NCBI GenBank assembly: GCA_030390025.1
Contig: CM059431.1
Span: 113,648,001 to 113,712,000, forward strand
Length of the DNA stretch: 64,000 nucleotides
Direction of reading: 5' to 3'
Source of the DNA: Squalus acanthias
Taxonomy: Eukaryota
Positions 1 through 64,000 of this stretch are shown here, piece after piece. Within the stretch, counting starts at the first letter, position 1. Each line of letters starts with the position of its first letter. The translations under genes and the position numbers were made by a program. The notes under the pieces are model-generated. The model was given only the letters and a program-made list of their open reading frames with translations. It made no database searches and was not told where the DNA came from.

Positions 1-1
1 G

Positions 2-1356
2 GACGTATCGGCACTCTACACCAGTATCCCCCACGATGACGGCATCGCTGCGACAGCCTCAGTACTCAACACCAACAACAGCCAATCTCCAGACGCCATC
101 CTACAACTCATCCGCTTCATCCTTGACCACAATGTCTTCACCTTCGACAACCATTTTTTTACCCAAACACACGGAACAGCCATGGGGACCAAATTCGCAC
201 CCCAATACGCCAACATCTTCATGCACAAGTTCGAGCAAGACTTCTTCGCTGCACAGGACCTCCAGCCAACGCTGTACACCAGATACATCGACGACATTTT
301 CTTCCTTTGGACCCATGGTGAAGGATCACTGAAAAGACTACACGATAACATAAACAAGTTCCATACCACCATCAAACTCACCATGGACTACTCCTCAGAA
401 TCGGTTTCATTCCTGGACACACGAATCTCCATCAAAGACGGACACCTCAGCACTTCACTCTACCGCAAGCCCACGGACAACCTCACGATGCTCCACTTCT
501 CCAGCTTCCACCCTAACCACGTTAAAGAAGCCATCCCCTATGGACAAGCCCTGCGAATACACAGGATCTGCTCAGACGAGGAGGAACGCGATGGACACCT
601 ACGGACGCTGAAAAACGCCCTCGTAAGAACGGGATATGACGCTCGACTCATCAATCGACAGTTCCGACGGGCCACAGCGAAAATCGCATAGACCTCCTCA
701 GAAGGCAAACACGGGACACAACCAACAGGGTACCCTACGTCGTCCAGTACTTCCCCAGAGCGGAGAAACTACGCCATGTTCTTCGCAGCCTTCAACATGT
801 CATCGATGACGACGAACACCTCGCTAAGGCCATCCCCACGCCTCCACTACTTGCCTTCAAACAGCCGCCTAACCTCAGAAGTACCATCGTTCGCAGCAAA
901 TTACCCAGCTTTCAGGATAACAGCGACCACGACACCACACAACCCTGCCACGGCAACCTCTGCAAGACATGCCAGATCATCAACACAGATACCATCATCA
1001 CACGTGAGGACACTACCCACCAGGTACATGGTACATACTCATGTGACTTGGCCAACGTTGTCTACCTCATACGTTGCAGGAAAGAATGCACCACGGCATG
1101 GTACATCGGTGAGACCATGCAGACACTGAGACAACGTATGAACGGACACCACGCAACAATCACCAGGCAGGAGTCTTCCCTCCCAGTCGGGGAACACTTC
1201 AGCAGTCAAGGACATTCAGCCTCGGCTCTGCGGGTAAGCGTTCTCCAAGGCGGCCTTAGAAACACACGACAACGCAAAATCATCGAGCAGAAACTGATAG
1301 CCAAGTTCTGCACTCATGAGGACGGCCTCAACCGGGATCTTGGGTTTATGTCATGA
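2..1356 (+). pseudogene. Penelope reverse transcriptase + Cys-rich linker + GIY-YIG endonuclease, single frameshift
   Basis: Frame 2: DVSALYTSIP, GTAMG, RYIDDIF, FLD, LYRKPT. Frameshift in the A-run at ~680-683. Frame 1 then gives CHGNLCKTC, VVYLIRC, WYIGET..LRQRMNGH, GLN. Confidence 0.93.
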
Positions 1357-1680
1357 TACATGACGTGATCCAGACTCGAGTCGTCGTTGGCTTGTTCACA
1401 GATGTGATTCCCAGTAAAAAAGTAAAAATTTTAAAGTTTATCGTTTCCCATACCGACTGCGGCTTTTGACACATTGGACCCCCTGTGGCTCCACCTCATT
1501 GTCTCAGTTGTATCTTGCTATGTCTTTGATGTGGTACCTTCCTGGCTGACCTGATTGCCTTTTGTCACACCTCGGCAGATAAACAGTCAGGATGATTTAA
1601 ATGTAGTCGTCTGCTATTGTAAGTTACACATGCATTGTTCTCTATCTATATATACTTTGTCAACTCTGTATTTCTTTACT

Positions 1681-1718
1681 TCACCTGAGGAAGGGGTGTA
1701 AGCTCCGAAAGCTTGTGA
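1681..1718 (+). ncRNA. Minimal type I hammerhead ribozyme motif
   Basis: TCAC-CTGAGGA-A-GGGG(TGTAAG)CTCC-GAAA-GC-TT-GTGA: stem I TCAC/GTGA, CUGANGA core, stem II, GAAA, palindromic minimal helix III. Confidence 0.85.
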
Positions 1719-2623
1719 TTTCAAATAAAACTGTTGGACTATAACCTGGTGTTGTGCGACTTCTCACTATTTTTGTAATAATTCATTGAAAATATGAAAG
1801 TGCAACTTGTTCCTTCAATTATATTTGAAAGTTCACATGCATTTCAAACTGGTCTTTTAGCAGCAAAAATGTGGCGTAAAATAACAAAAGAAAAAAGAAA
1901 ATTAAACACATGTAATATATTTGACTGAAAAACTGGAAAATTCAGACCAAACTTAATATGAAAATGAAAGTCCAGGTGTTGAGTTCTAAACCAATGTGAA
2001 TGTACTAATCTTTGAAAATAGATAAATCAACAAATTTCCTTTCTACAAAATGTGTACAGTACGCTTCAGTTGTATAAACATTTAATATAGGCTTTAGGAA
2101 TGGGAAACAACTTTGATACATAGTCATGAACTTGCTGGCCCAGAAATTGGGCTACTTACCGCCACCTGTTTGTGCTGGGATCATGAAAAAAAAAATGGCG
2201 GCTGCCGCTCTAACACCCACCTCTGGCGCGGGACTCGGCAGCTGCCATTTCGGTGAGGGCCATAGCGCTACCAATAGCAGCACTGGCCCTGAACATGCAA
2301 ATATGAAGAGCATGACGTCAGTCGGCGTTAACGTCACGCTCTGCGAACTTGAACCTTTGAGCTGAGTTTAGCGCTGGGTCCTAAGCTCGCTATGAAAAGC
2401 AAGCGTGCAGCAGACTGACAGAGACACTGTCAGCACCTCTTAAAGGGACACGCACATCTTTCAGGTAAGTTTGCATTTAATCTTTGGGATTGGATTTTTT
2501 ATATTTTATTGAAGTAGTGGCTTGGTGCAATACATGGTAAAAGTTTTTAAAGTGTGCAAGGAGTGCAGGGAGTTCTGCTGGATGCTTGCAAGGCCTTGGA
2601 TGGTAAAGGAAGGCCTCTGGGAA

Positions 2624-2765
2624 GACAGAAAATACTGAAAATACTCAGCAGGTCAGGCAGCATCCGTGCAGAGCGAAACAGAATCAGTGTCTCAGGTTGA
2701 GATGCTGCCTGACCTGTTGAGCATTGCCAACATTTTCTGCTTTTATTTCACATTTACAGCATCCG
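2624..2765. repeat. Penelope-derived inverted-repeat (hairpin) element
   Basis: CTCAGCAGGTCAGGCAGCATC ... GATGCTGCCTGACCTGTTGAG inverted arms, same family as 46278-47768 and 51286-51515. Confidence 0.75.
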
Positions 2766-3099
2766 TTCGCAGAGGGAAGAGCAAGATGCAGAAGAGGAAG
2801 ACACAGAAGAGGAAGATGCAGAAGAGGAGGAAGCAGAAGGAAGGATGCAACCCAGACAGTCCCTTTCTGGCCGGGATATCCGGATGGAATCATCCGCCTG
2901 CGGTCCCAGTGACCACAACCTCAACTCCCCTTTCAACATTTGTCACACACCTACCCTTCCCTCTGTTCCTGACCATCACAGTGTCCTCTTGGCCACAATG
3001 CTGAGATAAAAGCCACCACAAAGCAAACTTTCCAATCCAACTTTAAACATCTATCCATCCAATATGACATCAAGAAATCAACTAATCACCCTTATGCAT

Positions 3100-3811
3100 T
3101 CCCTTAGTGACTGTCTTGTGTGTGCCTTTGCCTATCCTACTGATGTCACACAGTGCTACCCCAGTGGCTGCAGCATGGCTGGTGTAAGGCTGCTGACTTT
3201 CAGTGGGGGACACTGCAAATGGCTTTGCAGGCCGATCTTGAGGAGCTGGTGGCTGGGAGTGTCAAATCGAGTGACAATGTTTCTTCTTCTTCTTCACTCT
3301 CCTCTCTCTCTTCTGGTCAACCACTGGCTGGGAGGGCTGCATTTCTTGGGTGTGTGAAATGAAGAAGGCACAAGGGTGGAGTTGTGGTGAGGCGAGGGCG
3401 GGAAAGCAAGAGGTGCATGTCAGAAGGAGGATAACGTATGAGGATACCAGCATCTTGTATCCTTTCAGTCCTGCCGCTGGTCAAGGGCTCAGCCATGCCC
3501 CTACCAAGAATGGCCAGCACCGTCTCCTCCAAGGGGGTGAGGTGAAGCTAGGAATGGGAGGTGTGCCTTGTGTTTGGTACAGGTTGTTGTTAGCTGAGTG
3601 ATTGAGGGGGGTGGGGGGGGGATGGGTGTGGGGGAGTCGTGCATTGAACGGTGTGTGAGGCTTGTGGTGCAGTTGGTAGGAGACGGCATTTGCAGATGCA
3701 TTCACTGACCGTGGCCACTGGTCTGAGGTCATGAAGCTTCTTTAGGCACTGGAGCCAGGTTGTGGGGCCAACATTTCTGGTAGTGACAGCCTCGGTGATC
3801 TGGTCCCACAT
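3100..3811 (-). pseudogene. Harbinger Myb/SANT gene relic
   Basis: WDQITEAV...TWLQCLKKLHDL (Myb helix 3), EETVLAILGRGMAEPL (exon 2), and a C-terminus homologous to 10600-10750. Confidence 0.75.
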
Positions 3812-5270
3812 TGAAGCACTTTTCCCATTTTTTCAGGTGCAGAAGGCAATTCAGCTTTAAGAGCTGAAGACTGTTTAAGGTTTCCAAAATTTGCAGATCC
3901 CCAAAACCTAAGGAAAAAGGACTTTGGAACTACCCCAGAGTGATAAAAATGCATTTGGGCCTAACATAACGAATTTAAGACCAAAACCAAGCTTTGGCAT
4001 TTTAAAAGGACATGTCTGGACCTGTGAGGGAGAAAAGGCTGCACAGGACGTGGGATCAACCTCTGTAAATCGCAGTTTTGGGTATTGCATTGTCTGGGAA
4101 TCGGGATGACTTCACTGAAGCCCCAGCAAGCATTTAACATTTGGACAATAGGCCCTGGGAGAAGGCAGCCCCACCCAAAACACAGGCCTCATTAAAACCT
4201 ATCGCAGACCCATCAAAACCATGCATAATTCGAATAATTCAAGACACCTTTTGAATATCCCCAGGCCCAAACAGGATGCCAGAAGCCTGTAAACAATAAA
4301 ACATCTAGTACAGCCATTACTTCATCAAAAACCAATCAGCCAGGTATCTATAGGGACAAGATTTGACACGTAGATAAAGGCCCTGACTAAATGGGAGACA
4401 TCGGAAGACATCAGGACAATTTAACACCAAGTTAAACCCATCAAAACTTAACAAGCCCGCAAAACCAAGACAATGGAATGAACAGCCCTCAACTGAAACC
4501 TAAATCACTTCAACATGAAACCGATTTAGTAAGGGGTTTTGGCGCAAAAAAGACAAAGGGTCTGAACAGTATAATTGAGGGCTTAACCCCCAAGAAGCTC
4601 TCTCTCAGCTCTGTTCCAGTTGCAGCAAGTTCCAGCAAGACACTACCAGCCACACGACACGAGCAGGAGGAGGAGAGAAGCAGCAAGGCCACGAGGCAGA
4701 CCTGGGGTGAGATCGGAGGCAAGGACAGACTGGAGGCTGGGAGCGAGTCGGCATCGCTCAACCCACGGTCCAGCCCCAGAAGGTATCGCCCCGACAAGCC
4801 TCCAACGCAACAAAACTGGATGACCAGACCACCATCGCAGATTTCACAGACTGGTACCACATGGGGATGGCAGGCCCCAAAGGACAAAAAGAGAGTACCT
4901 CAAAATTGCAATCAACTTACCTGGCTGGATTTCGCACTGTCAAAACCCCTGTTTGGTGAGCATTATCCCTGATCTCCTGAAACTGAAACCTGGTTAGATA
5001 GTGGGATTTTTGGGAGGGATAAGGGTTTTTGTATATTGTCATTCTCCCTTGCCTGTACCATGTGTTCTCCAACGTGTTTAAGTGTGTTTTAAGTTTGTTA
5101 CCTTTTTCTTTTAATAAAAGTCAAAATTCTTTCATCGGAACCTGTTGTCTACTGCATCTTTATTCACAACCCCTAAATAAGTCCAAGGTCTGGAACCAGG
5201 GGCGTGGGAGCGATTCGAACCGCTCACTGAGTCAGAGGTGAGGCTGACCCCTACCACACCATCCCCTACA
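3812..5270 (+). mobile_element. Solo LTR (ERV/Gypsy-like), same family as 15440-16705
   Basis: TG...CCCCTACA ends, AATAAA at ~5113, many blocks shared in inverted orientation with 15440-16705 (e.g. TACTTCATCAAAAACCAATCA). No clear TSD, so the 5' boundary is approximate. Confidence 0.8.
5199..5266 (-). other. tRNA-like (A/B-box) cassette antisense within LTR U5
   Basis: Reverse complement reads GGGGATGGTGTGGTAGGGGTCAGC..CTCTGAC..GAGCGGTTCGAATCGCTC..CCCC. Confidence 0.55.
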
Positions 5271-6236
5271 ACTGCCATTTGGGAATTCTTTGTATTGTTA
5301 ACTTTTTTTTCAGAAGGCAGTTGAGTTCTAAGGGCTTAAAACTGCCTATTTTTAAATGATTTTTATTTTTTCAATTTTGGAAGGCAGTACCCCTTTAAAG
5401 GACCGCACTGATTTCTAAAATGACAACCTTGCTTTAAGAGAAGGCTGTCCTTGCTGCAATGACACTACGGCCGCGCTATATTGGGTCTCCTGCTGGGGAC
5501 TACCACCAGGAGATCCAGCCTTGCATTGTGAGTGTAGCACTGCACGAACCAAGCAGCACCATTTTACCGGTCCTGCCGGCACTATAAATTTCGGCGGCCG
5601 TTAACTGCGGCCCACGGTGCCACCAGCAGGTTTCCAGCAGTCTCGAATTTCTAGGACATTATCTTTGGAAAAGAGGACACCCTGAGGAAGCTTCATTAAA
5701 GTTTCCAAGATTATGAAGACAGCTGATAATTGATAGGCAAGTTATTCACATGACAAAGACTTCAAATGCCAGGCAACACAAATTAAAAATTAGGGACTAA
5801 GAAGACAATTATGAAAGAAAGATTTAGCCCAAAAGGCAACAGACAAAGTTGCTAGGGAAGGTCATTGAAGTGGACACCATGAATTGGCTCTAGAAGCAAT
5901 AAAAGGGTAAATTCACAGAGCTCACATTCCCAACAGGGAGCTGCATTTAATGGCAGCGTGGGTTAGAGAGTCTAGGCTATGGTTTAGCAGCCCTATCTTG
6001 AATGCTTTACCTAGGCTCAGAGGCTCAGGTCACAGGAATTCTCAATGTAGGGTGTCCCTGTCCCGCCCCCTCCGATAACAATGGGCTTGGGATGGACAGA
6101 GACTCTGCCCCCGCAAGGGAAAACGGTATCTTTGGGGCAAAGTCCGGAAGAGCCGAGTGCCAACCTAGTCTGTGGCCTTTCCGCCACACTCCTCCCAGAG
6201 TCACGACAGGACCGCGCCGGAAGAGCTGAAGATTTT

Positions 6237-7725
6237 CAACAACAACTTGTATTTATAAAGCGCCTTTAATGTAGTAAAACGTCTCAAGGCGCTGCACAGG
6301 AGTGTTATAAGACAAAAAATTTGACACCGAGCCACTTAAGGATAAATTGGGGCAGGTGACCAAAAGCTTGGTCAAAGAGGTAGGTTTTAAGGAGCGTCTT
6401 AAAGGAGGAAAGAGAGGTAGCGAGGCGGACAGGTTTAGGCAGGGAATTCCAGAGCTTAGGGCCTAGGCAACAGAAGGCACGGCCACCAACGGTTGAGTGA
6501 TTATAATCAGGGATGCACAAGAGGGCAGAATTAGAGGAGCGCAGACATCTCGCGGGGTTGTGGGGCTGAAGAAGATTACAGAGATAGGGAGGGGCGAGGC
6601 CATGGAGGGATTTGAAAACAAGGATGAGAATTTTGAAATCGAGGTGCTGCTTAACTGGGAGCCAATGTAGGTCAGTGAGCACAGGGGGTGATGGGTGAAC
6701 GGGACTTGGTGCGAGTTAGGACACGGGCAGTTGAGTTTTGGATGACCTCAAGTTTACGTAGGGTAGAATGTGGAGGCCAGCCAGGAATATATTGGAATAG
6801 TCAAGTCTAGAGGTAACAAAGGCATGGATGAGGGTTTCAGCAGCGGATGAGCTGAGGCAAGGACGGAGTCGGGCGACGTTACGGAGGTGGAAATAGGCGG
6901 TCTTTGTTATGCTGCGGATATGTGGTCGGAAGCTCATTTCAGGTCAAACATGACACCAAGGTTGCGAACAGTGTGGTGCAGCCTCAGACAGATGTTCAGG
7001 AGAGGGTTGGAGTCAATGGCTAGGGAACGGAGTTTGTGGTGGGGACCGAAAACAATGGCTTCGGTCTTCCCAATATTTAATTGGAGAACATTTCTGCTCA
7101 TCCACAACTGTATGTTGGACAAGCAGTCTGACAATTTAGAGACCATGGAGGGGTCGAGAGAAGAATTAGTGAGGGAGAGCTGGGTGTCGTCAGCGTAGAT
7201 GTGGAAACTAACGCTGTGTTTTCGGATGATGTCACCAAGGGGCAACATGTAGATGAGAAATAGGAGGGGGCCAAGGATAGATCCTTGGGGGACACCAGAG
7301 GTAACGATGCGGGAGTGGGAAGAGAAGCCGTTGCAGGTGATTCTCTGGCTACAATTAGATAGATAAGAATGGAACCAGGCGAGTGCAGTCCCACCCAGCT
7401 GGACGACGGTGGAGAGGCATTGGAGAAGGATGGAGTGGTCAACCATGTCAAAGGCTGCAGACAAGTCAAGAAGGACGAGGAGGGATAGTTTACCTTTGTC
7501 ACAGTCACAAAGGATGTCATTTGTGACTTTGATGAGAGCTGTTTCGGTACTGTGGCAAGGGCGGAATCCTGATTGGAGGGATTCAAACATGGAATTGCGG
7601 GAAAGATGGGCACGGATTTGGGAGGCGACAACACGTTCAAGGACTTTGTAGAGGAAAGGGAGGTTGGAGATGGGGCGGTAATGTGCAAGGACAGAGGGGT
7701 CAAGGGTTGTTTTTTTGAGGAGAGG
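6237..7725 (-). mobile_element. L2-clade LINE, 5'-truncated, frameshifted RT
   Basis: QSGFR..HSTETAL, LLDLSAAFD, GVPQGSILGPLLF, YADDTQL, LHWLPV, FKTLLKTYLF; (TTG)n tail. Inserted in a small TIR element (~6033-7785). Confidence 0.93.
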
Positions 7726-8896
7726 GTTTCAGTCTCCAATCACGTCAAACCAGAATCTTCTTTCTCGATTGTTTGAGAAATTCCCAGTGGATGTGCGTGC
7801 AGTCAATTATTTAAAAGTTGCTAATCATGACTTCTATAAAATCCCCACATCGTATATTGTAGAATAGTGTAGGAACAGTTGGACACTGTAACACTGTCAT
7901 AATTGTGATTTGAAAAGCCCGTAGCTGCACTAATTCTTCACAACTTGTCTTCTAAGGCATGACAATCATCAACACAGTTAAATTAACAAAACTGTTACTA
8001 TCATGTGGAAAGCACTCAGCAATCAATAAACCCATCTCTCTCAAGCTATAGCATTAATGCACAAACATATCAGCGTTTGGAACCAAAATATATCAGAACC
8101 AAAGAAGGATGTAGGCCAGTTCCCAGTAATTGCAAAACAGTTTTTATTCTTTCAATCCGATTATCCTAACCCTTAAAAGTCCTTCTACTTTCATGTCACC
8201 TCCTTCAGCTGAGAGATTGAATGCTGCTCCGCACCCAGCTTATAAGAGCTGTCCTTGTAACAAGGTAATGTGAAGAATAACTGCCCTTTATTTCTTTCAA
8301 GCTGAATTGTAGACGTTGTCATAAGAACAATCAGTACTAGTGATTAATTAGCCAGAGTAAACCGCAATACAAGTACAATGAGCCAGTCAGTGGGAGATTT
8401 ATTTCGCTCCCTTGTCCCTCGATGCTGACGGATAATATTCCATCCGCTAACTTGATACAGAGTTGATGAATTTCATTGAATTGCATGAAGCGTGTTCCAG
8501 TGATAAGCATCCTTACACCTGAACTCTCTGCCTTTTGCTTGGTGGCCACGTACTCAATCATTTGAAAGATAAGGGCCACTAAATTCGATAGCCATCGAAA
8601 ATGAGCATGGGATCTCGATGCGATTAACCCGTGCCCTTTGATTGCGATGCAGGCAGCACGCCAACTTCATGCTGTCTGTTCATTTAAATGATTGCAGTGT
8701 CCAGCCAGCACGAGCCACGCTGTTCATTGGCTGCATGCATCAGCAGAGGGCCAATATCGTGAGAGGCTAGCACCAGTTAATGCCAGCCTGCACTGCTTAA
8801 AGCTAACCTGCACCTCCTAAAGGGGAGGCGCATTGTGGCTGGAGCAGGTGCAGGGAGTCGTGTTTGAAGAGACTCTGACCTGGGAAAGAGTGAGGA

Positions 8897-10750
8897 ATGG
8901 CGCAACAGGGGAGAGAGCGGGCTCCAAAGTTTTCGGACGCTGCACTGGAGGTCTTGGTGGAGGAGGTGGAAAGGAGGAGAGATGTCCTGTATCTGCAGGG
9001 AGGAAGCAGGCCCTCTAGACAAACGGTCAAAAGGCAGTGGGAGCAGATAGCCATGGAGGCTAATGTCAGGAGTCATGCCCCGAGGGCTTGGATGCGATGC
9101 TGCAAGAAGTTCAATGACCTCACACGAGTGGTCAAGGTCAGTGAAGGCATCTTCAAATGCCATATCCCACCAACTGCACCAGTAGCCTCAGCCACTGCTC
9201 AAATCAATCTCTATCAATCAGGACTCATACCTAACGTTCATATGCTTCACCTCATCCTCACACACTGCTGCAAGCCTCACACCCACATCTCACAGCTTGC
9301 AAACATTGCCAGCTATTTAACCATGACAGCCACATCACTCAAACACATCGCACCGCACTCACTGACACACTTCCCTCTCTCTTGCAGGACAAGGTGGCGA
9401 ATGACTGGAGGCAGCAGGGGCTACCCGTAGGGAGACAGGCGCACTTGCATGTCCTAACCCCCATGGAGAAGATGGTGCTGGCCATTATTGGAATGGCAAT
9501 CGCTGAGCCCGTGGCCAGTGGCGGGGCTGAATCAATTGAAGATGACGGTACCCTTATACTTAATCCTCCTTCTCACATTCCACTTCCTCCTCATCTCACA
9601 ATCTCATCTGAGTTACAAGCTGCAAATGGTGTAAGCATGCACCTCTTACTTTCTCATCTCCCCTCATCACAACCTCACCCTTGTGCCTTTCCCCTTCCAA
9701 GAAGTGCAACCTGGTCAGGCAGTAGAGGGACATCAACAATAGAATAATGATGATGATGAAGACACACCGTCACCCGATTTCACACTCGCAGCCACCAGCT
9801 CAGATATTGGCACTGCGCATAATTTAGAGGATAGCATAGAGGCGGGATCTGCACGTGGTGAGACACTGGGCACGAGTGGCCTACAGCCAGGGCAGGGGTA
9901 AGGATAGCGCAGTGCCATCTCGCCAGAAGGCGAGGTTGCACACGAGTTCTGCTGCACAGGGCTCAGATGAGCACTTCGATGGGGCAGGCTAAAGAAATAG
10001 GCTGATGGATATGCACAATGAAATGCTTGGTGCAAAGGACGGCCTGCCAGAAAGCCTGCGTGCAATGTCAAGGAGTATGGAGGAGTCCGACACAAACTTG
10101 GCACAGGACTTTGTGCAGAGCTTGGAGCCCATCCTTTCCAGCATGGAAATGGTGGCCAACTCCATTAGCACATTTGTGGACCCAACCATGATGCAGCTTC
10201 TGATGGTCAATGTCTCAACTTTCATTGCAGCACAAGCAGCAGCCACCCAACATCTGAGTGGTGAAGTGGAAGCTCAGCCTGCTGTCATGCAAAGTCAGAC
10301 TGCTGCCATCATGGCTGTGCATTACAGTGTTCAAAGGGGTTTGCAAGGTGTCACAGCAGTCCGACAATCTGTCTTCCAACAGATTACTGAGGCGCCGCAC
10401 CGGGGAGTGGCAGTGGCTCCATGGAGCATGACCCTGCTGTCCTCTCTCAGGATGACAGCATTCGTCCTCTCACCCCTGCCACTCCGCCAGTGCCCTTGCT
10501 GTTGCCTGTCAGCCAGCCAGCCCATACTGCTGCCGCCCATGCCGAGATGGTGCAGTGCGCAGCTGGGCCTTCTAGACCCAGAGGTGCTCGAGGTCATCCT
10601 CCAAGCCCATCTACAGTCTCCTCCACTGAAAGTCAGCAGACTTCCACCAGCCATGCTGCAGCCACTGGGGTAGCACTGCGTAGGAGCACTAGGACAGGCA
10701 AAGGCACAGGGAAGACAGGCACTAAGGGATTGCACAAGGGTGATTATTGA
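8897..10750 (+). pseudogene. Harbinger Myb/SANT-like DNA-binding protein, 3 exons (8897-9136, 9388-9547, 9702-10750)
   Basis: RAPKFSDAALEVLVEEV...WEQIA...CCKKFNDL; GT-AG introns of phase 0 and 1; in-frame stops and frameshifts in exon 3. Confidence 0.88.
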
Positions 10751-10914
10751 CTTTTGTATGCAATATGGCATGATTTCATTTATAAATTTGATTTGGAATG
10801 TTTATTTTGTGGTGGCTTTTATTTTTGCATTGTGGTCAAGTGAATGCTGTGATGGTCAGTGACAGAGGGAAGGAAGGTGTGTGACTGTTGGTGAATGGGG
10901 AATTGGGGTTGTGT

Positions 10915-12253
10915 TTACTCGTATCGCACTCGGATGAGTTCTTCATGGACAGCCCAGGCAAAAAGGGGTTGCCTCCTCCCTTCCTCTTTCCCCTGCTCCT
11001 CCTCCTCCTCCTGCTCCTCAGCTGCTCGTCGTATAGCTGGTGGCAAGGGCTGTGCCCTCATGATGGCGAGGTTGTGCAGCATGCAGCAGACTACCACAAA
11101 TCTTGACACCCACTCTGCTGAGTACTACAGGGCTCCTCCACTGCGGTCCAGGCAGCAGAAGCATTGTTTCAGCACTCCAAAGGTCTGCCCTATCACAATT
11201 TGTGTGGCAGCATGGCTTTCATTGTATGCACGCTGCGCACGTGTGCGTGGGTGGCGCACGGCATCATGAGCCATGTCGTCAGCAGATAGCCCTTGTCGCC
11301 CAGTAGCCACCCTTTGGTTTGCCATGGGTGGCAATGAAGGCATCATGACCAATGTTCTCCCTAACTTTTTTTGGATGCGTAGTCCCTTTAACAGGCTGTG
11401 CGGCTCATTCAAAGTTTCGAGCATGCGTGAAATTTCACGTTTGAAAAGCTGGTCCTGGGCTGCGCGGGACCAGCAGACAGCTGCGCAGCCACCCAGCTTA
11501 GAGGGAACATTAATCGTGACTGAGGCCAGGGTACCTGGCATTGACCTTCATGATGTGCTGCCTATGATCGCGCACCAGCTGGATATTGAGGGAGCGGAAT
11601 CCCTTTCAGCACTCCAATGGTCTGCTCTATTACATTTCGTGTGGCAGCGTGGCTTTCATTGTATGCATGCTGCGGTACATGGCAGAGTTGACATGTGGCG
11701 CCCGCAAAGCGATGTGCGCGCTGTCAATGGCACCCTGCACCATGGGGAAGCCTGCAATCCGAGCGAAGCTGTGTGCTCGCTCTGCCTGCTGATCTCTGGC
11801 AAGAAAGATTGAAATGTAGTCAGCTTTCTTGGAATAGAGAGCCGCAGTGACCTCCCTTACACAACAGTGGACAATAAACTGCGAGATGTTGCAAATATCT
11901 CTGGCTCCAGCCCGGAACGATCCAAATGCACAAAAGTTCATCGCCACGGTCACCTTCACAGCCACAGGAATGAGGTCCTCGCCCTGCTCTGAGGGCAGTT
12001 GTGGCTGCAGCAGGTGGCAGATTTCAGTGAGGATGCCCTTACTGAAGCACAGACATCTCACACATTGTTCCTCGCTGAGGTTCAGGTAGGAGAAGTGCTC
12101 CCTGAACACCCTGGGTGGATATGGCCTTCTGCTGAGAGCCCTTCTCCCCCTCCTCATCCTCCCTCTTCCAGCAGCTTGTCCTGCTCTGCCTGACCTCTGT
12201 TCATTCTCCAAGTCCTGCTGTATTCCAAGGGGAATTCCTACTAGTACACCCAT
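10915..12253 (-). pseudogene. HARBI1-like DDE transposase
   Basis: LSEEQCVRCLCF, VAVKVTVAMNF..GSF, GFPMVQGAIDSAHI, YPG.SHD, YNESHAAT..IGQTFGVLKQCF, CCMLHNLA; frameshifts and insertions. Confidence 0.9.
11350..11512. mobile_element. hAT-type MITE (163 bp)
   Basis: TIRs CAATGTTCTCCCTAA / TTAGAGGGAACATTA; 8-bp TSD ATCATGAC / ATCGTGAC. Confidence 0.85.
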
Positions 12254-12440
12254 GTCTGGCAGCAAATGGTTTGTGCAGAATCCTTGAAGTCAGGAAAAAG
12301 TCCTTCAGCATCTGCCACACCACGACTTTTGCAACTTGTAACAACTTTAGAAAGCACCAAACACTTGTAGAATCATAGCAACAGCCAGCAGAAATCAAGC
12401 AGCAACTAATCTGTAAGTAGGTGATAATCCCTTTAAATAA

Positions 12441-12864
12441 ACATAGAAACATAGAAACATAGAATCTAGGAGCAGGAGTAGGCCATTCGGCCCGTCGAGC
12501 CTGCTCCACCATTCAATACGATCATGGCTGATCATCCAAATCCAGTACCCTGTCCCTGCTTCAATCCCCACAGTACACATATCCCACCCTACCCCCGTAA
12601 CCCCACGTATTTAATTTCCCCTAACATATCCCATCACCCCACATATTTAATCCCCCCTAACACTAAGGGTCAATTTATCATAGCCAAATCAACCTAACCC
12701 GCACATTTTTGGACTGTGGGAGGAAACCGGAGCACCCGGAGGAAACCCACGCAGACACAGGGAGAATGTGCAAACTCCACACAGACAGTCACCCAAGGTC
12801 AGATTCGAACCCGGGTCCCTGGCGCTGTGAGGCACCAGTGCTAACCACTATGCCACCGTGTTGC
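12441..12864 (-). mobile_element. HE1-like V-SINE (tRNA head, V-domain, CR1-type tail)
   Basis: Reverse complement has A-box TGGCATAGTGG, B-box GGTTCGAATC, V-domain GTCTGCGTGGGTTTCCTCCGGGTGCTCCGG, and (TTCTATGT)n tail. Confidence 0.92.
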
Positions 12865-13484
12865 TGGTGGGGGGTCGTTCCTGCTTCTGAATGCGTGTTG
12901 GCTGAAGCATTGAGCTCCAAAATGGCACTGCTGCCGTCAAATCAGCGTTGCACGCTGATTGACATCATGATCTGCCTACTCTGCATACTTATGGCGGACG
13001 TTCACTGCACGCGCGATAAGACCCTCACCAACATGGTGTCCGGCGCGATTCGCCCCACACTGGACGCCATTTTGGCACCCAAACGGCACCTGTAGCACCA
13101 AAGCAATGGGTGCTACCGATCTGAATTTTGCGCCAAAGTTTTGTTTAAAGGGAGATGATTAGCCTTTCTCAGTACAAATTTTCCACCAAATTTGTGGGTC
13201 GCAATTTGGGCTGAGACCTCTTTCTGCCTGGTCTCTGCCCCTTTTGTTAACATGCCAAATTTCTGCTGGAAGTAGGGATTGGAGCTTCGTGCGTTTACCT
13301 CCATGTAGGTGTCATCAGAAAAGGTCGGACTGGTGGCACGGCAGCACCAGGCAAAGATCTTGCCAGTTTCACCAACACTTGGTACACCTCCACACTGCAG
13401 GCAGACCAGTGTGCTAAGAATACATCGGGCAGAGGTGAGGCCCATAACTTCATCAAATAGCAGTTTCCTAATGGCAACTGATTA

Positions 13485-13737
13485 CAAAGATGCCATTGGG
13501 AAAGCCTTTCAGCCCATCATGTCTGTGCCGGCTCTTTGAAAGAGCTATCAATTAGTCCTACTCCCCTGCTCTTTCCCCATAGCCCTGCAATATTTTGCCT
13601 TCAAGGGTTTATCCAATTCCCTTTTGAATGTTATTGGTTTTGTGTTTGACCCCAAGATGAGCTTCTGACCACATAGCCGCTCCATCACCAAGACTGCCTA
13701 CTTCCACCTCTGTAACATCGCCTGACTCCGACCCCTT
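13485..13737. repeat. CR1 3' fragment (-) abutting an L2 ORF2 fragment (+)
   Basis: 13485-13635 matches other CR1 tails in the window; 13636-13737 resembles the reverse complement of 6865-6960. Confidence 0.7.
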
Positions 13738-13762
13738 CCTTGCATAAAATTGGGTATAATAT

Positions 13763-14170
13763 TGAGTCAGAAGGCTGTGGGTTCAAGTCCCACTCCAGAG
13801 ACTTGAGCACAAAAATCTAGGCTAACACTCCAGTGCAGTATGGAGGGAGTGCTGCACTGTCAGAGGTGCCGTCTTTCGGATGAGACGTTATATCGAGGCC
13901 CGTCTGCCCTCTCAGGTGGACGTAAATTATCCCATTGCGCTATTTCAAAGAAGAGCAGGGGAGTTATCCTCGGTGTCCTGGCCAATTTTTATCCCTCAAT
14001 CAACATCACTAAAACAGGTTATCTGGTCATTATCACATTGCTGTTTGTGGGAGCTTGCTGTGCGCAAATTAGCTGCTGCGTTCCCTCATTACAACAGTGA
14101 CGACACTCCAAAAGTATTCATTGGCTGTAAAGCACTTTGGGACATCCGGTGGTTGTGAAAGGCTTTCTTT
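13763..14170 (+). mobile_element. DeuSINE (SacSINE1-like), 5'-truncated
   Basis: B-box GGTTCAAGTCC; Deu-domain GGTGCCGTCTTTCGGATGAGACG...GAAGAGCAGGGG...GGTGTCCTGGCCAA; L2-like tail. Confidence 0.85.
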
Positions 14171-14664
14171 CTTTTATTTAATTTTCAAATCTGGTGGTTT
14201 CGTGGGACAATTATATCACTAAAAATTTACTGGAAGATTATCCAAATCCCAACAGTTTATTAGAGCAATATATGGCTTAAGCCTATTTAAAACCCTTTTA
14301 ATATCCTTGTTAGTCTATTTGGAAGGAGATAACATGCAGTTTCTGCCAGTTTAATGGAGCGAATGCAAAAATGCTATCTGGCAGCCCAAGATCAATTACC
14401 TAACTCTAGTAATGGTTTAGGGTCTTTAGAAGGCTTCAAAATGAATCATGCTAGATTTCAACTGGTGTGAGTTCCACTGAGGGCTTTCTAGGGTTCAAAA
14501 GGAGGATTTTCCCAGAGAAGCCCAAGAACGTCCCCGAAAACTGGGCACGGTGTGAAATGAGCTGCTGATTCACTCTTGCCCATTTCACAGTACTGACAAA
14601 GACCAATTTCACCCCACTATTTCTACTAGTTTTATAAATTTTGCTTTAACTATGTTATTCAAAA

Positions 14665-15075
14665 TTATGAGTGATTTTGACAGAGTAAATAGGGAGAAAC
14701 TGTTTCCACTGGCAGGATTGGTAACCAGAGGACACAGATTTAAGGTGATTGGCAAAAAAGCCAGAGGGGAGATGAGGAGAATTTTTTTTTTACACAGCGT
14801 GTTATGATAAGGAATGTGACGTAAGAAAACTACTAGGCACTTGGTCTAAGCATTAAACATAGCTTTAATCAACTGTTTTACAACATGGCGATCTAGTTGT
14901 CCTTCACTGGTTGCTGTTAAAGAATGTCCTGAGCAAGCTGGGCCCATGCCCGAGTATTTATACTCTCCCTCGACAGCGCCACCAGCAGGCCGCCCAGTAT
15001 TGTGTCATAAGTCATTTCTCATGAATGACAAGATTCATGTCAGAATGCACTGCCTGAAAAGGTAGTGGAAGCAAA
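14665..15075 (+). repeat. CR1 ORF2 3' fragment split by a small LTR
   Basis: Encodes FDRVNREKLFPL..TRGHRFKV..RRIFF, and resumes as GAATGCACTGCCTG after the LTR. Confidence 0.75.
14817..15042 (-). mobile_element. Small solo LTR (226 bp)
   Basis: TGAC...GTCA termini; perfect 5-bp TSD GAATG; minus-strand TATAAA and ATTAAA. Confidence 0.85.
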
Positions 15076-15077
15076 TT

Positions 15078-15370
15078 CAACAAAAACAATTTACATTTAT
15101 ATAGCACATTTAATGTAGCAAAATGTCCCAAAGCGCTTCACAAGAACAATATCAATAAAAACATTTTGGGCACAGAGCCACAGAAGGAGATATCAGGACA
15201 GATGACCAAAAGCTGGGTCAAAGAGGTAGGTTTTAAGGAGCATCTTAAAGGAGGAGAGAGATGCAGAGAGGCGGAGAGGTTTAGGGAGGGAATTCCAGTG
15301 CTGAGGGCCTTGGCAGCTGAAAGCAGGGCCGCCAGTGCTGGAGCGATGGAAATCGGGGATTCGCAAGGGT
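15078..15370 (-). repeat. L2 3' fragment
   Basis: WNSLPKPLR..FKMLLKTYLF; homologous to 6237-6520. Confidence 0.85.
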
Positions 15371-15439
15371 AAGAATAAATATGGTAAGGAGATCAGGAAT
15401 CCAGTTTTCAATTGTAAATTAAATGAGAATGAACCACAT

Positions 15440-16705
15440 TGTAGGGTGGTAATGGGGTCAGCCTTCACTTTCTGACTCAGTGAGCGGTTCGAATCGCTCC
15501 CACACCCCTCTGGTTCCTAGACTTTGGATTTATTTAGGGGTTGTGAACAAAATTGCAGTGGACAACAGTTTCTGATGAAAGAATTTTACTTTATTAAAAA
15601 GAAAAAAGGTAACAAACTTGAAACACACTTATTACTTGAACACAGATTGGGGAGCACACGGTACAAGCGAGGGAGAATGACAATATACCAAACAAAACCT
15701 TATCCCTCCCAAAGATCCCACTATCTAGCTAGGTTTTTGGTTTCAGGAGATCAGGGATAATGCTCACCAACAAATCCTTGGCAGGATTTTAGAGTCTTTT
15801 GTTTAAAAGATTTTGTAAGGCCCTTGTTGCTGCGAGGTGTCCGATGGCCACTGAGGCAGTCGCTCTGGTTTCTTCTTGTGTGCTGGTCTGTTTGCTGGCC
15901 TTCCTCCTCGTGGCTTGTAGTGGTTTTTGCTGGAGCAGGGAGAGAGCTGTGTCAGCGTAGTCAGCAAGTCCCAAAAGAGAAAAAAGTTATGGGACAGGCT
16001 TTCAATTATACTGTTTCTTTTTCGCGCCCCAAAACCCCTTACTAAAACGGATTCCTTTAGGTTGCAAATGAACCTTGCTTAGTCCATTGTCTTGTTTTGG
16101 CGGGCTTGCCAGTTCCGATGGCTTTAGCTCAGTGTTAAACATGTCCTGATCGTTTTCCGATTTAAACACAGCCTTATCTACGCGCCAAATCTCAACCCTA
16201 TTGTCCTAGGTCTTTTGGCGGGCTTTTAAATCTGTTCTGTGGATACCTGGTTGATTGGTTTTTGATGAAGTACTAAATGTTTTATTGATTTCAGGCTTCT
16301 GGTATCCTGTTTGGGCCTGGGAATTTCAAAAGGGGGTCTTGGATTATTCATATTTCGGTGTGTGTGTGTGAGTTTTTGGTTTGTCTTTTCCTCCTTGGTA
16401 GGATTGCAGTGTAAACAATTCCCAGACAGCTTGATTGGGCCCCAATACCCAAAGCTGTTCACTGCCTGGCCACGCCCCTTCACAGCCTGTCTTGTGTCTG
16501 TGAAAGGTGTCTTTCCCAACAGTAAGATTCAAAAGTCAGTTTCCTCAGAGTTTTTTCTTCCCTGATCTTTAAAATGTCCAAAACTGAGGTTTTTACATCA
16601 CATCACTTCACTTAGGTCCTATCATCTCAAGTTTGTATGAAAGGTCCAAAAATCACTCCCTTTAGGGCTCTGTTCGAGTTTCTGGGGGATTTTGCGAAGC
16701 CTACA
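15440..16705 (-). mobile_element. Complete solo LTR (1266 bp), ERV/Gypsy-like
   Basis: TGTAGG...CCTACA termini; perfect 4-bp TSD ACAT (15436-39 and 16706-09); minus-strand AATAAA. Confidence 0.92.
15444..15508 (+). other. tRNA-like (A/B-box) cassette antisense within LTR U5
   Basis: GGGTGGTAATGGGGTCAGC..TTCTGAC..GAGCGGTTCGAATCGCTCCCACACCCC. Confidence 0.55.
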
Positions 16706-16915
16706 ACATCTGTGCTGTTTTCTGAAGTTGATAGAATCGAAAATTCTATTTTTATTGTTCTTCAACTTTTAATATCATTGGTAGTATCTCATGAATTCAC
16801 ACTAAATTATAACTGAGAAATGCCTGGAAACATAAGCTTGAGAAACAGAACTAACAATGTGCAACATTCTGTAGGAAATCCATTTGGTATTTTGCTAAAC
16901 ACCTCAACTCAAGTA

Positions 16916-17279
16916 CAGGAAACTCTTTATTAACCGGCACCGACGGGACCGGCGTGGTGCCGGTTAATCAAAAAGTCCGGATAATGGAGAGTTATATCTC
17001 CCAACGTACGAGAGCCCCGTACACATTGACATGCGCCTGCATTCGGAGCTCTGTCTCCCCGGGGACCGCCAGCTGACCATCTGTCGTGTCCGCTGCCTAC
17101 CCGGGCTGCACATTCCCCTCCCAATCTACACGCTCCGATACAAGGCAAACGCCTCGGGGTTTTTTTTAAAGTTAATTTTAAACGAGAGATGAAGGAAAAC
17201 CCCGGTTACCTACTCAAGAATTTTGCCGGTTAAGAGAGATTTCCGGATATTTGGGTGCCGGTTAATAAAGAGTTTCCTG
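16916..17279. mobile_element. Tc1/mariner-superfamily (pogo/Tigger-like) MITE
   Basis: Perfect 26-bp TIR CAGGAAACTCTTTATTAACCGGCACC, TA TSD, subterminal CCGG repeats. Confidence 0.92.
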
Positions 17280-18199
17280 TAAAAGGCAAATAATGGAATC
17301 TGAAGTATTTAGGATACCATGCGATAATGAAAAAGAGAAATATTTTAAAATATTTTATCACCTGTTGTATGGAAAATAATTTTAAATTTGAAAGACTAAA
17401 TACTTACATATATATTATTTATATAATTCTATTAATAATGTTGATCCTTACTGGAGGGAATGGGACTGAACCATACAGAATGCTGACTGCGCCAACAGCG
17501 AGTCATCCATTTAAAAAAATTACCGGTCACCGCAGAGAAAGGACAAGAAAGATCGAGTACAATGAATCTCCTGCATAGATAATGCTGGGCTTCTACCTTA
17601 TCTTCCATCGGGTCAACAATATGGCATGAGACACCCATTCTTTTTAAATTACTTTTAAATTATTTTGTATTAGATCTCCATGTCCTGATGTACACTAACC
17701 ACATAATGCAGGATACTGAAACTCTTAACACCCTGAAACCAATTGTATGTTACATGGCAGTTGCTGGGTCTGAATACAGGGTACTTCACAAATTACGTAT
17801 TAATAATCTATCTGTTGTAGCTAGTTACACATCATATTCAGTTAAAACACTTCAGACTAGAAATTCGTTATAGCCAAGAAATGGGCAGTGTTTAGACTAA
17901 AAAAGGTTAAGCTGCACCACCTGAAAATCGTTTAGGAGTCACGCAAAATTCGTGTTACCTCCTCATTAAAATGATTGTAGTCATGATTCTAGTCTAAAAA
18001 TGTAAGCTCATTGACATCACACTGAAAAGCTGGACCATTATCGGGAGCAGTCTAATTGCAAGTCATGATTGCCACAGGCTTTTTCCACTACTTAAAAGGG
18101 AGGTTCATTGATGCTGCAGCACCTCATTGTCAGGATTGTTAGGTCTGCAGCTGCCCCAACAGCAAAGCAAACAACAGCCTGAAGATATCCATAACAACC

Positions 18200-20049
18200 A
18201 TGGCAGACCGGAGACGGAGAGAGAGAGCCCGTGGGTTCTCCAATGAAGCTCTTCAGGCATTGGTGTTCGAGGTAGAGAGAAGGCAGGTAGTCCTATACCT
18301 GCCAACTGGCAGGAGGCCCTCGCCACAAGTCTGCCGCACTATCTGGAGGGAGATAGCAGACCACGTCATGGGCAGCAGTGTGGTCCCCAGGACCCACACC
18401 CAGCGCAGGAAGAAGTTTAATGACCTCACACGGGTGGACAGGGTGAGTGAAGGCTTCAGCAAATGCCACATACCACCATCTGTACCACAAGCTTCACACA
18501 CTGCTCAATGCACCACACCCCCAGCACTCACCCACCAACAATCTCTACCTAGCAAACACTCACACCCACATCTCACACCTTGCACACAATGACAGCTACT
18601 CAACTATGGCAGGCACATCACCCAAACACATTGCACCACACTCACTGACACATTCCCCTTGCTCTTGCAGGCTAAGGTCGTTCACATTCATCAGGAGCAG
18701 GAGTGGGCAGGCGGGGGCCAGGTTGACTTTGAAGAGCTGAACCAGCTGGAGAGTCGAGTGCTGGAGATCATTGGGCACCAGGTCATCGGCACCGTGGCCA
18801 CCGGCGACATTGACCCCCTTGGGGTCAACAACGGTATGTTCATTCCTAATCCTTCTTCTCACATCCCACTTCCCCCTCAGCCCACAATCTTTTCTCACTT
18901 TCAAGCTACTCATGCTGTATGCATGCATTTCTGGCTTCCCCACCCCCCTCCCCTCACCATAACCCGACTCTTGTGCCTTTCTGCTTTCAGATAATCAGCC
19001 TGTCCCCGAGGGCACTGCAGAGAGCGAGGGGGGAGAAGAGGAGGAAGAAGACGACACCGCGTTACTGCATCTCTCACTTGCAGACACCAGCTCAGAAACT
19101 GGCACTACGCATTCTTTAGAGGCTAGTGTAGTAGCGGGATCTGCACAGGGTGAGGCACCGGGCATGAGTGGGCTGCAGCAAAGCCAGAGGGAAAGGATAG
19201 CTCGGGGGCCAGCTCCCCAGAGGGCGAGTTCGCGCGCGGGTTCTGCTGTACAGGACTCAGATGAGGACCTCGATGGGGTGGCCTTCAGAAGAAGGGTGAT
19301 GGGCATGCACACGGAAATGATAGGTGCAATGGCAAGGCTGCCAGAGAGCCTCTTGGCAATGGCAAGGAGCGTGGAGGAGTCTGCCTCCAGCATTGCACAG
19401 GGCTCTGCGCGGAGCATGGAGCCCAGGATTTCCAATCTGCAAATGATGGTAGACTCCCAGAGAGACTGTGGCGACCCAGACATGATGGCGCGCATGATGA
19501 GCGGTATCGCAGCTTCCTTTGCAGCACAGGCGGAAGCAACTTAGTGTTTATTAGTTCTGCAGTCTTAATGCTGCAGCGGAAGCTCAGAGTGCTTTCATGC
19601 AGTCTCAGCTTGAAGCCACCCAAGCTCTGACTGTTGCCATTGTGGCTGGGTTTACCACCGTTGAGCTCCAACAGATTGCTCGGAATGCTGAGGCCCCGCC
19701 CCAGGGGCATGGCAGTGGGTGAGTGGAGCAGGAACCTGCTGTCCTCTCTCAGGATGACAGCATTCCTACTCCCACCACTGCCACTCCTCCATTGCCCTTG
19801 TTGCTGCCTGTCAGCCAGCCAGCCCAGACTGCTGCCGCTCATGCCGAGGTGGTGCATTCTACAGCCGGGCCTTCTAGCTCCACAGCTGGTCGAGGTCATC
19901 CTGCAAGGCCATCTGAAGTCTCCCGCATGGAAACTCAGCAGCCTTCCACCAGCCATGCTACAACCACTGGGGGAGCACTGCATAGGAGCACTAGATCAGG
20001 AAAGGGCACACAAAAGACAGACACTAAGGGATTGCACAAGAGTGATTAG
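18200..20049 (+). pseudogene. Harbinger Myb/SANT gene, 3 exons (18200-18442, 18671-18833, 18991-); spliced frame open to TAG at 19544
   Basis: RARGFSNEALQALVFEV...WREIA...RKKFNDL; canonical GT/AG sites; the ancestral C-terminus continues out of frame to 20049. Confidence 0.88.
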
Positions 20050-20213
20050 TTAATAGTATTCATGTGTGATATGATTATAGATACATTTATTTATTGTGGT
20101 TGGAATCTTTTGTGGTGTCTCTCATTTCAAATTGTGCCCAGGAGGATGCTGTGATACGGCATGAGACAGGAATGCTACAATGGGGGTGTGGAGAGCAATG
20201 GGGATCTGGGGTT

Positions 20214-21379
20214 TCATTCATGCAAATTGGAGTCTGATGAGCCAATCACAGTCAGCCCAACCAGAAGGCTGATTGTCTGCCTGCCTCCTCCCTCCCTTCT
20301 GTTACTCTTCCTCTTCGTCCTCCTCCTCCTCGTCCTCTTCCTCTTCCTCCTCCCCCTCCTCCTCTTCCTCGTCCCGCAATCCCTGGTGGCAAGGGCTGGG
20401 TACTCATGCTGGCCAAGTTGTGGAACATGCGGCAGACCACCACAAAATGGGACACCCGCTCAGCCGAGTACTGGAGGGCTCCTACCGAGCGGTCAAGGCA
20501 GCGGAACCATTGCTTCAGCAGGCCGATGGTCTGCTCGATGAAGTTCCTGGTTGGTAGCATGGCTCTCATTATATGAGTGCTGGGTACGAGTGTTGGGGTT
20601 ACGGAGGGGAGTCATCAGCCAGGTGCAGAGCGGACAGCCCTTGTATCCGAGCAGTCACCCTCGAGCTTGACGTGGTGGCTGGAAGAGTGCTGGCACACCG
20701 GTCTGGCACAGGAGGAAGACATCGTGGCTGCTGCCAGGATAACGGGCATTGACATTGAGGATTCGCTGTGTGTGGTCGCACACCAAATGTACATTAAGTG
20801 AGTGGTAGCCTTTGCAGTTACGGAAGATCACAGGATTTTTATACGGTACCTGCAAAGCCACGTGGGCACAGTCGAAGGCGCCCTGCACCATGGGGAATCC
20901 CGCTATCCTGGCAAAGCCACATGCACGCTCGTCCTGCTTCTCTCTGATGATTGGGAAGCCAACGTAGTCCCTTCTCCTGGTGTAGAGAGCCTCTGTGACC
21001 TCCCAGATGCAGCGATGGATGGTGAACTGTGAGATGGTTAGATATATCTCCTGCTGCGGTCTGGAAGGGTCCACTGGCAAAGAAATTGAAGGCCATGGTG
21101 ACCTTGACTGCCACTGGGAGAGCTGTGGTTGCCCTGGTCTGAGGCTAGAGGTCTGGTTGCAGGAGGTGGCAGAGCTCTGTGACCACCTCCTTGGTTAAGC
21201 GGAGCCTCCTAATACACTGCTCCTCATTTAATTGCAGGTAGAAGTGCTGTCGGAAGACCCTAGGTGGGTAAGGCCTCCCGTTGAGAGCCCTGATGGCCCT
21301 CCTCCTCCCTCTGCGCACATGTTTCCATTTTTCTCGTTCCCTCCGCCGTAGATCCTGGAGGGTGAAGTACAGCCCCCAT
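20214..21379 (-). pseudogene. HARBI1-like DDE transposase
   Basis: [63 protein letters not shown]; frameshifted. Confidence 0.9.
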
Positions 21380-21455
21380 GACTTTTAACAAGAGTGTTGT
21401 AGTATGAAGCGTGTCAAAAATAATTAGGGAATTTTGTACTTGCCAGAAAAGTCCC

Positions 21456-22320
21456 TGGCCGCGATTTTTTCCAATGGAGGCGGGTTGGGTGCGGGTCAGG
21501 TGGTTTCCAGCTTCCAGTCCCGCCCCCAACTGCATCCGGCCCACAGACGTGATTTTACATTGATTGACCTTATTAAGACCGCCCTGCGGGCTTGCCGGCC
21601 ATTTAAGAGGAAGCCGGTCAGATGACGTCATTTGATGACGCGTCATCTGTCGGTTTTCTTAAAGGGACCATGCACATTTTTTTTTGACAGCTAATTTCTC
21701 AGTGTTTGACAGCATTGAGGTACTGCAAACACTGACAATCACTGTACAAAGGTGAACTCTTACAACCAGGCTCTCCAATGACTCCCTCCATAGGTTGGAA
21801 TAGATGGCAGCTGCAGGTGAGGTGACAGAAGCGATCTGTCACTGGTGAGAGAGGTTCTCCCAATGAGGTGGCACTGGACATGGATTTCAAAACTTGTTAC
21901 CTAAAGAAATGTGTAAATGCATTAAAAATTATTTTCCCAACATTTTCTTACCTCTGAGACTCACCAGTGCACCATTGGATCCTTCACACCACTTCTGCAG
22001 CTGTCATCAATCCAGAAACATTACAGCAGACTCGTAACATGCCACACTTACCTGGCGTGGTGTCCGGACGTCAGGAAACCCGAGGCAGAAGCGGGAAAAT
22101 TAAAAAATAGCCTGTCAACTACTATCAACTACCTGTTAATAGGCAGGTAATTGGCTTTAATCCTCTTCCCGCCGCTAGGTGTAGGGTCCATGCGCAAAAC
22201 GGGGACCCGACACTTGGGAAAATTGTTTGGAGGCGGGTTGACGTAGGATCGCAACCCGCCGTCAATCAAAAAGATTTTACCCTTTGACCCGCCTCCAAAC
22301 CCGCCCCCTGATACCCACTA
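21456..22320 (+). mobile_element. Non-autonomous Harbinger derivative nested in the 17853-22708 element
   Basis: GGCCGCGATTTT end; 5' ~330 bp shared with 36971-37743. Confidence 0.7.
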
Positions 22321-22944
22321 ACCTTGAAATAACTGAAGAAAACTCTTGCAGTTGCAGGAAGTAGCACACAGCCACTCAAGGTGCAAGTGATTGGTGATGA
22401 TCCCTTTAAATATCATCGCTGTAGCCAGCTTCCTGCTGCTGCACGCCACCTCTGCCTGTCGTGGCTTTCTCCAGCCGGTAACTGCAATGGCCAAAACAAA
22501 ATTGGGAGATCGGGAGAGTGTTGCACACTCACTGAAGTTATGATCTCCGTGATTGCGATGTCCCCGAGTTTAGCGGCAGTGCTACTGGCAACACGGAAAT
22601 GGCGTGCGCTGCTGGGACCAACATCAGCTGGTGGTAGAGCGCCAACCGCCGTTTTAGCGCCATCGTGTGGCACTAACGTGTGGCGCTAATCATTCAAATT
22701 TCTCCTCAATTTAAATGAGAAGCACAAAATTACTGAAATCTCGTCCTTTCTTCATAGAACAAATTCACATCTGTACAAGTGTTTTATCCCCTGTGCAAAT
22801 CTGCTAGAATTTTATATGCTCAGGTTAGTCATCCTTAATAATCACATTTTTCATGCTAATTTCCATAAACAAAATTTAGCATTGGAGCAAGTTTCAGAAT
22901 ATTGTTAACAATGGTAGAAAAGTCCTTAAACACCTAGAACGACA

Positions 22945-23200
22945 AGGCCAGCAGCCGCATGGTAACACCATGTTCCCTCCAAGTCATACAACATCCGGAC
23001 TTGGACATATATCGTCATTCCTTCATCGTCGCTGGGTCAAAATCTTGGAACTCCCTCCCTAACAGCACTGTAGGAGAACCTTCACCACACGGACTGCAGC
23101 GGTTCAAGAAGGCGGCTCACCACCACCTTCTCAAGGGCAATTGGGATGGGCAATAAATGCTGGCCTTGTTAACCATGCCCGTATCCAAAGAATGAATATT
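22945..23200 (+). repeat. 3' end of a non-LTR retrotransposon (same family as 60000-61575)
   Basis: SFIVAGSKSWNSLP..LQRFKKAAHHHLL and GGGATGGGCAATAAATGCTGG tail. Confidence 0.75.
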
Positions 23201-24379
23201 AAAACAATGACTGAAGAATAAATTAGTATAAAAGGATGTTATCACTAAAACTGGAACTCCATTATGTGAGGGAGAGCTGGGACACTCTGGAGTCATTAAC
23301 CTCACAGTCAATTATGTTCAACCAGATGAGTTTCAAATACAGATTGAGAAACAAATTATGAAAAATTCCCATGTTTATTGTCTTGAATTTAAGCCTAATG
23401 GAAAACAGTCAATCTGCTCCCAAAGCTAACATAAGGAAAAGGTCACAGTTCTGCTGCGGTAAATATGCTGCAGATTTACTTCATTGATTTGTCTAGATGC
23501 TTTAGTTCACATAACATTATTGACATGTTCATACACACAATAACCCATTAAGGCCTTCAGCATTTAGCAGAGTGTTCTACTTTTAAGCAAAATAATTCAG
23601 AAAAGCTCTCATAAAGAGGGAGTTTTACCATTATAAATTGAAATAATTAACGTTAAATAGTAACTTGTTTTGTTTGTTATTTTGGAAATGAGTCCTAATG
23701 GGGGGAAGTGATTGGAGGAGTTATTAAATATGGTATGATGGAAACTGAAGTAACAGCAGTAGGAACAGACATGGCCTTAGCAATCATGCCAATATACTGT
23801 AGTATTCATTTAACTCCCTCACACTGTTGGACTCAATAAATTATCCAAGCCAATTCAACAGATAATGTCATCAACTGTCACCAATTGAATATATATCATT
23901 TCTTTTTTTAATAGTTTATGAACAAATTCAGTTTTTATGATTAATTCTTATTTACCAAAGAAAAAGTTGATTTTAGGTGATATTTGATTTTAATAGACCT
24001 CCAGGTTATTTTTTGCAAGAATAATTAAAAATATGTTTGTGTATAACCTGGTCTGACATTGTATTGCCAGTTTGCATTAGCAAATACTGTATTGTACAGT
24101 CTTGTCAAGGTATGATATAGATATCTAGTGGTTGGTAATGAGTATTTTCCCAATTGTCACTTTTGAAATTCATGCTCACTCACTTTGGCATAAATCTCAT
24201 AGCATTGATGATTCATTTATGCCAAATGTTTGTCATGGTAATCATTCTTTGGCATTACTTGTGCTGGCAATATTTTACACAAGGTGATCACAAATTAAGT
24301 TTCAATGTCAATACATGAACATGAATGTAAATGATGATATGCGAGTGACCCACACTTCCTATTCATGAATGGAAATAAT

Positions 24380-25134
24380 GGGCCGTATTTTGCGACTCCC
24401 ATGGGTGCATACGAGGTGTGTATGCGCCCGTAGGGGCCGCGCAAGTTCCGGGTTTAGGCATGCCAAGCGCATGCGCTGAAACCCGGCACTTGCGATCTGT
24501 CAAGAATTCTCTTGACAGATCCTCCGAATCCACGGGAGATGGGCCTCTGCGAGTGGAGAGTTGCGCTATTTGCACAACTTCCACCCGCTGAATGCCTGTC
24601 AAATTCTTACGCCTGGTAAAAGCAGGCATAAGGCCAGCTTTTACCAGCATAAGAGTATTCAAAAATAGAAAGATAAAATGTTATCACTCATTTATAAATT
24701 TAAAATACTCTTCAAAAAGGTAAATTTATTTTTAGCCCCGTAAAAACATTTGATTTTTTTTACAAAAAATGTAATTTTTGTTTAAAATATTTAATTAAAT
24801 GGCATTTTAATTAATTTTAAATATGTAATTTTTAAAAACATGTATTTCACGTGTTGGTGTATTTTTAAGTGATCCCCATTCATACGTACGTACGGAACTG
24901 TCAAAAGTATGAATGGGGATTCCATTCTTTTATTGGTTGGGCCGGCCCACGTGATCCCAGGAGCGCTTATAAACCGCTTGCGCTCCTGGGGTATGTGGGG
25001 CTCTGCCCGCGTGGACCCGGAGAGGCCCAGGATCGCAGGACGCCATTCCTCCCGGGCCACCAGGTACTTTTATAGAAATTTTGCAGGTCGGAGGCGTCCG
25101 CCCGCGGGAAGCCGCCAATCGCAAATGTTGGCCC
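24380..25134. mobile_element. Harbinger-type MITE with AT-rich core (family of 63165-63923)
   Basis: TIRs GGGCCGTATTTTGCGA / TCGCAAATGTTGGCCC; shares GGCCCACGTGATCCCAGG with 63165-63923. Confidence 0.75.
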
Positions 25135-26381
25135 GTTATAGAACAGAGCTTCACCACAAAGACTAGCAGACAAAGATGACTGCGGGGTGGATTTCTTGAT
25201 TGTAGAAATCCTCAGGCTTAATAAAATGAATATTATCTTCCAGGTTTAAAAGGATAAGGAAGAATATAAATTTGAACAAGGAAGAAAATCCTGATCAAAC
25301 ATATAATGAAGGTCATCCGCCCCAATGTGAGCCATCACAGACCTATGAGATAACCTGGCTTAGAGTGGCAGGAGGATGATTACCTAGGGGGAAGAACATT
25401 ACAAACTATTTACCCATTTGTCCAATTAATATTAACATCAATTCAATTTTTCATTTCAAATGGCAACTGTGCTCTAAAACTATAATCTTCTAAATATTGT
25501 GGCCCTAAAGTTATGCTGTGGGATACCAGTGTGCATTCATCTGAAATTCCTCGCTCCACTATTTAGTGGAAGCATTGAAACGTTTAAAATAAAAATGAGT
25601 TAATACCTCTGCTAAAATACGGAAGAGAGACATTTCAGACAAATGAGTTAAGCATAGTTTCAGTGCTTGTATTGCTTTCAGATTATAGGAAGTGCATCGA
25701 ATGCAGATTTGAGAAAAAACAGGTTATCATCTGAAATAAAATGTCAAAATGTTCTTTATTGGCTACGGAATATGAACACTTTAAAGCAGCTTCTATGGAA
25801 ACCAGAATTATGTGCTTAAATTAGGTAGGGTAGAGTTATGTATTGTCCTTCCAACTGTTTCAACTGTCAGGTATACCATTCTGCAACAGAGAATGGAAAT
25901 TCTGCTCAGGTGGGTTTATCCAACCTCATCTCTTCATCGCCCAGGGATACTCCATCATTCTTACTTGGGATTCTGAAGAATCAGGATAAATCCTCCGGTG
26001 AAAACACACTCCAGCAGCACAGTAGATCTTAAGTTTCCCTAACAGATGAGATGGCTATTGGGGGGTCCCATTCTCAATCCCATGACTACTTCTAATAGAA
26101 TGTTACTAAGGTTAAGTCTCTTTGTTCAAATTATTGATTCCCTCCTTGCTGAAAGAAATTTGTAAGAGACCAGTTCAAAAACTGTTAAGTGTTTTTTTAA
26201 TTGAAATAAATAAGGCCTGAAATTTCCTCCGGGGCCATTCCACCGGGGAAAGGTTGACAGGCTGTAACCCCCCCATTCATCCACATGGTTGTCCATAAGC
26301 CTCAACCCAAATTGAAGGGGTGGGGGTCATTTGCATGGTGAGAGTGGGCCGCTGACACTTACAAGGGCACTCTGAAACTAC

Positions 26382-27126
26382 GGGGGCGATTTTGCCAGCC
26401 CTGGGGAGGCGGGTATGGAGATGGGACTGCTGGGAAAATGGCAGAATCTGGGGGCGGGTACCCATCCTGCCCCGAACCCGCCTCCGTGCCACCTTCCCAT
26501 GAGGCGGGTAGCCAACCCGCGCCGGGCCCCGTCTCCTGGAGAAGGGAAGGGGATTACAGGTAGTTAACAGGCAGTTAAGAGGATTATCCCCATTTTTCCA
26601 CCAGAGGTGCGGGCTTCCCAACATTGGGAAACCCCGCCAGGGTCACCGAGGCGAGCAGTGGGTCTGCGGGGGTCTGCGGGGTGCAAAAGTGAGCTGTGGA
26701 GGTGAGTGATGGGTGCAAGTGTGGAGAGGTAAGCATGGGAGGTGAGTGAAAAGTGATAGAAAATGTTTACTTACCTTTGTTTCTTCCTGCAGGCTTCAAC
26801 AGTTGGGGAACCGGAGAGTCTCGCATCTCACCGTCACCGATGCAACAGCCATCTGATTTCTGCTCAGCAGATAGGTTTGATGAGTCTTGAATATAAGGAC
26901 TCATCAAACAACAGAGAATGTCAGTGTTTGACAGATGAAACGTCATACACTAATGTTCTCTGTAACCAGCTTCCCCTTAATTGGCCTGCTAAGCCCGCTG
27001 GGCGGGCTTAACAAGGTCAATCAAGGGAAAATAGCGTGGGTTGGCCTCAAGTTGATGGAGGTGGGACTAAAACCCGACAAGCAGCAGTTCCGCCTCCAAC
27101 TTGCCCCCATTGGCAAAATCACCCCC
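26382..27126 (-). mobile_element. Harbinger-type MITE family A
   Basis: 16-bp TIR GGGGGYGATTTTGCCA; homologous over its length to 50432-51251 and 58203-59033. Confidence 0.85.
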
Positions 27127-28412
27127 ATTGGGTCCCAATTTGGTCTTGTGCAGCGGCCCACAGCAAGTCTGCCTCAGCTACCCCAGATTCTTCCAGACCA
27201 AAGATAAAAGTAATCTTCGCCAGTTTTCACTTTTAAAGAGAAGTAATTTTGCTTCAATACTTATTCATTGATTACCCTAGCTTAGGTTATGCTTTTGGGA
27301 CTTTCAAGAGGCCTAAGGGGGACTCACACCAGCTCTCGCTGCCTGTCATTAGTTCTGTTGGGGCCTTTTAAAGGAGTAAAGGGTGGAATACACTACAAAA
27401 TATAAAGATTAAACAATAGCAAATTTCAAAGTGAAATGTTTTAATTTGTTATGCATGCAACATGCTGCATTTGCTAAACAATCTCTTGAATGTAGTGGCC
27501 TGTTTGGGGTTTTTCTCAGGAAAGTTACCTCAAAAAGAGTTGAAAAGTTTACACTTTACCCTGTTTTGATGTTTTATACATATATAACAAAACAAAGCCT
27601 GGTTACTATCACTGCTCATAAAAATGGTTATCTGTGTATTTTGTCCCTAGTGATTTTCCATCAATATAAAGGAGTGGAGGAGGGGATAGTGGTTACAAGC
27701 AGCAAGTCTTGGCATACCTTGAGAATGGCCAATCTTGTCAATTCCAAAGAATTCCTTGTGGTTTTAAGCACAAATGAATGCTGGAAATTGTAGCCTGTTA
27801 TTTTAATGTGCATTCAGTGGACAATGACAACTCAGGCTTCTCCAAGAGATACAGACCTCCAGTGGAAAATGTTATTAGGCACATTTTGAACACAGAAAAT
27901 GTTACTGTATTGGTAAGTTTAATCATTTTCTTATAATTGCTGTAAGTTTTTTTTTGCTGAGAATTTTCTCGGGATTTTTCTGATCAGCCGTCGGAACTTC
28001 AGTGGAAAATCAGTGGGATCCCAGATAGGTGCCTAAAAGGGGATTCTGCTGACTTACCATTGAAGTTATGGCATCTGATTGGGAGAATGCCCAAGGAAAT
28101 TCCTGGTGCATGTTACCAAAAGTTATTTCATGTACTAAGTTTACTGAGAAACCAAGAAAGATTTTCAAAAACTTTGGACAATTTCATTGAATTGTGCTTT
28201 TTTTTACTGGTGGCTTCTGCTGATTTCTTATTGGTTAATGGTTTTACTCTGTCCTTATAACTATTTCAATGGAGGTTTGCATACATACATTGCCTGCTTT
28301 TAATTGGTACATCCATTTCTGATTTGTTCCAGTTTTATGAATGTGAAATTTGAGCTAACTCCAAGTGTGACACCTGGGGTGTGACAGACATGGGCTTACA
28401 CTAGATGCAAGG

Positions 28413-28452
28413 GATAGATAGACAGACAGATAGACAGATAGATAGATAGATA
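28413..28452. repeat. (GATA/GACA)n microsatellite
   Basis: About 10 tetranucleotide units. Confidence 0.9.
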
Positions 28453-29802
28453 CTACATGCAGATGCTCCTGGTTTTTCTAGCATTTTGTAAAAGGTTGAG
28501 TGGTGAATTTTCAGCTCATTGAGCTGCTTTGTTCATTTTATTTCAATCTGTATTTCACTGGGTAGCCAAATGTGCTGCCTGCTGATTTTTGATTTGATCA
28601 AAACAAGCATACGGCTGATTAAAAACCATACATAATTAGCAACTGAAAAGCAGGGCAAATGATTTCCAGCTCATGGTTCAAAGCCTTAAATAAAAAAAAG
28701 TCCAAACAAAGAAAAACTGACTGTAAAAGTAATTTGTGGCAAAACACTTGAAACATCATTGTTCCACAGAGAAAGGTCAAGGAAAGGCGACGCCCACAGA
28801 GCTCAATTTCTCTGCCAATCATTACCGGGAACTTACAATTTCTGATGGTGGTGAATAAGTACAACCAGACATTCAGTTGTCTCTTTAAGCTCAGTGCCAA
28901 TGCCAAGGCATTTTGGAAGTGGTGGATTCATAATAATTTACCACAGTTTTTTTTATCATGTCCAATGACAGACAATACATGGCAAAAGCTGATCTTATAT
29001 CCACCGCAGGAAATAATGCAAAATATCCAACTGTATGGTATTATGATTACAGCCTTGAATCCTGTCATTGGGACATATTTAAAATAAGGGATGAAAACAG
29101 ATGTTTGCTCACTGACTGCCCATCATTAACAGCCTTTTGGAATGGTTGTCATCCTGTATAAAATCCATTTGGTGAATAATTACATCTTTTAGTCCAAACA
29201 CCAGGCTGGGGGATATGACTAGGCAGTACCTCCAGTGATAAATCCTGAACCTCCCACTCTGGACAACAATGGAAAAGTCACAACCTGTAACATTCACACC
29301 GTCTACCAGGCTGCATGTGGTTAAATAGCATCCCTTATTGCGGCACAGAATCTGCATCTGCAGTGGTGCTGAAAGTGGTAGCATGTGCATATGTATTCAA
29401 ACTAACTCAAATACTTTCAGTCAATTCATCTTTTCCTGGCATCTCTTTCCATATTACCTTAACATCTTGGTCTCTGAGAACTGAGGCATAAATAAATGGT
29501 TTTTCTACAGGAGGCTGATGTGACAAATTGGGTTCCCACAGTACTTGTTGAACTCATTCCGACTTCAAATTTAATGACCAACGAATCCCACTGGATTAAC
29601 ATATGAGTGCAGAATTCGCTTTCGCAATTTTCATTTATATTATGTAAATATTTTGCTTTTCTTTTTTCTTTTATTTATTTGACCCTGAGCTTCCCTAAAA
29701 TAAGGGATCAAAACAGGTGCTTAATGCACATCATTACCAGCCTTTGGAAATGGTTGTCATCCTACATAAAGTCCACTTGGTGAATAAGTACATTGTTCAA
29801 TC

Positions 29803-30022
29803 CTGGAATTCCCTCCCAAAACCTCTCCGCCACTCGAGCTCTCTCTTCTCCTTTAAGATGCTCCTCAAAGCCTACCTCTTTGACCAAGCTTTTGGTCCCC
29901 TGTCCTAATATCTCCTTATGTGGCTCAGTGTCAAATTTTGTCTGATAATGTTCCTGTGAAGCGCCTTTGGGACTTTTTGCTACATTAAAGACGCTATATA
30001 AATGCAAATTGTTGTTGTTGTT
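29803..30022 (+). repeat. L2 3' fragment, 5'-truncated
   Basis: WNSLPKPLR..FKMLLKAYLFDQAF and (TTG)n tail. Confidence 0.88.
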
Positions 30023-30444
30023 ATTCCACTTGCGTTAGGACTCCCTGGACCATCCACCCCATTCTGGCCCAGTAGTGTTGGTCCCTGGGAGATGCACTTA
30101 AATATTGCTTTTCTCTACCCAGCCTGCATTTGTGCCTCCATCTCATACTAGGATCAGGAATTCACTGTACGGGAATTCCTAACGGCAAGCCTATGTCCTA
30201 CCATTCACGGCACGGAGTCCTTGGGCACAGCTCCACCCATTCATTTTACAGCTGTTAACCTACACAGTTTCTGTCAAAGAGCTTTCCATTCAATTGTACA
30301 TTCTTTTCATGCAATTCAGGGTGGTTTTAGCTGACTAATACGAGCAGGCAAATAGTTATTGTTTAAAATTATTGTATTTTCGTCAACTCAATTAAAATCA
30401 GAACTCGGATATAAAAGCAAAATAAGCCTAAAAGTTGAGATGAA

Positions 30445-30910
30445 GGGGACAATTTTTGTCGCGATTTCTGGGCAGGAACAGAGCACTTGCAAGCCAAAAG
30501 ATTTACCGTACTATTTACCAGTGAGTTCGTGCCAATGTCCAGCCTGCTGTAATATTGGGGCGTGGCAGGAAACAGGTGCGCAGCGCTCTCAACCTGAGCA
30601 GGCAGGGGCCAACTTGAATATGCAAATCCAGGTCCTACACTGTATGTAGGATCCTGATGAAATTTTCAAGTATCAATGGGCTGCACTGCGCGCGTTCCGT
30701 CCAATGGTACTGGACGTACAGTGGCCCAATCAGCGTTTTTTAAAGGAACCATTGCAGGCCACTCTGAAACTGGTATAAGAATGCTGTGACACTGATGTTT
30801 GTAGGCCAGGATGAACAGGAATAGTCCTCCTGGCCCCACAAATATCTTCCCACCCACTGCTGATCACTCCCTGCCATCCCCGGGATTGCGTCCTCCCCTT
30901 TGAAGGCCTA
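30445..30910 (+). repeat. Truncated Harbinger-type MITE related to 43640-44291
   Basis: GGGGACAATTTT end; CCAATGGTACTGG..TTAAAGGA block similar to 43890-43945. Confidence 0.5.
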
Positions 30911-32294
30911 CTTCAGACAAATAGCAGTCCTATGATGGTTAAATATATCCAATTAATATTATAGTGTACCTAATTGCGGGCCCCACTGGAAGAACTGGGC
31001 AGCGAGACCCTTCTTGCCCACAATGGCTGCACACCATTTTCCTGCTCTTCAATGCCTTGCAGGTGCTTATCATCCGAGTCTATAGTGAGGCGTTGTTCCG
31101 TAGTGATACTGCAACACTCGAAACACAGCTATCATTTTTCCCGACTTTTATTGAGCATCTATTTTCCTCGGTTAGCCACACAGTAAACAAATAGTGTGGA
31201 CGGCTCCGCACAACATGGTGACCAAGATCAAATGGGAGCAATACATTTTGAAGTATTGCCCTTTAAGGGACTACAAGCAGGCTCCTTGTTGTTTGAAAGT
31301 TGAAGGCTACAACAGAGGATGCTTTGGGGAGAGGCCAGGGGGAGGGTTGTGCAGACATGCTCAAGACCTTTCCCACGTTCGAGGTTTGAGACTGCAGTGT
31401 ATAGTAATGCCCAGGCCATGACACCAGATCATCTCTCTAATTGTTTTTAATTTATGCTTTGGAGGCGTCCCTGTATGCTGCGGTCTTCTGTAACCCTTTC
31501 CTTTGGCTATAGTGCTTTTAAAGGGCAGTAGGCCAGCAAGCAGTGTGTGGCTTCACTGCAGGGCAATAGAGTGTTAGTAAGGGGTGTTTCCAGGTCAGGA
31601 GACAGGTCATAGATGTCTGGACATAATCCATTGATCCTTATGACTAGAGTCTTCTTAGTTCCCGATGTGCTCCCACCTGCCATTTAGCAGTTGCTGAGGA
31701 GAAGGGAAAATGCTGGGAGCATAGATGTGATGCCAATGACCCTGAATCCCAGTTTTAGTGATTCCCAAATGCAAAAGCAGTGGAGCTCTGGAGCCAGTAC
31801 ATAGCCCTAGGCAGTTAAGACAATAAATATTTTTCTTACAAAGGCCACGAACACCCATTACAACATTCCCTGCTGTGTGTGTGTGTGTGTGGCCTTACAG
31901 TCATGTCTCTGGTCCTCCCATCATTATCTGCTCCACATATTGATTGTTGAAGGTCTGATAAAGTCACGTCAAATACTGCTCCATTTACGAGGCCATAAAT
32001 GGACCCAGAATTTCCTTGAACGGCATAACTGGCAAGTTACGCAAAGATATTTACTCCGGTTTCTATGCTAATCTCGCCAATCAGTACTTAAGCTGAAGTT
32101 TCCTGACAAGCTTATTAGCATATGCCAGATCTTTAATAACATGCACAAACCAGCGGAAATCAGCGTAATTAATCTGGGCACAAGCAAAGCTCGGAACTTG
32201 TGCAATATTCCTGCTTTAAGTACCTCTTTATGTACGAAAATTAAAACTTGAAGCCATCAAACTATCATTTATTCACATCAGGCCCTGCAGGGTT

Positions 32295-32736
32295 GAAACA
32301 TAGAAACTAGGAGCAGGAGTAGGCCATTCGGCCCATCGAGCCTGCTCCACCATTCAATACGATCATGGCTGATCATCCAAATCCGGTACCCTGTCCCTGC
32401 TTTCTCACACAGAATCCCCATCGAGACTGCACCGACACATATCCCACCCTATCCCCGTAACCCCACGTATTTAATTCCCCCTAACATATCCCTTCCTATC
32501 CTATCCCCGTAACCCCACATATTTAATCCCCCCCTAACACTAAGGGTCAATTTATCATAGCCAAATCAACCTAACCCGCACATTTTTGGACTGTGGAGGA
32601 AACCGGAGCACCCGGAGGAAACCCACGCAGACACGGGGAGAATGTGCAAACTCCACACAGACAGTCACCCGAGGCCAGATTCAAACCCGGGTCCCTGGCG
32701 CTGTGAGGCACCAGTGCTAACCACTATGCCACCGTG
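32295..32736 (-). mobile_element. HE1-like V-SINE
   Basis: Near-identical to 12441-12864. Confidence 0.92.
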
Positions 32737-33144
32737 TTTTTTGCTTTCGGCGCAATCGGGAAATTGCCCCTAAAATGCACTTGAAATTGCAGTGGTTAGG
32801 TTACAGGTCACGTTTCTGCTTAAAATCATTTGCATATTCACAAATGTAAAATTTTCCATGAATTAGCGCAATCGGCCAGCATAATAGAACGTAATTGTTT
32901 CTTTGTTTTTGCTCTCCATTAAAAAGTATTCCTTGATGTATTTAAGAGTGGTAAGCTGAGGCAGTTTCATTAATACAGCTGAAAATAGGTTTATTGTCAG
33001 AAATAAGCATTTTTAATCAGAGTGCCCAGTCCTCCACTTGTGAGTAACCTGAGTTAAAATCGCTGAAAATGACTTAAGAGAACCATACGGAACCATTTAA
33101 TAGTTTCATTGCTGTACACTGGTCCGTTTCTTAGTGGAGTAAAT

Positions 33145-34805
33145 GGCCCGGATTTTGTGGGCAGCTGTCAGCGAGGTGAATGGCGAGATTTCGCGGGCTT
33201 TTGAGCGGAGACTTGCTCTAATCCGGCATCTGACCCACCGCGGCGCCCTCTACAGGACATCTGTGGCATCTGTGAGCAGAAAAGAAACAGCAAGGCTCTT
33301 CAACCAATCAGATTGAAGAATCCTCACTGAGACACGCGGCCGGAATTTTCTTCGGGGAGGCAGGTTGGGGGTGGGGGGTCCAAGGCGTGTGGAAAACCCG
33401 GGAGGCCAGCTTTCCCACAGGCCCTGCTGCCTTTACCGGCAGGACCTAATTTGAATGTGAGGCCTCGGTTTCCCGCCCGCAGCCAGCCAGCTGGAGAGGT
33501 TGGCTGGCTATGGGCGGGTAGGCCTCAGTTGCGGTCCGGGGGAGGATCGCGGGAGGGGGTCGGCAATCCACGGGGGTGGGGTCAGGAATCGGGAGGGGGG
33601 GGAGAAAGAATTGGCGGGTGGGGGGTGTTGCAGGATCGGGGAGGTCGGGGATTGGCAGGCAAGCAGGGATCGCGGGTGGGGGAATCGGGGATCGGGGGGG
33701 GATCAGGGGTCGAAGCGTGGGTCGGCCAGGGATCGGGGGAAGTGGGGATTGCGGGGGGGGGTGGGTCGGCCAGGGATCGGGGGGGGGGGGCGGAGGATCA
33801 TGGTTGGCCTCATCATCATCGTTGGGGGGAAAGGCCTGGGAAGGGGGGTGGTTGCGGGCAGGGGAGGCCTGGGAATGAGATCGGAGGCATCTTGTGGGGG
33901 GTCTCCGATCACAGGGGGTGGATATGGTCGGGTCCCTGGATCCAGGAGGTAGGTATAAATCCACTTACCTCCTGGATGCAGCAGTCCCCGCCTCAGTTTA
34001 ACTGCCGGGTTTCACAAATTGAGTGAAACCCGTCCACAGGCAGTTAAATTCAAAATGGAAGGGGAGGAAGAGGCTTCCAGCCTCATTACAATAATTAAAT
34101 TGAGGTAATGCCTCTTGGCAGCAGGTTGGTTGTCCGCCCTCTGTCCCCCTTCCGGCAAAACCGGAAGTGGGCAGATTTGAGGCGGGATCAGGTCAGGAAT
34201 CCCATTTTTAACAATTTAACTGCCCCCACGCTCCAAAGCCACCCATTTTTTATGGGAAAATTCCGGCCGCAGAATCTAAACCAGGAAGTATAAAGCAGGA
34301 AGTATAAATTGGATTTATATCATGTACAGAAACTGAAATAAAGATTGGGAAAGACAAATGAGATTAAGAGAGATAAAATAGACAGACAGAAAAAGTTAAA
34401 AAAAATGTTATTTTAATTTTAATATTTTTTAAATCTCCAACACTAATTAAATTCTGAAGGAATGAGACTCCACACTTGTAAAATTTAATTTTCAGGGCCA
34501 GAGAGGTTGTTTGGCAGTAATTATCACTTATCACGCTGTTAAAATTCACTTACACCTGAATGCACCAGCCCTAACATTTCTGGTGTGTTTAGTGGGTAAC
34601 TAGTGGGTAAGTACTGCAACATCACGCCCTTACATGGATTTCAATGCTGAGTCTATTGGCGAGGTTCTTCTATAGCGCAGCCTGTGGAGGAGCAGGGTAA
34701 CTCAGACCGCAACTTCTGGATTTCCGCGTTTAACTGCACATGTACGTACTTATGAAGTTACTGTCCGATTTACTGCATAATAACGGTGAGCACTGACAGT
34801 CTCAA
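33145..34805 (+). mobile_element. Harbinger-type MITE family C, interrupted by family B
   Basis: GGCCCGGATTTTG end; both flanking parts homologous to 62085-62615. Confidence 0.75.
33338..34268. mobile_element. Harbinger-type MITE family B with G-rich GGGATC array
   Basis: Perfect 13-bp TIR GGCCGGAATTTTC; homologous to 46501-47414. Confidence 0.85.
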
Positions 34806-35667
34806 TGAAATGGTTCTGTATATGTTTTAAAAGTCATTTTCAGTCATGTAAAGTCGGGTTATTCACAGGTGTTTATGCTTATTTTTTGCGATAAACCCAT
34901 TTTCAGCTGTGTTAATCAAATTGCCCCTAGTTACCACTTTTAAATATTCAAGGAATTTTATTTAAGCAAAATTTTCTTTTTTTAAAAAATGATGTTTTAA
35001 AATGCTGCCCAATTGCGCTGGTTCATGGCAGATTTTGCATTTGGCAAAATGCAAATGAGTTTGAGCAGAAACTTGAGAAAAAAAAATACTTTTCAAAATG
35101 GGCGCAAATTTGGGCGCAACTTGCGCCCGTTTTGCTAATTGCGCCCGACTCTACCCCCAGAATTCCTGCCACGCCTAAAGATTTGGACGAAAATTAACAG
35201 CCCATTCAGAATGCAGGAAACTAGCATTCTCTGTACTTTTGCATGGAGGCGGGGCTATGTTAATGAGCGGCAGAGGATTTTGGCGGAGGTTTCGCTGAAT
35301 TGGCACAAATGATGGAGAAAATGCGACATAGTATCAAAACCGGCGAAAACATGCAAACTTACTTGATCTTTTGCCCTGATAATCAGCATTACGCTGTCCT
35401 TACGTTATTGTTTAGGTGCAAGTTATCAGGAACTTCCAGACCTTCCTGCATAACAGCATTAATTAGGATCTAACACAGTGGCTTTCTCGGCCGTATAACT
35501 TACAAAGCAAATTATAGATGGAGTCAGAAACAACAGCAATAGCCGTAGACAATTAATTAGCTCACAATGCGACAAATCACTTTTAACCTAAATATTCTAC
35601 TAGTAACAGTCAACAAATACATACATTGGCCCATCAGGACTCCCAGTTTCTGATCAGCCATTCACCG

Positions 35668-35828
35668 TTAGATATATTTCTTAAGGCTAAGGGGATCAAG
35701 GGATATGGGGAGAAAGTAGGGACAGGGTACTGAATTTGGATGATCAGCCATGATCGCATTGAATGGCGGAGCAGGCTCGAGGGGCCGAATGGCCTACTCC
35801 TGCTCCTATCTTCTATGTTTCTATGTTT
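35668..35828 (+). repeat. Young CR1 3' end, severely 5'-truncated
   Basis: FLKAKGIKGYGEK, 3' UTR matching the HE1 tails, (TTCTATGT)n. Confidence 0.9.
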
Positions 35829-36861
35829 CAAACAAAGTAACACTGCAACCCTAATCCCATGCTAAGCCCATACATTTGCCCACGCAAACACAAACCCTTC
35901 TATATGCCTGCAGTCAGTACTTGGATTAAATACTGTGTGATATCATGTGGGGCTGTATCTCGAAATTGAGAGCGATTTTACCTGACCACTCCCTTTAGTC
36001 AGTCATCATTTGGGGTTCAAGTAGGGCTTTCTTGTTACTTTCTATTGATCTACTTCATTATTGGAAAAGACAGGAAGGCCTATTATACCATCACATTGGG
36101 AAATGTCACCAATCAGACCAGTCATTAGTTCCTTATGTAAATATGCCTGTGCTGTAAAACACTTCACACACTTGGCATTACCAATTACTGAGTCATCAAA
36201 GGCATGAAATGTAAGCTTACTCAAATTAAATATTTTACATTTATTTTTACAGCTGCAGAGGATTTTAAACTGATCAAAACCCAAGAACGGAAACAAAATC
36301 TGATTAATGCTGGAAACACTCAGCAGATCAGGCAACATCTGTGGAGAGATCAGATGAGTTAACACTTTCAGTGTTGTCGTTTTGTTAATAGAATGGTCGA
36401 CTTTTTCATCTTTGTCCGACCACAAATTAAGAATGGTAGCTGTTAGTTGTGGTGTGGATCTCTCCATACATTGGCCCATCAGGACTCCCAGTTTCTGATC
36501 AGCCATTCACCGAAATCTCCCGACGTGTTCTTGTGCAGCTTTAGCTATTTTGCTGCAAGCTTTTCCAGTATACTGTCACAAGCTAAACGCGGACAGGAAG
36601 CATTGCATTTGTGGTGCTTCCGAGCTAGTATTGACATTTAATTTATGCTGGAGAGCCGGTCTTCAGGAAATTATTCAGCCCCTGTCAGTGTTCACATCTG
36701 TCAAGAACGAATTGGCCCCAACCAGCAAAGGAAGGGGAAGGTCTTCTTCAGTCCAATGGGGTCATTGTCAACGAAGACAAGATTAAAGGATGACTACTGA
36801 ACTGGGAGATAATGACTTGTTTTTCCCCCCCATTTATTAATGCAAGTTTTTGAATTGATTT

Positions 36862-37960
36862 AAAACAAAAGCCAAATACTGCGGATGCTGGAAATCTACA
36901 ATAAAAACAGAAAATGCTGGAAATACTCAGCAGGTCAGGCAGCGTCTGTGGAGAGAGAAACAGAGTTAACAGGCTGGATTTTACCAACCTCGGCGGTACC
37001 GTGGCGGGTGACGTCGGTGGCGGGTCCCGACCCCGCTGCTGGCTCCAGCCTGCTGTCCAAAATGATTTCCCCTGATTGGGCTTGTTAAGCCCCGCCCACT
37101 GCATTTGCCGGCCAATTGAAGGAAGTGGGTCTGATGACGTCATTTGATGACGCGTCATCAGTCGGTTTCCTTAAAGGGACCATGCACAAATTTACTTTGA
37201 CAGTTGTGCTGTCAGTGTTCTACAGCATTGAGGTGCTGCAAACACTGACAAGCACTGCACAGAGGTGCACGGCTGCACCCAAGGCTCTCCCATGACTCCC
37301 TCCATATGCTTATGGAGGGAGTCACAGCACGTAGGGAGGTTCTCTTCTCTTCCAATGGCGGAAGAAACCCCCCCAGGAGATCAACGCAGCCTGGTTGCAC
37401 ATTGCACAGGGAGACACAAGCATGGATGTCATAAGGAGGACCAGACTGCAGTGGTGCAAACCTTTCGATGATCTCAGTAGATCACGAAATGCTACTGCAA
37501 AGCCACACTCAACCTCACCCTGCTGTGCCACTCATCGCATCCCCATCACTCTGCCTTCCCTACCCTACTCCTGCACATCCTTACTCACACCAACTTACCT
37601 TGCACCTCCACCCATCCCTCTCTCTCTATCTACATTATCACTTCCCCATCTCACTAGCCACCCCTCATATTCACCCTCATCCTAGTCCAATCATACCAAC
37701 TAACAACACACAAGGGTAGGCTGACCCTCTGAAAAATTCCCCCAACATTTCAGGTCGATGACCTTTCATTAGAACTAGAAAAAGTTAGAGATGTAACAGA
37801 TTTTAAGCAGGTGCAGAGGCAGGGAAAGGGGGAGGGGAGGTCTGTGATATGGTGGAAGACAGGAGTGATTAAATGACAAAAGAGATGATGGTGCAAGGCA
37901 AAAGGAGATGGTAAAGTAAAGAAACAAAAGATGAGTCAAGAAGAGGTGTAAATGGGAATG
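36862..37960 (-). repeat. Penelope-derived terminal repeat interrupted by a MITE
   Basis: Homologous to the arms of 46278-47768; carries a mutated hammerhead. Confidence 0.8.
36971..37743 (+). mobile_element. Non-autonomous Harbinger derivative with Myb exon 1 relic
   Basis: AGGCTGGATTTT...AAAATTCCCCC ends, 3-bp TSD AAC; RLSHDSLHMLMEGVTARREVLF...KPFDDL. Confidence 0.85.
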
Positions 37961-39210
37961 AATTAATTTATTGTTTGGAGTCAATAATGTGAACATTTCA
38001 GGGAAACTTGGGCTATCAAAAACAGGAGAAATGTTTGTTTTTCACCAACATTTATGGCCCTTCATCAAAATCATGGGAACATGGGACTTAGAGATCTTCT
38101 ATTACTAAGAATGTGAATTTGTTTGCAGGAATAAACTAAAAAAAAAAGCCAATCACAAAGGACCTGTAATAATGAGTCAAGCAGCTAATAGACTGCATGA
38201 TCTGTCTAAATGTTGAAAAGTTTGTTAATCTAGCTGTGGAGATGGCAAAAATTAATGAGAAATGGATCAACAACTGATAGGACAATCCCTTTTTATGGAT
38301 CAGGCATAGCAGATTCTGGTCACTGCTGGATTAGAGGAACTTGACCAGATCTTTGGTTGAGAGGCTGCTATCTCCATGATTCAGATGATCTGGCAGTAGG
38401 TCTATAAAAAGTAGAATGACTTAAAAAAAGAACTCAAAACGAACATGAAGAGTGCTCTAAAGTAACAATACAGGGCATGCACAGACATGAAGCAAATTAA
38501 AGTTGGTAAATGTTCAGGCAAAACAAAAGCCATACACATCGACAGAAACAGGAGGATGGAGAGATTAAAGAAAGAGGGAGAGAAAAACCAGAGGAAAAAG
38601 ATTAGCAAATAGAGCTATAAATATGACCCTGAGAGAATGTGCATGAGGGACAAACAGAAGGAAAGGAGAATAACAGACATAATGGCCGAAATGTTTACAT
38701 TGAAGAGGGTGCGGGTTCACGAGCTGGTCAGCAGTTAAAAATGCTGAAATTGACAGCGCCTCGGGAACTCGCCTTCATCCCGCCAACTTCCGCCTTTAAC
38801 TCGGGCGCATTTCCCAGCACACCACGGACCCGCTCGGGAGAGCCGGGCAACCTCATTGAAGTATTTAACAGCTCATTGACAAACCCTTAAGAGGATTTTT
38901 AACCTGAGATTTTTAACCACGGACTTCCTGAACCTTGCCTGTGAAGGCAAGGTGAGAGCTCAGCGGCCATTGTGCGAATTCATTAATTGACAGCTGGAAA
39001 AAGCACATAAATACTCACACATTACACCTGCTTCCTTATCTAAGGGAAAGGCTCTTGCTGACACCATCTTGTGCAGAAATTTAGCTTTCAGGAGCTTGCA
39101 GGTAATTTCTGCAACCTCAGAAACCACTCTCACCACATTGCTAGTCACTATAACTACATTGAAGGATTGTGCCTCTGAGCTTCACTTTACCTGCCATCTA
39201 TCAGATCAGC

Positions 39211-40667
39211 ATGGGTGCCACTTATACTCTTTCACCTTGGACCTCAGATTTGGACCAAGATGAGCCCCAGCACCAACAACACCAGCAGCAGCCACAACAC
39301 CAGCAGCAACCTTCCCCTCACTGACCTGATGCTCCACAGGAGGGGGATCAGCTCAGGGGTGCACTTCACCGGAGGCAAGACCCCAACACAGGTTACTTGA
39401 CGGAACAGCAGTGCTTCAGGAGGCTCAGGCTATCGCGCCAGGTCATGGCAGACATTGTAGCTTGCTGGAAGAAGACCTGCTGCCCAAAGGACCTGGTGGA
39501 CACGCCTTACCAGTGGCTGCCAAAGTCACTACCGCCCTCAACTTCTTCACCTCAGGCTCCTTCCAAGGATCTGCAGTGGACATTTGCAGGATCTCGCAGT
39601 CGGCCGTCCACAAATGCATCACCCAGGTGACCGATGCCATGTTTCACAATTCAGGCACTTAAGTGCACGTTGCCACTGTGTTAGTGAGCGGGCGCCCGGC
39701 TTTGTGGCTCTGGATGGCTTCCCACAGGTGCAGGGCGTCATTGACTGCACACATGTGGCCATCAAAGCACCCCCAGATCACCCAGGAGTGCTCATGAACT
39801 GGAAGGGCTTCCACTCCTTCAATGTGCAGCTCGTCTGCAACCACAAAAAGATCATTATGCATGTGTGTGCAGATTCCCAGGGAGCTGTCATGACTCTTTC
39901 GCCTTGTGCCAATCCACCCTCCTTCAGGAGTGAAATTAGGAAACACTTCTACACACAAAGGGTGGTACAAGTTTGGAACTCGTTTCCGCAAACGGCAATT
40001 GGTGCTAGATCAATTATTCATTTTAAATGGGAGATTGATAGCTTTCTGTTAACCAAAGGTATTAAGGGATATGGGCCAAAGGCAGGTATATGGAGTTAGG
40101 TCGCAGATCAGCCATGGTCTCATTGAATGGCGGAGCAGGCTCGAGGGGCTGAATGGCCTACTCCTGTTCATATGTTCCTATGCTCCCATGTTCCTATGTT
40201 CCTCAGCTCTTCGCACCTCTGAACAGACTTACCGGCTGACTGCTTGTAGACAAAGGCTATCCACTGAAGACGTGGTTGATGACGCCCTTGAGGAGGCCAA
40301 GTAATGAGGCCGAGGAGCGCTATAATGAAAGCCACATGATGACCAGATGTGTAATAGAGCAAGCGATCGATATGCTGAAGATGCACTTCAGATGCCTTCA
40401 CAGATCTGGAGGAGCCCTTCAGTACGCACCAGCCAGGGTCTCCAGAATGATCATCATATGCTGCGCGCTGCACAGCACAGCACAACAGCGAGGATTGGAG
40501 CTGCAGGAGGAGCAAGGTGCAGAGCCTCTTCGGAGGAGGAAGAGCAGGTGGAACATGAGGAGGAGGAGGAGGAAGAGGAGGAGCCTGAGGTGGACATGGC
40601 ACCAGCAGTGGTGCACATTGCTGCTCAGGAGGTCCGGGATGGCCTCATAATGGCACAATTTAGTTAA
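39211..40667 (+). pseudogene. HARBI1-like DDE transposase, disrupted by CR1
   Basis: [76 protein letters not shown]. Confidence 0.9.
39923..40200 (+). repeat. CR1 3' fragment
   Basis: RSEIRKHFYTQRVVQVWNSFP..GIKGYG; (TTCCTATG)n tail. Confidence 0.9.
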
Positions 40668-40952
40668 GTTGCACCAGTGCACCCATCTGGCTCCCAGATG
40701 CTGTACCTACTTCCCCCCGCCCCCACAACAACACCACAAAGCAGTCCTAAAATGATGAAACCATTCCTGTCACACACACACCCATTGCTCGAGGTTAAGT
40801 AATGTCTCCAACTGACAAGGCCACTGCCCAGGTAGTAGGAAAAAATGGACAAGACGGGAAAGTGGTGCAAAGAAATAAATTTATGTGGGTCATAAAAAGA
40901 ACTGAATATTAACATTAACATTTTAGCAAACCCTCGTGCATCTACGATTGTG

Positions 40953-42750
40953 TCATTTTCTTCTGCGAGTACTTCTACGAGGTGCACCCACTGTGGCTTC
41001 AGCAGAGGTAGAGGCAGGCTGCTCATTTCCCTGCTGCGACTGCTTAGAAACTTTTGGCGGACATCCTCTGGGTTTTGGAGCCTGTGAGGGTCCCGCCAAA
41101 GACTGCTCCTGCTGCAATTGTGCCGGGACAGACTGAGGCAGTGTGTGGGGCTCAGACTGAGGGGAAGGCAACGGGGGAGAAGTGGGAGCGTTTTGAGCAG
41201 AGGCTCCACTTCCATGTCCCCTCTCACCATCATCCCTCTCATTGGCCACCCGCATTTCCCTGATAGCAAGGAGCTGGAGACCACCTTGCTGCACATTAGT
41301 GGGGCGATGAACGCCCAAGTCTACTTTGGTATCCCTCCTAGAAATGACTGCAAACAGAGTCTGTAAGCTGTTGTTCACAGCAAGCATGGACTCGTATGAC
41401 TGGCGCATTAACTGCTCCATGCAGGTGGCCATCCTTTCCATGGAAGAGCACATCGTCGCCATCGCCTGCGACATGGTGCTGCTCATGTTGGAGATGGACT
41501 CCTTCATTCTCCCTACAATTGCACACATCCCGGCTGGAAAAGCTGCCAGAGGCTCGCACATTTGTTGCTGCTCCTCCAAGATCAACCTCTTTGTCGATGG
41601 CCCCTGAGGTTCAGCATCTGCATGCAGCTGAGCAGATCTTGGAGTGTCCTGCGCCCTCCGGCGAGGACTCTCCACTGCTGTCTCTGTCTCCACCATCTGC
41701 TCTTGCTCACTTGTGATGTGTGAGACACCAGGTGACAACATCACTCTATGTCTCGCAGGACCCACCGAGGTGCGCGTGTCTGCGCTGGTGCTGGGTGCGC
41801 ATGGGTCTGGTGACGGTGCACTCGCAGAGAATGGAGCTTCATCTGAGGAGTCATCTTTCTCCTCCGGCTGGACAGTGGGGGGGGGCGGGGGTGGGGGGGC
41901 ACTTGATGGACCTGTGGGAGAGTAAAGACATGAATTAGAATTCTTATGATAAGAATGTTTAATGTTACCATTATGCACATCATGATATTTCACTGGCTGC
42001 TGACATCAAGTCACCATGAGTGACTGTTGTATGCCATGTGGCTGTATGAGATTTAATTCTGTCACCGGGTTGCTGGTAGGACCCCGTCTCCATCTCCCAC
42101 CGTCAGCAGCTCTGGAACTCCGCTTATTTCCAGTGCCTCCTCCTCTGCTGGCGTCAATGTACTGTAAATTGGAGGGCCACCTCCGGTTCTCCGTCTCGCT
42201 CTGTTGTTCTGAGGTCTCTTCTCCTGCAAGGAGGGAAAGAAGAGAACTTTGAGTGAGAGTGATGGAATGAGTGTAGGGGATGGATGGGCTACATCTGTAG
42301 AGGGTGACTATGAGGGATTGATGTGACATTGCCAAATGGTCTCCTTCTGTGGTGTTACTTCCTATGATTGCATTTGGATGAGGGTAAGTGTCAGTGGTGG
42401 ATAGTCAGATGGGAATGTGTGAGTAGGTGCATAGAGAGTGAGGGATGGGTGCACCTGCAAGGTAGGTTGGTGTGAGGAGTGATGTGCAGGAGTAGGCTTG
42501 GGAAGGCAGAATGATGGGGTTGGGGTGACAGGCACGTCAGGATGTAGTTGACTGTGGCAATGTACTCACCTTTCTTGACCTCATGAGGTCATTAAATCTC
42601 TTCCTACACTGCATCCAGGAACGGCTGACAACACCCCTGCTGCTCACTTCGTGGGCGATCTGCAGCCATGCCCTCTTTGTTTCATTGACTGGCCTCTTCC
42701 TGTTGTCACCAGGGAAGAGGACCTCCTTCCTTGCTCTCACTCCCTGGAGC
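40953..42750 (-). pseudogene. Harbinger Myb/SANT gene, 3 exons (~42750-42570, 42223-42066, 41911-40953)
   Basis: RKEVLFP...AWLQIA...WMQCRKRFNDL; RRRTGGGP motif; exon 3 fully open (~319 codons). The 5' end is lost at a LINE-tail insertion (~42760-42825). Confidence 0.88.
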
Positions 42751-43639
42751 AGGATTTCCAGGGCAACTAGGGATGGGCAATAAATGCTGGTCTTGCCAGT
42801 GACGCCCACATCCCATGAACGAATCACTGAGACTGCATCCTTGGCTATAAATGCTTGTACCCTCACAGTTAAAGTATTGGATATAACAGCGACAGGCACC
42901 TCTCACTACCACCTCAGACCCTCCAACAACAACCTTTAACTCTGCTGTATACAGTGAGTCATCCGTGATGTCATCAGACCCGCTCCAGTTAATCGGCCGG
43001 CAAATCCGCATGCCTCCGTCATTTGATCTAGTTAAGTTAAACACACAGTGGAGAGTGTGCTGATGGAAAGTTCGTGATGGCGACCTGCTAGGCGCCCCTC
43101 TGCTCCTGAAGCCACTCACAGGTAAAAATTCAGCCCAGAATTAGTGAGAGATAAAAAAGAGAGTTAAGGGAAGAGAGAAACTTCTTATTTGTCTATGATC
43201 CATGGAAGGTCAATGATTCTATTTTAAAAAGTAAAAGACTAAAAACAAACTTCAATAAAGGATAGGAATTAGTAAAGAAAATCAAATGGGTGTCTTTTTA
43301 ATTGAACTATCCTTGTTCCTGGTAAACAGCTAAATCCAGTCACTGGTGAATGATTCTGAAATGTATTAGTTTAATAAAACTCCATCTACATCAATTTACC
43401 AACTATTACTGTGGTAGATATACCTTTAGAATAAGTATTTTATTTGTTCTCACTATATACAGTATCAAATGGGTAGACATCTTGGACCCTTATAAATTTT
43501 CTCACAGGATTGTCGTTGATCTGATGGGTTGGTTTTAGGCTTTTTAAGGCAGTTTCTGCCCATTCTCGAGAGATGACTAAGACATGTAGTTGAAAACAAC
43601 TCTGATTGCTGATTAGCTCAAAGTGGGTTAAAATACAAT

Positions 43640-44291
43640 GGGGCCGATTTTCATGGCCTCTGCTGGTAGGAACAGGGCTGTGAAAATGGCTGCATTGAAC
43701 TTATCACCCTGTTCCCACTCCCACTCTACCCGCCATCATTGCCAACCCATCAGTAAAATAGGCAGCCAGAGCATCCGCCTGTTTCAGGAACAAGCCTACT
43801 TGTACCATGCAACTAGGGGTCTTACGACCTTCGTGAGACCCCGGTGCAATTTCAGGTACTGATGGGTGGAGCTTGTGCCACGCATGCTCTGCCCATTGGT
43901 ACTGGGCATGGGGCAGTCCAACCAGCGGTCCTTAAAAGGACTGCCACTGGCCATTCACAAAACACGGTGAAACATCTGCGGCACTGATTTTTGTGGGCCA
44001 AGCTGGCCCCCCCCAAAAAATTTTCCTGCCCATTGCCAGCCCGTTCACAACACCGCCCCCCCCCCACCCCACCCCCCACTCGAGATTGCCTCCCCTCTCC
44101 CTTTAATTCCGCCGAGAAATCACAGATTCCTCTCCCCCACCCCCCGCCCCCGCCATCAGCAAGCTGGTTCAGCGCTCGTAACTGATAACATGCAGATAAT
44201 GTCCGGCCATCAAAATGGCTCAGGCCTCCCGTGCAGACGTTGGGCGAACGGTGTGATCACCTGAAGTCCATCCAAAACGAAAATCGGCCTC
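43640..44291. mobile_element. Harbinger-type MITE
   Basis: TIR GRGGCCGATTTTC; 3-bp TSD AAT. Confidence 0.8.
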
Positions 44292-44989
44292 AATATTTCA
44301 AAGTGGGAATTGATGTGAACTCAATAACCTCCATCACGTCCAGAAAAATGACTTGATGGCCATCTGTTTTGAATGTAACTGAGTTTCCTGTTACTTATCC
44401 CCAGTATTCAAACACTCTCTCAATGGTGTACTGTTTCTTATATCATACTGGGCATTAGGTGCCATTAATCAATCAATACTACTAGAGAAGCTGAAACATA
44501 GTGCTTTAATACAATTTTATTTGCACAAATTAAGTCACATATGGGTTTAATTTCTTCTGATATTTAGGGTAGCATATATTTGTGTTTTGTACCAGGCTTC
44601 GAAATTGCTCTGAGAAGCAAACAGATTTGAAGCATATTAGCAATTGACCCTGCATTAGCAGGTATTTTTGCTTGTTAAACAGAAGTTAATGAGAAATATA
44701 TCAATTTACTTAGGATCTACTTGATTTATTCGATTAACGCAGCATATTAAATGTAAACTCTTGTAAAAGCACTGGAGGATGCAGGCAGACTTTTGAGGAG
44801 TGAATAAAATGAAAGCTAGTTTATGAAACTATTCAAAAAAGAGTCTTTCGTTGAACATAGCATGGATGTAGCCTCAAGGGTCGTTCTGGTTCATGGGAAG
44901 ATGAGAGGTAGAAATATCGGAAGGACGTGACCTGGACCGTAATAAGGTATGGTGTAAAAGGAAGCTGTACGTCAGGAAGGGCACAGTCT

Positions 44990-45650
44990 CAGACCTGTGC
45001 TTAGTTCCTGGAAACAGATGTACAGATGTACAGACAAGAAGCAACATCCGTATGACACCCTCAGTGGAAGTGGAATTGAAAATGGCTACCACATTTAGGG
45101 GGCTAAATTCGGTTGATTTGCACCTCCCGTTTGTGCCCTAAGAGGGCGCTAACGGGGCGCTAATCAACAAGAGCCTGGGCGCAGCGCCGCTAACACCTGC
45201 TGCGAGTGGGAGGTTAGCGTTAGCGCCGCGCAGTGCTTCGCCGCTGGCGATGACGTCATCATCGTGCGCAGCGCCCCGCTCGCGCCCCGGCTGTAATATT
45301 GGGTGACGCCCCCTGAATTACCGCCGGACGCTATGTCCGCCGGGGTCAGGGGAGCCTACCTGCGGCCGGGGCGGCGCTAGTTAAAGAGGAGGTGGCGGGT
45401 GGCCATTTTTGTTGCTGGCCGCCTGCCAGCACCTGCCCCCGTTGCTGTCACCGGCCTCCGTGAAGCCCCCCCGCGGGGTGCCGGCTGCTCTCCGTGAGCC
45501 CAGCACTCCTCCCAAAGGGGGCGCTACCCAATTTTTACCCCTTAACTTCTAGATCATAAGACTTCTCAGACACTACCAGGAGACGTAACTTTGATCAGCC
45601 TCTACGCAGTTCACTGCTGCACCACAGAAATAACAGGTACCATCTTTCAC
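44990..45650 (+). pseudogene. Ancient HARBI1-like nuclease relic split by a MITE
   Basis: With the MITE removed it reads QTRSNIRMTPSVEVELKMATTFNF*..SQTLPGDVTLISLYAVHCCTTEIT, aligning to VAVKVTMAFNF..FQTAAGDI..ISQFxVHCC. Confidence 0.55.
45098..45541. mobile_element. Harbinger (Tourist-like) MITE, CpG-rich
   Basis: TIR GGGGGCTAAATTCGGT / ACCCAATTTTTACCCC; canonical TTA TSD; repeated GGCGCTA motifs. Confidence 0.88.
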
Positions 45651-46277
45651 CTTCCTCCAACTACTACCTGCGTCCTTCATCAGAGCAATGACTCGCCCTA
45701 CGTTCACTTGCCAAACTGCTAATGCCCTCCAAGCTCTGGGTATGTGGACTGAAGTCTGCTTCAAGTGATGCGGGTGTCGCAATTTTCTGAGGTGAGTGTG
45801 ATCCTGCCATAGAACCTGATTCCTCCTCCTGGGCTTGTGGTCTCTCTATATGATGCAGGACAAGCATATGGACTTTTTTATGCATACCGTTATTTCAATG
45901 ACATTTTGTGGGGTGAGGCTTCCAGCCACTCTGAGGGTTGAAAAGCATTGCAGGGAGTGGAATGAGACCTTTTCTAAGCTGAGGCCTAATATCATCCTTT
46001 TTCTGCTGTTATGTTTTCACTCAGTCACTCATTTCAGCACACCACCATGACACAAAGTATACAGTCACTTTTATACTGTTTGAAGAAGTAAAGTATATTC
46101 CTTTTATTTCCACAGTTGATCTCCAAGGACCACAACTTGCCATATATAAATCACAGAAAGTTAACATGCAGATACAGCAAGCAATTAGAAAGGCAAATGG
46201 TATGTTAGCCTTTATTGCAGGGGTTGAAGTATAAGAATATAGGAGAGATTAAGTAGAATGAGCCTATATTCTCTGGA

Positions 46278-47768
46278 ATAAAAACAGAAAATGCTGAAAA
46301 TACTCAGCAGGTCAGGCAGCATCTATGGAGAGAGAAACTTCGTTAACGCTTCAGGTCAATGACACTTCGTCATAACTAGAAACAGTTAGAGATGTAACAG
46401 ATTTTAAGCAAGTGCAGGGGCAGGGAAAGGGAGGAGGGGAGGAAAGAACAAAAGGGAAGGTCTGTGATACGGTGGAAGGCAGGAGAGATTAAATAACAAA
46501 GGCCGGAATATTTTCCAGGTAGGTGGGTTGGGGTTGGGGGCCTCTGAGGTGGGCAGGAAACCCCGGAGGCAGGGCCTGATTTGCATGTGAGGCATCGGTT
46601 TCCCACCCGAAGCCAGTCAGATTGAGAGGCTGGCTGGCTGCGGGCGGGTGGGCCTGCAGATGCAGAGAGGCAGCGAGGGGTCGGTCCGGGGAGTGATCGC
46701 GGGGGGGCTCGGCAGGGGATCGCGGGGTGGGGGCAGGATCGGGGATCGGGAGGGGTTCGGGAATCGCGGTGGGGTGGCGGAGGATTGGCGGGTGGGGCGA
46801 CCGGGGATCAGGGATTGGAGTCGGCCAGGGATCAGTAGGGGATCGGGGGGGAGGGTCGGCGGGTCGGGGGAGGAGGCCGGAGCATTGGCAGGGCAGGGAG
46901 AGAGGATCAGGGCCACCGGAGAATTGTGACTGGCCTCAGCATCATCGGTGGGGTGTGGGGGGGGGGAGAGGCCTCATGGTGGGGATCGGAGGCTTGGGAG
47001 GGTGATCGGAGGCCTCGTGGGGGGGACTCCGATCGCGGGGGGGTGGGTATGTTCAGGACCCTGGATCCAGGAGGTAGGCATAAAGCCACTTACCTCCTGG
47101 ATGCAGCAGTCCCCGCCTCTGTTTAAGTGCCAGATTTCACGAATTGTGTGAAACCCGTCCACATGCGGTTAAATTCAAAATGGACGGGGAAAAAAGAGGC
47201 TTCCAGCCTTATTATAATATTTAAATTGATGTTCCGCCCCCTGGGAGCAGGTTGGTCGTCACCCATCCCCCCACCCCCCCTCCCCCAGTCCCGCCTCCGT
47301 TAAAACGAGACGTGGGCGGGTTGGAGGCGGGATCAGGTCGGGAATCTGATTTTTAACAATTTAACTGCCTCCACGCTCCAAACCCACCTGTATTTTTAGG
47401 GGTAAATTCCGGCCAAAAGGCATGATAGTACAAAACAAAAGGAGATGGTAATGGAAGAAATTACCTTTATCATCTCCTTTTGTTTTGTTCTATCATACCT
47501 TTTGTCATTTAATCACTCCTGCCTTCCACCCTCTCACAGACCTTCCCTTTTGTTCTGTCCTCCCCTCCTCCCTTTTCCTGCCCCTGCACTTGCTTAAAAT
47601 CTGTTACATCTCTAACTTTTTCCAGTTCTGATGAAAGTTCATCGACCTGACCTGAGCTAACGAAGCGTTAACCCTGTTTCGCTCTCCACAGATGCTGCCT
47701 GACCTGCTGAGTATTTCCAGCATTTTCTGTTTTTATTTCAGATTTCCAGCATCCGCAGTATTTTGCTT
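46278..47768. mobile_element. Penelope-derived inverted pLTR (hairpin) element
   Basis: Long inverted arms meeting at ~47460; 14-bp TSD CTATATTCTCTGGA; hammerhead-like motifs in both arms. Confidence 0.85.
46501..47414. mobile_element. Harbinger-type MITE family B with G-rich array
   Basis: TIR GGCCGGAAT; 3-bp TSD AAA; removing it restores the host repeat. Confidence 0.88.
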
Positions 47769-48165
47769 CTATATTCTCTGGAGTTTAGAAGAATGAGAGG
47801 TGATCTCATTGAAACGTATCTCTGGCATGTAGTCCCAGCAGAAAGAACAAAACACAAGATAAGTTCTTCTCACAACACAGTATGGGTTTGGCACGGTACA
47901 CTAACTCAGGTGAACTCCTGTGTGACTTTTTTTCTCATTCTATTGATGGACAATAATTGATGGGCAAAATGTGAAAGTATTTTGGTCACCCAGAAAATGC
48001 TATTTTTGTAATTGTGGTAACTCCTTATACACCGAAAAAAATTATAAAATTAACTCAGCCGTACTTCACATTTCAAAAATGTAGAATTTTGCAATACTGC
48101 TTTGGGGGGTGAAGTACAATGGTTTTCAATGCAATTAAAATGAATAATATATCAAAAAGAATGAT

Positions 48166-49644
48166 GGGCCTGAATTTGCGGTTGGCAGCGTAGTTAAGGA
48201 GTACGCTGCCGACATCGCAAGGAAATCCACACCTACCTTGTGCGATCCTCCCTGTGAGAACTTCCTTTCAAACGCTGCAGAGTTCCGCGCAGCGTACTCC
48301 CCCACGGAGCCCGGGAGCGTACCGTTGTGCGTATGCGAACCTGGGATCACGTGGGGCAGTGCTCCTTTTACTTCCTGTTTCTTAGCCTACAAGCCACAGC
48401 TGAGCCCTTAAGCGCGAAATGACAAGAGGAGGGATTCACTCATATAGGATAAGAACGGAAATGAAACCACGAGATAACTGGAAGATTATTAATATTGAAG
48501 GCGTGTTCCTTTTCTTTTTCTACTTTCATTTTTTGCATGGAAAGCCTCGCTTTATAAAATAACAGGAACAAAAGATAAAACAAATATTTTAAATTCCATC
48601 CTAATTTGAAGAGTTCTAAATTTTCATACCTCAATTGCATTTAATTCCATTCATATTTAAGACAGTTTTGAAAACGAATTTGAGCCCGGATCTTTAAAAG
48701 CTGACCCATTGCAAAGGGGTCCCTAAATGGATTGAATGGTAATCATAGATCATAGATCATAGGATCATAGAAGATAGGAGCAAGAGTAGGCCATTCGGCC
48801 CCTCTAGCCTGCTCCGACATTCAATGCGATCATGGCTGATCATCCAAATTCAGTACCCTGTCCCTGCTTTCTCCCCATATCCCTTGATCCCTTTAGCCTT
48901 AAGAAATATATCCAACTCCTTCTTGAATCTATTTAATGAATTGGCCTCTACTGCCTCTGTGGCAGAGAATTCCACAGGTTCACCACTCTCTGGGTGAAGA
49001 AATTCCTCCTCATTTCTGTCCTAAATGGCTTACCCCTTATCCTTAGACTGTGACCACTGGTTCTGGACTCCCCGATCATCGGGAACATCCTTCCTGCATC
49101 TAGTGCAAAAACCTATAACTGTTTCAGGGTTAAAAGAGCAAAATTTGCATGATTGACCCAAAGGAAACAGCCGAACCTTTCAGATTACAGTTGATAAAAC
49201 AAACCTAAGAGCTTCAGAGATTCAGAGACAACCCGAAACCATATCTGTGCCATTTTTGGCATTTTAAAAATTAAAAGGAACATATCCTGCTGTGCATTTC
49301 CAATATTTCCTGTTCTTTTTTAATGCAAGATTTCCAGCACTCTGTTCTAAAAAAGTTTGTTCCGGTCCCCTTACGCTGTGCAACAGGCTTCCTGCACAAG
49401 ACTTAAAACGTAATTAATTAGGAGTAGCTGGGCAATTAGCCCAACTTTTCGCCAGCACGTTGATTCCTATCAGGAGGTGAAAGACGCAGCGAAGACCCTG
49501 TATTCGTAACTTGACAGATCGTACGTTCGGGATTTAGCACTTGCGCAAGCTCATGTGGAAATCCCGAACTTGCGGTCAGTTTCAAAGGCGGTATGACGAC
49601 ATACTCTGACAGTTCGCCGTCATACCGACCGCAAATTCAGGGCC
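48166..49644. mobile_element. Harbinger-type non-autonomous element
   Basis: 17-bp TIR GGSCCTGAATTTGCGGT; flanks GAT/GAC. Confidence 0.75.
48745..49105 (-). repeat. Young CR1 3' end, 5'-truncated
   Basis: Same subfamily as 35668-35828; (TATGATC)n-type tail. Confidence 0.9.
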
Positions 49645-49861
49645 GACATCTGTTAACTGTATTCAGTTCACATATGCTATCATTTCTCTTAAAAAATACT
49701 GTGTGCACATTTTGCTCTTTTAACCCTGAAACAGTTATAGGTTTTTGTGGAAGTTGTAAAGAAATGTGTAGAGATGTTCTAAATCTATTTCGTTGGCTTG
49801 AAATTAATAGAAAGACCCTATAGCCAATTGCTGATAATAGGTTTCTGAGGCTCTTGAAGAT

Positions 49862-50320
49862 GTCAGCCTTGGTTCAGTGGTAGCACTTTTTACTGAGTCA
49901 GAAGGCTGTGGGTTCAAGTTTCACTCCAAAGACTTGAGCACATAATCTAGGCTAACACTTCATTGCAATACTGAGGGAGTGCCGCAATGTCAGCGGGGCC
50001 ACCTTTCAGATGAGATATTAAACTGAGGCCCTGTCTTCCCTCTCAGGTGGACGTAAACATTCCCATGGCACTGTTCAAAGAAGAACAGGGGAGGTCTCCT
50101 GGTGGCCTGGCCAATATTTATCCCTCAACTAATATCACTACAACAGATTATCTGGCCATTATCTCATTGTGGGAGCTTGCTGTGTGCAAATTGCCTGCTC
50201 CGTTTCCTACATTACAACAGTGACTATAACTTCATAAAGTACTTCATTGGCTGCAAAGCACTTTGGGACATCCTGAGGTCATCAAAGGTGCTATATCAAT
50301 GAAAGTTCTTTGTTTCTTTG
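49862..50320 (+). mobile_element. DeuSINE (SacSINE1-like), near full length
   Basis: A-box TGGTTCAGTGG, B-box GGTTCAAGT, Deu-domain; homologous to 13763-14170. Confidence 0.87.
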
Positions 50321-50431
50321 TCGAGTAATAGGACTAATAATTTGCATCCTCGCTCTAATCTTAAATATCCTTGAATGAACTCCTCTTTCAGTATTAAAAA
50401 TATAGCTCCTATTACAAGCAAGTCACATTTT

Positions 50432-51251
50432 GGGCACGATCATGCCAGCCCTGGGAGGCAGGTTTGGAGGCGGGACTGCTGGGAAAATGGCAGAATCTGG
50501 GGGCGGGTGCTCAACCCGTCCCCAACCCGCCTCCGTGCCATCTTGCCAGGAGGCGGGAAGCCGTCCCGTGCTGGGTCCCGTCTCCTTGGAGGAGGGAAGG
50601 AATTACAGCCACTTAACTGCCTGTTAACAGGTAGTTAACAGCCAGATAAGAGGATTATCCCCATTTTGCCCACACAAGTGCGGGCTTCCTGAAGGCTCCG
50701 AAACCCGCCAGGGTCACCGAGATGAGTAGTGGGTCTGCGGGGGGGTCTGCAGGGGTCCAAAAGTGCGCTGTGGAGGTGAGTGATGGGTGCAAATGTGGAG
50801 AGGTGAGTATCTAAGGTAAGTGGAAAGTGTTAGAAAAAGTGTACTTACCTTTGTTTCTTCATGCAGGCTTCAATCGGTGGGTATGTGGAGAGTCTCGCAC
50901 CTCCGCGGCAGAGATGACAGATGGCCATTGCATTCTCCAATGCAACAACCATCTAATTTCTACAAAAGAAAAAGGTTTGATGAGGTCTTGAATTCATGAA
51001 CTCATCAAACTACAGAGAATGCCAGTGTTTGACAGCTTCACAGAGCTGTCAAACGATGACAATTCATCTGTCAAAAATTTTTCTCTGTGACCGGCTTCCC
51101 CTTAATTGGCCTGCTAAGCCCGCTGGGCTGGCTTAACAAGGTCAATCAAGGGAAAATAGCGTGGGTTGGCCAGAAGTTGATGGAGGCGGGACTGAAACCC
51201 GACAAGTGGGAGTCCCGCCTCCAAAAGCTCCCCATTGGCAAAATCCAGCCC
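50432..51251 (-). mobile_element. Harbinger-type MITE family A
   Basis: TIRs present, TSD TTT, homologous to 26382-27126. Confidence 0.85.
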
Positions 51252-51285
51252 TTTGTGTCCATAAATTGGGATAGATTTTGCCCAC

Positions 51286-51515
51286 CTGAAATAAAGACAG
51301 AAAATGTTGGAAACACTCAGCAGGTCCGCAGCATCTGAGGAGAGAGGAAGGTAGGGTTAAGTTTCAGGTTGATGATCATTCATCAGATGAGCTTTCATCT
51401 CTCTACAGATGCTGCCTGACCTGCTGAATGTTTCCAGCATTTTCTGTTTTTATTTCAGGTTTCCAGCATTTTCTGTTTTTATTTCAGATTTCCAGCATCT
51501 GCAGTATTTGTTTTA
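51286..51515. repeat. Penelope-derived hairpin
   Basis: Inverted arms, a minus-strand hammerhead-like motif, and a 28-bp tandem duplication. Confidence 0.78.
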
Positions 51516-51649
51516 TTGTTGTAACACCCTCCTGATTTTCATTCCTTTGAAATAAATGGAATGGAAATCAGGTGAGTTCTATAATGGCTTGTGACCTGTT
51601 CCACCAGATTGCTGCCCAGACGTTTAAAATGAAAATCTAGCCCGTTTGA

Positions 51650-52611
51650 AAGTCTGGATTTAGCACACAATTTTGGTTCTAATTGCTGATTATTATAATG
51701 TGAACTTACCTGGAGGTGCTCAAGCAGAAACCTGCAGGTTTAGCACTCAAGTACTGATTACACGCAAATTTCGTGGAGCAGTGTGTGTGGGCTCCTCGCA
51801 CCCACTCCCACTGAAGGTGGCTGGCACACAGCAACACATTGCAGGATGGCTCAGGGACCGAGGAGGAGGGTGCACAGGTTCTCAGATATGGCACTGGAGA
51901 TCCTGGTGGAGGAGGTTTAGAGAAGGAGGGATGTCCTGTACCTGCAGGGGGGAAGGACGCCACCTCGCGCTCCTGTCCATTTCTTCTGCAGAAGCTGGTG
52001 CTGCTCTGTCTGGCTTCTTCTCCTCCTTCCATTCCTAATCCAGGCTAAGGGGGACCTAGCAAGATCCCCATGATCAAGCACTCCCTTTCTCCAGGTGACT
52101 CCTATAAGGTGTCCAATAAGGTGGAGCAGCACAGCATTACTCTTTTTTAGGTGAAGTTCTCAGATAATTTCCAGAATAAATGTCGCTCGAGTGTTGGTGA
52201 AGTCTTGACAAAGTCTCCCAGAAGGTCTCCCGATGTGTTTTAGAGGTCCTCTTCACAGCTCCAGCAGCAAGTGAACATGAATTAGTGAGTATCCCTTTAA
52301 GAAACGCTTGAAATCGACATCAACGCCGTGTTTACTCCCAAACAGCTGGTCGCTATTAGGAGAGGGTGTTAGGACAAGCGCTAGCTACCAAAATGCCGTG
52401 CAACCTCTTTAATGAGCGCTAGCAGGCATTTTAAGTGGCATCAGCTGTTTAATGATCCTCCGGGCGGCCGTTCCTAGCGCAGGCTTCAACTTCTTTACCA
52501 AGCTGGCGTCTGGCGCTAAACGCGGGCTAAACTGGCATCGCAGCTTATGACTCCATTTTAGCCACCTTGGAGGCTCTATCGCATCTAAAGTATTCGGCAA
52601 AAATTGCCCCC
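51650..52611. mobile_element. Internally deleted Harbinger (Myb exon 1 start fused to nuclease 5' region)
   Basis: From 51846: MAQGPRRRVHRFSDMALEILVEEV*RRRDVLYLQGG; right end AAAAATTGCCCC. Left boundary approximate. Confidence 0.7.
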
Positions 52612-54204
52612 TCATTCACCTCTTACTCCCTAGTCTCACACAAGATGAATGGTAATTTGGGCAAAGGTGACTGGCGCCTATGGAACTATGACCTGCAAGG
52701 AGTCAGCACCTTCAGTGGAGGAGGAGAGAAAATTGTCAATAAAAACTAAGCAGTTAATATCTATCCTATGTTGTTATTTCCACCCTGTTAGATTCTTGCT
52801 GCTGTCACCAAAGTTTCTTCATCTAGGAGACTGGGACAATCTGGGTGCAGACTCTACTGTGCACATTGCTGATGGCAATGCCTAATTGTTTAACAGAGAG
52901 CTTGTTTCTTCAGGGCGGGATAAATCCTGTTAGCTTGATCCTCTTCCTCTCCTATCTCAGCCCTTCCCTCAAGATGGATTGCACCCCCACTACTGCAATG
53001 TACTCCAACCAATGGCCCTTCCAAGTGCTGCTGACACTCATCCATTGAGGAAAACTATATTCAAACATTGTTAAATCTGAGATACCAGCTAGGTTTCTCT
53101 GAATAGGAGTCCAGTATTCCACTGCGAGCATTAAATTAAGTAAAAGTGGCTCAGATTGAACAGTAGGTCTTCCTGTCGTATATGTAAGAAATGACTAAAT
53201 AAGAGATACCTACAAAAATGTCGTCACAAATACAATAGAATGGTAAATATATGAATGCGTAGTACAAGGATAGATGAGCACAGGAGAGATTTTCTTCCAA
53301 TTGAGCTTGAAGGAAAAATATTGCAATATTGTGTTTGATTTATTTTGTGGGATTTTTATATGTCACTGTTTCATTGTTGTAACCTCCCAAATTAAACCAT
53401 AATGACACCTTAGAAGAAGAAATTGACAGTTTGTGGCATTAACATTAAGACTGTGCACATCAACGTGGGTTTGAATGAATACCATTCAGGGCCTAGATTG
53501 TTATCGGGCCTGCAACGTTTGCGGAGGCTAAGGGAGGGGGGCGGGGGAGGGGGAGATCTCCATTTTGTGCTTTGTATAACAAAATAGCAAATGTAAATCA
53601 CTGAACTCACTTATCAGTAAGATCTAAGGGGGGGGATTTTCCTGGGTCTGCACACAGATGCACTGGATCACATGGGCGCAGTGAATATCAGAAAATGGAG
53701 TGGGTCAGTGCCCAAGCCTGTAAAAGAACTCGCAGGATTTTCCTCCACTTCATTTAATGGAAGAGAAGTCAGGTGGGTTTCTTTGCCAGACAGGCACTGC
53801 AACCCAGCCAATTTTCCGATATTCTCTGCAACCGGGCACAGAGCCAGTAAGTCTCAGCTCTAAACACTACAGGGCAAATTTTAGTAATGTGTTCTCCCAA
53901 GACAGAGCCTTGACTGGGAATTCACAGGCACACTCCCCCCCTGTAAAGTTTACATTTAACGGATCAGAAGTTACGAGGAGCATGCCTACAATTCCTGTTA
54001 TCCACTCCTAGCTAGCAAGGCTGCATGCCAGGCGCACGCATTTTGGAAAATTAGCCGTAAACTAGTCAGAGCCCCAACGCAAAACTTTTTTTTCTTACAG
54101 TCAGAAAAAACATTCACCGTAAACCTAGCACTTTCGCAGAGGGTAGGAAAACCAGCTGGTGACTCGGCAGCTTCAGCAGAACTGTGTTAAAGCTGGGAAA
54201 CAGT

Positions 54205-54503
54205 AGCAGCAACAACAACGACTTGCATTTATATAGCACCTTTAACGTAGTAAAAACGTCCCAAGGCGCTTCACAGGATCGTTATCAGACAAAAATGTGG
54301 CACCGAACCACATAAGGAGATATCAGGACAGGTGACCAAGAGTTTGATCAAAGAAGTAGGTTTTAAGGAGAGTCTTAAGGGAGGAGAGCGAGGTAGAGAG
54401 GGGGAGAGGATCAGGGAGGGGATTCCAGAGCTTAGGGTCTAGGCAGCTGATGGCACGGCTGCCACTGGCGGAGTGATGAAAATCGGGGATGCGCAAGAGG
54501 CCT
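54205..54503 (-). repeat. L2 3' fragment
   Basis: KLWNPLP..LKTLLKTYFF; (TTG)n tail. Confidence 0.85.
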
Positions 54504-54832
54504 GAATGAGTGGCCGACTTTCTACTATTGCAGGACTGGGGTGCAACTTCGGCATGGCAAGACCTTGGCCTGCTGCAAAGAATTGCCCCAGACCTCAATC
54601 AACTTTCTGGCCTTGCGGACATTTGGATAATTTTGGCAGACTCCCCGTCCTCTGCTATCGAGTCCTGCTGACAAAATGGACCAAGTATGGGGTGGCAGCA
54701 GTCCACTGAGGCCTTGCCGCAGCTACAGGTATAAAGTATAAATGTTGTTGTTTTTAATTTAGCAATCAGTCGCTCAGTGATCGATTGCATAAGCTCTTAG
54801 ATCCTGTGCATCTAATATTACCAGGGCACAAA

Positions 54833-54968
54833 TCGTAGTCCACAGAAGGAGGCCATTCGGCCCATCCTGGCTGTGCCTGCACTTTGTAAGGGCTATCCAA
54901 TGAGTTCCACTCCCCTGCTCTTTTCCCATAACCCTGCAAATTCTTCCCCTTCAAGAACATATCCAGTT
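54833..54968 (-). repeat. CR1 3' fragment
   Basis: LDMFLKGKNLQGYG..AGEW; GGCCGAATGGCCTCC. Confidence 0.75.
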
Positions 54969-55937
54969 TCCAAACGATGGAAGATATATCAGATGATGTA
55001 TTACAATATGCCAACCCATATATGGAGCGCCTCTGTATTCAATTCGATGGCCCCGCCCACCTCAGTTTCATCCACAAATTGGAAAATGAAGGCCTGAAGT
55101 TCATGGCCTGTAAGTTTTTTTTGCTGATCCCCAGAGATGTTATCCTGACTACTTTCCCACCCTGGGTGCTGGGAAATTTGCCAACTATGTACAATCCTCT
55201 TGCAAAGATGAGTGTTGCCAATAAATATTTAGCATCATTCAGCAGTTTAGCAGAAATTCAATATCTATGCAAGAAAACAGTAATCTAATTTAAGAAGGAA
55301 CCTAGACATACAATTACATTTAATTTGATGAAATCTTACTCTTCTGTGTTGCAGTCCTGTTCTTAGGGCCACTAAAAATCACTTACAATAATTAATGTTG
55401 TATTAAAACATCTAACATTATAACTTAACACAAAATCCATTTGTCGCAATGTTAATCTGTGAGTACAAAACAATATTTCATGCTTTGCTGCAACACTTGA
55501 TGTAGCAGAACTTACTTAAAGTAGGCTTAATGTTTTACTAGGAAGATATTCATTGGCTGGGGGAAGAGAGCTTTCTGATGAGTCCTGATCCAAGAATAAT
55601 TTAAAAACTCGTAACATTAGGACAATTTATTTTTTGTGTAGGATCACAGCCCCTATGAACTTTATTTTTGAGGGCACAAGTTCTGCAGTCATTAAAACAA
55701 ATGCTTCCTCAGTGAGTGCAAGGCTGATGTCGGGATTATAATTAGCCTCTGCATCCTAGGCTAGGGAGATGGGATAATCAGCAGGTTTCCGATTGTCATC
55801 CAGTGCGTTCTGCTGGGAAATGTTCATGTATAGGAAAGGATCAGACTCGGCTATGTCACCATGATCAGTCCAGGCTCACACATAAAGACCGAGGCACCAG
55901 ACGACAGCCATAGTTCTTGGAATCACACCCTCGCATG

Positions 55938-57974
55938 ACAAAAGAAACAAAAGAAATTAAAGCTAGTATTAAGTCAAAGGAGGAAGCTTATAAAGTTGCC
56001 AGAAAAAGCGGTCAGCCTGAGGATTGGGATCTTTTTAGAAATCAGCAAAGGGGGACCAAGAAATTGATAAAGAAAGGGAAATGGAATATGAGCACAAACT
56101 AGCGAAAAATATAAAAACGGATTGTAAAAGATTCTATAGGTATGTGAAAAGGAAAAGACTGGCAAAGGTAAATGTAGGTCCTTTACAGTTAGAGATGGGA
56201 GATTTTATAATGGGGAATGAGGAAATGGCAGAGAAATTAAATAAATACTTTGTTTCTGTCTTCATGGAGGAAGACACAAAAATCCTCCCAGGAATATGAG
56301 AAAACTAAGGGTGTGATGAGAATGAGGAACTTAAAGAAATTATTATTAGTAAAAAAACAGTACTAGCAAAATTAATGGGACTAAAAGTCGACAAATCCCA
56401 AGGACCGGATGATCTACATCCTAGGGTTTTGAAAGAGGTGGCCATTGGAATAGTGGACGCATTGGTTGTCATCTTCCAAAATTCTATAGATTCTGGAATG
56501 GTTCCTGCAGATTGGAGGATAGCAAATGTAACCCCGCTATTTAAGAAAGGAGGGAGAGAGAAAACGGGAAACTACAGACCTGTTAGCCTCACATCAGTAG
56601 TTGGGAAAATGCTGGAATCTATTATAAAGGATGCAATAACTGGGCACTTAGAAACTAATAGTAAGATTGGGCAGAGTCAACATGGATTTATGAAAGGGAA
56701 ATCCTGTTTGACAAACCTATTGGAGTTCTTTGAAGATGTAACTAGTGGAGTAGACAAAGGGGAACCGGTAGATGTGGTGTATCTGGATTTTCAGAAGGCC
56801 TTCGATAAGGTCCCACACAAGAGGTTGGTGAACAAAATTAGGGCACATGGAATTGGGGGTAATATACTAGCATGGACTGAGAATTGGTTAACAGACAGAA
56901 AACAAAGAGTAGGGATAAACGGGTCTTTTTCAGGATGGCAGGCTGTGACTAGTGGGGTACCGCAAGGATCGGTGCTTGGGCCCCAGCTATTCACAATCTA
57001 TATCAATGATTTGGATGAGGGGACTAAATGTAACATTTCCAAATTTGCTGATGATACAAAGCTAGGTAGCAGTGTCAGTTGCGAAGAGGATGTGAAAAGG
57101 CTTCAAGGGGATCTCGACAGGCTCAATGAGTGGGCGAGAACATGGCAGATGGCATATAATGTGGATAAATGTGAAGTTATCCACTTTGGTAGAAAAAACA
57201 GAAAGGCAGAGTATTTCCTAAATGGTGAAAGATTGGGGAATGCAGATGCTCAAAGGGACCTGGGTGTCCTTGTACATGAGTCACTGAAAGTGAATGTGCA
57301 GGTGCAGCAAGCCATTAGGAAGGCAAATGGTATGCTGGCCTTCATTACAAGAGGATTTGAGTACAGGAGTAAAGAAGTCTTACTCCAATTATATAGGGCC
57401 TTGGTGAGACCACACCTGGAGTACTGTGTACAATTTTGGTCTCCTTACCTAAGGAAGGATATACTTGCCATAGAGGGAGTGCAACGAAGGTTCACGAGAT
57501 TGATTCCTGGGATGGCGGGACTGTTGTATGAGAAGAGATTGAGTAAACTAGGCCTGTATTCTCATGAATTCAGAAGAATGAGAGGGGATCTCATTGAAGC
57601 ATACAAAATTATTACAGGGCTTGATAGGATGGATGCTAGGAGAATGTTTCCCTTAGCTGGGGAGTCTAGAACCAGGGGCCACAGCCTCAAGATAAAGGGT
57701 AGGCCATTCAGGACTGAGATGAGAAGAAATTTCTTCACACAGAGGGTGGTGAATCTTTGGAATTCTCTAACCCAGAGGGTTGTGGAGGCTCAGTCATTGG
57801 GTATATTCAAAACAGAAGTGGATAGATTTCTGACTAGTAAGGGCATCAAGGGATATGGCGATAGGGCCGGTGAATGGAGTAGAGGCAGAAGATCAGCCAT
57901 GATCTCACTGAATGGCGGAGCAGGCTCGAAGGGCCGAATGACCTACTCCTGCTCCTATTTCTTATGTTCTTATG
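55938..57974 (+). mobile_element. CR1 LINE, 5'-truncated (~2 kb), inserted in an older interspersed repeat
   Basis: ORF2 RT region and (TTCTTATG)n tail. Confidence 0.95.
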
Positions 57975-58081
57975 AGTCGGCGCCTTCAGGAGCAAAGGTG
58001 GGAAAATTGGAAGGCAAGGATTTTATTGTGCTGAAAAAATTCTTTCCACATTCAAATGTGCCTACAACACTCATGAACTAA
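56375..58081 (+). CDS. CR1 ORF2 reverse transcriptase (uninterrupted partial ORF, 568 aa; probably not a functional gene)
   Basis: GPDDLHPRVLKE, NYRPVSLTS, QHGF, YLDFQKAFD, GVPQGSVLGP, KFADD, RDLGV. The usual stop after GIKGYG..WS is absent. Confidence 0.85.
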   Translation: MGLKVDKSQGPDDLHPRVLKEVAIGIVDALVVIFQNSIDSGMVPADWRIANVTPLFKKGGREKTGNYRPVSLTSVVGKMLESIIKDAITGHLETNSKIGQSQHGFMKGKSCLTNLLEFFEDVTSGVDKGEPVDVVYLDFQKAFDKVPHKRLVNKIRAHGIGGNILAWTENWLTDRKQRVGINGSFSGWQAVTSGVPQGSVLGPQLFTIYINDLDEGTKCNISKFADDTKLGSSVSCEEDVKRLQGDLDRLNEWARTWQMAYNVDKCEVIHFGRKNRKAEYFLNGERLGNADAQRDLGVLVHESLKVNVQVQQAIRKANGMLAFITRGFEYRSKEVLLQLYRALVRPHLEYCVQFWSPYLRKDILAIEGVQRRFTRLIPGMAGLLYEKRLSKLGLYSHEFRRMRGDLIEAYKIITGLDRMDARRMFPLAGESRTRGHSLKIKGRPFRTEMRRNFFTQRVVNLWNSLTQRVVEAQSLGIFKTEVDRFLTSKGIKGYGDRAGEWSRGRRSAMISLNGGAGSKGRMTYSCSYFLCSYESAPSGAKVGKLEGKDFIVLKKFFPHSNVPTTLMN

Positions 58082-58202
58082 GGATTTTTCACATTTTTGA
58101 AAGAACTATCATAATAATGTACTCTGTACTTGTGTAACTGGGGGGAGATTCTTCCAATCAGATTTTCAACGATCTTTTGCTCTGGGTGTTAACGTTAATG
58201 AC

Positions 58203-59033
58203 GGGCTGGATTTTATCAACGGGGCACGTTGGGGGAGGGACTGCTGCTTGTCGGGTTTCAGTCCCGCCCCCAACGACGTCCGGCCAACCCACGCTGTTTT
58301 CCCTTGATTGACCTTGTTAAGACCGCCCTGCGGGCTTAGCAGGCCAATTAAGGGAAAGCCGGTAGCAGAGGACGTCAGTGTATGACGTTTCATCTGTCAA
58401 AAACTTTTGACAGGTGAATTGTCAGCGTTTGACAGCTTTGAGAAGCTGTCATACACTGACAATCTCTGTTTTATGGTGAGCCCTTACTGAAGACTCACCA
58501 AAACCGATTTCCTCCGCAGAAATCAGATGGCTGCTGCATCAAAGAATGCAGCAGCCATTCTGTCATCTCTGCTGTTGAGATGAGGCACCTCCGGACTCCC
58601 AAGGATTGAAGCCTGCAGAAAGAAACAAAGGTAAGTAAACTTTTTCTAACACTTTACACTCACCTCTCATTCTTACCTCTCCACACTTGCACCCATCACT
58701 CACCTCCACAGTGGACTTTTCGACCCGTCTCACCCCCGCAGACCCACTGCTCACCTCGCTGACCCTGGCGGGGTTTCCCGACATTGGGAAGCCCGCACTT
58801 GAAGGGGTAAAATGGGGATTAGCCTCTTAACTGCCTGTTAACTAACTATTAACAGGCAATTAATTGGCTGTAATCCCCTTCCCGCCTCGAGGAGACGGGT
58901 CCCTGCGCGAGTCGGGGACCCGCCTCCCGGGAAGATGGCACAGAGGCGGGTTGGGAGCGGGGTCGGTACCCGCTCCCAATTTCTGCCATTTTCCCAGCAG
59001 TCCCACCTCCCCAGGGCTGGGAAAATTCTCCCC
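58203..59033 (+). mobile_element. Harbinger-type MITE family A (opposite orientation)
   Basis: GGGCTGGATTTT...AAAATTCTCCCC; reverse-complement homology to 26382-27126 and 50432-51251. Confidence 0.85.
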
Positions 59034-59999
59034 TAAGTGGATGAGCAGACCCATTTATGGAATTCTCTTCTGTTACTGGCCCTACTTTCACTTCAGTCTA
59101 AAATGGTGTGAGGTAAGATGAAAAAAGGGCAAATAGAATTTTTGTAAGGGCTTCTTCATGACTATGAATGCTTGTTTAAAGCCTACGATAAGAAATGTGA
59201 AGTTTTGCTCACTGTGCTAGGTAAAAGAATATTCTGTTCTTTCCTTCTTTTCAGAAAGAGAGTAATCTCTAAGAAAGAGAGACGAGATCAGCAGTTAATA
59301 GTTCATGTAGAAAAATAACCAGTGATACGTTTAGAAGGCGTGTGGTGTTGCAAGTCACTAATCACTCATGTAAACTATTCATTCATCAGTGTGAGTACAG
59401 CTACAATACAGTGGAGAACAGCTATATAGATATTCAGTAATACAGTATTATACTGTTGGCTCACTGCTCCCTCCAGCTTGAAGTGTCCCAGCCAGTTGAT
59501 CAATACAGCTGACTGATGGAATTGGAATGCGCCTCTATTTACCCTTTGAGAAATGCCTGTGCCCTGCCTCTCTGTGTTGCTAAATGTTAATGATGCAAGT
59601 CTAGTCAAGCCCAGGATTAAAAATCAAATATTTGGGCCAACATCTGTAAACTGTAATGATGAATGTTTCAAGGAGAATAAAATCAGAAAGCCAAACTTGT
59701 TGGTTTCTCTATGTCAAAGGAAAGTTGCAAGTACAGCAATCAAATGTTTTATAGTCAAAACACAATGCTCATTGGGATGGTTCAGTTTAAAATGAGCAGA
59801 GCATGTGGGATTAATTGTAATACCAGCTGGTTACTGTAATAGCTGGTAACTTCCTCTTGATGCAGCAAAACTAGCAAGTTTACAAGACACCTTTTTTTTT
59901 TGACCCTTGAATCACCACAGGAGCATAATTGCTCTGGTTGCTGTGTGTAGCAACACGCCTTAGAATGAAACACCAACCTTGTGAAGATACGATACAAGC

Positions 60000-61575
60000 A
60001 TGCTAAGCACCAAAAGGAAAAAGGTAGTAGCTAAAGCTAAATGACCCCACAACCAATGGATCAGGGCAAAGCTCTTTGTCCTATCACATCCAAACAAGAA
60101 TGGTGGCAGACAATCAGGCAACTAATGAGTTGAACAGGCCTCATGAACATCTCCATTCTCAATTATGATGGAGGCCAGCACATGAGTACAAGAGGCAAGA
60201 GTAAAGTGGTGCAAGCATCTTCATCCAAAAGTGCCAAGTGGACAATCTTACTTGGCCCCCGCCTGAGGTTCTCACCATCATAAATTCCAGAGTCCAGCCA
60301 ATTTGGTTCACTCCACATAACGTTAAGAAACGGCAGCATGCACAGCGACAGCTGTAGACCCTATCGACATCCCGGCTATAGTGCTGAAGACAAAATAATC
60401 AGAATAAGTTTGAGTTCCATCAGAATCAGTAGGCTCCAGATCTGATCACAGCTTTGATCCAGGCCTGGACACAAGAGCTGACTGTCAGAAGAGAGTTGAG
60501 AGTAGCTGTCCTCAACATTAAGGCAGCATTCAACCTAGCGTGGTACTAAGGAGACCTAGCAAAACTGAGCTCAGTGGGTGTCAAGGGGAAACTCTCCAGT
60601 GACTGGAGTCATACCTGATAAAAAGGAGGATGAATATCAGAGGCCAATCATCACAGCCCCAGAATATCACTGCAGGAGTTCCTCAGGGCAGTGCCCGTGG
60701 CCAAATATCTTCAGCTGCTTCATTAGTGACCTTCTCTCCATTGTAACATCAGGAGTGGGGCTGTTTTCTGATGATTCAGCAGTGTTCAGTTTCATTCATA
60801 GCCCCTCTGACAAGTGGCAAGGAGCATTCACACCACATATGTGCCAGGCAGTGACCATCTCCAACATAAAAAACCCAACCAGCTCCACTGATTATTAATG
60901 GTACTGTCATCGTCGAGTCCCCCACCGTCAACATCCTGAGGATTACCATTAACCAGAAGCTTAACTGGACCAGCCGTAGCAACAACATAACTACAAGAGC
61001 AGGGCAGAGATCTGGTACTCTGTGACGAGTGGTTCATCTCCAGATCCCTCAAAGCTTCTCCTTCATCTACAAAACTCAAGTGTGATGGAATACTTGCCAC
61101 TCCCCTGGATAGGGTAGCTGCAACACTATTAAAGGAACTTGACACCATCCAGGACTGAGTAGCCGACTTTATCGTTGCCCCCTGACTGATAATCCACCCC
61201 TTCCACCACTCAGCGCACTGTGGCTGCATTATGTACTATTTACAGGATGCACAACAGCAACTCACCAAACTTACTGTGACAGCACCTCTCAGCTTCATGA
61301 CCTCTATCATCAAGAAAGATAAGAGCAGCAAGATCATGGGAACACCAGCACCTCCAAGTTCCACTTCAATTCCACACCATCCTGAATCGAACATATACCG
61401 CTGATTCTTCATCATTGCTGGGTCATTATCCTGAAATTCCCTAACTAGCACCATTGTGGGAGCATGTCAACACAAGGATTGTAGCTGTGGAAGGAAAAGA
61501 TCCACAACCAACTTCAGGGCAACTAGGGATGGGCTATAAATTCAGCCATGCCACGCTGCCCATATCCTGAGAACA
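60000..61575 (+). mobile_element. Heavily decayed non-LTR retrotransposon (CR1/L2-group)
   Basis: Relics of LNIKAAF, AGVPQG, IFSCFISDL, GLFSDD; tail shared with 22945-23200 and 42760-42825. Confidence 0.75.
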
Positions 61576-62084
61576 AAATAACAAAAAATAAAGATTTTCA
61601 CTGTGTTTTCCAATTGGTTGCAGGGCTGCAAGCCAAATTAAGCATTGGAGGACTCTGCTTTTAACTCAACTGGTCTGTCATCTGGGATGATCTACTGGCT
61701 CAGGGACCAGAAAATGTGCTGGGCTCTCGGGACATGTCATTCTGGTGCTCTTCGCTCCAGCATTCCTCTCACTCCTGCCACTTGGTAGCTGCTTCACCAA
61801 TGTGAACATGGCATAATTATAGGTGTGTCTTGATTGGCTGCTAACAGTAGTGAATTTGCTAATGATTCAAAACGGCTCTGGATCACCATTTTAATTTGTA
61901 TCTGCTAAATTACTGAAAAAAAAGTGGAACAACTTTTCTTCCAAAATATAGTCATATATGTGAGTTGCTGTGCACAAATGACAGCATCAAACGGTTAATA
62001 TGAAAGAGAACACTGCCACCTATCCACAGATTGTGGGAACTTCACTTTGGAAAAAATACGAAAAAAAGAAACTGTTTTTGCATT

Positions 62085-62615
62085 TGCCCGGATTTTGCAG
62101 TCAGCGGCGAAAGAACGACGCTCGCCGTTCACTACGCTGACAGCTGCCCACAAAGTTTTTGCGGGCTTTAGAGCGGAGACTTGCTCTAATCCCCCATCTG
62201 ATCCAGCTTGGGAAAGACAGATGGGGATTAAGAGAGAGAGATAAAAGAGACAGACAGAAAAAGTTAAAAAAAATTCGGGGCCAGGGAGGTTGTTTGGCAG
62301 TAATTATCACTTAAAATGCTATTAAAAATTCACTTACTCCTGAATGCACCAGCCGTAACCTTTTCTGGCGTGTTTAGTGTGGAACTAGTGGGCAAATACC
62401 CCAACTTCACGCCGTTGCATTCATTTTAGTGCCTAGTCTATCGGCGAGGACTGTCACAGTGCACCCTATGGAGGAACAGGGTATCTCTGATGGCAACTTC
62501 CGAATTTCCACGTGTAACTGCTCATGTGCAGACGCCAGAAGTTGCTGTCCGATTTACTCCATTATAATGGTGAGCATTTCAGCCTCACCGTCATTATCTA
62601 CGCAAAATCTGGGCC
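62085..62615 (+). mobile_element. Harbinger-type MITE family C
   Basis: TIR GCCCRGATTTTGC; homologous to 33145-34805. Confidence 0.8.
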
Positions 62616-62974
62616 AATGTGTTTTGCCGGTAGGCCAGATAACAATAGATATTTTCAGACTGCAGAAATGGTAATAGAATTCTGCTGTTAAATTTCGCCA
62701 TCTAAAAATAAAGTTCTATTGTGGCTGTAACACAAGTACGTCTGCAAGTCCATCAATACTACGTGATAAAAACTCTTCACTGTTCCAGGAAAAAAAAATC
62801 CCACAATTATTTTCTTGTATTCATCGGCTGAAGGATTCAACTCTTACATCAGAGGCTTGTTTCCTGCAACAGGATTGGGACATTGTCCCAAATTAGATAC
62901 TCTCAGAATTTTCTGCTCTCCCTAATTTCCCATAATAATAAAAAGTAGGAAAGCTGAAACAAAACCAGAGCCCT

Positions 62975-63072
62975 CTAGAATCATAGAATCCTACAGCACA
63001 GAAGGAGGCCATTCGGCCCATTATGCCTGTGCCAGGTTTTTGAAAGAGCTGTCCAATTAGTCCCCCTGCTCT
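62975..63072 (-). repeat. CR1 3' tail
   Basis: (TAGAATCA)n, GGAGGCCATTCGGCCC. Confidence 0.75.
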
Positions 63073-63164
63073 AATGCTTACTTCGGCTTGCAGTCCTTGG
63101 AAAACGCAGTGAAAATGTTCTGATACATTATTTTCTTTCCAGTTGCCAATGGACAAAAAAAATT

Positions 63165-63923
63165 GGGCCAGAAATTAGGCACTTGCCGGGTGAGTACGCA
63201 CTGTGTACTCACCCGTAAGGCCTCCTGAAGTGCCGGTTTCCTGCATGCACTGCGCATGTGCGGGAAACCGGAACTTCCGGTTTCGTGAAGGGAGTGGTTC
63301 AGAGGTGAACCGCATGCACGGTAGAGGCTGCGCGCACGCAGCAAATTTAGTTTTTTTTCAGGTTTCTCCGTGAAGGTAAGTATTGAAGAAGCTGCGCTTT
63401 TAAAAAGGAGGCGCAAGACCTGTTTTTAACAAGGTAAGTGGTTAATTAATTACAATTTAAATTTTTTTTTAACAGGTTTATCTTTTTTAGATACTTTAAA
63501 GAAAGGTAAGTTTATTTTTAGCACTGTTAAAAAGTATTTTAATTTTGTCAAAAATTTTAATTTTTGTTTAAAGTAGTTAATTTATTTAACTTATAGTTAT
63601 TTTAAAAATGTGATAGTTTTTAAAAATTTATTTGAAGTTTAGGTGTTGTTTTGGGGCCGATTTCAATTCATAGATTTGACAGGTCTGTCAAATCTATGAA
63701 TGAAAGATGGTCTGCTGCCATTGGCTCTCCATGGCCCACGTGATCCCAGGGGACGCATTGCACTAACTACGCCCCTGGGATACACAAGCACTGAGCGCCG
63801 GCAGCTGCAGGAGGCCCAGGAGCTGAAGTCCCCGTGGGCCCAGAGGTCAACGGCAGCCGCGGTAGGTAGGTGTGCGCGCGAACATTGCACCCGCGGGAAG
63901 CCAGGGAGCCTAATTTCTGGGCC
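63165..63923. mobile_element. Harbinger-type MITE with AT-rich core
   Basis: 16-bp TIR GGSCCAGAAATTAGGC; 3-bp TSD ATT. Confidence 0.88.
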
Positions 63924-64000
63924 ATTGAATATTAAAATAACATTGCTTACTTAAATTAGGAAATTTTGCAGCACTGTTGTCTTTCTTAAGTTTGAGTAAT

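What the first reader, a model, noticed from the sequence alone, without database searches (positions are those of the whole stretch)
29080..49747. Recurrent capture of nearby genomic DNA at LINE 5' truncation junctions
Seen: three independent 5'-truncated LINEs (L2 at 29803, CR1 at 35668, CR1 at 49105) each abut, at the 5' junction, a 39-100 bp copy of sequence found 0.6-0.85 kb away (two direct, one inverted). These are not TSDs. Copy identity tracks element age (perfect for young CR1, diverged for L2). Inference: the nascent cDNA or target end invades local DNA and is extended before joining (template jumping or Pol theta-like repair). Extra 5' nucleotides are known for LINEs, but three cases among roughly a dozen junctions suggests a frequent pathway that creates local dispersed duplications.
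Basis: partly seen in the sequence, partly recalled or inferred. Interest (0 to 1): 0.75.

Follow-up and report, generated by a model that had tools for sequence, protein, structure and literature searches.

The report
LINE insertions carrying copied neighbouring DNA
Four cut-short jumping genes in a shark-like genome each carry, at their broken front end, a 44-100 base copy of DNA lying 0.5-1.3 kb away; this is a known by-product of how such insertions are sealed, seen here in a new host and with a fourth example.

Summary
The three duplications are real and sit within 10 bp of LINE 5' ends. Four of 5 non-TIR, non-SINE local duplications abut a 5' junction, against 0.011 expected per duplication. 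The best explanation is templated extra DNA made while the 5' end was joined. This is described for zebrafish L2 (PMC4245944, PMC4760211), human L1 (bioRxiv 2024.12.14.628481) and R2 (PMC11371274). One result against: a same-species contig joins across case 2 with a single copy of the 48-mer. That is an assembly-graph artefact, a later deletion, or a long TSD, so 'not TSDs' is unproven for case 2. No empty allele was seen. All four copies share one template strand (chance 1/8), which hints at RNA or replication-fork templating, but no host gene was found. The scan noted one similar case in another genome (e1-7812105, unchecked).

The parts
29080..29185 (+). Case 1 presumed source; about 510 bp upstream of the insertion site
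   Evidence: no other match of like strength in the window
29696..29793 (+). Case 1 junction copy, direct, 85 of 106 columns; followed by 9 unmatched nt (29794-29802)
29803..30022 (+). 5'-truncated L2-type LINE 3' end with (TTG)n tail; weak 4-bp TSD candidate at 29691-29694 and 30024-30027 (chance about 4%)
   Evidence: aligns to the long RT-bearing copy at 6237-7728; TSD test; clade name recalled
35612..35617 (+). Case 2 left copy of a 6-bp TSD candidate; right copy at 35831-35836
   Evidence: chance about 0.4%
35620..35667 (+). Case 2 junction copy, direct, 48 of 48; 1-bp overlap with CR1
35668..35829 (+). 5'-truncated young CR1 3' end with 8-bp repeat tail
   Evidence: 95% like 48758-48916 over 159 bp; tail-to-flank junction held by same-species contig 18, 35806-36335
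36465..36512 (+). Case 2 presumed source, 634 bp into the element's 3' flank; low copy; itself flanked by a 5-bp repeat (chance about 1%)
   Evidence: inside an unbranched same-species contig of depth 4.65
48166..49644 (.). Mid-copy element with about 20-bp terminal inverted repeats that hosts the case 3 CR1
   Evidence: 18 of 20 TIR match; several to dozens of contigs per site
48747..49105 (-). 5'-truncated young CR1 (case 3); 3-bp TSD candidate at 48744-48746 and 49148-49150 (weak, chance 13% or more)
49106..49149 (-). Case 3 junction copy, inverted, 43 of 44; 2-bp overlap with the flank and TSD
49704..49747 (+). Case 3 presumed source, 556 bp into the 5' flank; also present in two related organisms
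   Evidence: spanned by X23 record 8 and X24 record 16
61591..61650 (+). Case 4 presumed source (new), 1,325 bp into the element's 3' flank; directly follows the tail of another old LINE
62976..63072 (-). 5'-truncated older CR1-type 3' end (case 4, new)
   Evidence: about 80-82% like 13504-13572 and 54841-54911
63069..63119 (-). Case 4 junction copy (new), inverted, 45 matches in 60 columns with one 9-bp gap; 3-bp overlap with the CR1 end
   Evidence: (E 3e-7)

Best explanation
Each copy is templated extra DNA made during the insertion itself. Target-primed reverse transcription stops early and leaves two free 3' ends at the 5' junction: the cDNA end and the target end. One of them anneals through 0-3 bp to DNA of the same locus 0.5-1.3 kb away, either by folding back on its own strand (inverted copy) or by pairing with the opposite strand (direct copy). 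It is extended 44-100 nt, released, and joined to the other end with 0-9 nt of filler. The likeliest agent is host alternative end joining (Pol theta-like) on resected or opened DNA; the LINE reverse transcriptase acting on DNA is the alternative. Shown: the duplications, their abutment to 5' ends, the overlaps and fillers, and matching ages. Inferred: copy direction, simultaneity with insertion, which end primed (target end in case 3, cDNA end in case 4, from the side that bears the overlap), and the enzyme.
For: 4 of 5 local duplications abut 5' junctions, against 0.011 chance each. Held-out case 4 gives P=0.017. Copy divergence follows element divergence in all four. TSD-like repeats lie outside the copy in case 2 (6 bp, about 0.4%), case 1 (4 bp, about 4%) and case 3 (3 bp, weak). 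The case 2 and 3 sources are low-copy, and the case 3 source exists in two related organisms. Precedent: ZfL2-2 extras derive from flanking sequence (PMC4245944; PMC4760211); extras of 43 and 158 nt with 6-bp TSDs are listed in Table S3; L1 inverted duplications are primed by 2-bp homology on the reciprocal end (bioRxiv 2024.12.14.628481 section 9); R2 snap-back junctions copy nearby DNA (PMC11371274).
Against: No empty allele was observed; 9,906 joints were hidden under repeat noise. Same-species contig 17 joins 35619 to 36465 with one 48-mer. The case 2 source is also flanked by a 5-bp repeat (about 1%), so direction is not settled there. Cases 1 and 2 have no overlap on the flank side and only 0-1 bp on the element side. 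The 5' versus 3' contrast alone is not significant (p=0.33), and the case 4 source abuts another LINE's 3' tail. The L1 inverted duplications are described as small hairpins, whereas case 3 needs a loop of about 556 nt.
Confidence: 0.7

Rival explanations
1. The template was RNA or strand-biased single-stranded DNA. The reverse transcriptase jumped from LINE RNA onto a nascent plus-strand transcript of the target locus, or onto one exposed strand at a replication fork, before joining.
For: Read in each element's sense direction, all four extras equal the window plus strand of their source, although two elements are + and two are -. Two-sided chance is 0.125. R2 'extra template' junctions copy a second RNA (PMC11331408).
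Against: Four cases only. No host exon was identified: 0 of 30 candidate exons had a Pfam hit at the curated cut-off, and the best candidate, 27820-27912, found no credible relative. There is no TA or GC skew in 18,843 non-repeat bases (p=0.16 and 0.45). The flank-side overlap in case 3 favours priming by the target end.
Confidence: 0.12
2. Case 2 differs from the others. The 48-mer is a long target-site duplication around a 797-bp insert (CR1 end plus 634 bp of donor flank), so the single-copy join is the ancestral allele.
For: X3 contig 17 (816 nt, depth 4.65) runs 35238-35619 straight into 36465-36890 and has its own variants (5 substitutions, 8 gap letters). The insert's left end is the CR1 truncation point. 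Long TSDs and small tandem duplications are reported for L1 (passage).
Against: The insert ends without any tail. The 6-bp repeat ties 35617 to 35831 (about 0.4%), and a degenerate 14-bp repeat spans the site (about 3%). Logan contigs hold each 31-mer only once and are simplified by SPAdes-like rules (PMC12424806), so a 48-bp repeat must collapse. Short links into high-copy CR1 and SINE nodes (at most about 159 k-mers on the SINE side) are the kind such rules remove (rule details recalled). A later deletion between the two copies would give the same join.
Confidence: 0.1
3. The LINE pieces and the local copies are both patches at pre-existing breaks (endonuclease-independent capture during templated end joining), or the LINE landed later beside an older duplication.
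For: One of the 5 local duplications (11167-11237 and 11604-11674) has no LINE junction, so local templated copies also arise without LINEs. TSD evidence is weak in cases 1, 3 and 4.
Against: All four elements keep intact 3' tails, and the copy is at the 5' end each time. Later landing exactly at a copy's edge has chance 0.011 per duplication.
Confidence: 0.06
4. Chance, interspersed repeats or misassembly.
For: The window was selected for the pattern, and the perfect 48-mer junctions were not shown in independent contigs.
Against: Self-window E-values are 1e-14 to 1e-21 for cases 1-3. Cases 1, 3 and 4 have diverged copies, which assembly error would not give. The case 2 and 3 sources are low-copy.
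Confidence: 0.02

Closest known systems
Flank-derived 5' extra nucleotides of zebrafish L2-clade LINEs ZfL2-1 and ZfL2-2 ('annealing' 5'-joining pathway; PMC4245944, PMC4760211, PMC2666801; Kajikawa 2012 known to me only as cited there)
   Same: 5'-truncated L2/CR1-type inserts with short TSDs, 1-2 bp microhomology, and extra DNA traced to flanks; extras of 43 and 158 nt are on record; about 40-50% of endogenous ZfL2-2 copies carry extras of some length.
   Different: Here the host is shark-like, three of four elements are CR1-type, and the sources lie 0.5-1.3 kb away on either side and in either orientation. I could not read the 2012 paper, so I cannot say whether these distances are new.
L1 insertions with local inversion or inverted duplication at the reciprocal end (bioRxiv 10.1101/2024.12.14.628481, section 9)
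   Same: Self-annealing of the target 3' end through 2-bp homology primes synthesis, and the TSD-like overlap is kept. This matches case 3.
   Different: Somatic human L1 in cell clones and tumours; small hairpins are described for the duplications; the direct copies (cases 1, 2) are not covered in that section.
R2 'snap-back' 5' junctions (PMC11371274, PMC11331408)
   Same: The cDNA 3' end primes DNA synthesis on a nearby strand before joining. This matches case 4.
   Different: Site-specific R2 protein in engineered human cells; mostly copies the cDNA itself, less often nearby rDNA, and the class is low in frequency.
Templated insertions of polymerase theta-mediated end joining (recalled; search listing only)
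   Same: Direct and inverted copies of break-flanking DNA from either side, short microhomologies, filler bases.
   Different: From memory these are usually shorter and closer to the break.

Membership tests
Flank-templated 5' extra nucleotides of LINE inserts | Element is a 5'-truncated LINE with an intact 3' tail | tested here: met
   Alignments to longer in-window copies with RT domains; tails visible
Flank-templated 5' extra nucleotides of LINE inserts | Extra DNA lies directly at the 5' junction and matches local flanking sequence | tested here: met
   0-9 nt from the junction in 4 of 4; sources 510-1,325 bp away
Flank-templated 5' extra nucleotides of LINE inserts | Short TSD encloses extra DNA plus element | tested here: inconclusive
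   Case 2: 6 bp, about 0.4%. Case 1: 4 bp, about 4%. Case 3: 3 bp, 13% or more. Case 4 not tested.
Flank-templated 5' extra nucleotides of LINE inserts | Empty pre-insertion site lacks both element and extra DNA | tested here: inconclusive
   One search covered cases 2 and 3 only; no such join was listed, 9,906 joints were hidden, and one contig shows a different skip in case 2
Flank-templated 5' extra nucleotides of LINE inserts | Source is not a common interspersed repeat | tested here: inconclusive
   Low copy for cases 2 and 3; cases 1 and 4 checked only within the window
Long target-site duplication (case 2) | Direct repeat flanks the whole insert, and the empty allele has one copy | tested here: inconclusive
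   Geometry fits and a single-copy contig exists, but an artefact or later deletion explains it equally; the insert has no 3' tail
Twin-priming 5' inversion | Inverted segment is element-derived | tested here: not met
   The inverted segments in cases 3 and 4 match host flank, not the long CR1 or its paralogues
Polymerase theta-mediated templated insertion | Loss of the product when POLQ is absent | not testable with these tools
   Needs a cell assay
Reverse-transcriptase switch to local RNA | Source is transcribed, and the copied strand is the transcript's sense strand | tested here: inconclusive
   Strand concordant in 4 of 4 (chance 0.125); no host gene or skew found; no RNA run was searched

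The most novel reading that the evidence does not exclude
In sharks, a sizeable share (over 10%) of CR1/L2 insertions copy 40-100 nt from up to 1.3 kb away with a fixed strand rule, because the template is the nascent transcript of the target locus or one strand of a replication fork. The direct repeats so made later let the LINE and its flank be deleted, which would be the single-copy allele seen for case 2.
Probability: 0.12. Interest if true: 0.7.

Novelty: new member of a known kind. Interest (0 to 1): 0.33.

Why it matters
How the 5' end of a LINE is joined is still open (PMC4760211). If these are templated extras, a repeat-rich genome that keeps them readable offers many natural events. 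Their distance, orientation, side of microhomology and strand can separate cDNA priming from target priming, and DNA from RNA templates. The events also make short local duplications that can seed later deletions. As it stands, this is four examples of a described product in a new host.

Tried and rejected
No whole genome is held, so the genome-wide test was not run. A 24-nt CR1 tail motif found 0 loci in metagenome, viral and genome contigs, so no further junctions could be collected. Laying 4 of 24 listed runs on 35200-50000 was swamped by repeat paralogues; absence of cover or joints proves nothing. In organisms J and K, contigs of equal depth end at about 35383 and 36898; I could not interpret this. 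The 28-bp inverted pair 16914/17281 and the pairs 32808-35076 look like transposon TIRs and were dropped, as were three SINE-SINE pairs. Case 1 as a miniature LTR element was rejected: no TG start and no TSD around the repeat pair (by eye). The host-gene search was empty. The two hits are repeat proteins scored over five weak stretches. One search used 13 scored 3' junctions by miscount; the right number is 14. PMC12016303, PMC2912911 and PMC3415434 passages gave nothing on flank-templated extras beyond frequencies. PMID 22405943 and PMC1716264 are not held.
Full report
Setting. The window is repeat-rich vertebrate DNA with CR1-type and L2-type LINEs, tRNA-type SINEs and DDE transposons. RT domains were found at 56309-57913 and 6934-7728, and a DDE_Tnp_4 domain at 40240-40647 (3 of 5 proteins scanned). 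The clade names CR1 and L2 and the label 'shark-like' rest on recalled tail motifs and on unchecked scan notes for this genome. No whole genome is held.

The observation. All three pairs are present as described. Case 1: 29696-29793 matches 29080-29185 in 85 of 106 columns, then 9 unmatched bases precede the L2 start at 29803. Case 2: 35620-35667 equals 36465-36512 in 48 of 48 and runs into the CR1 with a 1-bp overlap; the source is on the element's 3' side. Case 3: 49106-49149 is the reverse complement of 49704-49747 in 43 of 44, beside the 5' end of a minus-strand CR1. Paralogues continue with other sequence beyond each junction, so these are truncation points.

A fourth case. I listed 16 5' junctions and 15 3' junctions from self-alignments and by eye, and scored the 60 bp outside each against 2 kb either side. 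One junction of each kind was masked out. Four of 15 5' junctions scored 48 or more (70, 94, 83, 48), and so did 1 of 14 3' junctions. The fourth hit is new: 63069-63119, at the 5' end of an older minus-strand CR1 fragment, is an inverted copy of 61591-61650 (45 matches in 60 columns, one 9-bp gap, 3-bp overlap with the CR1 end). Its partner is the single 3' hit, because the source follows another LINE's tail, so its direction is inferred.

Chance. Of 11 local pairs within 2.5 kb I dropped 3 TIR pairs and 3 SINE-SINE pairs. Four of the remaining 5 abut a 5' junction within 10 bp, against 0.011 per duplication by permutation. That figure is inflated by selection of the window. The 5' versus 3' contrast alone is not significant (p=0.33). 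The association is real, but the rate is uncertain: 4 of 15 overall and 1 of 12 held out (95% interval 0.2-38%).

Anatomy. Sources lie 510, 634, 556 and 1,325 bp from the insertion sites, and the four cases cover all four classes: upstream-direct, downstream-direct, upstream-inverted and downstream-inverted. Overlaps are 2 bp on the flank side in case 3, 3 bp on the element side in case 4, 1 bp on the element side in case 2, and none in case 1. TSD-like repeats outside the copies are 6 bp in case 2 (chance about 0.4%), 4 bp in case 1 (about 4%) and 3 bp in case 3 (13% or more). Copy identity (100, 98, 80 and 75% of columns) follows element identity to paralogues (95, 95, 84-85 and 80-82%). That fits copies made at the time of insertion.

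Outside data. Twenty-four runs were listed: 5 of the same organism and 3 of two close relatives. I laid 4 of them on 35200-50000. The case 3 source is spanned by contigs of both relatives, and the case 2 and 3 sources are low-copy, which counts against 'common repeat'. No empty site was visible; 9,906 joints were hidden. Against my reading, contig 17 of the same-species run joins 35238-35619 directly to 36465-36890, with one 48-mer and without the CR1 and 634 bp of flank. Contig 18 of the same run holds the CR1 tail and that flank at normal depth. Three readings fit. (a) An artefact: Logan contigs hold each 31-mer once and are simplified by SPAdes-like rules (PMC12424806 passages), and both links of the repeat lead into high-copy repeats. 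(b) A later deletion between the copies. (c) A 48-bp TSD around a 797-bp insert. I favour (a), then (b), because the 6-bp repeat and a degenerate 14-bp repeat tie the left flank to the 3' flank and the insert has no tail. A 5-bp repeat around the presumed source (about 1%) keeps the direction open.

Mechanism. Most likely (0.7), one of the two 3' ends at the unfinished 5' junction primed briefly on DNA of the same locus, was extended 44-100 nt, and was joined. The side of the overlap suggests the target end in case 3 and the cDNA end in case 4; this is inference from 2-3 bp. The enzyme cannot be read from sequence. One unexplained feature: in element sense, all four extras read as the plus strand of their source (chance 0.125). 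That would fit a nascent plus-strand transcript or a fork-strand bias. I found no host gene: 38 candidate exons, of which 30 were scanned with none reaching a Pfam cut-off. The best candidate gave nothing credible, and there is no strand skew. No RNA run was searched.

What is known. PMC4245944 (passages, section 10, and part 1 of 2 of Table S3) states that a large share of ZfL2-2 5' extras derive from flanks. By my count, 15 of 33 ZfL2-1 inserts in wild-type DT40 cells have extras, and 2 of 33 are 39 nt or longer (43 and 158 nt); the part of the table I saw gives no origin for them. PMC4760211 (parts 1 and 2 of 4) says flanking genomic or LINE DNA is the template. PMC2666801 (passages) gives about 40% extras in zebrafish. 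The L1 preprint 10.1101/2024.12.14.628481 (passages and section 9) shows inverted duplications primed by 2-bp homology; its supplements were not seen and may give sizes. PMC11371274 and PMC11331408 (passages) describe R2 snap-back junctions. The key 2012 paper and Ichiyanagi 2007 were not held. My searches listed no shark or CR1 survey of this feature, but the library lacks most subscription papers.

Verdict. A real, non-random feature and a new member of a known kind. Interest 0.33. The bolder reading, with a strand rule and later deletion through the new repeats, has probability about 0.12 and would deserve 0.7.

Noticed in passing
   Followed up: yes
window 35238-35619 joined to 36465-36890 (run X3, record 17): Same-species contig with one copy of the 48-mer, skipping the CR1 and 634 bp; a real allele or a graph artefact.
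   Followed up: partly
window 28849-28863 and 29778-29792: Exact 15-bp match to the end of the case 1 copy, including a base where the main source differs; a second template or chance (E 0.17).
   Followed up: partly
window 11167-11237 and 11604-11674: 71-bp, 90% direct local duplication inside a DDE-transposon-derived region, with no LINE junction.
   Followed up: partly
window 16914-17281: 368-bp element with perfect 28-bp terminal inverted repeats and TA ends; looks like a young MITE.
   Followed up: no
window 27818-27912: Exon-like open stretch on + with a good donor and weak acceptor; no relative found.
   Followed up: yes
window 49756: Two related organisms carry 12 extra bases here, 9 bp from the case 3 source edge.
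   Followed up: no
window 35333-35383 and 36841-36898: In both related organisms, contigs of identical depth end to the right at about 35383 and 36898; possibly one contig across an inversion, or coincidence.
   Followed up: no
window 55945-57975: 2-kb CR1 fragment with an open 535-aa RT frame (56309-57913) reaching the stop and tail.
   Followed up: partly
window 1-1760: RT-like and GIY-YIG-like frames resembling a Penelope-type element (recalled motif; no Pfam hit for 640-1353).
   Followed up: no
window 39921-40201 and 42757-42824: LINE 3' fragments nested inside a minus-strand DDE (Harbinger-like, recalled) transposon copy.
   Followed up: no
window 51430-51498: 29-bp tandem duplication (2.4 copies, 97%) inside a SINE, next to an inverted SINE copy at 51284-51460.
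   Followed up: no
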